Positions 1-64,000 of a DNA stretch of 64,000 nt are shown in pieces. Both the position numbers and the translations under genes were made by a program. The DNA lies in the NCBI GenBank assembly GCA_037379345.1, contig CM074512.1:25916001-25980000 (forward strand), written 5' to 3'. The stretch is from Perna viridis (lineage: Eukaryota). The notes under the pieces are model-generated. The model worked only from the letters and a program-made list of their open reading frames with translations. It ran no database searches and had not been told where the DNA came from. The first letter of the stretch is position 1; every line of letters begins with the position of its first letter.

Positions 1-222
1 GAAATGCATTCAAACTACTACTTTACATGTTCTGCAGTAGGGTTAAGTTTTCTGGAAACAGGTGTCCTTAAAAAAAGTTTATTTTGTTGTCACCAATCAA
101 GTAACCCTGTAGTTTATCAGTAGGTGGACCAAGTTCCATAAAACTGACCAATTCTCCATCCCTGCATTGTTATCCCTTTCTTCAATGCTCAGCTCTGTTA
201 TTTATTTCCTTTGAAATATTAG

Positions 223-370
223 GGGTGATGAAGACCATATTAATAACTATGTTAAACCAGAGTTATTGAAGAAGATAATGACCACCTATCCACATGAGTT
301 TAAGAATGATGATCTTGCTAGGAACCAATGTAGAGACAGAATTGTAGCAAGTGTACTCTACTCTATCAGG
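223..370 (+). CDS. TRPS exon (first in window, MHR region)
   Basis: ag/..../gtaagt; GDEDHINNYVKPELLKK...SVLYSIR. Confidence 0.8.
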
Positions 371-3300
371 GTAAGTACCTATGCCATTGTACCTATGAAG
401 CTCCAAAGATTTTCATTAAAACTACTGACAATAATTTTATAGTTTTAATATGAATATTACTACTGGAACATATTAGCAGTGATAGTGAAGTCTTGGTAGA
501 TGAGTTATAGCAAATATGAATATTACTACTGGAACATATTAGCAGTGATAGTGAAGTCTTGGTAGATTAGCATCTTAAGATTCCTATCAGAATTGTATAG
601 TTTATTGCAGTTTACAATTCTACAAGAAATCGATGTCAAACTATTATTGTGTGTATTAAAGTAAGATACAGGTCAAATAACTGATTATTGTTAATTCTAT
701 AATGATCTTTTTCTCACTATGTCAGAAACCAATGCTGTGTCTAATACTAAATTATGACTTGAAATCAGATAATGGTCCAGTTTGAATATAGAGTCAATAA
801 TTGATGAATTTAGGCTTCCTTTTTGGTACGTTGGGCATTTTAAGCATCCCGAACTTACTTATTTATATCTCAAGTTAGGTCTCTGATATTGGTATGTGAT
901 TTTTTTGTTTGTTTGTGAAGTTAACAGAATGTAGGAGGAAATCCCACAGGAAATTAATGATATTGTGCACAAAAATCTCATAATTTAGGATCAGTTGTAA
1001 AAATTGGAATCTCCCATTGAGAGCAGTTAGGGACCATAAATTTTTGATCTGAAAAGTTTAAACTTACATGTCTCATCACATCTTGATTATTGAAATCAAA
1101 TTATTATAGAATGCAAAGAAATGTTGTATTACAATGCTTGGAAAGAACACATAAAATAAGACAATTTCAAATACTGTAAAGTTATTAATTTTCACAGTTG
1201 TGTATTCTCGCAGCATGGTTTCATACCACAAAAGGAAGATTGTTATTGATTTTTGGGGTTATGTCCCCAACTGTTAAGGATTTAAGGACAAAACAGGGCC
1301 AAAAAGACTCATTTCTTAGACTTTTTAAACTGTATAACTCACTTTCATTCAACATTGTTTCCTAATAAAAGTTCAGCTGTATAAAGTTTGAATATATTGT
1401 TCATAATTGTTCAGGTATGACTTTTACAGTTGAATCAAGCTGCACCTTACAAAGTAATTAGTTTTGAAATGGACACATTTTTCAGTTGAAAAACTCAAAT
1501 AAAATATCTAAAATTTAATTGTAGGAGGAGCAAAACTTCTTGACGGTTTTGGACATTGACCGTGACAATAGTGGTTTAAAGAATTTGAATAAATATATTC
1601 TGCTGGCATTATTTGAATGTAAGTATTACTAATTAGAAGGTAAATATGTATTTTGCTGCCATTATTTTTTATTTGTGAGTTTCATAAGTATAATAGGAAA
1701 TGTCACTACAAAAAGTATTCTTGTATGAGGATTGAGATGTCATCTGTGAGATAAAGACCACTTCCAAATATTTAATTTCGATATAATAAAAAGTATTGCT
1801 TTAGTTTTACAATGAGTTTAAATATTCTCTTGTATAATGACTGCTGGCAGTGCTGCATTTTGAATGAAAGCACAATGGAGAATCATGACAAAAACAGCTT
1901 TGTACTTGTACTATCTGTTATTCAATGATGAGCTCACTTCTGAAGGTTTATTTTATAAACATTACAAATATAATTTGATAAGTGTAATATTATTTTATAG
2001 CTCAAGAACCAAAGAAGGGAACAATGTTCCAGTATCAGCTACAACGTAACCTAAAGCTCACACTAGATTGGAATAGACATGATTTAGCTGTCAGTAGGAT
2101 ATTTCAGAAATATGACTGGTTTAGAATCAAGGTATACCACATCTTTTTGTAGTTCCAGTTAATTAGTGCCTAATGATAAATAAGCTACTCTATGTTTAAG
2201 ACACTGCAGTTATCTCAGTATAAGACAATAGTATATGTGTGGGATTAGCTCTTTAACATGACATGTATAAGTAATTTCTAATTGTGATTCCATCTTTATC
2301 AGCTGAGATATCCCATTGAAAATATTAGTTACTACACAGCAATTTCAGTGGAATGCACACTAATAACTATACCAGGCCTTCTTAGATGCAAGTAAGGCAT
2401 CAGTATGGCCAGTAGGTGCACGACAGCTATTGAGAGGTCTAAAAGAAGCATTTACATTGATATATTTACACTAGAGTTGAGGTTTTGTTGGTATCAAGTT
2501 AGATTCTGATAATATTATAATACCCAAACTTTGTTCTTATGTCTGATTTTCACACTTTTTTAACAAATTTCTAATCTTCTACTGTATGGTAATTTTTTTT
2601 GTCTGAAATATATATGGCTTTGCTATGGTGACTCTCTTTTTTAAGCTTTCTGCAATCTACTTCCTGTTTACAATGCAACTAAAAATTTTCATGATAGCTG
2701 TTAACAAGTGCAACTTTTTATGTATGCTGAGTATAAGTGCAACTTCTTGTTTTCTTGAAGTTTTAAATTATACATGTACTCTTCTGGCAATATTGTGAGA
2801 ACAAAATTGGTGATTTCAGTTTTGAATGTATGGTAACATGCATGCAGTTTATTATTATACCCCCATTTGCAAATAGGGGTAAGTGGTGATGAAGGTATCT
2901 GTTCTTTCTTCTTTCCTTCTTTCCTTCCATTACATAAAGGGGGCCATCTTTTATTCATGACTCCTCCTATACAACTGAATGGAATTAAATGAAACTTTCA
3001 CAGAATTTTTATTACATATTCCCATTGTGCATCCTATTTCAGAGGTGGAGTTTGGGTACCAGTCGTAATGCTCACAGTTTTTGTAGTTTTATACAATCAT
3101 TGATAAGAACAGCCCTATTGGAAGGAGGCCTATTATACTTTTGATGTGTACATAAGACCTACTGACATATGCCAGTTTTGTGGATAATATTAAGAAACCT
3201 CTTGTTAGGAGCATGATGTGGGAAATAATTTATTTGAGCTGTTTGATATGGTCAAGTCACTACAGAAGTTTTATGGTCGTTATCATGAACTCGTGGATCA

Positions 3301-6300
3301 TTATGGTGTATCCATCAGCACCATGAAAACTGATTTATTCAACGGGTCATAGTTTTCCTTCCCTTGTTTGTCTACCCCGGACTTGACTTTTTATGAACAA
3401 CTCGGCGGGTGTTTCTAGAAAAGCAGAGGACGCTTACCCTACTGGTGCACCTGGTCCATGCTACCAATTTTTAGTGGAGTCCGAGTTGCTCATTTGCTTT
3501 TGTTACTTTGTATGTGTGATTTTGGTTGCTTTGTGTTCTTTGTTGTGTGAGTCTGTTTTCCATGTCTGGTCTTTGTCCCTGGATTACATTCTTTTGATTA
3601 CCACTGTAACCTTGGTTCGCTTGATTACTCTTTATGTACTGTGAAAGAAAATAGTTAAAATGACATAAAAATGTAAGAGAATTTTTAGTGCTAAGTACAA
3701 GTGTTGTTTACAGGTCACTCCTTCTCTGTTAGACCTAGCCATGATAAAGAAAGATAGACACAAGTTTGTAGAGCTCTTCCTTGATAAAGATGCTGTAGAA
3801 TTACATAAATACTTTACTCACAAGAAGTTACTTTATCTGATCAATAACTTTGAAGACTCTGAATTCTTTAGAACAATGTGTCTTGGGGAGATGCTGGGAT
3901 ATTCACCGGTGAGTTCTATGGTATCTTCTTTTTATAAGAACTGTAAATAGAAAGACAAAATGAATAAATGGCTTACACAATAATTACTGCATGATATAAA
4001 TATGTAACAAATCACATGCACCATTTGAAAAAAATTAGTCAGTAACCAATAATCACAGAGTCATGAAACTGGTAATTTAACCATTTAAAATAATTTGGGA
4101 ATATCAGACTGAAAAAAATAATACAATATAGAAATTTATCTTTGAAAAGATTTAAAAATCTCAATTTAAACTACTTGTCCTCTGCCAAGACTGTTCTACT
4201 TAGAGTTGAAAAAAAAAATAAATTCAAGTACAATGTAGTAACTTCAAGTTTTGTAGTCTTTATATTCTACTTTGATTTCAACTTCAGTGACAACTTGAAT
4301 AAATATTGGTTCACTCTAATTTTTCTGAAATAAAATAGAGGTTTGTGATCAATGTTTCATTAAATTAATATTTAAATAATGATGCAGATTTCAGATTACC
4401 CAGTTGGTAAGAGGTTTGTAAATGGGGAAAGATCTGATTTCAACAAACTTCTGTACAAAGCCACCCACATGTCTGGTTTAGGTACCTTCACAGATGTTGA
4501 CAAACTAGAGACCACAGATATCAATGTAGCTACACTAGCTATAGCAGAAAGGAAGGTAATGTTTTTCATTATTTTTCTCTTTCATGCTTGATATTCCTTT
4601 ATTTATGGCTGTCTATTTCAAATAAGATGTAAAGTAAATCAATTTAGTTTTACATACATATTTCAGACATTATTTTGTCTGCTTTATAATGGATTTCTTG
4701 GAATTCTGCTTTTTTTCAAATCCTGGATTAACCATTTATGTTTTTTCTTCTTTTATATTTACTGTGGGTTTCAGCAATATCTGCCTTTTTGTTGGCTTTG
4801 TAAAATCATGTCTGGTATTTACTGTGAAAGTATTTTTGCTTGTGGGATATCAATTTTCGTAGTTTTCATGGGTTTGCTAAACCATGAAATTTGATGCCCA
4901 AAGGAAAAGAAAATATCCCATTTGTTTATATTGTAAAAGTGTCAAATCCATGAATTCAAGAATCTACGAACTGATGGTTTTCCCCTAAACTACGAATATT
5001 AGTACCCATGAATTAAAGTACTTCCACAGTAAGCAATTTTTGATGTCTCAATTGAAGTTCAAATATATATCTGTGAAAGTACTCATCTAAATATGTTTGA
5101 TTTTTTTCATCTTGATTGAGTTTATATACTTATATACTTAAAACAGTGGGGGAACATTTAAAAAAAAACAAAGTAGGAATGTTGTTGATTCAGACTCCTA
5201 GGAGATACCATGAAAATGACTGTCAGATTATTTTTTTTCTTTGTATTGTATTTAATAAACTCAATTAAATTGTGTAAGTGTTTCATGGTGTTGTATTATG
5301 TTCATTTTATTTTTATAGACAATAAAATGTTTAAGTAGAGTGTTTTTTTTTGTGTGATTATCTTGCACCATGTGTATTTCATTCTGCTGACTAAAAATGT
5401 GCCTGACCTGGCTAGATGATGCCAAGAAATATCCCAGAAATTTTTCAATTATCAAACCATAAATATAATAACCGTGAATTCTGAAACTAATTACTAATAA
5501 CTTAACATAAAAGAATGGATAAGAATATACTTGATACAAGAAAATATCATCCTCCTTGACAGACTATGCTGTACTCAATACCTCGTAAATTAATATACCA
5601 TCTCACATGCTAATATTTTACTGTCCAGGTAAAGTATACCTATATAAAGACTTAGCATGAATAATACAACAATTAAACACCGGCAAACATTTACTGTAAT
5701 TGTACTTATTTCCACGAATTTTGCTGCCATGCACTGTCCGCAAAAATAAGTACATATGAAAGAAATTTCTACCTTTATTCTTTACACAAAAACCACACTT
5801 TTTCTGAAAATAAGTACAGTTACTGTTATTTGACATATTGTAATGAACCATTTCTTGTTTTATTTAGGCCATAAACATATTAGTTTTTTGGGCAGCATTA
5901 AATTATGATACAGAATTAACCAAGACTCTGTGGAAAAAGACAGAGGAGCCCATGGCTATGTCAATGATTGTCAGCATGCTGTGGCATAATATGGCAAAAA
6001 GATGGTGTCCTGATGTTGACCTTAAGAGAAGACTCTTGAAATCTTCAAGGTATTATTTTCATGAGAGTTTATGAAATACCTATAAAGTATTATGAAATGT
6101 GACTTATTTAGTTATCTGTTGTGATTTACTTTATCATTGGTTGATTAGATCACAGTATCACTTAAATATTTTTGATATGGACTTGGTATTTCTATTCTAC
6201 TGAAAAGTCACTTTGAAACATGACTATGTTTGTTGTAACTTCCTTTAAAATAGAAACTTCAGGTCTGTATAATATTTATACCCCCCTTTATTAGGGAGTG

Positions 6301-9300
6301 GGCTGTCTTGTCCATCCCTCAGCTTCTATTGGAGGTAATGCTTATTTGGTTTATTGATTTTGCTATTTACAGTGTCTCCACATTCCAGGATACTTACTTA
6401 TCCTCTTTCTGTTTATCATACAACTTAGTAATTTATAGGTGATGCATAGTGGATTTTTTTTCTAAACAGATTTCTCAGCTTCTACTGGAGGTACTATTTA
6501 GATATTTGGTACACCACTTTAACCAAGTCTCCCCCTTTGAAGTTTTTTGCATATCTTATTCCTATTTACCGTGCAACTTAATAACTGTAATAAATTCATT
6601 TTTGGTAATGGTATACATGGTATACATATATTATAATAGTTGTTTAATGCATTCTTAGCATGATTTAGCATGCAACATCGTGTTACTATATAAAGATCAA
6701 CAGATCCATATTATAGTAAATCAATATGTCAATCGTCGTATGAAGTTAAGTACAGGCTGGTTAAAGTGATGTCAGAATTAAGTAATTTCTTGATATATTT
6801 CATTTAGTAGGCCATTTTTGTCAGATTTTTGGACTCCTCTGGTTTTATCCATTTCATAGCATTAATATTTTTTGCCTAGTGACACACAGTTTTCTTAACA
6901 TAATTTCATTAAAAACACCTTAAAATGTTATTTGGGAAGTTTCCTGAAATTCTTGTTACTCCTTCAGTGTTTTAATCAATTAAACCTACTAAGCCAAAAC
7001 CTATGGTAAATCAAAGAATCTTTTTCCCTCCAAAATTTCAAAAGCTTGTATCTAAAAAAAAACAGCAACAATGACCCATCTGGTTTTTTTTCTTATATCA
7101 TTCTAGCATGAAAGATCAGAAAATATTTCACAATCTTTTGAAATCCTTGCTATTTTGATGAAGTTTTTAAGAGGTAATCTGGTAAATGTCATATGTAGAT
7201 GTGCTGTATCTTATGCCTGCAAATGGGGATATTCCATCTTGAAGGTATTACATGTTAAAACTTTTGAAGTGCAGACTGTTATGGATTTTGAGGAAATTTA
7301 TATTGGGAGACTAGGTATTGTATGTAGATGTGCATGAAGGAAGATAACTATTGTCTGATGTCTGTAAAACAAGATAATCCAACATGAGGGTTTTACTTGT
7401 TTTAAAGTTTTGTTAGCACAAACGATATTAAACCCCCTAAACTTTGTATAAATTTTATTGGAAGGTTAGGCATCATATATAGATGTGCACGAAGGGGGAT
7501 AACTATTATCCAATGCCTTCAAAGGCATCAAAACCAAGTGACCTGTTTAAACCTGATAAGTGCAACTCCTTCTGAACAACCATATGGATTTTGTTGAAAT
7601 CTTACTGACTGGATAGGCATCATATGTTGATGTGCTTGAGGGAAAATATTAATTGCCTGATATCTGCAAAAGGAAAGAATCCAACTTAAAAGATTTGATA
7701 TGATTTTAGTCCAATTGAATCAGTGTAAATTCTACTTGTGAGCTTGATCACCGTCTATTTAGTTTATGTTCTTTATTATCACTCATAGCTATTTTTATTT
7801 AGGGAGTTTGGTGAGCTTGCTGTAAAATTGCTGGATTACAGTTACAAAGATTCTAATATAAACACCATAGCTTTGCTTGACAAGAAGCTTGGAGACTTCA
7901 ACAACAAAACCATTGTAGAGCTGGCTCATTTTGCAAAGAACAGACATTTTATTGCCCACTATATCTGTCAGAAATGGCTCAATAGGCGATGGTTTGGAAA
8001 TTTGCTGATCAAAAAGTATGACTGGGGACCTATTAAGATCCCTAACTGGGTGAAGGTAAGCCTTTTCATTTGGCCCTATGTTTGTTTCATTATGTGCTTG
8101 TATAGAAGATTGCTGATTATACCCCCACTCAACAAGGTGGTGGTAAATTGGAAGCATTCTGTCTATCCATCATTCAGCCCCGCCAAAGTTCGTTGCAATT
8201 ATCATCACAGTTTCTAATAAAATGATTGATTTTAAATTTAGTGTGTGGCTTTATGTAGATGGGGCATATGTTGTAAGCCATTTTGGGTGCTTTCATATAT
8301 CAACTTCCAGTTTCATAGAATATTGCCATTTTTTATAACAGTATATGGAATGATAAAAATCGTTTTGGAGTTAAATGGGTACATGGGCCATGCCCTAAAA
8401 TATCAACTTTTTTTTTTTGCCAAATTTTGAAAATTACATTTTTTTATTGGATTCTTTATAAAAATCCCTGCATAGGAATTGAATATATTTAAAGGGATCA
8501 ATTTTTATGGTTTCAAAAAATGATTAGCATTATATAGTGTTAAAATTCAATTTTTCAGGGTCTTTTTTTTCACACATCTCTGCCCGTGGAGAAAAAAATG
8601 AAACTGCTGCACGTTAACTTTTATATCTATAGAAATATGGTGAGATTGCCATTTTGCCAGAATCTTTCAGGCTTAAATAGCACCAGGATCATTGTGTATT
8701 ATTGAAAGAGGATATATAAAGAACACATCATTAACTGCAACTCATTGTATCAAAGAAACCACTTTTGACAAAGAATAATGTTTGGTTGTTTAATTTTTTA
8801 ACCTGCTGAAATGGTTCTTGTACTTAAAAAAGAAAGAAAAAGTAAGAGCAATGTAATGTGAAAATGATATTCCTTGACAACATATTTTGACATGTAAACA
8901 ATATTCTAAAGTAATCCATTTCCAGAGTTATATTTGTTTTATATTCTTGCAGATATACATGAGTTTGATGCTAATCTTTCCTATGTTTATTTGGATTGAT
9001 TATGATTTGGCTGACAGGAAGAGAAGGAGGAAGATAATTGAAGGTAAATTATTTATGACTATTGTAAATAACAGGTGTCAGTAAATAAAGTGATATGTGT
9101 TAATTTATTGTTTTGGTTTGGTTGCCATGTGTACCCATAACTATTGATTCCTGTACATGTAATTTATAATGTAGAGTTGTGTGCTGTTTTAGAATACCCA
9201 GTAATTCTTTGTTAACACATTCAGCAAGTTTGACTTTCCTTTAACAACCTGATAATTGTTATAAAAAGTGGTTGAAATAATTTCCCAAGTAATTTAAATC

Positions 9301-12300
9301 ATAATGAAATTTATCATTCAATGCATTTCTAATTTTGATTGAAATTGGTTTGTTTGTGATAAGAAAGTAATGTTTCATTTTAAAAACAACACAGTTGAAT
9401 GATGGTATGTATTGAACTTCTGTAACCCTAGTAACCAAAGCACAGATTTTAGTATGAATATGTATAGTTAAATCTTCTTACTTTGTCCAATAGAAACTTT
9501 GTTTTTAATTTCTGTTCCTTCATATTGGTCTGTTCAACTTTAATTAAACGAAACACGTGTAAGGTACTTTAGTTTCATCCTTGTAGCACCCCCTACAAAA
9601 AAAGGGAAAAAAAGAAAAAATGTATAACTTACAAATTTGATCTGTTGTGATATATTTCCACTGCTATAAATATTATGTAGAAATCTTAACATAATCCAAA
9701 CAGGTGTAAATATATCTCAATAAGGTGTCCTTTCCTTTTCTTTTATCTGAAGTAGAATCAGTTGATGCTAAAATACAATTAAAATTTGAAGTGTTTAACT
9801 TGATGACATGCAGGTATTTCAAATAAACATTCAAAATTTTTTAGAACTAAAAAATTTTAAATCTTTTGAAATTGGGTATCTTCAGTCATAATTATAAGTT
9901 ACAAAACTGTGAATTATTTTTGCACATTTATAGACACCAGTAATGAAAAATACCCAAAATGGTATGGTTTCTTTTATAATGTATAAAATACCCATTCCAA
10001 AGTGGTGTGGCTTCTTTTTATAATGTACATAATTTGTTTGTCAAATTAGACCAGCTTTGTGGTAAGTAGTCCTCACTTAAATTGTAACACAAAAATTATG
10101 ATAGATTGTATATCAGTAACTGTGGTGGTTTTAAATATTTTATCTGTACTATAACCTTGGTTCCCTTGATTAATCTTTCAAATGGAGGACTGTTCATTTT
10201 TTTTCAGTCCATCACCATGCCATTATTTCATTTTGATTTAAAATGCTTTACAATGTCTACCACATTACCTGAATATAGCTGAAATATTGCTGCTCAGGCA
10301 TTAAACCCCAATAGTCAATGTCTACCACTGTAATAGGACTGTACTTCATGAGAGAAGATGACTGATTAAACAATCTCATTAAAAACAGTCAAAATCTTGT
10401 TTGCATCTTTGTTAAAATATCCTTTGAATTTCTATTTATCATGACTTCTACCCTGTTAATATTCTCACTTACACACTTATTTCAATTTTGCACTTTAATT
10501 TTTTAATGCATTGGTAATGAGAACTAATTTTTCAGGATTAATAGTTTGTACATGCCTGTTTTTGATGGACATAAATTATAATGGTATACTGTTTGTCTGT
10601 GAGTCCATCTTGTCTGTCTTCTGTCTGTCCACCCATTCATTGGTCTTTTGTCTACAAGTAGTCTACAATAACCATAAAGCATAAAGAAATTTTAATAATG
10701 GTATAACGTTTGTCCTCAGGAACTGAAGATCTATTTTGTTCTTCATTTGTTTCCCATTTTTTTGTGTGTGTCAATGTTATGATAATTTAAACACTGAACA
10801 CTGCAACAAAATTAAGGGACTTGATATATAGTGTGATGAAACACAATGTTTTATTACAATTTTGAATAATAAAAGTACATTTTTTTTTAAAGAAACTTTG
10901 ATATTTAAAAAATAAAAGATTTACATTTGTATTCCAGCAAATGAAATCCATCTATTCATATAAATTGCTGTTATATAAATAAATCTTAAAATGTGTCCAT
11001 GGACAATCCTTAACAATCTTTTAGTCAATTTGAAAAAAAAGTTTGATCTCAGATTAATTGCAACAGAAGATATTTTCCAATGGGATTTTCTATTGAACAA
11101 GGGATACAGTTCTAGCTAAAACCTATGTTTTTGTAGATTTTTAAAATATCGTATTCCCACTTTCAAATATTGTATCCCCACTTAAAAAGTGGATAGTGTA
11201 CAGGAATCAACTTGTCATTCTATCTGTCCATCCATCTGTTATCCTGTCCATCTGAACTTAGTTGCATTTATCTCAACTTTCAATGGATGGGTTGATGTCA
11301 AGTTTGATATGTAGCTTTACATTAATGGGACATACATTATAAGACATTTCAATTACCTTAGTTTGTTGGGTGGGAGTTAATTTATGAAGTAATAGTGCAA
11401 AGATGGCTGTCATCGACATTGCAGCAGAGTCCTATCTTCATTCCATAATATTACCCGGGACTTTTCCATTTTTCAATACATGAATATGGAATGATAGAAA
11501 AAAAATTTGTCAGAAAAATGTTGGTGTCCACTGAAGAGACTGATTTCTTATGTGGTACTATGAAATTACTTGAATTCGTGGAAACCAATTTTTGTGGATA
11601 AGGGAAGAAACACAAGCTTGTGGATTCTTGAATTCGTGGTTTTGAGGTTTTCAGTATACAAATCATTGGAAATCTCCTTTTTGTTGGGAACCAAACTTTG
11701 TGGTTTAGTCTACTCAAGAAAACCACAGAAATTATAACCCCATGAACAATAGTACTCACACAATATATGGCTATATTGATTGGGTATATGTTGTAAGTAT
11801 CTTCGGTTGCTGTCCAATATCATCTCCTTGTGTGAGTGGGTGTATACCTGACAGGACAATACATGCAACTTCATATTTTCTTCCTCTGCTTGTCAGGATT
11901 GATATTTAGTTGGACTAAATGGCATAATTTGATGTTTATTAACACAATTTTATTTGTACCGGTAGTTTGATTTTTTTGACAAATTTTATCCCTCAGAATA
12001 TGTGAATTTTGAACCGTATTATGATTTAGAAAAAAAATAGTGAAAATGTATTTTTTCTTTCAATAATATCAATTATTTCTTCTTGGTTAAAAAAATCTGT
12101 GAATTTTTCTAATATTTATCATTTGACAATATCTCGATATCCTATAATTTATGGAAAAGAGTATTTTAAGAGAGAAAATTAAATTAAGAACTTGAAAAAA
12201 ATAGCAAACCTCTGTAATTATATTTATAGATATTTTTACTTAACATGTCTTACTGACATATTTTGCATTAAAAAAAAAAACAGTATTTATTATTTTCTTG

Positions 12301-15300
12301 TGGTCTTGATAAAAATTCCTGCAGTTTTTTAAGAGTTATTCCCCTTATTGGATAAAGAATCCGAGAGGAATTTTGAAATTCTACTTATAATATCACCTAC
12401 TGTTGGATTTTTGTATGATATATTCCAGCAAATTACTATAAAACTATCTTCTGTTGTTGGGATCAGTTTGAAGAGAGGGTCAACAAAATGTGCTTTGCTT
12501 CACTGGCAATGCCTTTCTTATATTAAATACTTAACTAAGATTAGACATTTAAAAAAAAAAACAAATCTTATACTCACAGACAGAACAGATAAAATGTGGA
12601 CTATTCTTGGACCACAATATTCGGTAGATAAATCGTGTAATTAAAAAGAATCAATTTATTATTAGCTTGAGTACCTGTTTCAGATCCCCACAATCATGCT
12701 GAAGATAATGCTGTTACTAATGAGGAACATCGTAGTTTGATTAATTACTATAATCATAGAGGTAGCTCAGTAATTCTCCTCCTGCTAGGCCATTTCTTAA
12801 TCAGTAGTTATGACAAATCTTTTTTCTTTCAGAATTAAATTGTTTTAACTTGTAAGCTAGCAAGAATGTATCAATAAACTTGTCATTGAATGTACATGTA
12901 CTTGGATAACCATACAAGATTATGATATCATGGATAACGAGCTTGGGTGTTTGGGCAAAAGAGTTTGGCCAAAATTTCAATAGTAGAGTCATATCAGTAT
13001 ATTTTGCTATACTAATTAAAGATGTCGTCCAATAAGCCAGATTTTTATGCAGTATTAATGTGATTCAATGTGTTTAAATGGATTATTACATTAAGTACAT
13101 GTATTGAGGTAAATGTTGCTGAGCTTGTTTTTGAGTGAATTGTAAGCATTCAGATTATTATTTCCCTTTCTATTTCTTTGGTGTATATAAACATCTTCAT
13201 TGATTCGATCTTGCATGTTGATTATTTGTTATATTATTCACCATATGGAATACTCAGAATTTATTGATGCTGGTACTTTATAACCATCAGCTTTTTGCTA
13301 GCTGAAAAGATGCTGAAAAGTGATATATTGAGCTTTCTGTTCTGGGATATGCTTAAGCCTGCTACTAGAATATTATGTGAAGACCAATTATTTTTTTTTT
13401 TCTAGTATGTAATTTTTTTCCTACTTGATCAAAAGCTGTTACTGATTGACTTATTAATCATCAACTTGTAATAATATTACATTGAGCATAAATGCATTTA
13501 CTGGTTTGACAGATTTAATTTGTAAAATTTATTCAGATATGTCTATTTTAAAAGCATCTTTTGCAACATCTTTTAAATGAAATATGCAAGTAGTAAATGG
13601 TTAATCTTAATGCTTTCTTTATTGCTGGACTTGTTTTCTCCATTAAACAATTAGACAAGTATGATGGATATATTATATATTATCTGCCAAGTTGCTAAAT
13701 TATTAACCCTTTATCATACCTACGAAGGTGCAGTGCTGTAATTCAGTGTTGTCATATATTATAATCTATAAGCCACTGCAGTTTATTAATTCCATTTTAA
13801 TTGCTTAATAAAAATAGATTTTACACAACTGTGCATGTTTAGTCCATTCTAGCTTGAGAACAGTTAAATGCTTAGTGCTATCATTATATCATTAGAGAAT
13901 AACCAGAATTAAAATGATTTTAATAAGACTGGTTCTTTCTCTTGCCATGAAGTAGATATAATTCCTTGAATTTTGTTTGTAGATGACCTAGAAGAACAAA
14001 AGACTGATTCTTATCCTTCAAAGTACACCCCTGTGTTTGTTGATGATTGGGTAGGTTAAAAGACTTCTTGCTGCCAGTTAGATATTATTTTTGTTGACAA
14101 TTTATCTGCGCTTATTTTGAGAAATGTATAAAAACAACATGAAAATAAAATGTTGCAAATAAGGCCCCTTATTATGGAAAACAAGGTCAAGAGAGTGTTT
14201 GTTGGGAAGTTGAAGATTGAATTGATATCATGAAATGTGGAAATAAGTATCATTGAAAATGAGTTCGTTTTCAGTAGTTACACTGTGATAGTCAATGAAT
14301 CGAGGGCAATACAGCTTATTGTAGGCATCAATATTTTTACAGTATGGTAGAGTTGTAACACACACAACACAAAGTTTTAGATGATGTAACCAACAAAAAT
14401 CATTTCATTTCAATTATACATAGTGTCAGGTTTTATTATTAGACAAATGATGAAATTATGATAAAATAATAGGTATGTAGCTGTTTGTCTGTTTGATTTT
14501 TTTTATATGGATTTTATTTCACACAAAGTGACATGGTATTATAAAATTAGTATTATTACTAAATTGTCCAACAGATGCTCAATTTTTTGGGTGTGTAGAA
14601 AATTATAGATTAAATTTTGATTTGTCACGGTATTACATGTATATTTACCTCAGATTGTAAAGCCATCATCCACTATGATGTATAAGATGAAGAATGTATG
14701 GCATTACAGTAAAGAGAGATTTAAGGTTCCTATTCACCTACAATTTTACTACCTGTGGAGTGCACCTATTACTAAGTTTTGGCTCAACCAGGTAAGGAAA
14801 CATCTTTCAAGGTACTGTTATATGAAGTAAAATGAATATGCAGTCTACAAAGTCCATTTATACAAAATCAGATAAAGATTAGGTCAAGGCAGATAGATTT
14901 TAAAAAATACCTTCTTTCAAGATGCATCTGCATTTAATCCCTGATTTGTCACTGTGACTTTTGATCAGACTGAATCAAATTCTTAGTGATCTGTATGTCC
15001 TGAGTGGAGCAATGTTACAATAACAGTGTTCTTTGATAGTGAGTTTTGAATACTGTGAATTTTAGTAATAATTGTGATGTACTAGTATACATAACTGTTG
15101 AGTTATCATTGAGTTTTTTATGCTATATGTAAACTGACGTTATTGTCCCCCCCGACACCTCTTTTTTTGTACTGCTCCTACCAAAGAAGTTTGTTTTTGG
15201 CATGTAGTCTTATTAAGAAGAATTACAGAATAAGTTCGACTCTAGTTATGGTTGAATGATTTTTACAGAAGTTATGGCCCTTGGACTTAGAAAATTTCAG

Positions 15301-18300
15301 TGAATTTATAGTTACAGTTTTGTAATGCTTTTACCAATTTTTGTAATAAATTACTTGTATAACATCATGTTTTTTCAAATATTCATATATATATATAGCC
15401 TTGTTTAGTGTTATTGTAACATTACATGGACACTGATAAGGAAGGCGATTTGTTGGTTGAAATATTTATTTTTATGTGGGGCACAAATTTGGAACCCTGT
15501 TCTTTTTTTGATTTTTTTTTAGATAACTGAAAAGTTATTTTTCTAGTTATCTAAGAAATTCAAATTGCATATCAGGCTAAATTGACAAATTTACAATAAC
15601 TAGTGTAAGCAATACTTTTGAGTACTTTTACTACATTTAGTTATTAAACATTTACAATCTCATGCTCTGAAAATCCCCTGTTATAAAGTAAAAAGATTTC
15701 TAGGTTACCGCATTGTATCATAAAAAATCTGGTTCACTCTGAAAAATTTGCTACAATGTAAACCTTGGTTAGTTTGTCTGGACTAACTTCTTCAGTTCCC
15801 ACTTCTCTTAAGGGCAGTCCATATTTATATTTTTTCTTTGCCAAAAATAAAAATGTCAGTGTCAGTTGATTTATAAAGAAATCAAGCCAGTTACATATTC
15901 TATTTGATATGATAATTTACATGGTATGTGTTTAATGTTTTGACAGCTGAAAGAATTCTATTGTTGAGTCAACAGTTAATTTAAGATATCTTTTAACATA
16001 TAACAGTAGTATTATTTGAATTTGGAATTATTTTGGATTTAAGAAAATAAGTGAAATAATTAAATATGAACCTTACCCTTCTAAGGGGGTTAGTCATGCC
16101 ATCATGATCAAGGGGGGTTAGTAAGTTTCCTTGATTTTTGTTATCCTACTAACCCTACCTCTTAGCCATGCCGGCATGACTAACCCACTTAGTAAGGTTT
16201 ACTTTTACAAATTTATTTTTGGTCATTTTCTTAATTCCAAAATAATTCCTAATTCAAACAATACCTTGTTTAATGCATTCAACTTAGAGAAATTCATTGA
16301 CATGATGTCATTTGAGGTCACACGTGGTCTTGGTGATTCTACCTGTATGGTCACGTGTTCTTGGGGACAACATTTTTATTCCTTTTGTTTTGTCACGTGT
16401 GTTCTTGATGACAGCATTTTTATTCCACTTGTATGTTCACACTGGGACCTGAGGTAACTAATCCAAATAACTTTGCATTATAATTGTTTAACCTTAGTTC
16501 ACCCTACTCCAGTTTCAGATATTTACATTATCCAAATTTAGTCCTGATTTTGCAAAGTATTAAAAGGGTATCAAGAAATACAATATCTAAGGTTCAATAA
16601 AGAACTATTGAATCCAAGGTTTAACGCTGCATAGTTTCATTGCACATATTTATGATTTTAGATATTCTACATAGTATTCCTGATCTTGTTCAGTTTAGCA
16701 ACACTATGGCCCTATTGTGGTAGTTTGAAGCTGGATATGGCAGTGTTTGGATGGACTCTGATGATCTGGACAGAACTTGTCAGAACAACGATTGTGAAGT
16801 GGAAGGTACATACAGATGTGCTGATCTTACTTCTGTCAACAGACTCACATTTTTTTTACTGTTTTTCCCATGTATCTTGTTAACTACATGAGATGAATTA
16901 TAAGTGTTAGAAAATTAAAATTATTATCAAAATTTTATTGTCCATATCACTGTAAGTTTTTGTGTGAAATTAACATGTCTTATGTGTTTTTGTTATTGGT
17001 TTTTCAGATATCTCAGAAATGGTGAATCAGATAAATAACTGAAGTATAAAAATTCGTCCATGAAATTCCTTAAATCCTCATGGATTTGTGAAAATTTAGT
17101 TGTTATTTATCTCTCAGTAGACTTACAACACAATAACATAGCCATATAACATCTTTTTTTTTTTTTACATGATTATGGAAGGTGAGCGACTCAGGGGTAT
17201 AATGAATTGCATGATTATGGTAAGGTGAGCGACTCAGGGGTCTAATGAATCACATGATTGTGGTAAGGTGAGTGACTCAGGGCTCTAATGAATCGCTGTC
17301 TATCATAAATGATTGGATAGGAACTATTTAAAGAATTCAAATGCAAGTATTTTCAGCAAGTTTGTTATACTGGCATATTCTACAGTTGTATTACTTTACT
17401 GAAATGATTGCATATTTAGTTCTTTCAGTTATTATAATAGAATTGTTCCTGTATGATTTCAGAAATACAGAGAATTGGATTTGTTCTGGACTGTAATAGA
17501 GATATTTGTAATGTTTTTCCTCATCATAGTAGTATTTACAGCCAGGATACCACAGTACTTCAAGCCATTCTTTACTTATCTCACTACCAAGTTTATCATG
17601 AGCTGTGGACTTATCTACTTCTATTACCGAGTTCTGGTGGTATTTCTGCCAATCAGTTCTATTTTGGGTCCTATGATTATTAGCATCAGAAGGATGGCAA
17701 GTTTTTTTATGCTTACATAAACGTGCTACAATAAACTAAAGAATATTTACATGTTTTATTGACTTATTGACCTAATATCTTTTTTGGTTTAATCTTCAAT
17801 ATTCTGAGTCCAACACTATCAGTAAGCATTTTTGGTTAATTACTCATTTTATGAACCTTTAAAGCAGATTTTTTTTTTAATATAAACAAATTGGAATTGC
17901 CACGATGTTATTGCCATGATTTTTGTTCAGAATTCAGCTTTCATATTTTCAGCTGGTTTTCTTTATTCATATATTTTGTTCTTGTAGTTTGTATTGAGTA
18001 GGATTAGCTTTAAGGGTTTGTTTTGTAAATTTTTGCTAGAAATTTAGTAAAGATTGTATCCTTTACAGATAAAGCATGATTTTCTGACCTGGTTTAGAAT
18101 GTTTATAATTATTATGGTGTCAGGAGCCATTGCTATTCAGGCAGTATTGTACCCAAACTATCCACTGATTCCTGAAGCTATCAGGGTATCATTTTCCAGG
18201 GCATTCTTTGCCATGTTCCTAACAAAGATCGATGACTTGGAAGGTATGTAGGCCTAATATGGTAAATCAAAGCAAAAAAATAGTTAGATTATTATCCAAA

Positions 18301-21300
18301 ACTTGAACAAACACCAGAAAAAAAATAAGGAACTAGAAAGAAAAATTGAAAGACTCTATATTAAAATATAATCTTTCAGCTAAGCAAAACTTGGATAATG
18401 AAGTAAGTGCACTCGTAGGGTAAGCATGTGCTTTTAGAGACACCCACTCAGTTGTATATGATGCGCTTAATTAAATACTGAGTAAAAAAAGTCTGTGGTA
18501 AGAATATTAAGTCAACCCAATAACACATATATGGTCAAAGATGTACTCAAGTTATCATGTACATGAGTAAAAGGAAGTAATTTGTCTATATTTTTGTTTC
18601 AAATTAAATGATATAAAATCATCTGTCATCTTTACTGATAATTATATCTGAAAAAAAGTTTTTTTTTGACATTTTCCTTTTCATTTATATCAACTGATTA
18701 TATATGGAGAAGTAATCAAAATTTCTTCATTATGATTGGTGTTGAATTGGTATACTTTAATAGAATCATATTGCATTTCAAATCTTCAAAAAAATTAATT
18801 TTTATAACCTGTTTCCATTGAAAAGTATGTACATCTTTCCAGGAGCTGAATGTTCTTCTATGTATAACAATGTTACAGTTATTGATCGTTGTTATGGTGA
18901 GTGTCATTATATTTTCATATTATAGATATACTGTTAATTCTAAAACTATTGATATGATAATTTGTTAAATGGATTGTAATCACACTAATTAAAACTTACA
19001 TAATGGAAGCTACTATTTTTTAAGATTTTCCTAAAGCGTTTAAAAAATCTTTATGAATTTTGGTGTGTGACTTTATGAAGATGGGGCATATGTTGAAAGC
19101 TATTTTAGGTGCTGTCTGCTATGAACTTCCTATTTTTTAGGACTTTGCCATTTTTCACTGTATGGAACGATAAGAAAATCTTTGTCACAAAAATCTCAGC
19201 TCCCAAAAAATAGATTGTTTTCAAATTTGGTTTGTTGAATTAAATAATGGGGCATACTTTGTAAGGTATTTTGGGTGCTATCCAGTATCAAGTGAGTATA
19301 CACCTAACATTATAGTATGACTTGCAGGTTTATGTTTAATGTACCTTTTGTTTGCAGAGAGGAGGGAGCCTTTGAAGTCACTGTTCAGAAGAACAAATGA
19401 ATCAATATTTTGTAAGTATAAATGTCAGAGCTTCTAAATAAATGATACTTTGTGTCAGAAATGGCATTATTATTATTTTCATTTGCAGATTTCACTGTTT
19501 ACTTTTTAAAATTGTTAATAATTTTCTAGCTTCCAATATTTTTCCTGTTTGGCTCTTCTATGATGGGGCCTTAAATTGTTTGTAGTTGCCATAAAGATTG
19601 TTCTGTAACTTAGTAATTTTTTTACTGTTTTCTCTTCAAATTTGTCCTGAATCTGGAAGCAGTTTTCTAGAAATGAATTTCCAGTGGAGCCAGCAGACAA
19701 CCCATCACATTTTGTACACACTTTAATCATTGAAGACTACATGTTATTTAAGCAAATTCCAAAATGTATGACACACTCAGTGAAAACTAAAAAATATTGA
19801 CTGGCCTTTCCTCATTCACCAAAATTCAGTTTTGTTAAAATTCTAAAGGATTGACATACAATGAGCTCATAGATGTAGGCTATATAAAACATCACATGAC
19901 TCATACTGGCTAAAGGGTGCCTCAGGGATGTGCATGATAGGGAATTTATTTCCTAAGAGTTGCAACTGATGTCAAATTACCATGGCTTATCATCTAAGGT
20001 GATATCACACTCTTCTTTACAGCTAAAGATGAGTTATCTAAGTGTCCTTACAGTAGTTTAGGAGGATATTTTGTAGTCATACAGTACCTGCTCATTGTCA
20101 AGTTGATATTGGTCACTCTATTGTTTGCATTGTTCAGGTATGTATGAGACTATTTAGTGACTTAATTTGTATCTTTTATTTCTTTGGTGTTTCTTTTTTA
20201 ATAGACAGATATTAATTTGTTTTGAGAAGTCAATTGGAATATTTTTATGTGAGATTGCAAGGATCTTTGAGAATTGGATACAAAACCAATGATGTCATAT
20301 ACAAAGAATGCATAATATAAGGATTTCTGTAGAAACAGGTTGTTAGATATTGGTTAGAATCTGTTTTGCAAACAGTTGATAAGTGTATGTACACCCAGTC
20401 TCAATAGACTGAATATTAAATTGCATATCAGGGGCTCAAATTTCTTTAAACTTTATATATTGCAACAGTAGAAATATGTTACAGTAATAATTGCTCAAAA
20501 AGATTTTATATTTATTCACCCTTTCAATATTATTACCAAAGAATTATAAATTTTACTTTTATTACACTATCTTGAAATATGATATGACTATGATACTGAC
20601 TCTTTACTTGATATATCCAGATACAAAGTTTATATAGGAACCCCCTTCTAAAAGAAACCCTGAATGATTCAATGGAATTTTATGAAACTTTATTGGAAGG
20701 TTTGGCATCATATATTAGATGTGCATGAAGTAAAATAATGATTGCCAGATGCCTTGAAAAAGGGAGAATCCAACTAAAGGGTATAACATGTTGTAAGTGG
20801 GTTTCTACTTGGCTCACTAACCCCCTCCTTACAAATTATAGTTCTGATTTGTTTATGAGTGTATTACATTTATTGTAATTTAATCACATTAGAATATTAT
20901 CTTTTTTCTCAGCTTATTCATATTTACCAATGCATATAATGGAAAAAACTGCCTTTTTTTATTTCGTGGGTACAATGTAACAGTTCCCTGTACTATTTCT
21001 CAAATGAAGGTTTTGATTTTCTGAATTTCTTTCAACAGTCGTACAACAGCCAATGTTGAAGAAGAATCAGAAGCAATTTACAAGTTTCAGAAATATAGTT
21101 TGATTGTGGACTTCGAGGAGAAATTAATAATGCCACCTCCACTTAATATCATAAGCTACACTATGATGATATTCCAGAACCTCTTCAAGTATCTCTGTTG
21201 TCTGTTTAAGAAGTGTAAAAATTGCTCCCACTGCTGCAGAAGAGATGATTCTGTGGTAGGTTTGACAGGTGTGGTACGAAAAGAACAAGAGAAGTAATAA

Positions 21301-24300
21301 CAAGAGTCTTAGGAATGGATTAGTAGGGAAACTTTAAAAGGATGCTGATAAAGGATAATTATTTTAACTGCATAAACATATTTTAAATATTAACATTCTT
21401 TTTCATCATTGAAATGAGAACTACACTGAATGATAAGTTAGTTCCAAGGCTTTTAGATCTTTATTTGTCATCTACATCTCTAGGTTATAAATATCTCAGT
21501 TATCATTGTAGATTTGTATATTTCTGAAAGGTCAATTATTTGTGATATCCTTGTCTCTAGTAAAAAATATCAGAAGGCACTAGACAGCTGTATTTTGCAG
21601 GATGGGGCAAGAAAAGTTTCTATAATGATGATGCAATATTCAGAGGACTATAGCTACTGGGGCAACTTTGTTAAAAAGTTGGATTATGATGAACATGAAC
21701 AAGAGAAAGAAAAGGACAGAGCTAAAATAGAAAGTGAAAAGTAAGTCATCTTGATAATATAAATTTCAGGTGCTAAGTATTAGGCAAAAATTATGTATTG
21801 TTAGCAATTCCTATGCTATTTGATGTATCATTTTTAATTTATTAGTGAGCACCACAAAGCAGTGTGAGCTGTACGGTTATTACATGTACTATCTAATTTT
21901 CCTTAAGGTTCCTCAATATACATTGTACTAAAGAAAAAAAAGTCAGGTCCTGGAAGTAACAAAAAGTGACTTTCCTTATGGAGAAAATTCAATGTTTCCT
22001 TAAATCAAACTAACAAAAATATAAAGGTTAAGATTACATTCAGTAAAAATTAACTTAATCTTTTCTGATAGTTTTCGAGTTTTGGATGTACGTATGTATC
22101 GATGCTGTTCTACTGTTACTCTTGTCAAGAACCTAACATGCCTTGGAAAAAATATATTGTAATATCCAAATCGACGAATAGCTTTTCTGTAATAGGAATG
22201 ACAATTATTTTCTTTTTGAAATTGGCAGAGCTCTGTCAGTTGCATCTGAATTTTGTTTATGTCACGATATGTGTAAGAATAATCAAAGGAACCAAGATTC
22301 TAGCGGAAATCAAAAGAATGTTATCCAGGGACAAAGACCAGACATGGAAAACAGACAAACACAACAAAGAACATAAGATAACAAAAATAATATATACAAA
22401 GTAACAAAAGTAAATGAGCAATTCTGACTCCACTTAAAACTGGGAGCATGGACCAGGTGTACCAGTAGGGTAAGCTTCCTCTGTTTTTCTAGAAACATCT
22501 GCAGAGTTGCTCATGTCTGGGGTGAACAAAAGAGGAAAGGATAACTACGACAGGTTGAACAAATCAGTTATAAAATATTCCCACCATCTGCCTACAACTG
22601 TAATATTTCCAATATCTGTATAAATTAATCTGACCTGCTACAACAGAAAAGGATGTTTCTAGTGATGTCCTTAAGGGTTAAAAATTTTAAAGCATGGCAA
22701 AGTGAGACAAATTTATCCACCATTTTGAAAGCGAGGGAAAAGGAGGAATATGACTGGGATTTTGGAAAAACTTTTCTCTAATTTTGCTTCAATTTTCATA
22801 CCGCTTGACCGATGTGGAAAAAGATGTTCTCATCACTAGTGACTTTTTTGTTCTCAGAGTTTGATTGGCTTAGAAATGGATTGTCTTGGACTCCATCTAG
22901 AATCGCCATAATTGCCATTGTAGTTATCTTTCAGTTAAATGAGATAGTTTGGTGTTTTCTTTCCTTAAATAAGAATTATGATGGGACTGGGGAAGATTTG
23001 AAGTGAAAAAACATTTGAAATCGTCTGGTTTCCTTTGTTTGGAATGTTTGCCTTTGTGTGATGTCAACATGTTTCCTATGAATCGGAATCATAACATTTT
23101 GCACGCTTTTCATTTTTGGATATTTTTGACGTGTTTTGGGCATTAGAGAGATAGTTAAACAGTTAAAAAAGTTTTAGCATTTTTATAGCCCAACGTGAGG
23201 GGTATATAGGGATAGGGATGTCTTTTCATCCTTCTTTCCTTCCTTTGCACTGTTACACAGAGGGGGACCCATGTCTTATCCAATACTCCTCCTAAACTTA
23301 TTGAAACTTTCACAGAATCTTTATTACAATTTCCCATTGTTTCCCTTTTATTTAAGATTGTGATCCATATCAATTAAGGGGTTCCACATGGTAAAACATG
23401 AACTTTGTCATTTATGAATATGGGAACATGGTGGAGACCTATCTCTTCTGTCATCTTCCTACATAGCCAAGTGAAATTTTATGAAACTTCACAGAATCAT
23501 TTACAACTTCCCCTTAAGTGCTCAAGGGATTTTGATGAAATTCTATAGCAATGGTAGATATCATATATAGATGTGCATGAAGAGTCATAATTACTGTTGG
23601 AGGACTCCAAAGGGAGATATCCAAATTAAGGGTTTTACATGTTAAAACCTTGTTAGTGCAACTCCTCCATAACTGCTCAAGGGATTTAGTTGAAATTTAT
23701 AGGAAGGTTGGGTATTGTTTGGAGATATGTTGAAGGAATATAATTACTGTTGGAGGACTCCATACATGATAAAACCTCGTAAGTACAACTCCTCTTAAAA
23801 GTTCTCTATGGATTTTAAAGTAATTTTACAGGAAGGTCTGGTATCATATGTAGATGTGCATGAAGGTGTATAATTATTGTTGGATGACCAACAATTTATT
23901 TTAAAGTCTATTTGAAACAGGGGTTGTTCTCTTTGTGAGCACAGTATTTCTTGTCTGTTATGTTATAATATGTAAATTGCCATATTCACTCTGTCTTATG
24001 GTCTCAGATAAATGACCTTGCACTCAAAATTTGAATTTCTATCAGAGTAATACCAAGCTGAAATCAAAGCTTGTACCCTTGGCATTCTGTAAAGATTTTT
24101 TGGAATGAAACTTGGTTGACAAAAAGATTTTTCTAAGACTTTTTCAACTTATCTCCCCTGATATAATTTAATTTCTTAATGAGGTGCTTTTATAGTAGTA
24201 CATGTAATTGACAGGGCTATTCTGGGAACAATTTAGTGACAATCTAAATACAGACTTAAAGTGCAGCATTTACGATTATGAATAGTACATATTTGGCCTA

Positions 24301-27300
24301 AAATTTATGATTACATACAGTATATATCATGCAAGTAATAAAACTGAAAAAAAAAATGATTTAAAAAAAAAAATTTGTTTCTACCCACTTTGTGTTTCTT
24401 TCCTATTGTCTTAGTTTCCTATGTATTTACTAACATTATCCTTTTGCTTTTTCTCTACAACATCTAGTCTTTTTCAGTGTCTATCTGAAGCTCTGATTTT
24501 TCAATGTAATTTTTTCCCATAGGTTGGACAGTCTAATTGCCCAGTTTGCATTAGAAAGAAAACATAATGGTAAAATGGTTGAGCAAATCTCTAGCTTAGA
24601 AACAAATGTTGCTAACTGTCAGATAGCTTTAGAAGAACTGAAGCATATGATAGAGAAAATTAGTGAGTAAATATTACTGGTGGTATTTTTATTGTTCCAC
24701 CATGATTTAGATATGTAAAATTTTACTCTGCATACTGTAAAAAAAATGCCCAAAATAAAGCTAAATTGAAAGTGTCTTATAATCAAAACTATAATTGTAC
24801 TGTTTAACCAAAAATTTTGTGACAATCAATTTTTTTTGTTATTTTGCAATGACGAAGACTCCACAAAAATATGGTGAAATATGATTACAATTTATTTTTA
24901 CCTTAGAAGCTTGTGATCAGTAACTAAGTCCCCAAGTAACCCTTGTACAATCACAATCATGATCAATATTGTATAACCACAAGTAGTCAACTATTTGCAT
25001 TCAAATTTTAAAATTTGATGTCAGTGCACCTAAGGCAAGCATGTCTTGAACTCTGATGAGTCATTTAGTTGATATAAAATATTGGACTCTCCTTGCTTGT
25101 TGGCCAGATTGGTTTTGAGTTTATTAGATCAAGATTGCATATTACACTCAGGTAGTTTTTGACAGAATGACAGCCTTTAATTTGTTTGTATGCTTTCTTT
25201 CAGAGGGAAAATTAGTATTTTATTAGTATTTTAAAAATATAAAAAGGAATATAACATTCCATACATTGAACATACTGAAGCAGCTTACAACTAATGATCA
25301 ATATGAATTTTAGATCCACACTTACAGCCAGCATTAACTTCAGAAGAGAAAATGATACATATACTCAGTAGAAGATCTCCTTACCCAGAAACAGTAGTCG
25401 CTAGGTTTTCTGTTTTTGACAAATATGTGCCTTGGGAGGTAATTGCATTTGTTAATTTGTAGATAAAAATTGTAATAGGAACTTTTCCTAAAACCCACAA
25501 TTGAATGTTTATTCATTGTCACTTTTAAAAAAAATATTTGCATAGCAGCAAAAATTTATGAACTGCTATGAATGAATCCATCTTTCAAATGTGTAAGCAT
25601 AAATCAGTAATTTAATTTCAGATGTTTCCTTTTTAAAAAAGATCTTTACTCTTTTTAATCCACCTTTCAATATACCCTCTAACTAAGTGATGTGGGAATC
25701 CTTTGCCTGTCTGTGAAACTACTCAAAAACCTATCGAATATGAGGGTTCAACATTATACCAGTAGGATTTGGTTTGACAGATGCTTTGTATGGAAGATAA
25801 TCATATTTAAATACAGGTATTTTATATGTCACACTCAGGTTTATCACTCAATTAGCTTACTCAGTTCTAGATAAAAAAGGACTTCCAATGTAACATTTGG
25901 ATAGTTTCAAATTAGATTTTTTTCATATTTATATTTGTATATAGGAATCAACCCATTTGTCTGTTTGTCCGTCTGTCCCCATATTGTGCTAGCACAAATC
26001 CTCCTAAACTGCTCAAGGGATTTTGATGTAATTTTATAGGACTGTTGGGCATCATATGTAGATAGTTGCTGTCTGATGATGTGAGAGGGAGATAATTCAA
26101 CTCAAGGCTTTTACATGTTTTAACTTGTCTGCACAACTGCTCCTTAACCATGCAAGGAGTTTTGTTGAAATTTTCTTTGAAAGGTGGGCATTGTATGTAG
26201 ATGTGCATAAAGGATTGTAGTTACTGTTCGATGACTAGAAAGGGAGATTATCCAACTTATAGAGTTTTACATGTTAAAACCTCGTCAACACAACTTAAGG
26301 GATTTATTATGAAATTTTGTAGGAAGGTTTTGCATCATATATAGATGTAGATGAAGAAAAATAATTATAGTGTGAGGACTCCAAATGGATATACAAGGAT
26401 ATATAATTGAACTTATGAGTTATGTAACTTCATTTGAAGTGCGGGTACTGTAGGTAATGTCAGAGGACTCTAAAGCAAGTTAATTGAGCTTAAGTGTTAT
26501 ACATTTTACTTTCTACTTTATAATTAGTATCGTATATATATGTTGTATTGTCTTTTTTTCCAATCTGAGCAGACACCATACAGTACCTATGACCCAGTGA
26601 TTTACACATGTCCTGTTGATCAGTATCCTTCAGAAACTCAGCCATTTGTTGATCCAGATTTTCTTAAGTAAGTCTATTATCACTTAAAAATAATAATAAA
26701 ATGGGGACAAAATACAGTATAACACATGAAGAAGGGGCTTAAAATCTTTATTATATAACCATAACTTAGAAATAATCTAAACAATCAATAACTATACCTA
26801 ATGAAAATGTTAGCATATAAAATCTGTGTTGTTTTGTGTGTGTGTGTGTGTTTTTTTTTTTTTTCATTTTTGTCCATGGCTTTAATATATGCCTATGTTT
26901 AAAGTGAGCTGTAAAGGGTGATCAGGCTCTCTGGATGTTCTTTTATATACTTCTCTCTTCCTTTAACTGTTGGATTTTTGTGAAAATTTCGGGACTTCAG
27001 GACTTGACTATTACTTAATACTGCTGTTTACCTTCTATTTCAATTTATAGTTCCAATCAGCGAGTGAATGGTATATTGACATCACCTTGTCTGTCCATCT
27101 TTTGGTCTGTCATTCCCTCCATCCTAATTTTGGCTCAATTATCTCAGCTCCCAATAGATGAATTGATTACAAACTTGTTTTGTGGCTTTATATTGGTGGA
27201 GAATAACTTGTAAGCGAATTTGGTTGTGTCAAATATTAAATTCTTGTACAAGTAGGAGTATACCTAGCATTTCAATGTGTGTAACTTCATGTTTATTTTA

Positions 27301-30300
27301 TCTGATTGAATTTGGTATTTCTATAAGCATAACATAGACTTTGCAATTGGTTCAGATATAGTTTGTTGGCAACTCCTCCCATGCCACCATAATCAATCTA
27401 AATGAAATTTTCAAAAGCTATAATTAGTTATGAATGAGAAGTTTCCTTTAGTCTATGACTTAGTAAATGTAGTACATGTAATGAAATTGAAGAAATTCAA
27501 AATCACAAATCATGGAGATATTAAATCGGTACAAACTGGTAAAATCAAGGATGTATCAGAAATTAAAGTAACCACTATATTCCTGACTTGGTACAGGCAA
27601 TTCGAAGTAAACTTTATTTAAGAAGGGGATAGCTGTTCCCATTTGTTTCTGAGGGAACATTAATCATATCACAAAGACAAATTTGCATTAGTATTCAATT
27701 TCTTATGATTTAAATGCATTTTTGGTTTATATTAAAACTTGGACATTCTAAAAATGTATGTGTACATAGCTGAACAGTGGAATTCGTGAGCTTTGCTCTT
27801 GTAATTGCAGTTTTTGTCCATCCACGGTAAGGTGGAAAGGAACATAGAAAAACTGTTGTCGGTCTGTCACATTTGTGGATGCAACTCCTCAAAAACTGCT
27901 CAATGGATTTCGTTTAAATTTTGCTGGATTGTTAGTCATCATTTGTTGTTAATCCTATAGCACCATCATTTTGATTTGATAAATTTTACAGGAGTAATGG
28001 GACTTCTGCACTTATTTGCTGGAGGTAGGGGACATACTGCTGTATGTGTAACAATCTTGTAGATAGTTATAGCTATAGGTTATAGAGATAAAATTGTCAT
28101 TGATTTTATATTAATTGTAATTGAATGATGTATGTTTTGTAAACAAGCATATGAATAATAATTGCTAATTTTTTTTTATCTTATAGATCACTTATAGACA
28201 GTAAAGTGGTATCTTTTGAGGATATAAGTAAATCTGATGTCATGTCTTCTATGCCAGTCTGGAATACTGTGTCTACCTTCATGGTTAATGGCAAGGAGAG
28301 GGAGATAGACAGACAGACACACATCAAACAGAATGGGCAACAGATTCAATATCTTCTAGATACATGTAACCTACCACTGTAAGTTTAATTTAAATAGCAG
28401 AGGCTGGTTTGTTTTGATGTTAAAATTATATAAAATGAATTGAATTTTTTGCAAATTCTAATTTATGGAACCTGGTTCTTTTTGAATATTTGGCCCCTTG
28501 ACATTGGGCATCTGTCATGACGGGAATCGTATGAACAATCCAACTATGATGTTGCCATGGTTCTCGGAGAACAATGTTAGAAACTTCATAATGTTACTTT
28601 TGACCAATCAGATTTTATTAACAATGTGACACAATCATACAACAACCAATCACAACAGCGATTTTTTGATATCATTTGTTTGTATCAAACTGAGCCATGG
28701 TGTGATATTACAAAATATTTAGTTGCCCAAGAAGTTGATAAAACAACCAATTGAATTTTGACCAAAATGATAAATTAAATGACCAACAGTGAATGTTTTG
28801 ATTTCTTATGAATTTTAATTATTATTGTATGAAATGTTATCACAATCAAGTATTATTTAATTTAAATTTCTGACTTCCTTTTATAGAAATCCTATGGGGA
28901 GAACTGGTATAAGAGGGAAAGGTAGACTAAACAGGTGGGGTCCTAATCATAATGTGATGTTATTGGTGACACGATGTAAAAAGAAGGATGACCAACCCAT
29001 GATGGTTGAGGATAAAAAGGTACTGGAAGTGATTGCTAGACAGAAACCAGGACAGTCTAATTATAAACTACCTAGGGTAAGTTAGTTGGTATTGTATGAA
29101 ATTACCATGTTAAAATATTGCAACCATGACTTTCTTTAGGTATTTGATATTTTATTTTATGGAAGCTTTGTATTGAAACATCCAAATTTGTTACAGTTAA
29201 GATATGAGGAGTTTTAACTGAAATGCTAGTTATTGTTATTTTTACTGTGACATTGATGGCCATCATTATTTTTATCATTAAGGTATTTGTTCATTGAAGG
29301 TGTCAGTTTAAATGACCACAGAGTGAAAAAAAGTTAAATTTTGATAATTCATAAAAAGGTAGATCATTCCTTTAATGAGTTACAGGTAGAAATCATATTA
29401 TTTCTACATTTTACAGGAATTACTGAAAATACTGACCCAAATTCCAATCAGAATATTTTATTGCGAGTTATTCTCCTATGAACCATAAAATTTCACATGA
29501 GTGTGTTTTCCTTGAATTTTTCAGGGAGGAGACTATGGTTACATGACAGTTTATAGTGCTGTATGTCAGAAGTTCCTAACAGTTACTGCTGAAGATAACA
29601 AAACCAAAATTAAACCAGACATGAATGCTGATGATATGATTAAGGTAATTACATAACTTCTGTGGTAACTTGTGGTGGACCACAGTGACTTCATATATCA
29701 TGTATGAGATATGTAGAATATCCATGTTTATGATAAAAAAAACTTAATCACTTGTTAATTTAAGGAATATATTTCATTTCAGTTTTTCAAGAGTTATCTG
29801 TCAGCTCCCTTTGCCTCATCAATGATCTACAGAGGATATTTTGATGATCAATACAACACTGACAATGCATGGAGGGAAGTAGAGGTCTGGAACCTCCACT
29901 TTGATCAGTTGACCGAAACTTTCAAACAGGTATATTTAACTCATATTAAAATAAACTTATTGTCAGTTGGTATTATTTCCTTTGAGTGTAGTGACATTCA
30001 ATAAAGTTTATTACATAGACCTAGGAACCTGAAAAATAATACATGAATTCATACTTGTCATTTGCTCCCATTGACCCCAGATTTAACTCTGAATAACCTT
30101 TTCACATCAGAGAAACAATGTAATTCAACATTTTGACGTCATTAATCTTAAGTTGAAGGAAAATTCAGTATGGAAACAAAAGGAAAATATGTTATTTTCC
30201 TCAATGGCATCCATAAGTGTAAATATATCTATTCATATGTGATATATAATGTAAAATGATATGGTCAATTTCATAAATTTTTAAATGTGGAACTGAATGT

Positions 30301-30906
30301 CAGTCACGACATCATTATCACTGCTTCACTAATACAGTTATATAGTTATACTAATTTACACATATAGCTTCTGTAGTTCGTTACTATTTTTCATACTTAT
30401 TGAATTTTTAATGTAGAAACATCAATTTTATTGATGTGCTGTGTAGCCATTGCCATACACTAATAAATCACTAGATATTTTAGTGTATGACCATGGATAG
30501 GTTAAAAACTTTTAAAATTAAAACATTACATGGCAATACAGGCATTTTTATTATGACACTGGTGAACTCAAGCCTCTGTGAACCACCAGTGATGTTGAAC
30601 TTACACACTGGTGAACTCAAGCCTCTGTGAACCACCAGTGATGTTGAACTTAGTACTACTCTATTAGTACATTAATATGTTTGGCTATAATTCATAAACA
30701 AACAATTAAAAAAAATTATAGCCTTATCCTTAATGAGATAACCATGACGATTTATAACTTCTGTGTTATACTGATTTATTATGTGTATAATTGTATTTTT
30801 ATAGGACTCTAGGCAATGGAAAACAGTTTCCTCCTACAACACTTTCCATGGAAGTCAGGATCTTATTCTAAGACAAGCTGCTAGTCTTCATGATGCTTAT
30901 TATTGA
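223..30906 (+). CDS. ced-11: TRPS/soromelastatin (CED-11-like, TRPM2-like) cation channel with C-terminal NUDT9-homology domain; 5'-partial, 27 exons
   Basis: Exons 223-370,1525-1618,2001-2131,3714-3908,4388-4555,5868-6049,7803-8055,8953-9043,12684-12761,13983-14050,14654-14791,16662-16805,17463-17696,18069-18243,18843-18896,19358-19411,20023-20137,21039-21255,21601-21740,24523-24662,25314-25438,26573-26667,28187-28378,28887-29076,29525-29644,29783-29929,30805-30906 join in one frame (3790 nt) ending TGA 30904-30906. Motifs: LKLTLDWNRHDLA, LVFWAAL, YLWSAPITKFWL, LGPMIISIRRM, YKFQKY..PPPL, NPMGRTGIRGKGRLNRWGPNH, NTDNAW. The TRP-family call is firm; TRPS rather than TRPM rests on recalled CED-11 sequence. 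Confidence 0.9.
447..567. repeat. Direct duplication, 55-bp unit, period 66
   Basis: aatatgaatattactactggaacatattagcagtgatagtgaagtcttggtagat twice. Confidence 0.9.
1525..1618 (+). CDS. TRPS exon (MHR)
   Basis: EEQNFLTVLDIDRDNSGLKNLNKYILLALFE; gtaagt donor. Confidence 0.9.
2001..2131 (+). CDS. TRPS exon (MHR3/4)
   Basis: LQRNLKLTLDWNRHDLAVSRIF matches the TRPM LxLxLxWNR motif. Confidence 0.92.
3255..3631 (+). mobile_element. 3' end of the same Penelope-like family (ORF end KFYGRYHELVDHY plus 3' flank)
   Basis: Shares sequence with 47666-47790 (reverse strand) and with 34441-34727. Confidence 0.8.
3714..3908 (+). CDS. TRPS exon
   Basis: LDLAMIKKDRHKFVELFLD...GYSP; gtgagt donor. Confidence 0.92.
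4388..4555 (+). CDS. TRPS exon
   Basis: ISDYPVGKRF...IAERK; phase 0-0. Confidence 0.85.
4820..5031. mobile_element. Tc1/mariner-type MITE (related copies about 11557-11765, 31658-31919, 32704-32906)
   Basis: TA-CTGTG...CACAG-TA termini with internal inverted ttcgtgg/ccacgaa-type motifs. Confidence 0.6.
5868..6049 (+). CDS. TRPS exon (MHR4)
   Basis: AINILVFWAALNYDTELTKTLWKKTEEPMA. Confidence 0.92.
7803..8055 (+). CDS. TRPS exon (MHR4/pre-S1)
   Basis: EFGELAVKLLDYSY...HFIAHYICQKWLNRRWFG. Confidence 0.93.
8953..9043 (+). CDS. TRPS exon (pre-S1)
   Basis: IYMSLMLIFPMFIWIDYD... Confidence 0.88.
12684..12761 (+). CDS. TRPS exon (pre-S1 loop, symmetric, possible cassette)
   Basis: cag/ DPHNHAEDNAVTNEEHRSLINYYNHR /gtagct; 78 nt, phase 1-1. 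Confidence 0.6.
13983..14050 (+). CDS. TRPS exon
   Basis: DLEEQKTDSYPSKYTPVFVDDW; supplies the phase 1 to 0 change needed for frame. Confidence 0.8.
14654..14791 (+). CDS. TRPS exon (start of S1)
   Basis: QFYYLWSAPITKFWLNQ. Confidence 0.93.
16069..16200. repeat. Imperfect foldback inverted repeat
   Basis: gggttagtcatgcc / ggcatgactaaccc arms. Confidence 0.75.
16662..16805 (+). CDS. TRPS exon (S1-S2)
   Basis: IFYIVFLILFSLATLWPYCGSLKLDMAVFGWTLMIWTELVR. Confidence 0.93.
17168..17293. repeat. Tandem repeat, 42-43 bp x3
   Basis: catgattatggtaaggtgagcgactcaggggtctaatgaat. Confidence 0.9.
17463..17696 (+). CDS. TRPS exon (S3-S4, S4-S5 linker); GC donor
   Basis: ...YFYYRVLVVFLPISSILGPMIISIRRM /gcaagt. 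Confidence 0.9.
18069..18243 (+). CDS. TRPS exon (S5, pore helix, filter)
   Basis: IKHDFLTWFRMFIIIMVSGAIAIQAVLYP...FAMFLTKIDDLE. Confidence 0.93.
18843..18896 (+). CDS. TRPS pore-turret micro-exon A
   Basis: ccag/ GAECSSMYNNVTVIDRCY /gtgagt; 54 nt. Confidence 0.82.
19358..19411 (+). CDS. TRPS pore-turret micro-exon B
   Basis: ttgcag/ ERREPLKSLFRRTNESIF /gtaagt; 54 nt. Confidence 0.7.
20023..20137 (+). CDS. TRPS exon (S6)
   Basis: KCPYSSLGGYFVVIQYLLIVKLILVTLLFALFS. Confidence 0.93.
21039..21255 (+). CDS. TRPS exon (TRP helix)
   Basis: ANVEEESEAIYKFQKYSLIVDFEEKLIMPPPLNII. Confidence 0.93.
21601..21740 (+). CDS. TRPS exon (rib helix region)
   Basis: DGARKVSIMMMQYSEDYSYWGNF...EKEKDRAKIESE. 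Confidence 0.88.
22300..22570 (-). mobile_element. Penelope-like 3' fragment
   Basis: Reverse complement of about 3330-3600 (ccagggacaaagaccagacatggaaaac...tttctagaaaca). Confidence 0.8.
23480..23950 (+). repeat. Decayed interspersed element with internal tandem subunits (Helitron/HINE-like); related arrays at about 7150-7700, 20640-20800, 25950-26480, 50850-51050
   Basis: Recurrent ggcatcatatatagatgtgcatgaagg...gtgcaactcctc motif. Confidence 0.55.
24523..24662 (+). CDS. TRPS exon (coiled coil)
   Basis: LDSLIAQF...QISSLETNVANCQIALEELKHMIEKI, heptad pattern. Confidence 0.88.
25314..25438 (+). CDS. TRPS exon (start of NUDT9-H)
   Basis: HILSRRSPYPETVVARFSVFDKYVPWE. Confidence 0.92.
26573..26667 (+). 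CDS. TRPS exon (NUDT9-H)
   Basis: TPYSTYDPVIYT...PFVDPD. Confidence 0.9.
28187..28378 (+). CDS. TRPS exon (NUDT9-H)
   Basis: PVWN...IDRQT...YLLDTCNLPL. Confidence 0.9.
28887..29076 (+). CDS. TRPS exon (NUDT9-H core)
   Basis: NPMGRTGIRGKGRLNRWGPNHNVMLLVTR...YKLPR. Confidence 0.95.
29525..29644 (+). CDS. TRPS exon (degenerate Nudix-box region)
   Basis: GGDYGYMTVYSAVCQKFLTVTAEDNK; phase 0-0. Confidence 0.85.
29783..29929 (+). CDS. TRPS exon (NUDT9-H)
   Basis: IYRGYFDDQYNTDNAWREVEVWNLH. Confidence 0.94.
30556..30651. repeat. Tandem duplication, period 49, each unit with an 8-bp stem
   Basis: cactggtg...caccagtg. Confidence 0.9.
30805..30906 (+). CDS. TRPS terminal coding exon
   Basis: DSRQWKTVSSYNTFHGSQDLILRQAASLHDAYY*, resembles the NUDT9 C-terminus. 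Confidence 0.9.
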   Translation, partial: DSRQWKTVSSYNTFHGSQDLILRQAASLHDAYY

Positions 30907-30933
30907 ATCATGAGACTTTGCTTTCTACCTCTA

Positions 30934-30939
30934 AATAAA
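30934..30939 (+). terminator. Candidate proximal polyadenylation signal AATAAA
   Basis: Hexamer about 28 nt after the stop codon; other AATAAA sites occur further downstream (about 33 kb), so usage is unknown. Confidence 0.3.
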
Positions 30940-31259
30940 CTGCTAGTCTTTGCTAGTTTGCCACCAGTTTTATTGAAACTTTTGATTTAATATATGTATT
31001 ATGCCATGTTAAGGAAGTATGCCTTCAGTGATTTGTAGCATTTGTTTGTTTATTTTTCTCATATTTCTTATCATGTACATGTATGGTAGTTCTTAAAATA
31101 GCAAAGAAGTAGAATCCGTTCATATAACATGGTATTGGTGTAATATTGAAACTCATTTATTTACAATGAGGTAATATGGTCTGGGCAAGATATTAAAACA
31201 GTTAAATGTTTATTACAAATATCAAATTTAGTTTGGGCATAGTATGGAATTGGGATATT

Positions 31260-31512
31260 GTATTTACATGTGTGTAGTATGTTTTTTGTAGTATAGAAAC
31301 AGATCGATGTATTTACATATATATGGTATGGTTTTTTGTGTAGTACAGAAACAGGTTTGTGTATTTACATATATATAGTATGTTTTTTTGTGTAGTACAG
31401 AAACAGGTTTGTTTATTTTTGTGTAGTACAGAAACAGGTTTGTTTATTTTTGTGTAGTACAGAAACAGGTTTGTGTATTTTTGTGTAGTACAGAAACAGG
31501 TTTGTGTATTTT
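31260..31512. repeat. Minisatellite downstream of the TRPS stop (31-bp core)
   Basis: tttttgtgtagtacagaaacaggtttgt repeats. Confidence 0.9.
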
Positions 31513-33373
31513 TAAAATATATATTTCTGTTTATTATTTGATTATGAAGGTTGAGGTTAAAATGTCAATAAATCCAACCCTGTTATGGGCGATTATTGTG
31601 GTCAGTTTGAACAGGACCAATATGAATAGAAAATGAAATTCCACTAAATTACAGCCATACTATGGTTTCATTTAATTTTGCTGGATATTTGAATTCACTA
31701 ATAAGTGACAACTAACAATTGATTTGTTGTTTAATTAAACAATTAAGGGATGTGGCTTCTTCCCCAAGACCTGTGTATGATGCTGCGATTTAGAGTCTAT
31801 CATTTGAGTTGACTTCCATTTCAGAGATAATTGTCCATTGAATTTTTGATTAGTGGTTCCATATCTCCCAGAAAAACCACAAAAATGAATACCCCACGAA
31901 TGATTATGAAATCACAGTACTTCAATTTGAAAATTAAAAAAATTGTCTGACACTTAATTTTCACTTACATATACTTAGATGGGAATAAGAAAACATTAAC
32001 TACATTGTAGTAAGACAAAAAAGAAACCATAGCTATTTATTAGAATAGTCAGAGAATTTGGAGATGAATAGAAGATATATTTGGATATACCAAACTATGT
32101 TAGCATATTCTAAGTTTCAGTGGGTCAATTTTCATGCAAACAAATATTATGCTTATGTCATGTTAACAGCGAACAAAGAACAAATGACTATAGATACATG
32201 AAGAACATGTCTGAAAGATGTACAGCCATTAACAAACTAATTGTTTTCTGTAATTCTGTTTGAAATTAGTTTATAAGCTTCAGTAGGTTTCAGGCATCGA
32301 TTTCACAAAAAAGTCGTAAATGTTTAGGTTGTGACATCATTACTTGTGATCAACTTTACACTTTTTGTGAAATCGACGCTGGGCACTTGAATGTACATTT
32401 ACATCAATGTAAAGATTGCTTACAACAAATCTTTCATTGAAATTTTGAAGAAGAAATGGTAATGTTTTAGTGTGAAACCTGTCAAAATCATACCCCTTTT
32501 GGACAATAGAAGTTGTTAAATTTAGACAAGAATTTAATATATTCAAGTTCAAAATACATTTTAACAGACACATTGGAATTAAAAAAGTGTCTGGTTTTGA
32601 TTTCAGACAGGTTTTACTGTTAGATGAAATATTATTTCCCTTGTCATGATATTTATGTCTCTAGGTCTGTCCAAAAGGAAAGTCTTGTATTGAACAACAA
32701 GTTTACTGTGAAAGTACTGTTTTTTGGGATATCTGTTTTGTGGATTGCAGAACAGTCGTTTGATTGTGGATTCATAAATTCCTGTTATGATATTTCTCAC
32801 AGTACAAATAAACAGAAAATATGTATTTTGTCTGGAATTCAATTTCATGGTATGAGTCAACCACAAGATCCATGAAATAAGTACCCCACAAATATAAGTA
32901 CTTTCAAGTTATTAGATGAACAGTAGAAACTGTTTTGGCTGCAATGATTGTGTTGATGCAATAAATTATATCAGTGTACAAATGGTTTTGTTTATGTGTT
33001 TTTTTCTGTTCTGCTTGTTTGTTACTTTTTTTTTTTTTTAATTCTTTACCTAAATAAATGTTGCATACTTTTTACATTTGGTGCTTTTATGATTATTACC
33101 AATTTCCCATAGGGATATTACATCATTGATATAATTGTTAATGCTAAAAGCAAGATTTTTTTCCTTGTTTTAGCTTCAGTGAAACTGAAGGAATATATAT
33201 ATGAATAAAATAATGTGCAATAAAATTTTACAGTCTGTATATATTTTGACATGGTCATTTTTACAGAAGATTATGAGATTGTTGTAAGCACTATATGTAT
33301 TACAAAAAAAAATATTTTTAATAATGTTGTAATGTTGTTATTGGTTTTTATCTTCATGTATCAGTTGAGATAA

Positions 33374-33572
33374 GGCCAAAATAAAAAATATCCTAGATTC
33401 TCATCTTCTCCTGACCTGATGTTTTCACTCCCAAATCATTTTGAGTTTTTTGGCCTATTTCTTTCAAAATGACAATCTTTTTCACTAAAACTGATCAAAA
33501 AATAAAAAATAAGATTTGTCAGCCCACCTCAAAATTTGAACAAACCTGAATGAGAATCTAGGAGTTTTTCTT
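33374..33572. mobile_element. Harbinger-like MITE (family also at 57792 and 59550)
   Basis: Inverted cctagattctcat/atgagaatctagg after taa-ggcc. Confidence 0.55.
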
Positions 33573-34440
33573 AAGCAAATTGTTCATTAATATTACTTCA
33601 GTCTAAATTACATACTAGATTGGGCATCAATAGTCAGTATAACATCATACAAAAACTTATCTGTTTAGTACATATGAATTAGTGGTATGTGCTTGCCCTA
33701 TCAATTCAGATTCCCAAGTTCATTACTGACAGTTTACCCACATTAATTATTGATATGACAGCTGTTGTGTTTTATAGTTGCAAGTCCCCTACTTGTAATG
33801 CCAAAGGGAGCTTTAGATTTTGGCTCTTGTCTATATTTTACTCTCAAAACAATATTCCTGTCTTTCTTTGTACAATGCATTAACCAAATAAATTTAGTTT
33901 TTGGTTTGTGAAGTAGAAGTTACAAATTGTGCTAGATTATAGGACTGGTCACATTATTTTTGCTTTGAGTTGTTACCCTTAGAAAAAAAAAAAATTTCCT
34001 GATATTTTTTACAAGAATGATTTTCCAATAAAATTATTTTAATTTTAGTTATTGTGTAAAAATTGATGAGATATTAGAAGAATTTCCTTTGATAATAAAT
34101 AAATTAAAATTTTAAATTAAATGTATTTCTCATAGCTCTGGCAGCAAGTAGAGGGAATTGTATTGCCTAGTCACAAGTCTTTTTATAACCGGGTATTAAG
34201 CATTTATATGTTAGTGTACTTAGATGGCCATTAATTTTTACCTTACCACTCTTTGATTATTTTATACATTTATAATGCTTTGTGTTTTCTCTCAGTAAAT
34301 GTCTTGTTTGAAGTCTGTATTCAGTTTTTGATTTATGCCTGGGTAAAAAAAGGATGTGATGTATGATTGTATCAGACAACCAGCTTTAGAGAGTTTATCA
34401 TTTATCAAAATGCTAATGTGTTTATGCATTATAGTCATAT

Positions 34441-34727
34441 ATGGGTCATAGTTTTCCTTTCCTCGTTTGTCTACCCCGGACTTTTTATGAGCAACTCGGC
34501 AGGTGTTTCTAGAAAAGCAGAGGATGCTTACCCTACCGATGCACCTGGTCCATGCTCCCAGTTTTTAGTGGAGTCCGAGTTGCTCATTTGCTTTTGTTAC
34601 TTTGTATGTATGATTTTAGTTACTGTATGTTCTTTGTTGTGTATGTCTGTTTTCCATGTCGGGTCTTTGTCCCTGGATTACATTCTTTTGATTACCGCTA
34701 TAACCTTGGTTCCCTTGATTACTCTTT
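34441..34727 (+). mobile_element. Penelope-like 3' fragment
   Basis: Near-identical to 3344-3631. Confidence 0.82.
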
Positions 34728-35604
34728 CAAACAATTAAAAATAATCGTGTATGATGAATAACAGGCTCTCCAGAAAGTTCCAGTTTCACACCTACCCAGA
34801 TCCCAAATATCAAATGATCTGTGCCTAACAAATCATATTAGGAGTATCAAAACTATTTACTTTTGTAGTGAAAATTTGCAGATCAAAAATAACATTAACT
34901 ATTGCACAATTGCATGTAAAAATTTAAAAAAAATTTGTGAGCGGAATAAAAGACTCCCAATGAAAATGAAAACCCCAGAATAAGTCTAAAGAGAGAGCAG
35001 GAGGCGATATCCAGCTTTTTCTTATAACACAAATACGATGATAAAGCTAGATGCTAATAATATAAAGCTGATAATTTTCATCTATTTATATCACAAATGG
35101 ATCATTTCTAGAAGTTGAATGTTGATTTCTGATTAACTGCAACAGTGAAAGAGAAATACATTACATAGAAAGCATTGAAAGTGGGTGATAACTCTTTCGT
35201 TTTGTATTTGAGAATGAGTTCGTTGTTTCAGTTGAAAATTTTTTATGAATCTTTTTACGAGCTTGTGATTTTAAAAACTTTGATGTAGTAATTTCTTGGT
35301 TATATAAAGATTTCTTTGTTAAATTCCCAAGCATTGTTACAAATATGAGAAAATTGATGAAATTGTACTAAGTAAACACCATATGATGGCAACAAGAGGA
35401 TGTCAAGAGTATTTTATAGTATAGTATAGTATAAGATTTTCATGTTTAGTTTTCAGGTGTTTTTTTAACAGTTACACATCATTTTGAATATGTATAGTTC
35501 TAATATTTTTTTTATGAAACCAAACCCTGCCAAGATTTTTTTACACAATTATATCAAAACAAAGATTCAAATATATGCCAACATGATTGAATATAGATTT
35601 AGGA

Positions 35605-35770
35605 AAGAGTAATCAATGGAACCAAGGCCACAGTGGTAATCAAAAGAATGTAATCCAGGGACAAAGACCAGACATGGAAAACACATACACAACAAAGAAC
35701 GTAAAGTAACTAAAATCATACATACAAAGCAACAAAAGCAAATGAGCAACTCAGACCACTAAAAACTGGG
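35605..35770 (-). mobile_element. Penelope-like 3' fragment
   Basis: Reverse complement of about 34557-34727. Confidence 0.8.
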
Positions 35771-36629
35771 AAAAAATGTGTTTATATATATATTTTAGAT
35801 ACATGTAGATATAATGGGAAAGAAGTAAAACCAATGTACTGATTCAATTCATGCTGTCCCTAGAATGTGAATTACTCGGGGAGTGTATAAAGCTCCCTAA
35901 ATTACTGTAAAAAAAGATAAACATCATTGAGATGAACTTCTTGAGTTACATAAAAATATAGTTTCACTCAATGATGCTTTCCCTATTTGATCTCTGCACA
36001 ACTGAACTTGCTCAGTATTTTTTCAATAGAATGATAGAAAAATGAAGTTTTTGACAGTTATCAGCCCCTAAAATATTTCATTTTCGGTGCATTTCAATGA
36101 AATCAAAAGTCGGTTTTCCAAAATGATATGGAAAGTATTGTCATTTTTCCTTGATTGCAAAGAGTCAAATTACATATTCAAATAGTGGGTTTTTTATACC
36201 ATGTTTCACCCAGTGCCTGATGCCATGGACTTTATAATATTATTAAAATTTATCGGCTTGGGTCGAGGCAATTTATAAATCTCTTTCATCTCAAATATAT
36301 CGGTACTTTAACTCCAGAAAGTGCTTTCTTGTCAATTTATCGGCATTTCAAAGCCAATAAACGTGAAATTAGCAATTTGAAATTTGTGTCATGTCTCCTT
36401 TAATATACACCCCCTGTGTTGATTCTTACAGAGACATGAGAGATTTGTGGGCTGGCGTATTTAAGTACGACCCAACGAGAATATAGGTATGGTGTATATG
36501 TCAAGGAGACAACAACCCCACCGGGATGGAAGTGTCAGCCCAAGGCCATGAGTTTACTATAAAAATAATATATATATTCTTTTTAATTTCACGTTTTTTT
36601 CTTTAAGATTACAAAAAAAAAAAAAAGAA

Positions 36630-36880
36630 AAGCCGATTAAACCGGAATCCATACAGCGTTGTACCGACAAAGTAAATGATAATAGAATAGTGATTTCCGG
36701 TCTCTATGTTTTGGCAGAATTTTCGATTTGTCTCTTTTTACCATGCCGGACTTCCATGATATATAAAAGTATTTGACCAGAAAACAACCACAGGTCATCG
36801 ACTTAACCAGGGAGCGGTGTTTTGGAAAGTCTTGTAACGGAAGAGCTATAAAGGCTTATGTTCTTCGATTTAGAGGCAAG
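36630..36880 (+). promoter_or_regulatory. Probable ANAPC1 promoter / non-coding first exon
   Basis: Local CpG enrichment against CpG-poor gene bodies; ETS-like motifs ccggaa, ttccgg, cggaag; lies upstream of the acceptor (39635) of the ATG exon. Confidence 0.5.
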
Positions 36881-37545
36881 TAACCATGAATGATCAAGTT
36901 CATTTTTGATACTATAAATCCTAGATAAATCCACATAATCATGATATTTACTGAGGCCTTAAGCATTTTTTTAATATGATGTTTGTGTCTTATTAAATTA
37001 TTGTATAGAGGCAACCAAGCGAAATGAAAGCCTACCAAGACAACATAATTATTTTGCCTATACTACACACCTTTTTTGTAAGTTGATCAGAGCAAAGGCA
37101 TATAATACAGCGATAACTACTTCCTCAATTAGCCAGTTTATTGATAAAATTATCACTGGGTGGAGAACAAGATTTCCTGATTACTCAACTTATTTATTAA
37201 ACTTCATTTTCTCCTTTTTGATGAAATGATTATGTGTTTTGTTTTTGAATTAATTTGATTTTTTAAAAAAATATGTTGCAGTTTACTTGTTTTCAATGCA
37301 AAGTGTACTTCTTTTTTGTTTGTTTTGGTAGAGAGATAAATACGATATGAATATAAAAAAGCTAAGACATTGTAGAATAGGAAACTAAAGATTTTGTTTC
37401 AATATTCACATTACTGCTTTAGTAATAATCATTTAAATTTACATTGTAGGTTGTTGGTTAAGTACGAAATCTTGTTTTCCCCTGCAAGATTGTCACAATT
37501 TTGGTTAGTTTACTAATCTCCTTGTATTATATGTCTCTGATCTTA

Positions 37546-37985
37546 GGCAAAAGAAAAAAATTGTAGTCTTGTTTCCTGCTTCCAGCCTAAAGAAAGAATA
37601 GGATTGGTAATTTCGTTTTTAAATAACTTGACATTTTTACATGTATATATGTGCTCTACCAAGGTGAAATTGTTTTAACACAATTTCTTTTATCTTTTGT
37701 AACACAGTCCTTAAGTTACTTCTCTTTCAATTCATAGAGGGCTTGTTTCAGTTTCATAAAAACACAATGGAAAGTACATGAGTGGCCTACATGGCTGCCA
37801 CAATGTTATCATACTACATGTATATTAATATATGCAGAAACCGGAAGACTGTAAACACCAGAAATTCGGAAAAATAAAATTAGGAAAATTTGAATTCTTA
37901 ACAATTTGAAAAAAAAACTTAAGAGTGGGTGTTAATAGAAGTGATTGTTCAGGTAGGAGGAAGCAATACTTATTTTTTTTTTGCC
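37546..37985. mobile_element. PIF/Harbinger-type MITE
   Basis: TTA TSD on both sides, GGCAAAA...TTTTGCC termini. Confidence 0.6.
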
Positions 37986-38299
37986 TTAGAAAGAAGGATG
38001 CCAGCTTTTTCTGTATTGTTACTATCTTAACCTTTGTGTAAACACCACAAGGAGTCTGGTCTCTGTGCACTAAGACCACAAAAGTAGCACTATGCCCTAT
38101 AAGGTGACAGTTTTCTTAAGTAAAAACACCTTCATTGGTAAGGGAAGATAAAAATGCGTACACTCCAGTAAAGTAATTATCAAAATAGTCATTGTTAATT
38201 TTTTTGTTTTTTGTGCTAAATTTTTCTGAACCATTTCTGCTGGGTTAATCATATTTAGCATCACTACATTACAATTCTGTATCCATTTCATGCCTATGC

Positions 38300-39414
38300 C
38301 TGGGGTCGTGCTGGGCTTCGCTGATGTTGCAATTTGCGATTTTTTATTTTATCTGGCGACAAAAATAGCCAGTTGGCGCTTTTCTTGGCGCCTAGGTTTT
38401 GTATATTAAAATTGACAACTAGTTAGTCAGCAAAGGATATTCTCTCTAATTTTGTGTTGACACCTGGTCAGAGTTAATTGACTTTGACCAATTTATGACT
38501 GAATGCAATTAAAGGTAATTAGACCAGGCGATCGTGACTGATGATATATTCATGGGAGGTGTCAATCAAATGTAAATATATTATTGAGCCAATCAAAACA
38601 CTCATCATCTGGTCAAAGGTAAACACTATTAAGGCCATGTGCACACGGCTACACACAAGTTTCACAGCCCTGTTTAACCATGTAATACATTCAGAAACAG
38701 ACTTACCTAACAACAGAATAAATTAAATCCAATTAACAATGATTATCCCATCAGGAAGTGTCTAAATATTTGGAAATGAAAGAATTGGTAAAAGAAAATG
38801 GATGACATTTGTTTACACTTTTGCCATGTGACTTTTTTGGCAGGAAAATTGGTAAACAAATAGAATGGAGATTCCCAAAATCTAATTAAAGAAATGCTAT
38901 TCAGATATCAAGATAATTAAACAGGGACACAGTTAATGGTCCATGGTACAAAATGTAGTTTGATAGAAATTTTATCACTTGAGAAAAAGAATCAAGTTTG
39001 TTAATAATAAAAAAAATAAATTATATTGTATTTGATAAATTAGCCCATGAAGGACAAAGGTGAACATGTTTTAAAATCATTGACTATATGAGAATAGTAA
39101 TATAAAGTCTTTGAAAGTAAAATACCTGTTTCTGGAGTAGTACTTTTTTATATGAAACTGACAGACTAGAGCAAAAAACCTGCTTTATACATGCATCAAG
39201 AGTGAATCTTGGGTACATGTTTACACGTCATGAATGGAGAGGTTATTTTGATGAATTGACAAAGATAATTCATCTGTGGACTTATACTGTCTTTTTTTTA
39301 AGAAGTATAATTATTTTTGGCACCCTTAGGCTCTAATTTCTGAAAACTGGCAACAAAAAATGGCAGCTGGCGATTTTTCTGGCAACAGAATTTTTGAAGC
39401 CAGAGCAGCCCTTG
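38300..39414. mobile_element. Decayed hAT-like non-autonomous element
   Basis: Imperfect TIRs (ctggggtcgtgctgggcttc / gaagccagagcagcccttg), subterminal tggcga repeats, flanking ctatgcc duplication. Confidence 0.55.
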
Positions 39415-39672
39415 CTATGCCCTCACATATAAAATTATATCGAATAGCAGTGACCATGTGCCTCAGGCAAGACATATTAATTTTTTTATCCTCATGAGCT
39501 CAGAAGCTAGATATATTGATTATTGATAGTGTACATGAAAATACAATGTATACAAATGTCCTTATTAACTCCTTAAAGTGATTTGGGAACACTAGACCTT
39601 TAGTGTAAGTGAAGTGTTCCAATTTGATTATTTAGATTGTAATTACAACCTACCAATCTGGATGTTGATGAT

Positions 39673-39837
39673 ATGATAGCGGCCTGTGACACCCAGGATT
39701 TTGTACCTTTTGGCCGTGAGTATTGCCGACGTCATCCTGGGAAGTTCCAACTACAGGTCCAGAATGCAGTGCAGGCAGAACATGGGTTACCTCTGTTCAA
39801 ATCATTTAGAGACATTTCCATACAAGAAAATAATAAG
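39673..39837 (+). CDS. ANAPC1: ANAPC1 coding exon 1
   Basis: MIAACDTQDFVPFGREYCRRHP; in-frame TAA upstream at 39640. Confidence 0.95.
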
Positions 39838-42800
39838 GTACCTGCACATATATATATATATGATCATGCATAAATGTTTGTGAAACAGTTGTTAGGATAG
39901 ATGAGTGTTGTTCATATGATGTTTTAAGTACAGTGTACTTCAAGTTTGTTGGTTTTGATATTTGCAACCTCACTTTATTTAGACTGAAAGAAATTTGTTG
40001 AGATATTTTATTTTGCAAATTGTGATACACTTGTGTAATTTTATTTTGATAAATATGCAAAGCTAGTGAGAGTCTCCAGAATCAATAAACCCTACCACTA
40101 GTTAAAGAGGCAGAGCATCAGCGACGCCCTGTATATATTATGTAGGGGGAAATATGAATGGTTTAAAATTGTTTTATTTGAAATTGAAATACAAAAGTTC
40201 CTATCATATTAGTATTGCAAATTTCAATTTGCTGTGTGTGTTTCAAGGAGTAACCTCTCACTAGCAGCATTAGAATCAAACACATAGGAAGTTCTAGATT
40301 AAAAAAGTAATTGTATACAAGAAGTACACAGAGTTTCTGAAATTTATAGAATGATTGTTTAACCTTTAAACCCAGGCAGAAAGGGTGTTTTGTATGTTTT
40401 TTTTAAGGAAAACTTAACAGTTGTAGATATTGAGATTATTTTTGAGATATGAGTACATGTACGTCTTGATTGATTTAAACAGTTATAGCCCTTCCATAGT
40501 TGAGTATTTTTTCTGCTATATGCTATACTCAGAGTATATGATACATGTAATCTTGTTTTTTTTTTTTTTAGAAAGAACAGTGGAATTTTAGACACCACAT
40601 TGATGAAACCAGTATAAATAAAGAAGAATTTGATGAAGAGCTGTATGTTAGTGGTTCTACAGTTGTGTGGAGTAAAGGTGGACAAAATGGGGCTAGATCT
40701 GTTGTCAAAACATTTACTGTGGACTCCCCAGTATTACAGGTACTTTATACCAAGGATCCATAAATGGTAAAAAATGCCGGTCATTGACCAACAAATTTTG
40801 CAAATTGACCGACGACCATTTTAAATTACAGTCAGCATGGTTTTATTACTGTGTAAACATCCTTTCTACCTGTCTCCTAATTGTTTATTGGAAATTATTT
40901 AACAGGTGTATGTCAATATTAATAAGCCCATGTACCTGTGACTGCGATTTTACTTGTAACTGATTAGTTGATTGCATAATTAAATTAATGGTCACATGCA
41001 GCACCATTGTGTATAAAAATTAATTTAAGTGACTCGGAGAATTTTCTTACATTTATTACTTGATTTAAATAAGAAAAAAATTGACAAATCCATCATTTTC
41101 TTGCTGATCTTTCAGTGGTAACGAAAGCACATGGTGCTGAAACTACGAATTGGTGGTAGTTTGTAATAATTAATTTATCGATTGAATCTTTTTAATACAG
41201 AAGTCAACAACCCATTCAAAACAATATATAAAATGTATTTACTATTTTAATTTTTAAAATATCATCACTCAGAAGTTTTCAGCTGTTTGCCGATGTGATG
41301 AAAAAGTCTGAGAGACACCATGTTTTGTTTACATGTCAGACCGTCCACGTGTGGTCAAAGCCGAACTCATTCACTCATTCAGATATTTTGTAAAAGACAA
41401 AGTATGTGATGTAATAACACAAATTCCAATATTTATTTTTGAAATAACAACAAAAAAGGGTTTTTAAAGTTTATTCTTGATCTAGGCAGGTAAAAGACTG
41501 ACACAAACGTCGGCTGAAATTTGATAAAATGTCCCACATGGGCTGTCAAAATTTCCAGACCCTTGCATTATACCCACTCAATTATAACCTTTTTCAGCTG
41601 TTTGTACATAACTGTAATTATCTGAACTCATTTCAATTTGGTATGTGGCTTTTTATAGATTTTGCATACATTCAGTTGCTGTCCAATATCAACTTTTTAT
41701 TATGTGAGACTTTGTTTTTTTTTCACTACATGGAATGCCACTAGAAAGATTGATTTTAAACGTGGTATGTAGCTTTATATAGATGGGGCATATTTTGTAA
41801 GTGGTTTTGAATACTGTTTGAAATCAAGTTCCTGTTTCATCGTATTGCCATACCAGTAGTGGTATACCTATCACAACTACTCATGTATTTCATATTCATT
41901 TACATATTATGTGCACTAAACTGAAAGGTTGTTTTTCTACCAAGCTTACAGAGTAGTTGTTTGTGTAGGAAATAACCAAAAAATTCTGATGTTCCAATTT
42001 CTGATTGTACACTTAAAACTGCATTAGTTGCCAAATTTGTTCAGTTTTGATTCTACTGAATTATGCTGATTTAATGAAATAAATTTGCAGCAATGCAATT
42101 GAAGCAATAAATGTCAATAATACTGTGAAAACAACGTTTTTTCAATCAGAGAAAATCGATAGCTCTGATCTAATTATTTTTCACCATTACTTCCGAAGAT
42201 TGCCAACAGGACATTCACCCGGGTTAAAAATACTTTAACTTTGGTAAAAAAAAAAAAACAACAATAACTAATACACATGTCTTGTTTTCATTTCATTTCT
42301 TCTATTATGTTCAGTTTTCTAATAAATAATGACCATATTTGTGCCACATTATATCACATAACGTAAATTTCAAAATGATCCTTGCATTATATTCAAACTT
42401 TTTTCTTTTACGGCTTGAGTCCGTCTGTCTTCCTTGCAGTTGAATAACCACATTCGCTTTGCAATCAGTTTTGTTATTAAAGAGGCAACCCTTACAGCAC
42501 ATGAGCGGATGAAGGTCACCAGAAGTCACATGCATACGAATTTATCTAGGTCGATTATTTGGCTTGCAAGGCAATAAATACATAGACACCTATTTCATGT
42601 ATTTAATGCATTTTATTTGTGGATATCAAATTAAATTATACGTGAAAAATACAAATAAGTAGAAATAATTCAAGGTTAAGGTATATTTCAGCAGAAAAAA
42701 TTTGGTGATAAAGACAGCTAATGCATTATGTTTACAATTAAAACAAAATAAAAGAAATCTTTAAATTAAAATCTTTTAACGCACTAGTATATTTTTTTAC

Positions 42801-45800
42801 AAATTTACCTGTTTTTTATGAGTTAGAAAAAAGATAGGAACCATTTATACCATACAACAGTAATAAATTTTATATATTTTTGACAGGCCTTGTGGTGTAG
42901 CTTTATTTTACCAAGGAGTGAGGTGCCTGTCAATACCATTCCAACCATAGATATACAAGGTTTGTTTCTAAGGAGAGAGCTTATTCAATATTAAACCATT
43001 TTTCTTTTTCTCTAATAAGTACCAGTTTTGGATGAGTTATTCAAAGTTGGCTTTCAAGACTGGAAGATCATGGGCTTTTCCAAGTTTCAAATCAATGGTC
43101 TAAAGTCCTCAATAAAGTGTTCATGATAAAGGTTGAAGTTAAATTTCAAAAGTTTTTAATCTGAAATAAACGGTATAACTTGGAATTAAGTTGTTTTGTC
43201 CTGGTTAACAGTATGTCCAGAGTTGCTTAATGATTGTTCACTTTGCCCGGATGATATAATGAATGATTTAGTTCATTAGTTCATAAGTTCATATGTTACT
43301 GTTATAACATGAGTTTTCTACTCAAAGTTTACAAATATATGGTTAAAAAAAGTTTAATGAAAGGTAATAACATAGTTACAGAACATACATACCCTAGTAA
43401 AAAATAGTCAAAAAGGAAAATCTGCATGTACAACAAATGGCAATATCAGGGTAAAAAGTGAGTTTGAAACCTGTGCAATAGTCCATACTTGGTGTAGGCA
43501 TTTCCGATGGTATGAAATTACCACCAGTCAAAATTGATATTCCATTAGTCAGAACAGTACGGAAGAAATAAACAATAAGTGAAAATAAAAGGAACCAAAT
43601 ACAATAAAATACATGTAAAATAAAAATGACACCAACTTTAAAATAAGTCTTGAACTTTGTGGGAAAGTCATGTTCTGTTATGATGAAAATGATAAGATAG
43701 AAATATAAATTAGTCAAAATTATGAAAATCTACAATTTATTTGTCAGAAACAGAATATTTCTCAATAACATCTTCGTATTGGGTATGAAACTTTTTAAAG
43801 GCAGTGATGAGACACATTTATAGAACCTTAGTCCAAGAGCCTATCACTCAGGCATCGATGGTGCATTAAGGCTAAAAACCACTAATTCCACTTCCCATAG
43901 GCTTCTATGCTAATTTCACAATATTCAATGGCTTCTCTGGACTTTACCTTAACTTTAACCTGCAGAGGACTATATATCAGCATGATTCTACATATGTCAG
44001 CTCACAATCCTCAGAATGGCATGTGGGGTTAGCAGACTTGCAGTGCAGTACTGGTCACCGGAAGTGAGGTGTCTATAAATAGCATGGGAAATCCCAGTGT
44101 TTTCACAAGATAGGGGAATATTTAGAAATCATTATGGAGATTAGGCTTCACATCACAAGAAGCAAAATGCACCTATAAAATGTACAGAAATGTTTTTCCT
44201 TTCAGAAACTGTTTAAATTTTTTAAATGAGCTGAGAACTTTTTTCACAGCACTATGAGGAACAGGGGTAATTTCTGCGTAGGACTATTTTTGCGTACGTT
44301 TCAAATGCTCATTGGTTGAATTGGTGGTCTGTAACCTAAAGAGTCATTTTCTGTCTTAGAAAAAATAAATAACTATACAAGTATCTTCTTATACACATAC
44401 TGAATGCATTTGCCAAGTTTCAGTGAAATGTGACAAGCACTTTTGTAAATATTTGATTTTTAAATATAGGGTAACCAAGTTGCGCGAGCAAAGAAGTGAC
44501 AATATTCTACCATACTTAAATGCATTAAATATTTGCAAAGAACTTTTTCTGACTTTTCAAATAAAAAAAATCAATCACAACTTGTTTTTTAACAATATTA
44601 ATAAAGAGATAGCCTTTAAAAGTAGTCATTTTCTGAAAAATTGGTCTATTTTTAAAAATTTATGTCTGACATGCCTCTCCCTTTTTCTTGATCACATGTC
44701 AAAAACCCTAAATCTTTAAATTTTCGCAAAAGGTGATATCTTTGGCTTTAAATTTGTAAATACAGTGTTTTCGCAATAAAACATGACAAGTAAAGGACAC
44801 CTAAAGCAAAAAAAGTACTCAAAAATGCATTTTCCATGTTGCCATAGGGAAATGCTTATATGTCCTTAACCGCAGTAATGAAAGTGAGTTTTTCCTCATT
44901 TCTAATCAAATTTTTGCTCAAATTTACACAAAACTTGATTTCAAGTGCTGATTACCACCATATTTAAGTAAATATAGCCCTCAAAGTTAAATATTTGACA
45001 TTTTTACTAAATTTTCTACACTTTTCACCAAATAGGACATAAAATTCAGCCAAAAAGACCAATTTTCCATAATTTGGACCTATAACTTAAAAAAATGCAT
45101 ATTTTGAAGGATTTTTGTAGTGTATTCCTCTCATAGCAAAGTTTACAAGATCTTCAAGTAGTTTAAAGCTATTCCAAGAAACTTGTCATTTTGCCATGGC
45201 CTCAACTTAAGGCTAAAAACCACTAATTCCACTTCCCATAGGCTTCTATGCTAATTTCACAATATTCAATGGCTTCTCTGGACTTTACCTTAACTTTAAC
45301 CTGCAGAGGACTATATATCAGCATGATTCTACATATGTCAGCTCACAATCCTCAGAATGGCATGTGGGGTTAGCAGACTTGCAGTGCGGTACTGGTCACC
45401 GGAAGTGAGGTGTCTATAAATAGCATGGGAAATCCCAGTGTTTTCACAAGATAGGGGAATATTTAGAAATCATTATGGAGATTAGGCTTCACATCACAAG
45501 AAGCAAAATGCACCTATAAAATGTACAGAAATGTTTTTCCTTTCAGAAACTGTTTAAATTTTTTAAATGAGCTGAGAACTTTTTTCACAGCACTATGAGG
45601 AACAGGGGTAATTTCTGTGTAGGACTATTTTTGCGTACGTTCCAAATGCTCATTGGTTGAATTGGTGGTCTGTAACCTTAAGAAGTCAGAAATTTAAAGT
45701 AAAGAATAATTTAGTATTTATTGTTGGCAACTAAAGAAAAAAGAATGTCTGAACTTGTATTCTTATTTTTATATCGTAATTTGTTGTTTAAAAGTATGAA

Positions 45801-48800
45801 ATGACATCTTTATTTTTACATAAGAAACAAAGAATCTAAATATTTTTTTCTTCATCTCTACAAACAGTGTAGGTCACACTTAAAATAATGTTTGCTTCCT
45901 CTTCACATGACTCTACTTCCTGGCTGTAGGTAGGTAGGTAGGGGAAATACTTTTTCTATCCAAAGTTCATCTGATTCTGTCAAAATCATGATCAAAGAAT
46001 TGAAAATGTTGCTTTGAAAATTGAAAAAAAAATCTGGTCGGAGAATGGCAATGAAATTATTTGAATAGGGCCAATTTTTATGGATATGTAGGGTAAGAGG
46101 AAACAAACTTGATTTTAATTTTGGTCTTATTATTTTTCAGACTAGATTCATTTAGAATGAAATTTTGGTAATAAAGGTTTATATTTTTTTCAGGTGATCT
46201 TCAGAGAGGTATTTGTGTAGTAGAATCAGGCTCGGTCAGTTGTTTTATGGAGAAAGGAAGTGAGTTCAACACAGCCTTACCATTTCAGGTATTGTTGAAA
46301 TTGAACTTTTTTCTTGTTGATGGATTAATGAATGATAGTTTTGTACTATTTTGTATACAGACAATAATAGCTCAAAAGAACAAGCTGTTACCTTTGTACT
46401 TCAATAACAAATCAGACAAGTATCGGTAATTTGAGGCATTTTGCTTTGATGTACACAGATTTGTAATGTTTGTCACAGTGCTATGGCTCTGATACAAAAA
46501 AATAGGTCAGTTTATTAACAAGCATGTGTGACAATTAGGGAGAAATATCCAATAAAAATTTGTCATATCACAATGAAGTTGAATTACATGTACTTTGGTG
46601 TTATATGAACTGTATCCCAACACTTTTGGGTCAATCTGACGAAATGGGCGATTTAAAAATATTTTATTGAATGGCAGAATTTTGATTTTTGTAATTTTTT
46701 TTTCAATATACGAAATGAAAATAAAATGCTACTTATAAAAATATTAGGCAGTTGGTTTTTGGTACTGGCTTAATGAGCTCACCTAAGATACCATGTAATA
46801 AAGCCAGTATCTGAAATCAATTATCTAACATTCTGTATATACTCCATTGTTTATAATTCACTGATGAATATAAAAGTTTTTTCTATGTTTCTTTATATTC
46901 TATTAAACATGAGATACAGAACTGATTTACTGTAGGTTGCCAACACTTGGGTTGTTAAGAATGGACTTCTGTTTGAGAGAACAGTGTCTCCAACCGAACT
47001 TACTGGCAGTAAAAGGTATATCTTCATTGTATCAGAATTATATTTTTTTATACATTCATTTCAAGGTATACTTCATGTCAATTTAAGGGAAAGCCTTATA
47101 TATACAATAGTGTGTATTATCTATAAAACAAAAGTAATGCTGCAGAGATCAAGTCATATGTTACCATGCTCAATGTCATATGAATTTGAAATATGAAAAA
47201 AGAAAAAGGGCTCCACAAAAATCTAAACTACTGAAATTTTGATTGTCACTGTAGCAATTGAAATGAATGTTCAGAAAATAACTATTGAATTGAATGTTCA
47301 GGAAATAAGTGTAAAATTGAATGTTCAGAAAAAATACAAATTCATGAGTTGAAATCATAAATAGGGTAAAATATAAGTAATGCAAATAAACTGGTACTTA
47401 TATAATATCAGGAATCCTTAACTACATGTTTTATGGTAAATGATTGCAGAAATTCACCAAACCAGACTACAGTTTTCAGTATGCTCCATCCTTTAGATGA
47501 AGTTGCCCCAGTCATTACAAAAACATCAGGTATTTCTTATTTCTTATCTTTCTGCTGGCATGAACTATATAAAGCTCTAAACAATGTGATCTGAAAAAAA
47601 TATCATTGTATTGCCTGTGAAATGCTTCATTTCAATTTTGAAAATCTTTAAATTTTAAAAGTGGTCAGGGGTAGACGAAAGAGGAAAGGAAAACTATGAC
47701 ACGTTGAACAAATCAGTTTTCATGGCACAGATGGATACACTGTAATGATCCACGAGTTCATGATGACGACCATAAAACTTTTGTAGTGATGAGTTCAATC
47801 TTGTAGCAACATAACCCTGTCCCAGAAACCTTATTTGTTAGAATTCTAGCGCAATACAAAGTCTGTAGTTTTGGCAAGCTCTGGCATAACGTATGAGTTG
47901 TGATATGAACACTCCATACACAGGTGCTGAAGGGACGTTGCCACAGATGTTAAGATTGTTTAAAGATAATATGTCATCTATATAATGGAAACTGAGATTA
48001 AAGGATCTAGCTAAACGATATTCTTTCTTTTGGATCAGATCAGCTGTAAAGTCAGCCTCATAAGAGTGAAGGAATAGGTCAGCAAGTAGAGGAGCACAAT
48101 TTGTTCCCATTGGAATTTTGACCTTTTGTTGAAAAATGTGTCCACCACACTGCACAAATATGTTGTTAATTAAAAATTCCAGCATTTTGTAAACATTTTC
48201 TTCTGTATATTTGGAAGATGATTTGGAATTATTTCTTACAAGGTATGAGGAATCTATATATTTGTATCTAGGTGTACCATCTTTTTTGGAAGAACAATGA
48301 TGTATAATGTTTTTAAGTTGGGATTTTAACTGAGTATGGAGAATAGAAGTATACAGTATTGAAAAATTTATAGGTTTTAATGCTATTATATTCTGATAAT
48401 AGTCTTGAACTGATTGTTTCCAAAAGATCTTTCAAATTTTCAGGATCCACATTGATATCTGACTTATAGACGAAATCTAGTTGATGAATTAAATTTTCAG
48501 ATTGAAAATGTTAAAAGCTTGACAATTGTCATTAGCTTAAGCTGTAAAACCCAACATTGAACATCCAGACCATTCCCCCTAGGTTAAATTGTAAACATCA
48601 GTTTTAGGAAGACTTTCTTCATCTTCTTTTACAGCTAAAATATGATGCAGGAAAAGAATATTTACTGTTTAGTCTTTATTTTGCCACAATACTGGCCTTT
48701 AATGATTTTATTTGTATTTCTCACTTATCCATTTATTGTATTGATTGTTACCTGTGTACACTCATATAAAGCCTAAAACCAAAAGGTGTAATATAAAGAT

Positions 48801-51800
48801 GACCCAATAATGTGCCATAATTTGTGAGAAAATTAATCAATATTTTGGTTGGTTTTGACTGTTCGTTTTATGAATTTCTCTTTTTGTAAGATAAAACTTT
48901 TCTTCAAAATGAACTGTTTGGATATCATTAAATTTCTGCTTTATTCTTTTTTGTTCTCTATATTCATGATTTCAATTTGGGTTATTGGTTTTACCAAAAT
49001 TAGAATGAATGAATAAATGTTCGTTATTAAACAGTTATCATGGCTTGACTTACTGCTATAAATCAACTCCAGTCTAGCTTGTAATTATTTATTTCAACAT
49101 TTATTGAAGTTATGAAAACAAACAGGTATACTCATTGTAATTAAGGAATAATAGTGATGCTGCTGTCAGAAATCAGTCCGACTTATAAGCAGGTCAAGGC
49201 TAAGTTCCAGAAATATTGGACTGAAAAGGGAGTCGGACTAATAGGGGGAATGACTTATACTCGAGTATATACAGTAGACTTACGGTCATTAAAGGTTCAT
49301 TAATAGATTTTTTAAAGTTTTATTTAATTATGACATTTATGGTTTTTTTTTTTTTAGTGATGTTTGGTTTAACAATGATGCCTAACAAACTATGTATGAT
49401 ACTTAGATTACTCTGTTGTAGGTGTAAATGGCTACCCAAAGATATCCTATTTGACAGATAATACTCAACACATAGTCTTTACCAGTGTAGATCCGTCCTT
49501 AGTGTTTACATATGATACAATGATAGGTGTCCACTCAGTCTGGAGAGTTAGAAAAGCTAGTACTGATGTGAGTTCTTACTACAATTTCAGGCTTTCATGC
49601 CACATATATTTTTACTAAAAATTATTATTTTTATTCATTTAATTAATTTTCTGTATTTGCTCTTGAAACACATTAAGATTTTACCAATGATACAAGCACT
49701 AAAGCAGGTCTTGTAGCTGTTCTATTAGTCTGTCACTCTTAGAGGTAGTTACTTTGTGTAATCTGTAACTTTTTAAAGTTATTGAACCATTATCATTTAT
49801 CATTCTACACATTATTTACTTGTTAAAAATTGGCACTTTCTGTCCTGGACAAAATTTGTCAATTTCCCCTTCTTTTTCAGCATGTCGAACTGAGCCATTG
49901 TCGTCATAGTTTTGTGACTGAGAAACATTAGGTTTTTATTTACTTTTAAAATTATTGTGTAAATTTTGAAATCCTTACCATGGTTCACTACTTTTTTCTT
50001 ACTAACATCAGTGCCTTTTCTTTTTTTTTTTTTTTAAGGAATGTAGTTCTGTTTGTGCCACATTTGAGACCAGTTTTTTACAGCCTGCAGGACACACTAC
50101 ATCTCTTGGATTAAACATGTCTGCTAGTAACCATTCTAGATTTATCAGTAACCTCTCAGCTCAATCTCCTAGTGTTTCACCAATGAGGAACTTTTCTGGA
50201 AGGATTAGTTCCCCTGGAGGAGGATTTATACGATCTCAAAGTCTAAGTCCTTCTGTCAACACCATGGCAGCTGTCAGGTATTTTCATAAATTGGTTTAAA
50301 TTTGTGCTGTTTCAAAAATTTAAAAAAAGATTTAACCATTAACAGTTTGTATCGCAGGAGGCTGAATTACATAATTATAAAATGTCTTCCTTTTTTTTTG
50401 TTATAAAAACATACAAAATAGTTTTGTAACGTCTACATTTTCCTTCTTATATTTTAGTCGAGCTCAGTCTCCAGCAGTAGTGGGTTCGGCCTCAGTAATA
50501 AGATTTCAGACACCTTCTCCCAGTATAGCCAGAAGTCCTGCTGGTTACTTTAGAACCCCACCTGTAGGTTCATACAATGTATCACTGATCAATGAGAGTT
50601 ATTCTGAATGGGTGGAACCTCTGAAACCTGAGGTGTGTTTTGAACACTTGTGGACTGAGCCTGCTCCAGCAATCAGGTAATCCTACCATACCTAATGGGT
50701 ATGTAGCTGTAATACAAGGACAAAAAAATGAATATTGGCTTCCATAGTTTGATTATAATGCAACTAAATGTATAGAAAATTTGGGATGGAATGAATTTTG
50801 AAAGTCATATAAAATGAGATTTTAATCTTTACGTATAATTTTATACATTGTAAGTGCTACTCCTCCTTAACCACTTCAGGGATTTTGACAAAATTTTATA
50901 GGAAGGTTAGGTATCATATTTAGATGTGCATGAAGGAATATGATAATTGTCTTATCATTCTAAAGGGAGATAATTGAACATAATGATTATATATTAAACT
51001 CCATTCGGAGCAGGGGGTATTCTCTTCATGAGTTGGCTCACAGTATTTTTAGTTCAAGCTAAACCTCATTTATGCTGCACATCACTGATATAATATTTGA
51101 ATCTTGACAGGGATGGCTCACTTGGAAAGTCCTCTAAAGCTTTTCTGACAAGAGATTTATGTGGACAACAGTATATGTGTTATCTTATTTCATACAGACA
51201 GCAGTTGAGGTAAGTGAATAACAAGGTGTTTCCTTATTATTAATGGAGTAGAGTCTATTTATCAACTTTCATTCTATAAATATTCTGTAAGATAATCATT
51301 CAATTATTTCCCCTTTCACATCAATAATGTTAAAACTGCAATCTTAATTGAGTTTTTTTAAATCGAAAATTTTGATGTATAAAGTAATTATTTAACTAAT
51401 GTCTTTCTTATGTTTATAATTGAATGCATTATTTTGCTGCATTAAAAATAATTGGTATGGGTTTTGAAATCTACCATCTGTGCATTATAAATATATATCA
51501 TTCACCTTTTGGTGAAGAAAAAATGTGAAAGACAGCAAGGCTGTTGAACAATCCCAAATTGTACAGATCGGATACAAGTTTCATGATTAAATGTGCATAT
51601 CGTCATTGAATAGGTGTGTAAAATTTGAAGAAAGTAATGATTTAAGCCAGCTGATATTTGGAGCTGTAGCAGTAGTTCAGGCAAAGGATGCATTGCCTGT
51701 AGAGGTATACTTTTAATTATGTTATGGACTAGGATATACACTATCAAAAGAAGTGTTGATTACAATTTTAAATTGTTAGGTTTTTTATGATTGCAAAATA

Positions 51801-54800
51801 CTATTTCTTTAAACTGTGTAATGTTGGTGGTTGTGACAGGTTCATCGGCACATTTAACATAACATTCACACAGTCCTATTATGATATATGATTCAAATTG
51901 ATATTGTGTCAACCTTAGAAGTAGTGTACATACAGGCACTTCCCTACTGATTAGGAAACAATCCAGCTTTGATGAACTGATTATTTAATATAATTGCATT
52001 ATCTGTATGATATACAGATGATTTTATTCATTCTTCTTCTCTTTATTTATCATGAGACTTAGTAAACAAATGTTGAAAAATTCAGTGTATTGACTTGAAA
52101 TTAAAAACAATATACACAGCTGAGGCTTAGAATCAGAGTAGAATGTGACACTTTTCAAGCAAAGTCATGCCAAATTCATATATTGTTTTTTTTTGTTTTT
52201 GTTTTTTATTTCTAGTCAATTTACAGTTATTGTCTTTATACTGCAATAGTTATTATTTTTGTAAATCAAGTTGAATTTTTATATGATATGTTTATTACTA
52301 TACTTCCCCACTATTGAACCCTGATAGTGAAGCTGTGATAAACAGGTAGTTCATGCAAGGGTAGGAAAGAAGGTGGAGCTAAAGTACACTGTCCAGTGGT
52401 GTAGCTAGGTCAAAATCATTGTAAAAGCCTTTCATATTACAGAAAAGGGGAGGGATTTATCTTGGTGGTTTCCATTGCAAGCATGTTGAAGCCTTGGCTT
52501 CTTGAAAAACATTTTAGTTATGCCTTGTGCTGTCAGTGACCATAGATTAGCAATAAACATACTGTCAGTGCATTTTGGTTGCTCAAATAGGATGATTGCA
52601 GTGTAAATGAGTATAACATACAATAGGTTCGCTATAGTTTTGTTGCATCTTGTTTGTGATTGTTAAACAAGGTATCATCTTAATAGCTTCTTACACTAGG
52701 AGAAAACGTGTACTTTACATTAAACTTAATTCATTTTCAGAGTTTAGATTTACTGGTGGTTATTGATCCTTGTAATGTATTATGGGTTTACAGTGGGAAC
52801 ACCAAGGTAATGCAATTAAGTAAAATGTTGTAATTCTTTGTAAATGTTTTGATTCCATTTTAAAAAGTACTTATTCTTTATATATACTATTGTTACAAAT
52901 TTCATGTGCTGAGTATTGTATTAAAATATTCCAAAAGTGTTTGCCTGAATGGTTTTCCTGAGCTGCAACTCGACTCAGGGACTTTTTTGGGCCTCTGTGC
53001 ACCCAATTACCACACCTTGTTAGTGCCTCTTTGCCCACGTAAATCTTATACTAGAGGTTACTATCATGAATCTTCAGAAAAGTGCAAAAAAATGAAGAGC
53101 TACTGTTGATATTGTGAGATTTATCATGAGTTATTGCCCTCAGAAAATAGAAATTTCAAATTTTGTTTTCTTTGTAATCTCATGTCTATGTTTATATTTG
53201 GATATAATTTGTACACAATGTTACTGCCATGAATCTATTGTTTGTATGAAAAAATCCAAGATGAATGACTTATATTGTGAGAGTTATCTACATTGAACAT
53301 TGAAATTTAGTCAATATTTTTTGCTCTCACTTCTTATTCTACAGGATAAGTATTCCAAATGTTACAATATTAACATCTTTTGAACAAACAGGGGACATGA
53401 AAGATTTTTTGTTTACCCTTGGTGTTAAAGATCTGATTTTTTTTTGTTTTGGATTGTTTAAGGCCTAACTTTTAGTGAGTAATCTTTATTTTTTATAGTT
53501 TTTTTCCCACTATATTGCAATAATGGTTAAGCAATGAAGTAAATAATAAATAATAATGTTCTATGTTTTGACAGATTAACAGACTACATGTACCAACCTT
53601 ACCTGTTGGAACTGGTTCAATGAGTATGTTGAGGACTGTTACACCATTGAATAGTCCCACCAGAGGAGGAGTATTTACCTCAAGCCGACCTCCAAGTGCT
53701 ATGGATGCAAGATTTGATGAGGAAGTATGTTGATGGTTATTCTTAAAAGTGTAACTAGTAAACAACTTTAACAATATAACACCATAAAAAAATAAATGTG
53801 TTAAACATCTGATCATAAAACAGATGTTTAACACATATATTTTTTTATGGTGTTATATTGTAACACCAAGATTATTATACAGTTTATTGTACAATACACA
53901 AAAATATTGTATGTCCATATTGTATGTGGAAGCCTGTGTTGTCTGAGCCATACATGGGATGAGTCCAGGACATTTTCTGTAGTGTTACTTAACTCTGTTA
54001 TAACCTTTTTATCATACAGCTACATTTGAACATGTAAGTAAAGTAATTGGCCAACATATATTATGAACAGAGAGTAATGTCAGCAGTATGTTTTATATTC
54101 ACTATTGAAAAATATTTGACACTTTTTATTATTTGCTTTTCTTTCAGTTAAACCATATTTCACCAGTGTCAGATGCTGATGAGTCTGCCAACTTTGAGGA
54201 AAACCCATTACAGACTGGATTTGTTCAAGGTCTTAGAGATAACATAGGGGCTAAATTCACTATTGTAAGATATTTTATATATTGTTCAACCCTTTCCAGG
54301 TTAGACAATCTGTGTGTAAATAGTCTCACTATCTCTAAAATGGTTATTAGGACAGAAGGAAACTCCTCACTTATTTAATTGAATTAAAATGATGTAATGA
54401 TGTGCTTACTGACAGATATTTACACAAACTAGTTGTGGACTTTCTTACTGCAAAAAGGAGAAATTTGTGGGTATTTTTTGTGTTCTTGTAGAAGCTTTTA
54501 TATTATGGTAAGATTTTAATTTTGTTCAACTGAAGTTATCACAAAGAAATAAACTGTAGGATGTAAAATTACATATCATTGTAATCATTATTTAATAAAT
54601 TACATTCAGAAATGCTGTAATCGTTAATTTAATTTAATCATACAATTTGCAAAGTTATTGTAATTTATTGAATTACATGGAGAGTAATGGGACCCATCTC
54701 TGTAGGTTGCTTATCATTCTTGGTTTATTAGATCATTTTGTAATGGAGATTTAATAATGTGTGTTGACAGGAGCTGATGAATGGACATATGTGTAGAGCA

Positions 54801-57800
54801 ACAATGCCAAATCATACTAATTCTCCTGGAAGTGAGTACATTCATGTTGGATACTGTTTGTTTAAAAGGAAAAACATTGGGAAGGCTATCATTTCTTAAA
54901 AGTGATTTTTGTGAAAAAGAGATTACATTTTAGATATAATATTCTTGTAATTCTACCAAATCCACTAGCTGCTAGATCTAATGAAGTCATGGAATCCTTT
55001 AGCTGTAACAAGCTTTGTAATCGTAATGTCTACATTAATTATGTATAGTTTGACAAAGATAGAAAATAGTGCTTGCTTAATCTATATACCAAGTTATACT
55101 AAAAAAAGATAGATATAGTGAAACTTTTTTGGATAGAAGGTTTCTTTTTATATTTTACTTCATCACTCATATATTTATTTTCTAGTTGAGGCCTGTCTGA
55201 ATGGGTTGAAACATATGTTGCCAAAAGACTTGGCCATCATGTTACTAGGGAAGTGGTTTACAATGAGGAATACCCCTGGAGGTTTAGGGAACCAGTCAGA
55301 ATGGACACTGTTTACTCGATGTCTCCTCAATTTGATGGGTTATGATACAACAAGGCTTGCACTCACTAATCAGGTAACAGTTAATCATAAATCATCAGTA
55401 TATCATGTTTTACCTTTGTAAACTGTTTAAAGAAGTCTTAGTTTATTTTGAGTTTTTTTATTCAATGTCAGAAAATATTGAGAAAAAAAACCAATGCAAT
55501 TTTGATCATTGGATAGAGATACCTATAACTTAGGTTGTACTTGATTGTATTACAGAAAGATCTGGATGTATCAATGTCTCCAGTAATAGCCCAGAAGAAA
55601 CCTAAACAATCAGACCAAGGAAGTGATGAGGTCAGTCTACGCTGTGTGATGTCTTAAAGATTACATCATGTATATATTGATTCTCTTCTGTGATTAGCGG
55701 TTTATATTTTTTCACCACTTGAGATTTAAATAAAAAATAGGCTGAAGGAGCATTGGTTTCTCCCATGAAATCTGTTGGAAACTTGCCAAATATTAAATGT
55801 TGGGAAATTTTTTACAGAAATTTAATTACTGTCAGATGGTTAAAAAGTCATGTGCAATTTTAATCACCAGCTTAGAATGGGAGAAAAATTAGTTCAACAT
55901 TATACATATTGTAGTCATCTTTTACTTAATCTCTGAAAGCAATAAAAATATCTATTCAGTTCAGGTCAGTAGAGTTATAGCCTTATTTTTTATTTGTGAA
56001 AAACAGTGGTTAAAGCCTTTGTTTGTTAGGGATGCTAAAAATATTAATATATTTTAGGACTGGGAATATTTACTGAACTCTGACCACCACCAGTTATTAA
56101 GCCACACTTTAGAGTCATCTTCTGGTCTATCTTCAGTTAGTTCTGTACCAGATGGAACTGTATTCTCGAAACCATGTAGCATCAACACAACAGCTCCTCT
56201 GTTTGTACACATACCATCTATAATGATGGCTTTACATCTGGTGTATGAGGTAATTCCATTTTTGTACACATACCATCTATAATGATGGCTTTACATCTGG
56301 TGTATAAGGTAATTCCATTTTTGTACACATACCATCTATAATGATGGCTTTACATCTGGTATATGAGGTAATTCCATTTTTGTACACATGTTTTAAAAGC
56401 ATTTCATCTAGTGTATGTGGTAATTATCACAATCTGTTTGGTTCATAGACTATTTCTTTTTTCACCAGTTTAGACTTCTACTGTGAACAGTTTTTTTTTT
56501 CAAAACAGGTTCTTTGTTTTTATTGTATTCTAATTGTGTTCTATGTTTAATTTTACCATTGTTTGTAGAATATGATTGTATAACTTTTCAGGATATGAAG
56601 TTGAATATCTTACTTACTGATGAACTATCAAAATTGGCATCTGTTCTGTTCCAAATAGCAAGGTAATTTTGTTCATTAAACTTCATTGTTGTTATCAAAA
56701 TATATGATATTTTGACTAATGATCTCAAATCTCTAACTGAAGGGTAGCTATATTTACCCTTTTCAAAAATGTTGATATTTATTGGTTGTCTTTTAGTCCT
56801 AATTAACTAATGAAGAAATCATTATAGAATGATTTCTGTTTTTGGCTTAGTTATTGTGCCTATGATATGCTTCAGAAAAATGTAGAATGTCTCTACCTAA
56901 TAACAAAACAGAAATGTTTAGCTTATATTATCATGTCAGACAATGCTTGTATTGTATTATTTGACAGAGATGTTAACTGTCCCAGTCTCTCTGTGAGACT
57001 TATGATAAACAAGGTGAATCTACCTCCTGCTGACTTTTGGTGTGCTATGTATCTATATGTAAACAAAATAGTTGCCTTATTTTGTTTGGCCGTTATGTTG
57101 ATTTCCTGTTTTAAATCTCAAATCTTGTATCACAGGATATGTGAAGTGAACTGGCTGATTTTGGCATGTTCTTCTGGATATTTTATTACATTGTTGAGGG
57201 TCATTTACGTCATGGCATTGGATGACTATTGGTCAAAGTGCTCAATCTAAAAAAAACTCTAGTAGAAATCTATGACTTTCACTTACATATTAACTCATAA
57301 TCTCACTATTGTCAATCCTTCATTAAAATGCACAGCAAAGCAGGTATTTACTTGTATAAGAAAAATTCACAGTTGTTTATAGCCAATAAGTTTAACATTG
57401 TTTGGGAAGGCTACATGTTTAAATCTAGTTCAGGTTTGTATATTGCACCGATATTTATACTGAATAATTTTGTGTTTCATTATCACAATTAGAGCTATGG
57501 TGAATCTATCGGAGAGGCTCTTTGAAAAGTTTAAAACATCTCTGTATTTAACAGATTGTTCTTTGAAATAAACTGTAGGATAAACATTTGAATTTTCCTT
57601 TTTTCAGTGACTTGAAGTGTGGTAACTACACAGATTTTTACAGTAGAGATTTTCCACAGTTGTTTCAAAGGAATGATGACTTCAGTCAAATTAATGAAGG
57701 TATAATTATTGTATTTGTTGTAGACTCTTTATGATATTACACTTATATAAAACTTAAAACAAAGAGACAAAATGTACAAATTATTGATAGATAAGGCCAT

Positions 57801-60800
57801 AATAAATAAAAAGATTCCTAGATTCTCATCCAATTTTTATTCCCCATATATAAGTTCACCATGATAAGTTACAGGTCAAGTTTAACTTTCGTTCCACTTA
57901 GATGATTTTTACTGAAATTACGGGCCTTGAACTTAAAAAAAATTCACAGAAATAATAGTTTTCATGATAAATTACAGGTCAAGTGTACGTTTTGTTTTGC
58001 TATGATGATATTTACTTTTGATTATTTATTAAAAACTCAAAGAAATCAGTCTGGAACAAGGGTCTGGAAATTTTGACAGCCCATGCCGGACATTTTATCA
58101 AACTTCAGCAGACATTTGTGTCAGTCTTTTGCATGCTCAGATTGAAAATAAACTTTTAAAAAAACTTTTTTATGAAGTTATTTTAAGATAAATATTGGAA
58201 ATTGTGTTTTTTTAACACATACTCTGTCTTTTACAAAATATCAGAATGAGTGAACGAGTTCGGTTTCGACCACATGTGGCCATTCTAACATGTAAACAAA
58301 ACATCATTTCTCTCAGACTTATTCCTCACATAGGCAAACAGCCGAAAACTTCCAAGTGATGAAAAAAAATGTTGATTATTTATAAAAGAAAATCGCATTT
58401 TGTATATTGATTTAAATGGCCTGTTGACTTCTGTGTTAAAAAGATTCAATAGATGAATTAATAATTACAAACTACCACTGATTCATAGTTTATGTTCCAC
58501 ATGCTTTCGTTACCTCTGAAAGATCGGCGGGAAAATGATGGACTTGTCAATCTTTTTTCTTTATTACTCAATTAATAAATGTATGAAAATTCTTAAAGTC
58601 ACTTCAATTAATTCGTTTACGCAATGGAACTGTATGTGTAGCATTAATTTAATTATGCAATCAACTAATCAGTTACTGGTAAATCACAGTCACAGGTGGC
58701 TGCACATCAGCTAAAATTGACACATACCTGTCAATTAATTTTCAGTAAACAATAAGGAGACAGGTAGACAAGATGCTTATACAGTAATAAAACCGCACAG
58801 ACTGTAATTTATAAGGGTTGACAATTTTTTTATATTCTGATATTGGAAAATGGTCGTCGGTCATTTGCAAAATTTGTTGGTCTAAGACCAGCCATTTTTT
58901 ACCGTTTCCAGACCCTTGGTCTGAAGTTTGAAACTACCTTTCTTAGTAACAGAATTTAGTTAGAAGATAAAGAAAAAATCATTTTCAAAAATCTTTTTAA
59001 AATTTTATTTGGTTGCAATCTTTTCTAAAACCCTCCAATTCCTTTTTTATAGGCGTCCTTCTACATGTATTTCTCTTACAAACAAATTTACTTGAGTATC
59101 CAACATGAGGAAGCGTGGGGTATGTGAGCACGCTCACTAAGGTTCTTTAATTGGGAAAAATATGGGGGGGGGGGGAGACGAATTGTATTTATTATTTCTT
59201 ATTTTTCCTACAGTAACTCATATGTACTGAAAAACAAACTTTGTTGTTATCATCATCTATGTGTGCTTAATGATTGATTTTACAAAAGTATCAAAAAGGC
59301 TCTATCAAAGTACATGTGTGTCTACTGCTACACCCTTACCAGTTTTTATCAGTTTGGAACCATTGTTCAAAGAAATGGCAGCCAAAAATTAAAAAAATTA
59401 CAAAACGAAAGTTATTAAATGACGATGATTACAAAGCAAGTCTGGACAAGACATGGAATATATCCAGAAATTTTAGTCTGGTATTATTTTTCAAAATGTA
59501 TATTGAAAATAGAAACAATCAGGGAAGGCTTGCAAAATGAAATCAGATGGGCATGAGAATCTAGGAATATTTTAGGTTAGATTGATTAGGATGAATTATT
59601 GTTAAGATTGATTAGGATGAAAGTTAAGGTCAAGCTGTTTATTTTGGAAGTGACTTTACTTTTGGGATTTTAAATCTTGTAATGTGCAGTTTTCGCAGTA
59701 ATTTTGAGGAATCAATAGGTAGGTTATTTCAAAATTTTTACAGTTTTTTTTTCTCCTTTCAGAACACTTACAGAAGATGCAGTATCCTGGAATCTACAGT
59801 GAATTAGTACCTTCTGTTTACCAGTGGGTGATGACACATCTCGGTAACGATGATCCAGGACCTTTTCCATTCATACCAAATGTCTGTAATAATATCAGGA
59901 ATGTTGTCTCTGTAAGTATTAACTCTGGTGGCTGGAAAACATTTCAAGTTCTATAAGGGCCTAATCTAGAGTGAGAAATGAGTAAAATCTTCTTGTTTGT
60001 GCTCACATCTTCCAATTGTCATTGACATGGAGAAGATTTTGTAGTAGATTGCATAGACAAAAATGTCAATATTGTTATTTTTCAGACAGAATTTACTAGA
60101 ACTTCTCCTTGTCATTGATGATCATAAATTATGCCCTGGTTCTATGCACACAAATTAAGTGTAAACCAACATTTTTGTGGATATAAGTTTGTGAATATTA
60201 AAAAAAAGATGTACATGTTCCACAGATTCTGAAGGAAAGTTTTTGTTCTTGTGAGCTTAGTGAAAACAGATTGCTTACGAAAATAAGTTCACAGAAATAA
60301 GTTGGTGTAAGGTCAGAGGCAATAACCATAATGCATATGAAAATAAAATCCATGCATATTAGTTACTAGCAGACATTGTCAATTATTGGTATTAGAATTA
60401 TATACAAAAAAAAGTAGAATAATTCAATAGACTAACCATTTCTATACATATTTCTAGTTGTATGCTTTGATGGTGAAGAGAAATATGAGTACAGACCAGG
60501 CCATAGAGAGGTGTCTAAGGAGAGTAGCACCTGCTGGTATGTTTAGCTTTCTGTCCTAGAAAATGTTTCCCTTTGAAAATGAAATCATCCCTTTGCATAC
60601 ATTCTTTTTTGTGCCTATTGAATTAATTTTTTCCAGATCTTATAACCTGAAACTTATAATTCAGGATTTTTTTTTTTGGGAGACCCTGGATAATTCATTA
60701 ATAAACTAGACTTAAAGTGATTGAGTAGGTGGAGTTATTAATAAAAATCTAGTAATATTATTCATTGGTATATATCTTTACAATAACATATTTATATAAT

Positions 60801-63603
60801 ACTTATTTATACTACCCCAAAATTTCACAAAACAGCACTGAAAATAGTAGTAAACCGAATATGTTCTGAAGTCTTTGTAGTCTTTGATATGATTTTTTAT
60901 TCTGTACCTATAAAAGTCATCTGATCTGTAAATGGCATTCTCTAGTCAATGTTACCATAGCATGTTACATCTCTAGTCCACATTATCATAACATGTTACT
61001 ACTTTAGTACACATTATCATAACATGCTACATCTCTAGATCACATTGTCATAACATGTTACATCTCTTGTCCAAATTATCATAACACGTTACTACTTTAG
61101 TACACATTATCATAACTTTCTACATCTCTAGATCACATTGTCATAACATTCTACATCTCTAGAACACATTGTCATAACATATTACATCTCTAGTCCACAT
61201 TATCATAACACGTTACTACTTTAGTACACATTATCATAACTTTCTACATCTCTAGATCACATTGTCATAACATTCTACATCTCTAGAACACATTGTCATA
61301 ACATATTACATCTTAGTCCACATTATCATAACATGTTACTAAACATGTTACATCTCTCATCAGCATTATCATAACATGCTACATCTCTAGGACACATTGT
61401 CTTGACATGTTACATCTCTTGTCCACATTATCATAACATGTTACTACTTTAGTACACATTATCATAACATGCTACATCTCTAGTACACATTATCATAACA
61501 TGTTACTACTTTAGTACACATTATCATAACGTGCTACATCTCTAGTACACATTGTTATAACATGTTACATCCCTAGATGTACACATTATCATTACATGTT
61601 GCATCTCCGGTACATATTTTTCATTACATGTCCATGTGGCCCATTTGGGTCTGGGTGTAAAAAAAATAGGCCTGCAGCAGTGCTAAGCTAGTCATAAAAG
61701 GCGACTAAATAGTGCTCAGAACCCACAGAGCAACTGGGTTGTGTGCCCCAGGTGGTAGAATGGGGTACCCCTGACATGTTACTTGCTGGGGTCTTCAGGC
61801 CATAATACAGAAAACCTGACTGCAAACCATAGTGGTGCAACGTGTGGGGAAAGATGCCAGCTTTCTTGCACTTTAAAGAACCCTTCTTTGGTATTCTATT
61901 TGAGTAGGAACCATTGGGCTCTGCCACAGGAGGCAAAATTGTCTGACCCTACCCACCTCTCCCTATTTTTAGTGGCAATCAAAATTTGTTGACCCCATTA
62001 TCCTTGTGTCCCATCCCATTTTCCATTTCATCATTTCATGTTCATTTTATCATCCATTTCATGTTCATCGCCTGAATATAGCTGAAATATTGCTGTTTTG
62101 GTGTTAAATCCCAACAATCAATCAATCTAGTCCATATTATATTATATATACCATCTATATTATCAGTACATGTTGTTAGAACATCAGTTAGAATTTAACA
62201 ACCAAACAGACATAAATATTCACATTCTTTATTATATATTTTATATCTATTGATAACTTAGGTTGTGTTAACAGTCCAGGTATTGTTTAAAACCACACAT
62301 CATCTTCTGATATAAAGCATTGGTGTTGTCCGTTTGGAAAAAATCTTCTGGAATGTACTGTTATATTGTATTCGGATGAACTATATATTGCATGCACAAA
62401 CATTTCTCTGTCCTACCAATAGAGTACAGTCACCATTGTTTGTCCAGATGTCATTATCATACTTTTGTTTAATTGCAGATGAATTCAAGACAAAATTTCA
62501 TTCTTATGTTTCAAGAGTTGAAACTAAAATTTCCTTCCTTTTCTGATTCATGGTATAAAAATGAATATTTAACCAAACATTCGTAACCAGAAATAACAGA
62601 AGTTTGATTTAAAACTCATTTGACAATAAGAACCCGTACTGGGCACATGCTTGGAAATTACTGCTACAGGCTTGCTTGCATTCAATGAACCTATGATAAA
62701 CTATTATTATACAAGTTCTGCATGCTATGATTTACTTTGATTTTTTTAATATTTCTTTTTTTTTTATTGTAAAAACCCTGTTGAGTTGTTTTTTTTTCTT
62801 TTATGTAATATTTTTGGTGTTTATAAAGATAAGTGTAGTTTAAATACTTAAGATAAACGAATTTAAGCATAATGCTTCAGACATTATTGTGTGCAATGAT
62901 TATTAAAGTATCATTATCTATATCTTTGGAATCAATAAAAAAAAATCTAAAGTTTAATTGCAATTTTGTCATGTAAGTAAAAAAAAAAAATGCCAATTTG
63001 TTTGTTGTGATTTTGAGAATAATCCCAATCAATAATGTTAACAATTTCCATAATGCCAGTTTTTATCATGGATATTTTGGAAGCATCACAATAACTTTTG
63101 AATTTACAGTATTATGAGCACAACTTTGGGGTATTTCATGAATAATTTTTTGTATCTACAAGCTTGCTGCAAATGGGAAAGTGTAATCTTTGTGTTCGGT
63201 ATGGTTATTTATCAGGAAACGCTTGTATTATACTTAACAACAGGTAATGAATTTTATTCTGAAAAAGCCTTACATTTGATAAAGCTAGATACAGTTACCA
63301 TGCATAGGAATTAAGTAAAGATTTCTCATGACAATTATTTTAATGGAGCAGTCAGTATTTTGTTTAGATTGAGATATTTTTGATTTGGACACTAAATCTT
63401 TTTGTTTTTTATCATAGAACACAAATATCTACTAATGCCAACTGAACTTTTCAAGTTACAGTGGTTCTACTGTTATGAATTATCTTGATATATTTTAGGA
63501 CATAGAGCACCAACATGTGACTTGTCCATGTCCAGAAGTTTCTCAATATCAGTACCTACTGCCAGTGTACCAGAGAGAATGGTTCTGTATATGACTGAGC
63601 TTG
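39673..63603 (+). CDS. ANAPC1: Anaphase-promoting complex subunit 1 (APC1); 3'-partial, 23 coding exons
   Basis: Exons 39673-39837,40572-40739,42887-42959,46194-46288,46936-47015,47450-47529,49422-49567,50039-50277,50458-50676,51111-51209,51614-51704,52741-52806,53575-53724,54148-54264,54771-54831,55186-55373,55556-55630,56058-56249,56592-56662,57608-57699,59763-59911,60458-60536,63499-63603 join in frame (2800 nt). Motifs MIAACDTQDFVPFGR, DEELYV..VWSKG, FTVDSPV, FSMLHPLDE, HLWTE, CVKFEESND, GSDEDWEYLLNSDHH, LHLVYE are collinear with human APC1 as recalled. Confidence 0.97.
40572..40739 (+). CDS. ANAPC1: ANAPC1 exon 2
   Basis: FDEELYVSGSTVVWSKGG..KTFTVDSPVLQ. Confidence 0.95.
40751..41565 (+). 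mobile_element. Non-autonomous hAT-type element, copy 1
   Basis: Termini caagg.../...ttccagacccttg; 8-bp TSD ctttatac/cattatac; homologous to 58057-58918. Confidence 0.8.
42887..42959 (+). CDS. ANAPC1: ANAPC1 exon 3
   Basis: ALWCSFIL. Confidence 0.9.
43870..44336 (+). mobile_element. Kolobok-type MITE copy A (467 bp)
   Basis: TTAA-GG...CC termini, imperfect TIR ggctaaaaaccactaattc/gaattggtggtctgtaacc. Confidence 0.7.
45211..45677 (+). mobile_element. Kolobok-type MITE copy A' (467 bp)
   Basis: TTAA on both sides; only 3 differences seen relative to copy A. Confidence 0.75.
46194..46288 (+). CDS. ANAPC1: ANAPC1 exon 4
   Basis: GICVVESG..TALPFQ. Confidence 0.92.
46936..47015 (+). CDS. ANAPC1: ANAPC1 exon 5
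   Basis: VANTWVVKNGLLFER. Confidence 0.93.
47450..47529 (+). CDS. ANAPC1: ANAPC1 exon 6
   Basis: TVFSMLHPLDEVAPV. Confidence 0.93.
47666..48460 (-). mobile_element. Penelope-like retroelement reverse transcriptase remnant (internally deleted)
   Basis: QMWILK, FSILYTSI, IPMGTNCAPLLADLFLHSYE, YIDDILS, GVFISQLIRYARAC, KFYGRHHEL; frameshifts and deletions. Confidence 0.85.
49422..49567 (+). CDS. ANAPC1: ANAPC1 exon 7
   Basis: DPSLVFTYDTMIGVHSVWRVRKA. Confidence 0.93.
50039..50277 (+). CDS. ANAPC1: ANAPC1 exon 8 (300s loop)
   Basis: SP-rich, SPSVNTMAAVS. Confidence 0.92.
50458..50676 (+). CDS. ANAPC1: ANAPC1 exon 9
   Basis: RAQSPA..EPLKPEVCFEHLWTE. Confidence 0.93.
51111..51209 (+). CDS. ANAPC1: ANAPC1 exon 10
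   Basis: SKAFLTRDLCGQQYMCYL. Confidence 0.93.
51614..51704 (+). CDS. ANAPC1: ANAPC1 exon 11
   Basis: CVKFEESNDLSQLIFG..AKDALPVE. Confidence 0.94.
52741..52806 (+). CDS. ANAPC1: ANAPC1 exon 12
   Basis: SLDLLVVIDPCNVLWVYSGNTK. Confidence 0.9.
53575..53724 (+). CDS. ANAPC1: ANAPC1 exon 13 (500s loop)
   Basis: LHVPTLP..VTPLNSPTRG..FDEE. Confidence 0.9.
54148..54264 (+). CDS. ANAPC1: ANAPC1 exon 14
   Basis: ISPVSD..VQGLRDNIGAKFTI. Confidence 0.9.
54771..54831 (+). CDS. ANAPC1: ANAPC1 exon 15
   Basis: ELMNGHMCRATMP. Confidence 0.9.
55186..55373 (+). CDS. ANAPC1: ANAPC1 exon 16
   Basis: LPKDLAIMLLGKWF..PGG..SEWTLF..LMGY. Confidence 0.95.
55556..55630 (+). CDS. ANAPC1: ANAPC1 exon 17
   Basis: SPVIAQKKPKQSDQGSDE. 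Confidence 0.93.
56058..56249 (+). CDS. ANAPC1: ANAPC1 exon 18
   Basis: DWEYLLNSDHH..LFVHIPSIMMALHLVYE. Confidence 0.94.
56202..56389 (+). repeat. 59-bp tandem triplication spanning the ANAPC1 exon 18 end and donor
   Basis: Units start at 56202, 56261, 56320, partial at 56379. Confidence 0.95.
56592..56662 (+). CDS. ANAPC1: ANAPC1 exon 19
   Basis: DMKLNILL..LFQIA. Confidence 0.92.
57608..57699 (+). CDS. ANAPC1: ANAPC1 exon 20
   Basis: DLKCGNYTDFYSRDFP. Confidence 0.93.
58057..58918 (-). mobile_element. Non-autonomous hAT-type element, copy 2 (inverted)
   Basis: Perfect TIR caagggtctggaaa/tttccagacccttg; TSD-like gtctggaa/gtctgaag. Confidence 0.85.
59763..59911 (+). CDS. ANAPC1: ANAPC1 exon 21
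   Basis: PSVYQWV..PFPFIPNVC. Confidence 0.93.
60458..60536 (+). CDS. ANAPC1: ANAPC1 exon 22
   Basis: LYALMVK..CLRRVAPA; phase fits neighbours. Confidence 0.85.
60937..61630. repeat. 31-bp minisatellite, about 22 copies
   Basis: atctctagtccacattatcataacatgttac variants. Confidence 0.92.
61632..62127 (+). mobile_element. SINE-like element with (CAAT)n tail
   Basis: GC-richer island; gtcataaaaggcgactaa and gcactttaaagaaccc blocks; tail cctgaatatagctgaaatattgctg...caatcaatcaatc, partly repeated at about 10268-10318. Confidence 0.6.
63499..63603 (+). CDS. ANAPC1: ANAPC1 exon 23
   Basis: SVPERMVLYMTEL. Confidence 0.9.
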
Positions 63604-64000
63604 GTAAGATAATTGTCATACGGGCTAACATGTAGCTCAGGGTCAGAATTGTGATTAGTTTTCTGATAGGGGGAGTAAAATTAATTACTTATCATCATGG
63701 CAGTGTTAGTGGTATTGTGAAATCATACCTAGGTAAAATACGGAAGCCATAAGCAAAGATAATGAATATAGATTCTCCTTCAGTAATAAGTAATATTTCT
63801 CTACTCATGATAGTAAAATTAACATTTTTTACATGCAATCCTTTAGCATAAGGAGAATTGGTTTCTCCCATGAAATCTGTAGAAACCTTGGAAAATGTAA
63901 AATGGCTGGAAAACTGTCACAGAAATTTAATAACTCCTTAGTGACTAAAAATTCACATGCATCTCTAACTACCATCAAATTAGAGAAAAGATGATAACTG

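What the first reader, a model, noticed from the sequence alone, without database searches (positions are those of the whole stretch)
14654..21255. Channel looks like a TRPS (soromelastatin/CED-11) member rather than a canonical TRPM2
Seen: S1-S2 loop WPYCGS, S5 end AIAIQAVLYP, filter FAMFLTKIDDL and S6 VIQYLLIVKLILVTLLFALFS. Known: TRPM channels have a YGE/FGQ-type filter and S6 xNILLxNLLIAMF. As I recall, C. elegans CED-11 has PGCGS, AVAIQAVVFP, FSLFTTDL and VIEYFVILKLLL..LFAFFS, which fit these features. Inference: this is a lophotrochozoan TRPS, a family with little functional characterisation that pipelines would likely label TRPM2-like.
Basis: partly seen in the sequence, partly recalled or inferred. 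Interest (0 to 1): 0.75.

Follow-up and report, generated by a model that had tools for sequence, protein, structure and literature searches.

The report
Bivalve TRPS (CED-11-like) channel gene

Summary
The gene is on the + strand. It starts about 8.3 kb upstream of the window and ends at 30906, with 26 coding exons in the window.

Spliced contigs from four runs of four studies confirm all eight junctions laid. They include one GC-AG intron and a 54-nt pore-loop exon that I had missed.

In an ML tree of the S1-TRP region, each of six window exons, entered as its own row, falls beside a Mytilus "TRPM member-like 2" protein. All lie on the side that holds C. elegans CED-11, split 100/100 from 9 TRPM rows. 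Forcing them to join the NUDT9H-bearing TRPM rows costs 213 lnL (p-AU 7e-6).

The four core transmembrane exons score 27-33 bits against a nematode CED-11 profile and -3 to 5 against a TRPM profile.

SLOG, MHR and NUDT9H parts are present, and the Nudix box is degenerate.

So it is a TRPS. Molluscan TRPS, with two paralogues and TRPM mislabels, was published in 2020 and 2026, so this is a new member of a known kind. Function is inferred only.

The parts
223..370 (+). coding exon (MHR region), first exon inside the window; the gene's SLOG exons lie upstream of the window
   Evidence: tblastn to P0186; AG/GT borders and phase; the 3' border is set by length agreement with other TRPS proteins
1525..1618 (+). 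coding exon (MHR)
2001..2131 (+). coding exon (MHR)
3714..3908 (+). coding exon (MHR3/4; Pfam TRPM2-like domain PF25508, E 3.7e-5)
4388..4555 (+). coding exon (MHR)
5868..6049 (+). coding exon (MHR)
7803..8055 (+). coding exon (MHR4 to pre-S1 linker); the only part here that finds solved TRPM structures by plain sequence search (TRPM3, E 8.5e-11)
8953..9043 (+). coding exon (linker)
13983..14050 (+). coding exon (linker, ...PVFVDDW)
14654..14791 (+). coding exon: pre-S1 helix (SAPITKFW)
   Evidence: its 3' junction to 16662 is seen as a loose end of a spliced contig
16662..16805 (+). coding exon: S1, S1-S2 loop with P-x-C-G (WPYCGS), S2
   Evidence: spliced contigs in 4 of 4 runs
17463..17696 (+). 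coding exon: S3-S4; followed by a GC-AG intron (GCAAGT donor)
18069..18243 (+). coding exon: S4-S5 linker end, S5 (AIAIQAVLYP), pore helix and filter stretch FAMFLTKIDDLE
18843..18896 (+). coding exon: pore turret, part 1 (AECSSMYNNVTVIDRCY)
19358..19411 (+). coding exon: pore turret, part 2 (RREPLKSLFRRTNESIF); not in my first model, found only through the spliced contigs
20023..20137 (+). coding exon: end of turret (KCPYSS) and S6 (VIQYLLIVKLILVTLLFALF)
21039..21255 (+). coding exon: TRP helix (box reads YKFQKY, Y in place of the usual W), PPPL stretch, Cys-rich tail
21601..21740 (+). coding exon (post-TRP)
   Evidence: (loose end at 21256)
24523..24662 (+). coding exon (helical stretch that I read as a coiled coil, by inference only)
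25314..25438 (+). coding exon: start of the NUDT9-homology region (SPYPET...KYVPWE)
26573..26667 (+). coding exon (NUDT9H)
28187..28378 (+). coding exon (NUDT9H)
28887..29076 (+). coding exon (NUDT9H core, NPMGRTGIRGKG...WGPNH); hits nvTRPM2 at 9.4e-10, human TRPM2 at 3e-9 and NUDT9 at 2.8e-7
29525..29644 (+). coding exon at the place of the Nudix box; degenerate (GGDYGYMTVYSAVCQKFLTVTAED), with no PDB match at E<=10
29783..29929 (+). coding exon (NUDT9H, YRGYFDDQYNTDNAW); hits NUDT9 at 1.3e-5
30805..30906 (+). last coding exon, with the stop codon at 30904-30906

Best explanation
The window holds most of an intact, transcribed gene for a TRPS (TRP soromelastatin, CED-11-like) channel subunit of a bivalve mollusc. 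It is the counterpart of Mytilus galloprovincialis 'TRPM member-like 2' (P0186). It belongs to the molluscan TRPS paralogue clade that also holds the Pecten 'TRPM1-like' protein, the oyster proteins and gastropod proteins.

Shown:
- Architecture: SLOG and MHR at the N-terminus, six TM segments with a pore loop, a TRP helix, a helical stretch, and a C-terminal NUDT9-homology domain.
- A model of a gastropod relative (not of this protein) matches solved TRPM2 structures best.

Inferred: it works as a tetrameric TRPM2-like channel. Its cytosolic SLOG/MHR and catalytically dead NUDT9H parts would serve as ligand (nucleotide or ADP-ribose type) sensors rather than enzymes.

Its pore differs from every characterised TRPM:
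- At the TRPM filter (Y/F)-G-E it reads F-L-T, followed by K-I-D-D.
- S6 carries a family-wide lysine.
- S6 has T where TRPM has the N of NLLIA.
- In this lineage the TRP-box W is Y.

Selectivity and gating therefore cannot be carried over from TRPM2. By analogy with C. elegans CED-11 (known to me here only from a paper title) it may take part in cell-volume decrease of dying cells. This last step is speculation.
For: Identity and relatives:
- The best relative is P0186 (67.8% over 1220 residues).
- The next are Pecten, oyster, gastropod and octopus proteins, then chelicerate, myriapod, tardigrade, amphioxus and nematode CED-11 proteins.

Trees:
- 43 rows x 551 columns: TRPM (9) | rest (34, including 6 nematode CED-11 orthologues) at 100/100.
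- 50 rows x 347 columns of the S1-TRP region, with C. elegans CED-11 (P0266) and 6 window exons as separate rows: the same split at 100/100, and all 6 exon rows beside P0186 inside a 16-row molluscan set (96/99) (without P0266).

AU tests:
- Window + Mytilus held with the two NUDT9H-bearing TRPM rows: lnL -213, p 7e-6.
- Held with all 9 TRPM rows: lnL -26, p 0.023.

Per-exon profile scores:
- S1S2, S3S4, S5P and S6 score 27.6, 27.4, 33.4 and 30.0 bits against a nematode-only CED-11 profile.
- The same four score -2.6, 5.3, 4.5 and 2.9 bits against the TRPM profile.
- Summed over 24 exon pieces: TRPM 157, nematode CED-11 269, other non-mollusc TRPS 744.

C. elegans CED-11 itself hits the window by tblastn: S5-pore (9e-6), S6 (5e-4), TRP (6e-8) and MHR4 (3e-8) exons.

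Diagnostic columns:
- G of the filter: 9 of 9 TRPM rows, 0 of 34 TRPS rows.
- N of S6: 9 of 9 TRPM rows, 0 of 33 TRPS rows.
- The window exons read as TRPS at both columns.

Domains:
- SLOG (PF18139) in 3 of 4 upstream exons tested, and PF25508 in 2 window exons.
- NUDT9H exons hit nvTRPM2, human TRPM2 and NUDT9.

Expression and gene model:
- Contigs of 4 of 4 runs (4 studies) skip the introns at exactly the modelled borders.
- All 25 junction phases fit and no exon holds a stop.

Fold:
- AF2 model of the Physella TRPS P0152: pLDDT 81.5, with a pore helix ending just before L-T-E-I-S-D-L.
- Foldseek: all of the about 45 rows shown are TRPM2 or TRPM3 structures.
Against: - My TRPM sample is small: 9 rows, 7 of them alpha-like and 2 with NUDT9H. 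It has no vertebrate TRPM2/4/5/8, no TRPM-gamma or beta-like rows, and no TRPC/TRPN outgroup. The tree therefore shows a bipartition, not a rooted sister relation.
- The loose AU test is only p 0.023.
- Two exons score higher against the TRPM profile than against the nematode CED-11 profile: MHR4 67.1 v 58.0 and TRP 38.6 v 30.9. The non-nematode TRPS profile beats both (95.4 and 62.0).
- Window exons entered the tree as short rows (10-22% of columns filled). They share no columns with each other, so their order among themselves means nothing.
- The runs are only guessed to be RNA, and contigs say nothing about expression level or tissue.
- The fold is of a relative, not of this protein.
- The alignment across the pore is weak. 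HMMER leaves profile positions 987-1053 unaligned to nvTRPM2, so the column-by-column filter comparison could be off by a residue.
- No function of any TRPS was measured here, and the library searches found none.
Confidence: 0.9

Rival explanations
1. It is a canonical TRPM2-like (TRPM-beta) channel, as an annotation pipeline would name it, with a somewhat divergent pore.
For: It has the TRPM2 architecture, including NUDT9H. The TRPS profile's best solved relatives are nvTRPM2 (E 1.2e-199) and human TRPM2. Foldseek's top hits are TRPM2 chanzyme and TRPM2. NCBI names of relatives say TRPM2-like.
Against: Holding the gene with the two NUDT9H-bearing TRPM rows costs 213 lnL, p-AU 7e-6. The TRPM | TRPS split is 100/100. 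The TM exons score -2.6 to 5.3 bits against the TRPM profile. They find no solved TRPM at a significant E-value. Filter G and S6 N are absent.
Confidence: 0.01
2. It belongs to one of the TRPM clades described in 2026 (TRPM-gamma or TRPM-beta-like), which I could not sample, rather than to TRPS.
For: Those clades exist in molluscs (PMC13143021, passages), and none of their members is knowingly in my tree.
Against: The gene sits in one 100/100 group with C. elegans CED-11. That group also holds a Pecten 'TRPM1-like' and a 'TRPM7-like' protein, labels that the 2026 paper says it reassigns to TRPS. I matched them by name and species only, because the accession table is a closed supplement. The paper states that gamma and beta-like lost NUDT9H, and this gene has it.
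Confidence: 0.02
3. TRPS is not a separate family but a fast-evolving offshoot of TRPM drawn together by long-branch attraction, so 'TRPS' here would be a label without evolutionary meaning.
For: The nematode CED-11 stem is long (1.7-1.9 changes per column). Amphioxus and acanthocephalan rows are long, and treekit warns that long branches meet. I had no outgroup.
Against: Molluscan, chelicerate and myriapod TRPS branches are not long (0.2-0.8). They share invariant TRPS-only residues with nematodes: P-x-C-G, two turret cysteines, the S6 lysine. Himmel et al. tested and rejected long-branch attraction (PMC7306681, passages). Two later papers recover TRPS as sister to TRPM (PMC9242649; PMC13143021).
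Confidence: 0.04
4. The locus is a decaying or non-functional copy.
For: The TRP-box W, a residue conserved in 31 of 33 TRPS rows and 9 of 9 TRPM rows, is Y here. The Nudix box is degenerate.
Against: 26 exons have no stop and all 25 junction phases are consistent. Spliced contigs occur in 4 of 4 runs from 4 studies, with at most one differing letter (most pieces none) in the long contigs that carry the seven exons laid, S1S2 to TRP. The W-to-Y change is shared with Mytilus, so it is old. The degenerate Nudix box is reported as family-wide (PMC13143021).
Confidence: 0.02

Closest known systems
C. elegans CED-11 (P34641), founding member of TRPS / TRP soromelastatin
   Same: Same side of the 100/100 split from TRPM. 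Shared S1-S2 loop P-x-C-G, S5 end A(V/I)AIQAV, filter stretch without glycine (LSLFTTDL v FAMFLTKIDDL), S6 lysine and LFA(L/F)F(S) ending, and NUDT9H remnants.
   Different: Only about 20% identity overall for the Mytilus counterpart. S6 has P in nematodes where the window has T. The TRP box is W in C. elegans and Y here. The nematode branch is very long. The window protein keeps a clearer SLOG and NUDT9H.
Mytilus galloprovincialis 'TRPM member-like 2 isoform X1' (P0186), with the Pecten maximus 'TRPM1-like' (P0184) and oyster proteins (P0015, P0181): molluscan TRPS paralogue clade
   Same: 67.8% identity over 1220 residues to P0186. Same exon-level matches from MHR to the last NUDT9H exon, the same FAMFLTKIDDLEG filter stretch, and the same Y in the TRP box as Mytilus.
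   Different: Shorter pore turret than the Mytilus model. Lacks about 10 residues that the Mytilus model carries after the first window exon. It is a different species.
TRPM2 (nvTRPM2 6co7, human TRPM2 6mix/6puo, choanoflagellate TRPM2 chanzyme 8sr7)
   Same: Overall architecture and fold: SLOG/MHR, 6TM, TRP helix, NUDT9H. These are the best solved relatives by profile and by fold of a TRPS relative.
   Different: A different family by tree. The pore stretch cannot be aligned by HMMER. No filter G, no S6 N. The S3 N of the TRPM Ca2+ site is T and the S2 E/Q pair is not matched in my alignment (the naming of these sites is recalled). The Nudix box is degenerate.

Membership tests
TRPS (TRP soromelastatin, CED-11-like) | Groups with C. 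elegans CED-11 and apart from TRPM in a phylogeny (the family is defined phylogenetically: PMC7306681) | tested here: met
   TRPM (9) | rest at 100/100, with C. elegans CED-11 and all 6 window exon rows on the same side; the TRPM2-like placement is rejected, p-AU 7e-6. Caveat: no outgroup, 9 TRPM rows only.
TRPS (TRP soromelastatin, CED-11-like) | N-terminal SLOG / melastatin region (PMC7306681, PMC13143021) | tested here: met
   PF18139 in 3 of 4 upstream exons (E 4.4e-10, 1.8e-6, 0.0027) and PF25508 in 2 window exons. The SLOG exons lie outside the window, in L004, L007 and L009.
TRPS (TRP soromelastatin, CED-11-like) | C-terminal NUDT9-homology (Nudix) domain retained | tested here: met
   exons 28887-29076 and 29783-29929 hit nvTRPM2, human TRPM2 and NUDT9 (E 9.4e-10 to 1.3e-5).
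TRPS (TRP soromelastatin, CED-11-like) | NUDT9H residues needed for ADP-ribose hydrolysis not conserved (PMC13143021) | tested here: met
   The exon at the Nudix-box place (29525-29644) has no PDB match at E<=10, while both flanking exons do. Its sequence shows no R-E...E-E. The Nudix consensus itself is recalled, and the paper's Figure S6 could not be seen.
TRPS (TRP soromelastatin, CED-11-like) | No ankyrin repeats and no alpha-kinase domain | tested here: met
   No ankyrin or kinase family among the Pfam hits of the 16 exon pieces scanned, nor in the precomputed Pfam lists of the TRPS relatives. Not every exon was scanned.
TRPS (TRP soromelastatin, CED-11-like) | TRP box 1 as in TRPM, with TRP box 2 and the stretch between them divergent (PMC7306681, Fig. 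3B) | tested here: inconclusive
   The window reads YKFQKY where 31 of 33 TRPS rows and 9 of 9 TRPM rows start with W. The stretch after it (LIVDFEEKLIMPPPLNIISY) follows the TRPS rows. The paper's consensus figure is not held.
TRPS (TRP soromelastatin, CED-11-like) | No N-terminal cysteine-rich segment (PMC13143021) | not tested
   The N-terminus lies upstream of the window, and I did not examine it for this.
TRPS (TRP soromelastatin, CED-11-like) | TM signature seen in my own alignment (not a published definition): P-x-C-G in the S1-S2 loop, two invariant turret cysteines, S6 lysine, no filter G, no S6 N | tested here: met
   P840, C842, C1011 and C1056 are invariant in 25 of 25 TRPS proteins, and K1075 is present in at least 90%; the window exons carry the TRPS states.
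TRPM (canonical melastatin channels, including TRPM2) | Selectivity filter (Y/F)-G-(E/Q) and S6 N-L-L-I-A | tested here: not met
   9 of 9 TRPM rows have both. The window reads F-L-T and T-L-L-F-A.
TRPM (canonical melastatin channels, including TRPM2) | Placement inside a TRPM clade | tested here: not met

The most novel reading that the evidence does not exclude
The TRPS pore is not a TRPM-type Ca2+-permeable cation pore at all. It has no filter glycine, a threonine at the E/Q position followed here by a lysine, a family-wide lysine inside S6, no S6 asparagine and, in this mussel-like lineage, tyrosine for the TRP-helix tryptophan. The channel could therefore have a selectivity or gating mode unlike any characterised TRP, for example a monovalent or anion path suited to shrinking cells. 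The dead NUDT9H would act as a pure ligand sensor.
Probability: 0.15. Interest if true: 0.6.

Novelty: new member of a known kind. Interest (0 to 1): 0.2.

Why it matters
It settles the name of one gene. It adds one well-supported exon model, confirmed by spliced contigs, to a family that pipelines still label inconsistently.

The family itself remains an open problem:
- The 60 solved structures shown of 109 matched are all TRPM, so no TRPS entry is visible in my search.
- The library searches found no recordings of any TRPS (two reviews, listing only).
- A 2026 review calls such clades worth exploring (PMC12923046, passage).

A compact, clearly expressed bivalve TRPS with intact SLOG and NUDT9H is a reasonable candidate for a first functional or structural study. 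That is a practical point, not a discovery.

Tried and rejected
- Pfam on six open-frame pieces of the TM region gave no channel family: 0 of 6, with only unrelated hits at E 0.08 or above.
- Plain phmmer of the S5-pore piece against the PDB gave one unrelated chain at E 0.46. The S3-S4 exon gave only nvTRPM2 at E 0.37. These blanks reflect divergence, not absence of a channel.
- The representative search with the MHR4 exon returned mostly single-exon fragments. It found no full-length protein of the window's own species: the best full-length hit was 52% identical in that exon.
- None of the three word-indexed searches listed a window-encoded protein, so I had no ready spliced protein for this gene.
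- My first model joined the turret exon 18843-18896 directly to the S6 exon, which is in frame. The spliced contigs showed a further 54-nt exon, so that model was wrong.
- I first read the filter by eye as L-T-K against Y-G-E. The column table shows F-L-T against Y-G-E, and the report uses the latter.
- I considered a read-through end for the first window exon near 400, suggested by the Mytilus model. I rejected it because four other TRPS proteins lack those residues and a GTAAGT donor sits at 371.
- Driscoll et al. 2017 on CED-11 is not held. I know only its title, from a reference list.
- Supplements are closed, so Table S1 and Figure S6 of PMC13143021 and the supplementary trees of PMC7306681 were not seen. 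My matching of P0184, P0020 and P0189 to the proteins those papers call TRPS is by species and label only.
Every exon was translated and used on its own, and the fold was made for a database relative instead.

Full report
WHAT IS THERE

The window is AT-rich (GC 0.28-0.35) animal DNA with short exons and long introns. The last residue of the S6 string arises from a codon split over a splice junction.

tblastn with database relatives mapped the gene exon by exon. It occupies window 223-30906 on the + strand. Searching the window's own genome (window = G000:C2:25916001-25980000) put the N-terminal exons up to about 8.3 kb upstream of the window. Those exons were read.

Inside the window I count 26 coding exons, 3712 coding bases in all. 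There are 24 GT-AG introns and one GC-AG intron, no exon holds a stop, and all 25 junction phases fit.

IS IT EXPRESSED AND CORRECTLY MODELLED

- A word search found 17 runs that hold 12-15% of the words of 14654-21255. That is about the share that the exons make up of the stretch. Three further runs hold 65-98% of the words and are most likely genomic.
- I laid the contigs of four of the 17 runs, from four studies, on 15300-21290.
- In 4 of 4 runs a contig skips 16806-17462, 17697-18068 (GC...AG), 18244-18842, 19412-20022 and 20138-21038.
- The same contigs carry a 54-nt exon at 19358-19411 that my homology model had missed. One run differs by two letters at the left border of that exon.
- Loose ends give the junctions 14791|16662 and 21255|21601.
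- The long contigs carrying these exons differ from the window by at most one letter, and most pieces by none.
- The runs are only guessed to be RNA, but intron-less contigs are what RNA gives. Contigs say nothing about level or tissue.

WHAT FAMILY: SEQUENCE SEARCHES

Single transmembrane exons find nothing in Pfam or among solved structures. The MHR4 exon finds 52 distinct solved sequences at E<=1, all TRPM (TRPM3 at 8.5e-11).

A full HMMER scan of 1.84 billion representatives with that exon gave 224 hits at E<=0.001. The full-length hits that match the window best by tblastn carry the following names:
- Saccostrea 'TRPM member-like 2', Tegillarca, Strigamia T1IZ08, a mite, a spider, a horseshoe crab, a tardigrade, and Pecten 'TRPM7-like', whose cluster also holds an Argopecten 'protein ced-11-like'.
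- Further searches added Mytilus, Pecten 'TRPM1-like', Haliotis, Octopus, Centruroides 'protein ced-11-like' and Biomphalaria 'protein ced-11'.
- They also added nematode proteins named 'Protein ced-11' (Toxocara, Ditylenchus, Haemonchus).
- C. elegans CED-11 itself (P34641) came out of a cluster look-up.

The closest protein is Mytilus P0186, at 67.8% over 1220 residues in 22 pieces. BLAST scores of all long proteins against six references are bimodal. The TRPS-like proteins score 163-1533 bits to Mytilus or Strigamia and 47-369 to TRPM references, and the reverse holds for TRPMs.

WHAT FAMILY: TREES

Each exon was translated alone.
- A MAFFT alignment of 43 reference proteins gave a careful IQ-TREE tree over 551 columns, from MHR to the TRP helix. 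The 9 TRPM rows separate from the other 34 rows at 100/100. The six nematode CED-11 orthologues lie among the 34. Molluscs form two paralogue clades, at 100/100 each.
- I then added C. elegans CED-11 and six window exons (pre-S1, S1-S2, S3-S4, S5-pore, S6, TRP) as separate rows, over 347 columns of the S1-TRP region. The TRPM | rest split stays 100/100. All six exon rows sit beside Mytilus P0186 inside the clade of Pecten 'TRPM1-like', oysters and gastropods, a 16-row set at 96/99 (without C. elegans).
- The exon rows share no columns with each other, so only their anchoring near P0186 is meaningful.
Holding window + Mytilus with the two NUDT9H-bearing TRPM rows costs 213 lnL, p 7e-6.
- The much looser constraint, window + Mytilus next to all TRPM rows, costs 26 lnL, p 0.023.

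WHAT FAMILY: PROFILES

HMMs were built from subsets of the same alignment and scored against 24 exon pieces.
- Nematode-only CED-11 profile: 27.6, 27.4, 33.4 and 30.0 bits for S1-S2, S3-S4, S5-pore and S6.
- TRPM profile for the same four exons: -2.6, 5.3, 4.5 and 2.9 bits.
- Non-mollusc, non-nematode TRPS profile: 49.0, 56.3, 61.2 and 31.4 bits.
- Against my reading: the MHR4 and TRP exons score higher with TRPM (67.1, 38.6) than with nematode CED-11 (58.0, 30.9). Both are lower than with the other TRPS profile (95.4, 62.0).

C. elegans CED-11 hits the window directly at the MHR4, S5-pore, S6 and TRP exons (E 3e-8, 9e-6, 5e-4, 6e-8).

ANATOMY AND LIKELY WORKING

Domains, shown:
- SLOG in the upstream exons, and the TRPM2-like MHR domain in two window exons.
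- NUDT9H exons that hit nvTRPM2, human TRPM2 and NUDT9.
- The exon at the place of the Nudix box finds nothing at E<=10 and shows no R-E...E-E. This agrees with the published statement that TRPS lost the hydrolysis residues (PMC13143021, passage).

Solved relatives and fold:
- A profile of 25 TRPS proteins finds nvTRPM2 best (E 1.2e-199). All 60 sequences shown, of 109 matched, are TRPM, so no TRPS structure is visible in that copy.
- HMMER leaves the pore stretch (profile 987-1053) unaligned.
- An AF2 model of a gastropod TRPS (P0152, with 42 aligned rows, pLDDT 81.5) has six TM helices. Its pore helix ends right before L-T-E-I-S-D-L, followed by a turret with two short helices and a long S6-TRP helix.
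- Its best structural matches are TRPM2 chanzyme, TRPM2 and TRPM3.

Diagnostic columns:
- The filter G is present in 9 of 9 TRPM rows and 0 of 34 TRPS rows.
- The next column is T in 32 of 34 TRPS rows. The window reads F-L-T-K-I-D-D.
- The S6 N is present in 9 of 9 TRPM rows and 0 of 33 TRPS rows (T 26, P 6, S 1). The window has T.
- P-x-C-G in the S1-S2 loop and two turret cysteines are invariant in 25 of 25 TRPS proteins. An S6 lysine is present in at least 90%.
- The TRP-box W, one of the twelve 'fingerprint' residues of group I TRPs (PMC9242649, passage), is Y in the window, in Mytilus and in Steinernema only. The exon holding it is letter-perfect in the contigs of four runs.
- The S3 N of the TRPM Ca2+ site is T here, and the S2 E/Q pair is not matched in my alignment. 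Which residues form that site is my recollection.

Inference: a tetrameric TRPM2-like channel with regulatory, non-catalytic cytosolic nucleotide-binding parts and a pore whose selectivity cannot be predicted. A role like that of CED-11 in apoptotic cell shrinkage is a guess from a paper title.

WHAT IS KNOWN

- Himmel et al. 2020 defined TRPS around CED-11. They used a common-octopus sequence as bait and reported two TRPS paralogues in molluscs (PMC7306681, passages).
- A 2026 paper finds TRPS in cephalopods, bivalves and gastropods. It reassigns scallop 'TRPM1-like' and 'TRPM7-like', oyster 'TRPM2' and octopus 'TRPM-like2' to TRPS, and notes the dead NUDT9H and pore substitutions (PMC13143021, passages).
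- A search for 'soromelastatin' with 'patch-clamp' lists two reviews only (listing).

The classification is therefore right but not new. The gene is a new member of a known kind.

EARLIER NOTES OF THE SCAN

Two notes on the same window say that the NUDT9H domain is a pseudo-enzyme and that the pore is non-canonical. My checks agree with both. The second gave me the lead to the TRP-box Y and the S6 lysine, which I then verified.

LIMITS

- Small TRPM sample and no outgroup.
- No gamma or beta-like rows.
- Exon-wise rather than full-length placement.
- The fold is of a relative.
- Supplements were closed.
- No functional data.

Noticed in passing
G000:C6:31495749-31522831 (+) and G000:C6:31308894-31325169 (-); loci L011, L012: The same genome holds two more TRPS-like loci on another contig, about 180 kb apart and on opposite strands. 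Their MHR4 exons are 66-75% identical to Octopus and Ylistrum proteins of the other molluscan TRPS paralogue clade, and about 40% identical to the window's gene. That makes at least three TRPS genes, whereas the papers speak of two molluscan paralogues.
   Followed up: partly
window 16009-16264: A foldback element lies in the intron between the pre-S1 and S1-S2 exons. It has 40-nt arms (93% complementary, 176 nt apart) and an inner 41-nt pair. Its arms are covered by many short contigs at high word depth, with loose ends on both sides, in all four runs. It is therefore a dispersed repeat, MITE-like by my reading.
   Followed up: partly
window 17697-18068: This is the only non-GT intron of the 25 in the window. 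It is a GC-AG intron with the donor GCAAGT, and spliced contigs of 4 of 4 runs confirm it.
   Followed up: yes
window 21070-21090 (TRP box): The TRP-helix tryptophan is tyrosine here (YKFQKY). Among 42 reference rows that have data in that column, only Mytilus and the nematode Steinernema share this.
   Followed up: partly
window 371-400 compared with P0186 residues about 372-383: The Mytilus database model carries about 10 extra residues. They align to in-frame intron sequence just after the GTAAGT donor of the window's first exon, and four other TRPS proteins lack them. This looks like a retained intron piece in that model, or an alternative donor.
   Followed up: no
P0091 (Neoechinorhynchus agilis, acanthocephalan): An acanthocephalan protein falls on the TRPS side of the tree on a very long branch. 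Neither paper, in the passages I read, lists this phylum among TRPS holders.
   Followed up: no

Follow-up and report, generated by a model that had tools for sequence, protein, structure and literature searches.

A TRPS channel gene of Perna viridis carries a NUDT9-homology domain with a degenerate Nudix box

We analysed a 64,000-nucleotide stretch of Perna viridis DNA (the window), AT-rich in base composition and eukaryotic, which holds the greater part of a TRPS (soromelastatin) channel gene. The C-terminal NUDT9-homology (NUDT9H) domain of this gene has a Nudix box whose catalytic residues are replaced. We consider it likely, with a probability of roughly 0.7, that the domain folds and serves the TRPS channel as a structural module without catalysis, being neither an enzyme nor an ADPR sensor.

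The interval 28887..30906 on the plus strand contains the final four coding exons of a TRP-channel gene modelled with 30-31 exons. A preliminary description of this DNA had given the same interval as the extent of the domain; the coordinates are exact, running from the start of the GRTG exon through the stop codon, and are right for those four exons, but the domain begins earlier, in the exon at 25314-25438. The features of the gene within the window are as follows.

223..30906, plus strand: in-window part of the TRPS gene, with 25 modelled coding exons and a candidate small exon at 19358-19411
14654..21255, plus strand: exons of the six-helix channel domain, pore and TRP helix (tblastn and gene model)
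25314-25438, 26573-26667 and 28187-28378, plus strand: first three exons of the NUDT9-homology domain (homology and contig joints)
28887-29076, plus strand: GRTG/WGPNH exon (match to nvTRPM2 and NUDT9; joints from contigs)
29525-29644, plus strand: degenerate Nudix-box exon (spliced in 4/4 runs)
29570..29584, plus strand: K-F-L-T-V codons, at the sites of E-F-x-E-E (nvTRPM2 E1443, E1446, E1447; srTRPM2 E1386, E1390)
29783-29929, plus strand: NTDNAW exon (NUDT9 match; contig joints)
30805-30906, plus strand: final coding exon, including the stop codon at 30904-30906 (contig joints)
30907..32300, plus strand: part or all of a probable 3' UTR (contigs continue from the last exon to 31362, with further ones at 31484-32300)

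Splice evidence came from contig sets over positions 24300-32300 for four of the 24 runs listed, each run belonging to a different study. None of these runs is recorded as RNA and their RNA nature is a guess, so the spliced joints themselves were used; contigs also drop rare isoforms. The GT..AG skips 28378|28887, 29076|29525, 29644|29783 and 29929|30805 each appear in 4/4 contig sets, as does the joint 25438|26573, while 26667|28187 appears in 3/4. The contigs bear out the modelled joints from 24662 onward; two joints are not displayed. The box exon, for which a transcript check had been proposed, is therefore spliced in all four sets, in runs whose RNA nature is, again, guessed.

The preliminary description had named a missed exon encoding GGxVDxGE..REFxEE as one of two findings that would overturn it. 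No such exon was found: the three plus-strand frames of the four introns (28379-30804) contain no EFxEE, GGxV[DE] or GDDA pattern, the sole match elsewhere being one EILEE within 30907-39000, past the stop codon, and the 4/4 spliced joints leave no room for an overlooked box. We rejected a missed box exon on these two grounds. The wider explanation, that the dead box reflects an annotation artefact (a missed or alternative exon) or that the domain is a slow ADPRase acting by a non-canonical route, gains a little from the existence of alternative box exons in the Perna viridis genome, in a NUDT9-like gene with two in tandem, from the rare isoforms that contigs may hide and from the two joints not displayed. 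We nevertheless find it hardly credible, given the direct joints 29076|29525 and 29929|30805 in 4/4 runs, introns free of any box-like motif and orthologues that share the dead box.

The NUDT9-like gene has its tandem box exons at L012:5070-4927 and L012:4886-4743 on the minus strand (G000:C9, about 32.303 Mb). Both read EFGEE, are of equal phase and lie about 40 bases apart; from their sequence they are candidate mutually exclusive exons that would provide two catalytic helices.

Within the channel gene, the contigs differ from the window at three positions that are likely allelic. At 30893 all four sets have G for A, which turns an Asp near the C-terminus into Gly, the scallop residue there; 28960 and 29863 show synonymous differences in 3/4 and 2/4 sets, respectively. 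A short tandem duplication occupies 30557-30652 inside the last intron. Downstream of the channel gene and unrelated to it are exons of anaphase-promoting complex subunit 1 (APC1; 40572-59953, plus strand), whose span includes a reverse-transcriptase fragment on the minus strand (47841-48431; Pfam RVT_1 weak, E 0.004, below cut-off). The APC1 region also holds a near-identical non-coding duplicate (43876-44064 and 45217-45405), and two near-identical copies of a dispersed, non-coding repeat lie at 3387-3641 and 34367-34735.

The motifs that flank the box reflect real homology to NUDT9, as had been claimed. Against PDB sequences, the GRTG exon matches nvTRPM2 (E 9e-10) and NUDT9 (E 3e-7), the NTDNAW exon has NUDT9 as its best match (E 1e-5), and human TRPM2 and srTRPM2 are also matched by single exons. 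The old Nudix box aligns in register and with no indel. Counted from the conserved Pro, positions +17/+18/+20/+21 are K,F,T,V in the window and E,F,E,E in nvTRPM2, and the three Mg-binding Glu sites of REUXEE are K, T and V. The structural Phe of REF is retained, a refinement of the earlier description. The GRTG exon closes at a phase-0 intron one codon past the conserved Pro preceding the box, and this intron is common to the window gene, a second TRPS gene (on C6) and the NUDT9-like gene on C9, whose box is canonical; the shared position and phase support the register independently of the alignment.

Two further changes reported earlier are also present. The DPRN motif reads DQYN, as it does in the Mytilus orthologue P0068, and the catalytic-base loop (srTRPM2 D1460; GDDA, given earlier as AGDDA) is shortened at the 29929|30805 junction, where there is Lys and no Asp at the base position. 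From the Trp of NTDNAW to the next conserved W there are 24 residues in the window versus 32 in nvTRPM2, a difference of eight. We do not claim homology between this last intron and the last intron of the NUDT9 gene, as their phases differ. With residue numbering verified against PDB chains, the srTRPM2 residues whose equivalents are lost are E1386, E1390, D1460, D1330, F1372 and R1428 (human R1433); those kept or conservatively replaced are D1426, R1360 (Lys) and W1264 (Phe). The Pfam NUDIX profile matches nvTRPM2 and NUDT9 and gives no match for P0068, the scallop protein P0010 or the window exons. The box exon is 75% identical to Mytilus and 12% to nvTRPM2, and the 23-residue box itself is 87% identical to Mytilus.

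The functions ascribed here to individual residues follow the relevant passages of PMC11479946, PMC6759353 and PMC6461439. D1460 is described as the catalytic base of srTRPM2 (PMC11479946), double mutants of the nvNUDT9-H box retain about 1% and 0.1% of kcat (PMC6461439), and the residue acting as base varies among Nudix enzymes (PMC6461439). From known Nudix chemistry, a domain with no equivalents of E1386, E1390 and D1460 could not place the Mg2+ ions and the attacking water, and we therefore infer from its sequence that the window domain has lost ADPR hydrolysis.

The rest of the gene was assembled by tblastn with homologues, followed by a homology-guided gene model; exons upstream of 24523, including the 5' exon, come purely from that homology model. 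The start codon and the bulk of the SLOG/MHR1-2 domain are encoded by five further exons that precede the window by up to about 8.3 kb on its contig. The resulting model has 30 exons and 1556 aa with zero internal stops, shares 1075 identities with the 1588-aa Mytilus galloprovincialis P0068 and is collinear with it; an extra 54-base exon (19358-19411) likely belongs to the gene as well. In order, the protein comprises a SLOG/melastatin region, the six-helix channel, the TRP helix, a coiled coil and the NUDT9-homology domain, after which it terminates, with no kinase. In P0068 the LSDAT_euk and TRPM2-like profiles both score above cut-off. An open frame of 1556 codons and a box so similar to that of Mytilus led us to reject the reading of this locus as a pseudogene in neutral decay.

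The gene is a TRPS gene, as the preliminary description had supposed. In a quick-mode, midpoint-rooted IQ-TREE phylogeny of the channel region, with NUDT9H removed, the window falls in a 44-row TRPS clade (SH-aLRT 100) separate from all TRPM rows. The tree has 63 rows, namely the window, all 42 TRPS-type and all seven invertebrate TRPM hits of a homologue search, two cluster members and 11 of about 22 vertebrate-type TRPM2, and is without ced-11, amphioxus, rows labelled TRPM-alpha or TRPM-gamma and an outgroup. The window is sister to Mytilus P0068 (SH-aLRT 100) within a bivalve group that includes scallop P0010, which is Pecten maximus XP_033743894.1 and is named TRPS in Table S1 of PMC13143021; with two Octopus rows likewise named there, three TRPS of that table lie inside the clade. 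Whole-protein BLASTP gives 1470 bits to scallop TRPS versus 358 to nvTRPM2, and over the channel region (14654..21255) identity is 60% to scallop TRPS and 22% to nvTRPM2. On the tree and the BLASTP scores we rejected orthology to TRPM2/TRPM-beta. The available text of PMC13143021 gives the absence of an N-terminal Cys-rich segment as a TRPS criterion, and there is one Cys in the first 70 residues of our model, hence no such segment, the 5' exon there being placed by homology alone. Separately, a divergent TRP segment and box 2 consensus is a TRPS criterion from PMC7306681 (Fig. 3B); the corresponding region of the window protein aligns with the remaining TRPS rows.

The degenerate box is a property of the family. 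The pattern E[FLIV]xE[ED] occurs at the box in 0/46 TRPS-type sequences (the 44 tree rows and two fragments), which rules out a species-specific loss; in four TRPS the first position is still Glu and in four others the last is still acidic, and no sequence combines the two. Full canonical box spacing is found in 7/8 free-standing or otherwise fused NUDT9-type rows, the exception being Trichinella, and in 4/8 invertebrate TRPM. The TRPS domain is not decaying, judging by its sequence: across 44 TRPS, 92 NUDT9H columns reach 85% conservation or more, and the old box bears a signature of its own, G-x4-Y-x3-C-x2-F (G 43/44, Y 39/44, C 38/44, F 42/44). The G, Y and C, newly conserved at these sites, might act in ligand binding or redox chemistry instead of packing.

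The Perna viridis genome has two further TRPS genes on C6, which belong to the other mollusc paralogue group. They are at L008-L009 (plus strand) and L010-L011 (minus strand), in G000:C6 31.30-31.53 Mb, about 200 kb apart and in opposite orientation, and both have a dead box and retain DDPRN. Among invertebrate TRPM, degenerate boxes are seen in P0093 (Potamilus; KFSEE, no GDDA), P0047 (Mya; no alignable box), P0094 (Acropora; YFKKQ) and P0089 (Oculina; EFSED), and these sequences suggest more losses of NUDT9H catalysis than the two that have been published. A Rotaria socialis fragment, P0005, which stands outside the tree, has a TRPS-type dead box with ESEVW-like flanks and hints at lophotrochozoan TRPS beyond molluscs, which the portions of PMC7306681 available to us did not find.

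Loss of catalysis across TRPS, and its independence from vertebrate TRPM2, is already published. Morini et al. 2026 (PMC13143021), in the text available, report that none of the TRPS they examined conserves the residues for ADPR hydrolysis, in a set that includes Pecten, Crassostrea, Octopus, Aplysia, Pomacea, C. elegans and amphioxus, and conclude that at least two losses of catalysis took place, one in ancestral TRPS and one in vertebrate TRPM2. The preliminary description was thus right that the loss in the TRPS lineage is separate from that of vertebrate TRPM2, and overstated its novelty and scope; since a second independent death of an NUDT9H enzyme is already in print, the present locus adds one more member. 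The passages seen of PMC7306681 describe two mollusc TRPS paralogues, and those of PMC12980990 note a Nudix domain in abalone TRPS and are silent on catalysis. The paralogue-specific loss of an Arg, the signature in the old box and the absence of activation sites described here did not turn up in the portions of the literature searched. The terms R1433 and 'calcium binding' are absent from the main text of PMC13143021, the alignment in its Figure S6A perhaps showing more columns.

The window domain is predicted to keep the NUDT9 fold. The sequence folded was the corresponding domain of the Mytilus orthologue, with a 51-row alignment; its model has a pLDDT of 88.3 and a pTM of 0.87, and a helix at 200-212 spans the old box. 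The best match of the model is NUDT9 (1qvj; Foldseek E 7e-22; Z 25.8, rmsd 2.7 over 262 residues), followed by srTRPM2 and human TRPM2 (Z 21-25), a likeness that is partly built in because 10 of the 51 alignment rows are intact or near-intact NUDT9/TRPM sequences.

A dead NUDT9H domain could still bind ADPR and take part in ADPR/Ca2+ gating, as in human TRPM2. Besides the fold match, the equivalent of D1431 (srTRPM2 D1426) is kept in the window, R302 is kept in 38/44 TRPS and the D872 position is acidic in 42/44, and PMC7306681, in the passages available, raises the possibility that TRPS is nucleotide-sensitive. However, the Arg equivalent to human R1433/srTRPM2 R1428 is replaced by Tyr (29852-29854), and a preprint (PMC13060097) reports that R1433A almost abolishes binding by human NUDT9H, which it argues is mainly structural. 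The equivalent of R1433 is found in 0/22 members of the window's mollusc paralogue group, where eight different residues occupy the position, and in 20/20 of the other group; elsewhere it is present in 1/2 ecdysozoans, 8/8 invertebrate TRPM and 11/11 vertebrate TRPM2. This loss, read from sequence, argues against ADPR sensing at NUDT9H in the window paralogue.

The residues through which TRPM2 is activated are largely missing as well. At the N-terminal ADPR site (M215/Y295/R302/R358) the window has T/Q/R/A, with R302 alone kept, and at four of the five positions of the S2-S3 Ca2+ site (E843/Q846/N869/D872; E1073 unmapped) it has L/T/T/E, a Glu being retained one residue before E843. Equivalents of M215, Y295, R358, E843 and Q846 occur in 0/44 TRPS versus 6 to 8 of 8 invertebrate TRPM rows, with the register at Y295 uncertain owing to a shorter loop in TRPS. 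Because so many of these residues are missing, patch clamping with ADPR and Ca2+ would likely yield no current. We consider a channel still gated by ADPR and Ca2+ very unlikely on these grounds.

Another possibility is that the dead domain has turned into a sensor of a different ligand (a nucleotide, a phosphorylated metabolite or oxidation of the box Cys) that gates TRPS, with different ligands for the two mollusc paralogues. The TRPS-specific box signature would fit such a role, as would the contrast between the paralogue pockets, in which R1433 is all or nothing and the D1330 position is K/R in 19/20 of the other group; moreover, a channel largely devoid of TRPM2 activation residues would need a different stimulus. 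Parts of the pocket also survive in TRPS, with an equivalent of D1426 in 42/44, a basic residue at R1360 in 35/44 and an aromatic at W1264 (Phe in the window), and some nucleotide could therefore still bind. None of our results points to any ligand, however; eight residues at the R1433 position look like relaxation and not new specificity, and helix packing can account for G, Y, C and F. We regard a sensor of this kind as unlikely. In a bolder form, which we put forward as speculation and think rather improbable, TRPS channels would not be ADPR/Ca2+ sensors, the dead domain would have been rebuilt as a metal-free ligand or redox pocket around G-x4-Y-x3-C-x2-F, and the paralogues would have diverged to different signals, one keeping and one discarding the phosphate-binding Arg. 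Our literature searches turned up no described TRPS ligand and no paper on TRPS electrophysiology, the latter being weak evidence of absence.

The reading we prefer is that the domain has a structural role in the channel and no catalytic one. As in vertebrate TRPM2, to judge by analogy, it may have been retained for packing into the cytoplasmic assembly, where it would support folding or gating. Catalytic loss would have been inherited from an early TRPS ancestor, and the loss of the Arg would be a later change, in one of the two mollusc paralogue groups only. With the loss of catalysis already documented, the remaining value of the locus lies in a sharper, testable prediction for TRPS channels: ADPR should be neither hydrolysed nor bound by NUDT9H of the window paralogue, whose channel should stay shut to ADPR and Ca2+, while binding of a phosphate-bearing ligand may persist in the sister paralogue. 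The pair would be a natural control for asking if a dead NUDT9H works as a sensor or as a structural element.

The closest known proteins to the window protein are Mytilus P0068 and Pecten maximus P0010, which are collinear with it over the whole protein at 67% and 46% identity, respectively. They belong to the same paralogue clade and share its dead box and its absent R1433 equivalent; their loop before the last W is 27-28 residues, 3-4 longer than the 24 of the window, and the rest is ordinary divergence. The other mollusc TRPS paralogue (Octopus XP_052825070 and XP_029638531, and the two C6 copies) resembles the window in architecture, dead box and the G/Y/C/F signature. Unlike the window, it has the R1433 equivalent throughout, an aromatic at W1264 in 19/20 and, six positions ahead of the last W, a Glu in 17/20. 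The NUDT9H domain of vertebrate TRPM2 (human; PDB 6PUS and 6MIX) is likewise a channel-fused, catalytically dead NUDT9 fold, but it arose in a different clade through different substitutions, and vertebrate TRPM2 retains R1433 (in all rows) together with an N-terminal ADPR site and a Ca2+ site that are largely missing from TRPS. Finally, the active chanzymes of Nematostella (6CO7) and Salpingoeca (8SR7) and NUDT9 itself (1Q33 and 1QVJ) have in common with the window the domain, its predicted fold (Z 24-26), GRTG, NTDNAW and the box Phe, whereas their E-F-x-E-E, D1330, R1428 and GDDA loop have no counterpart in the window.
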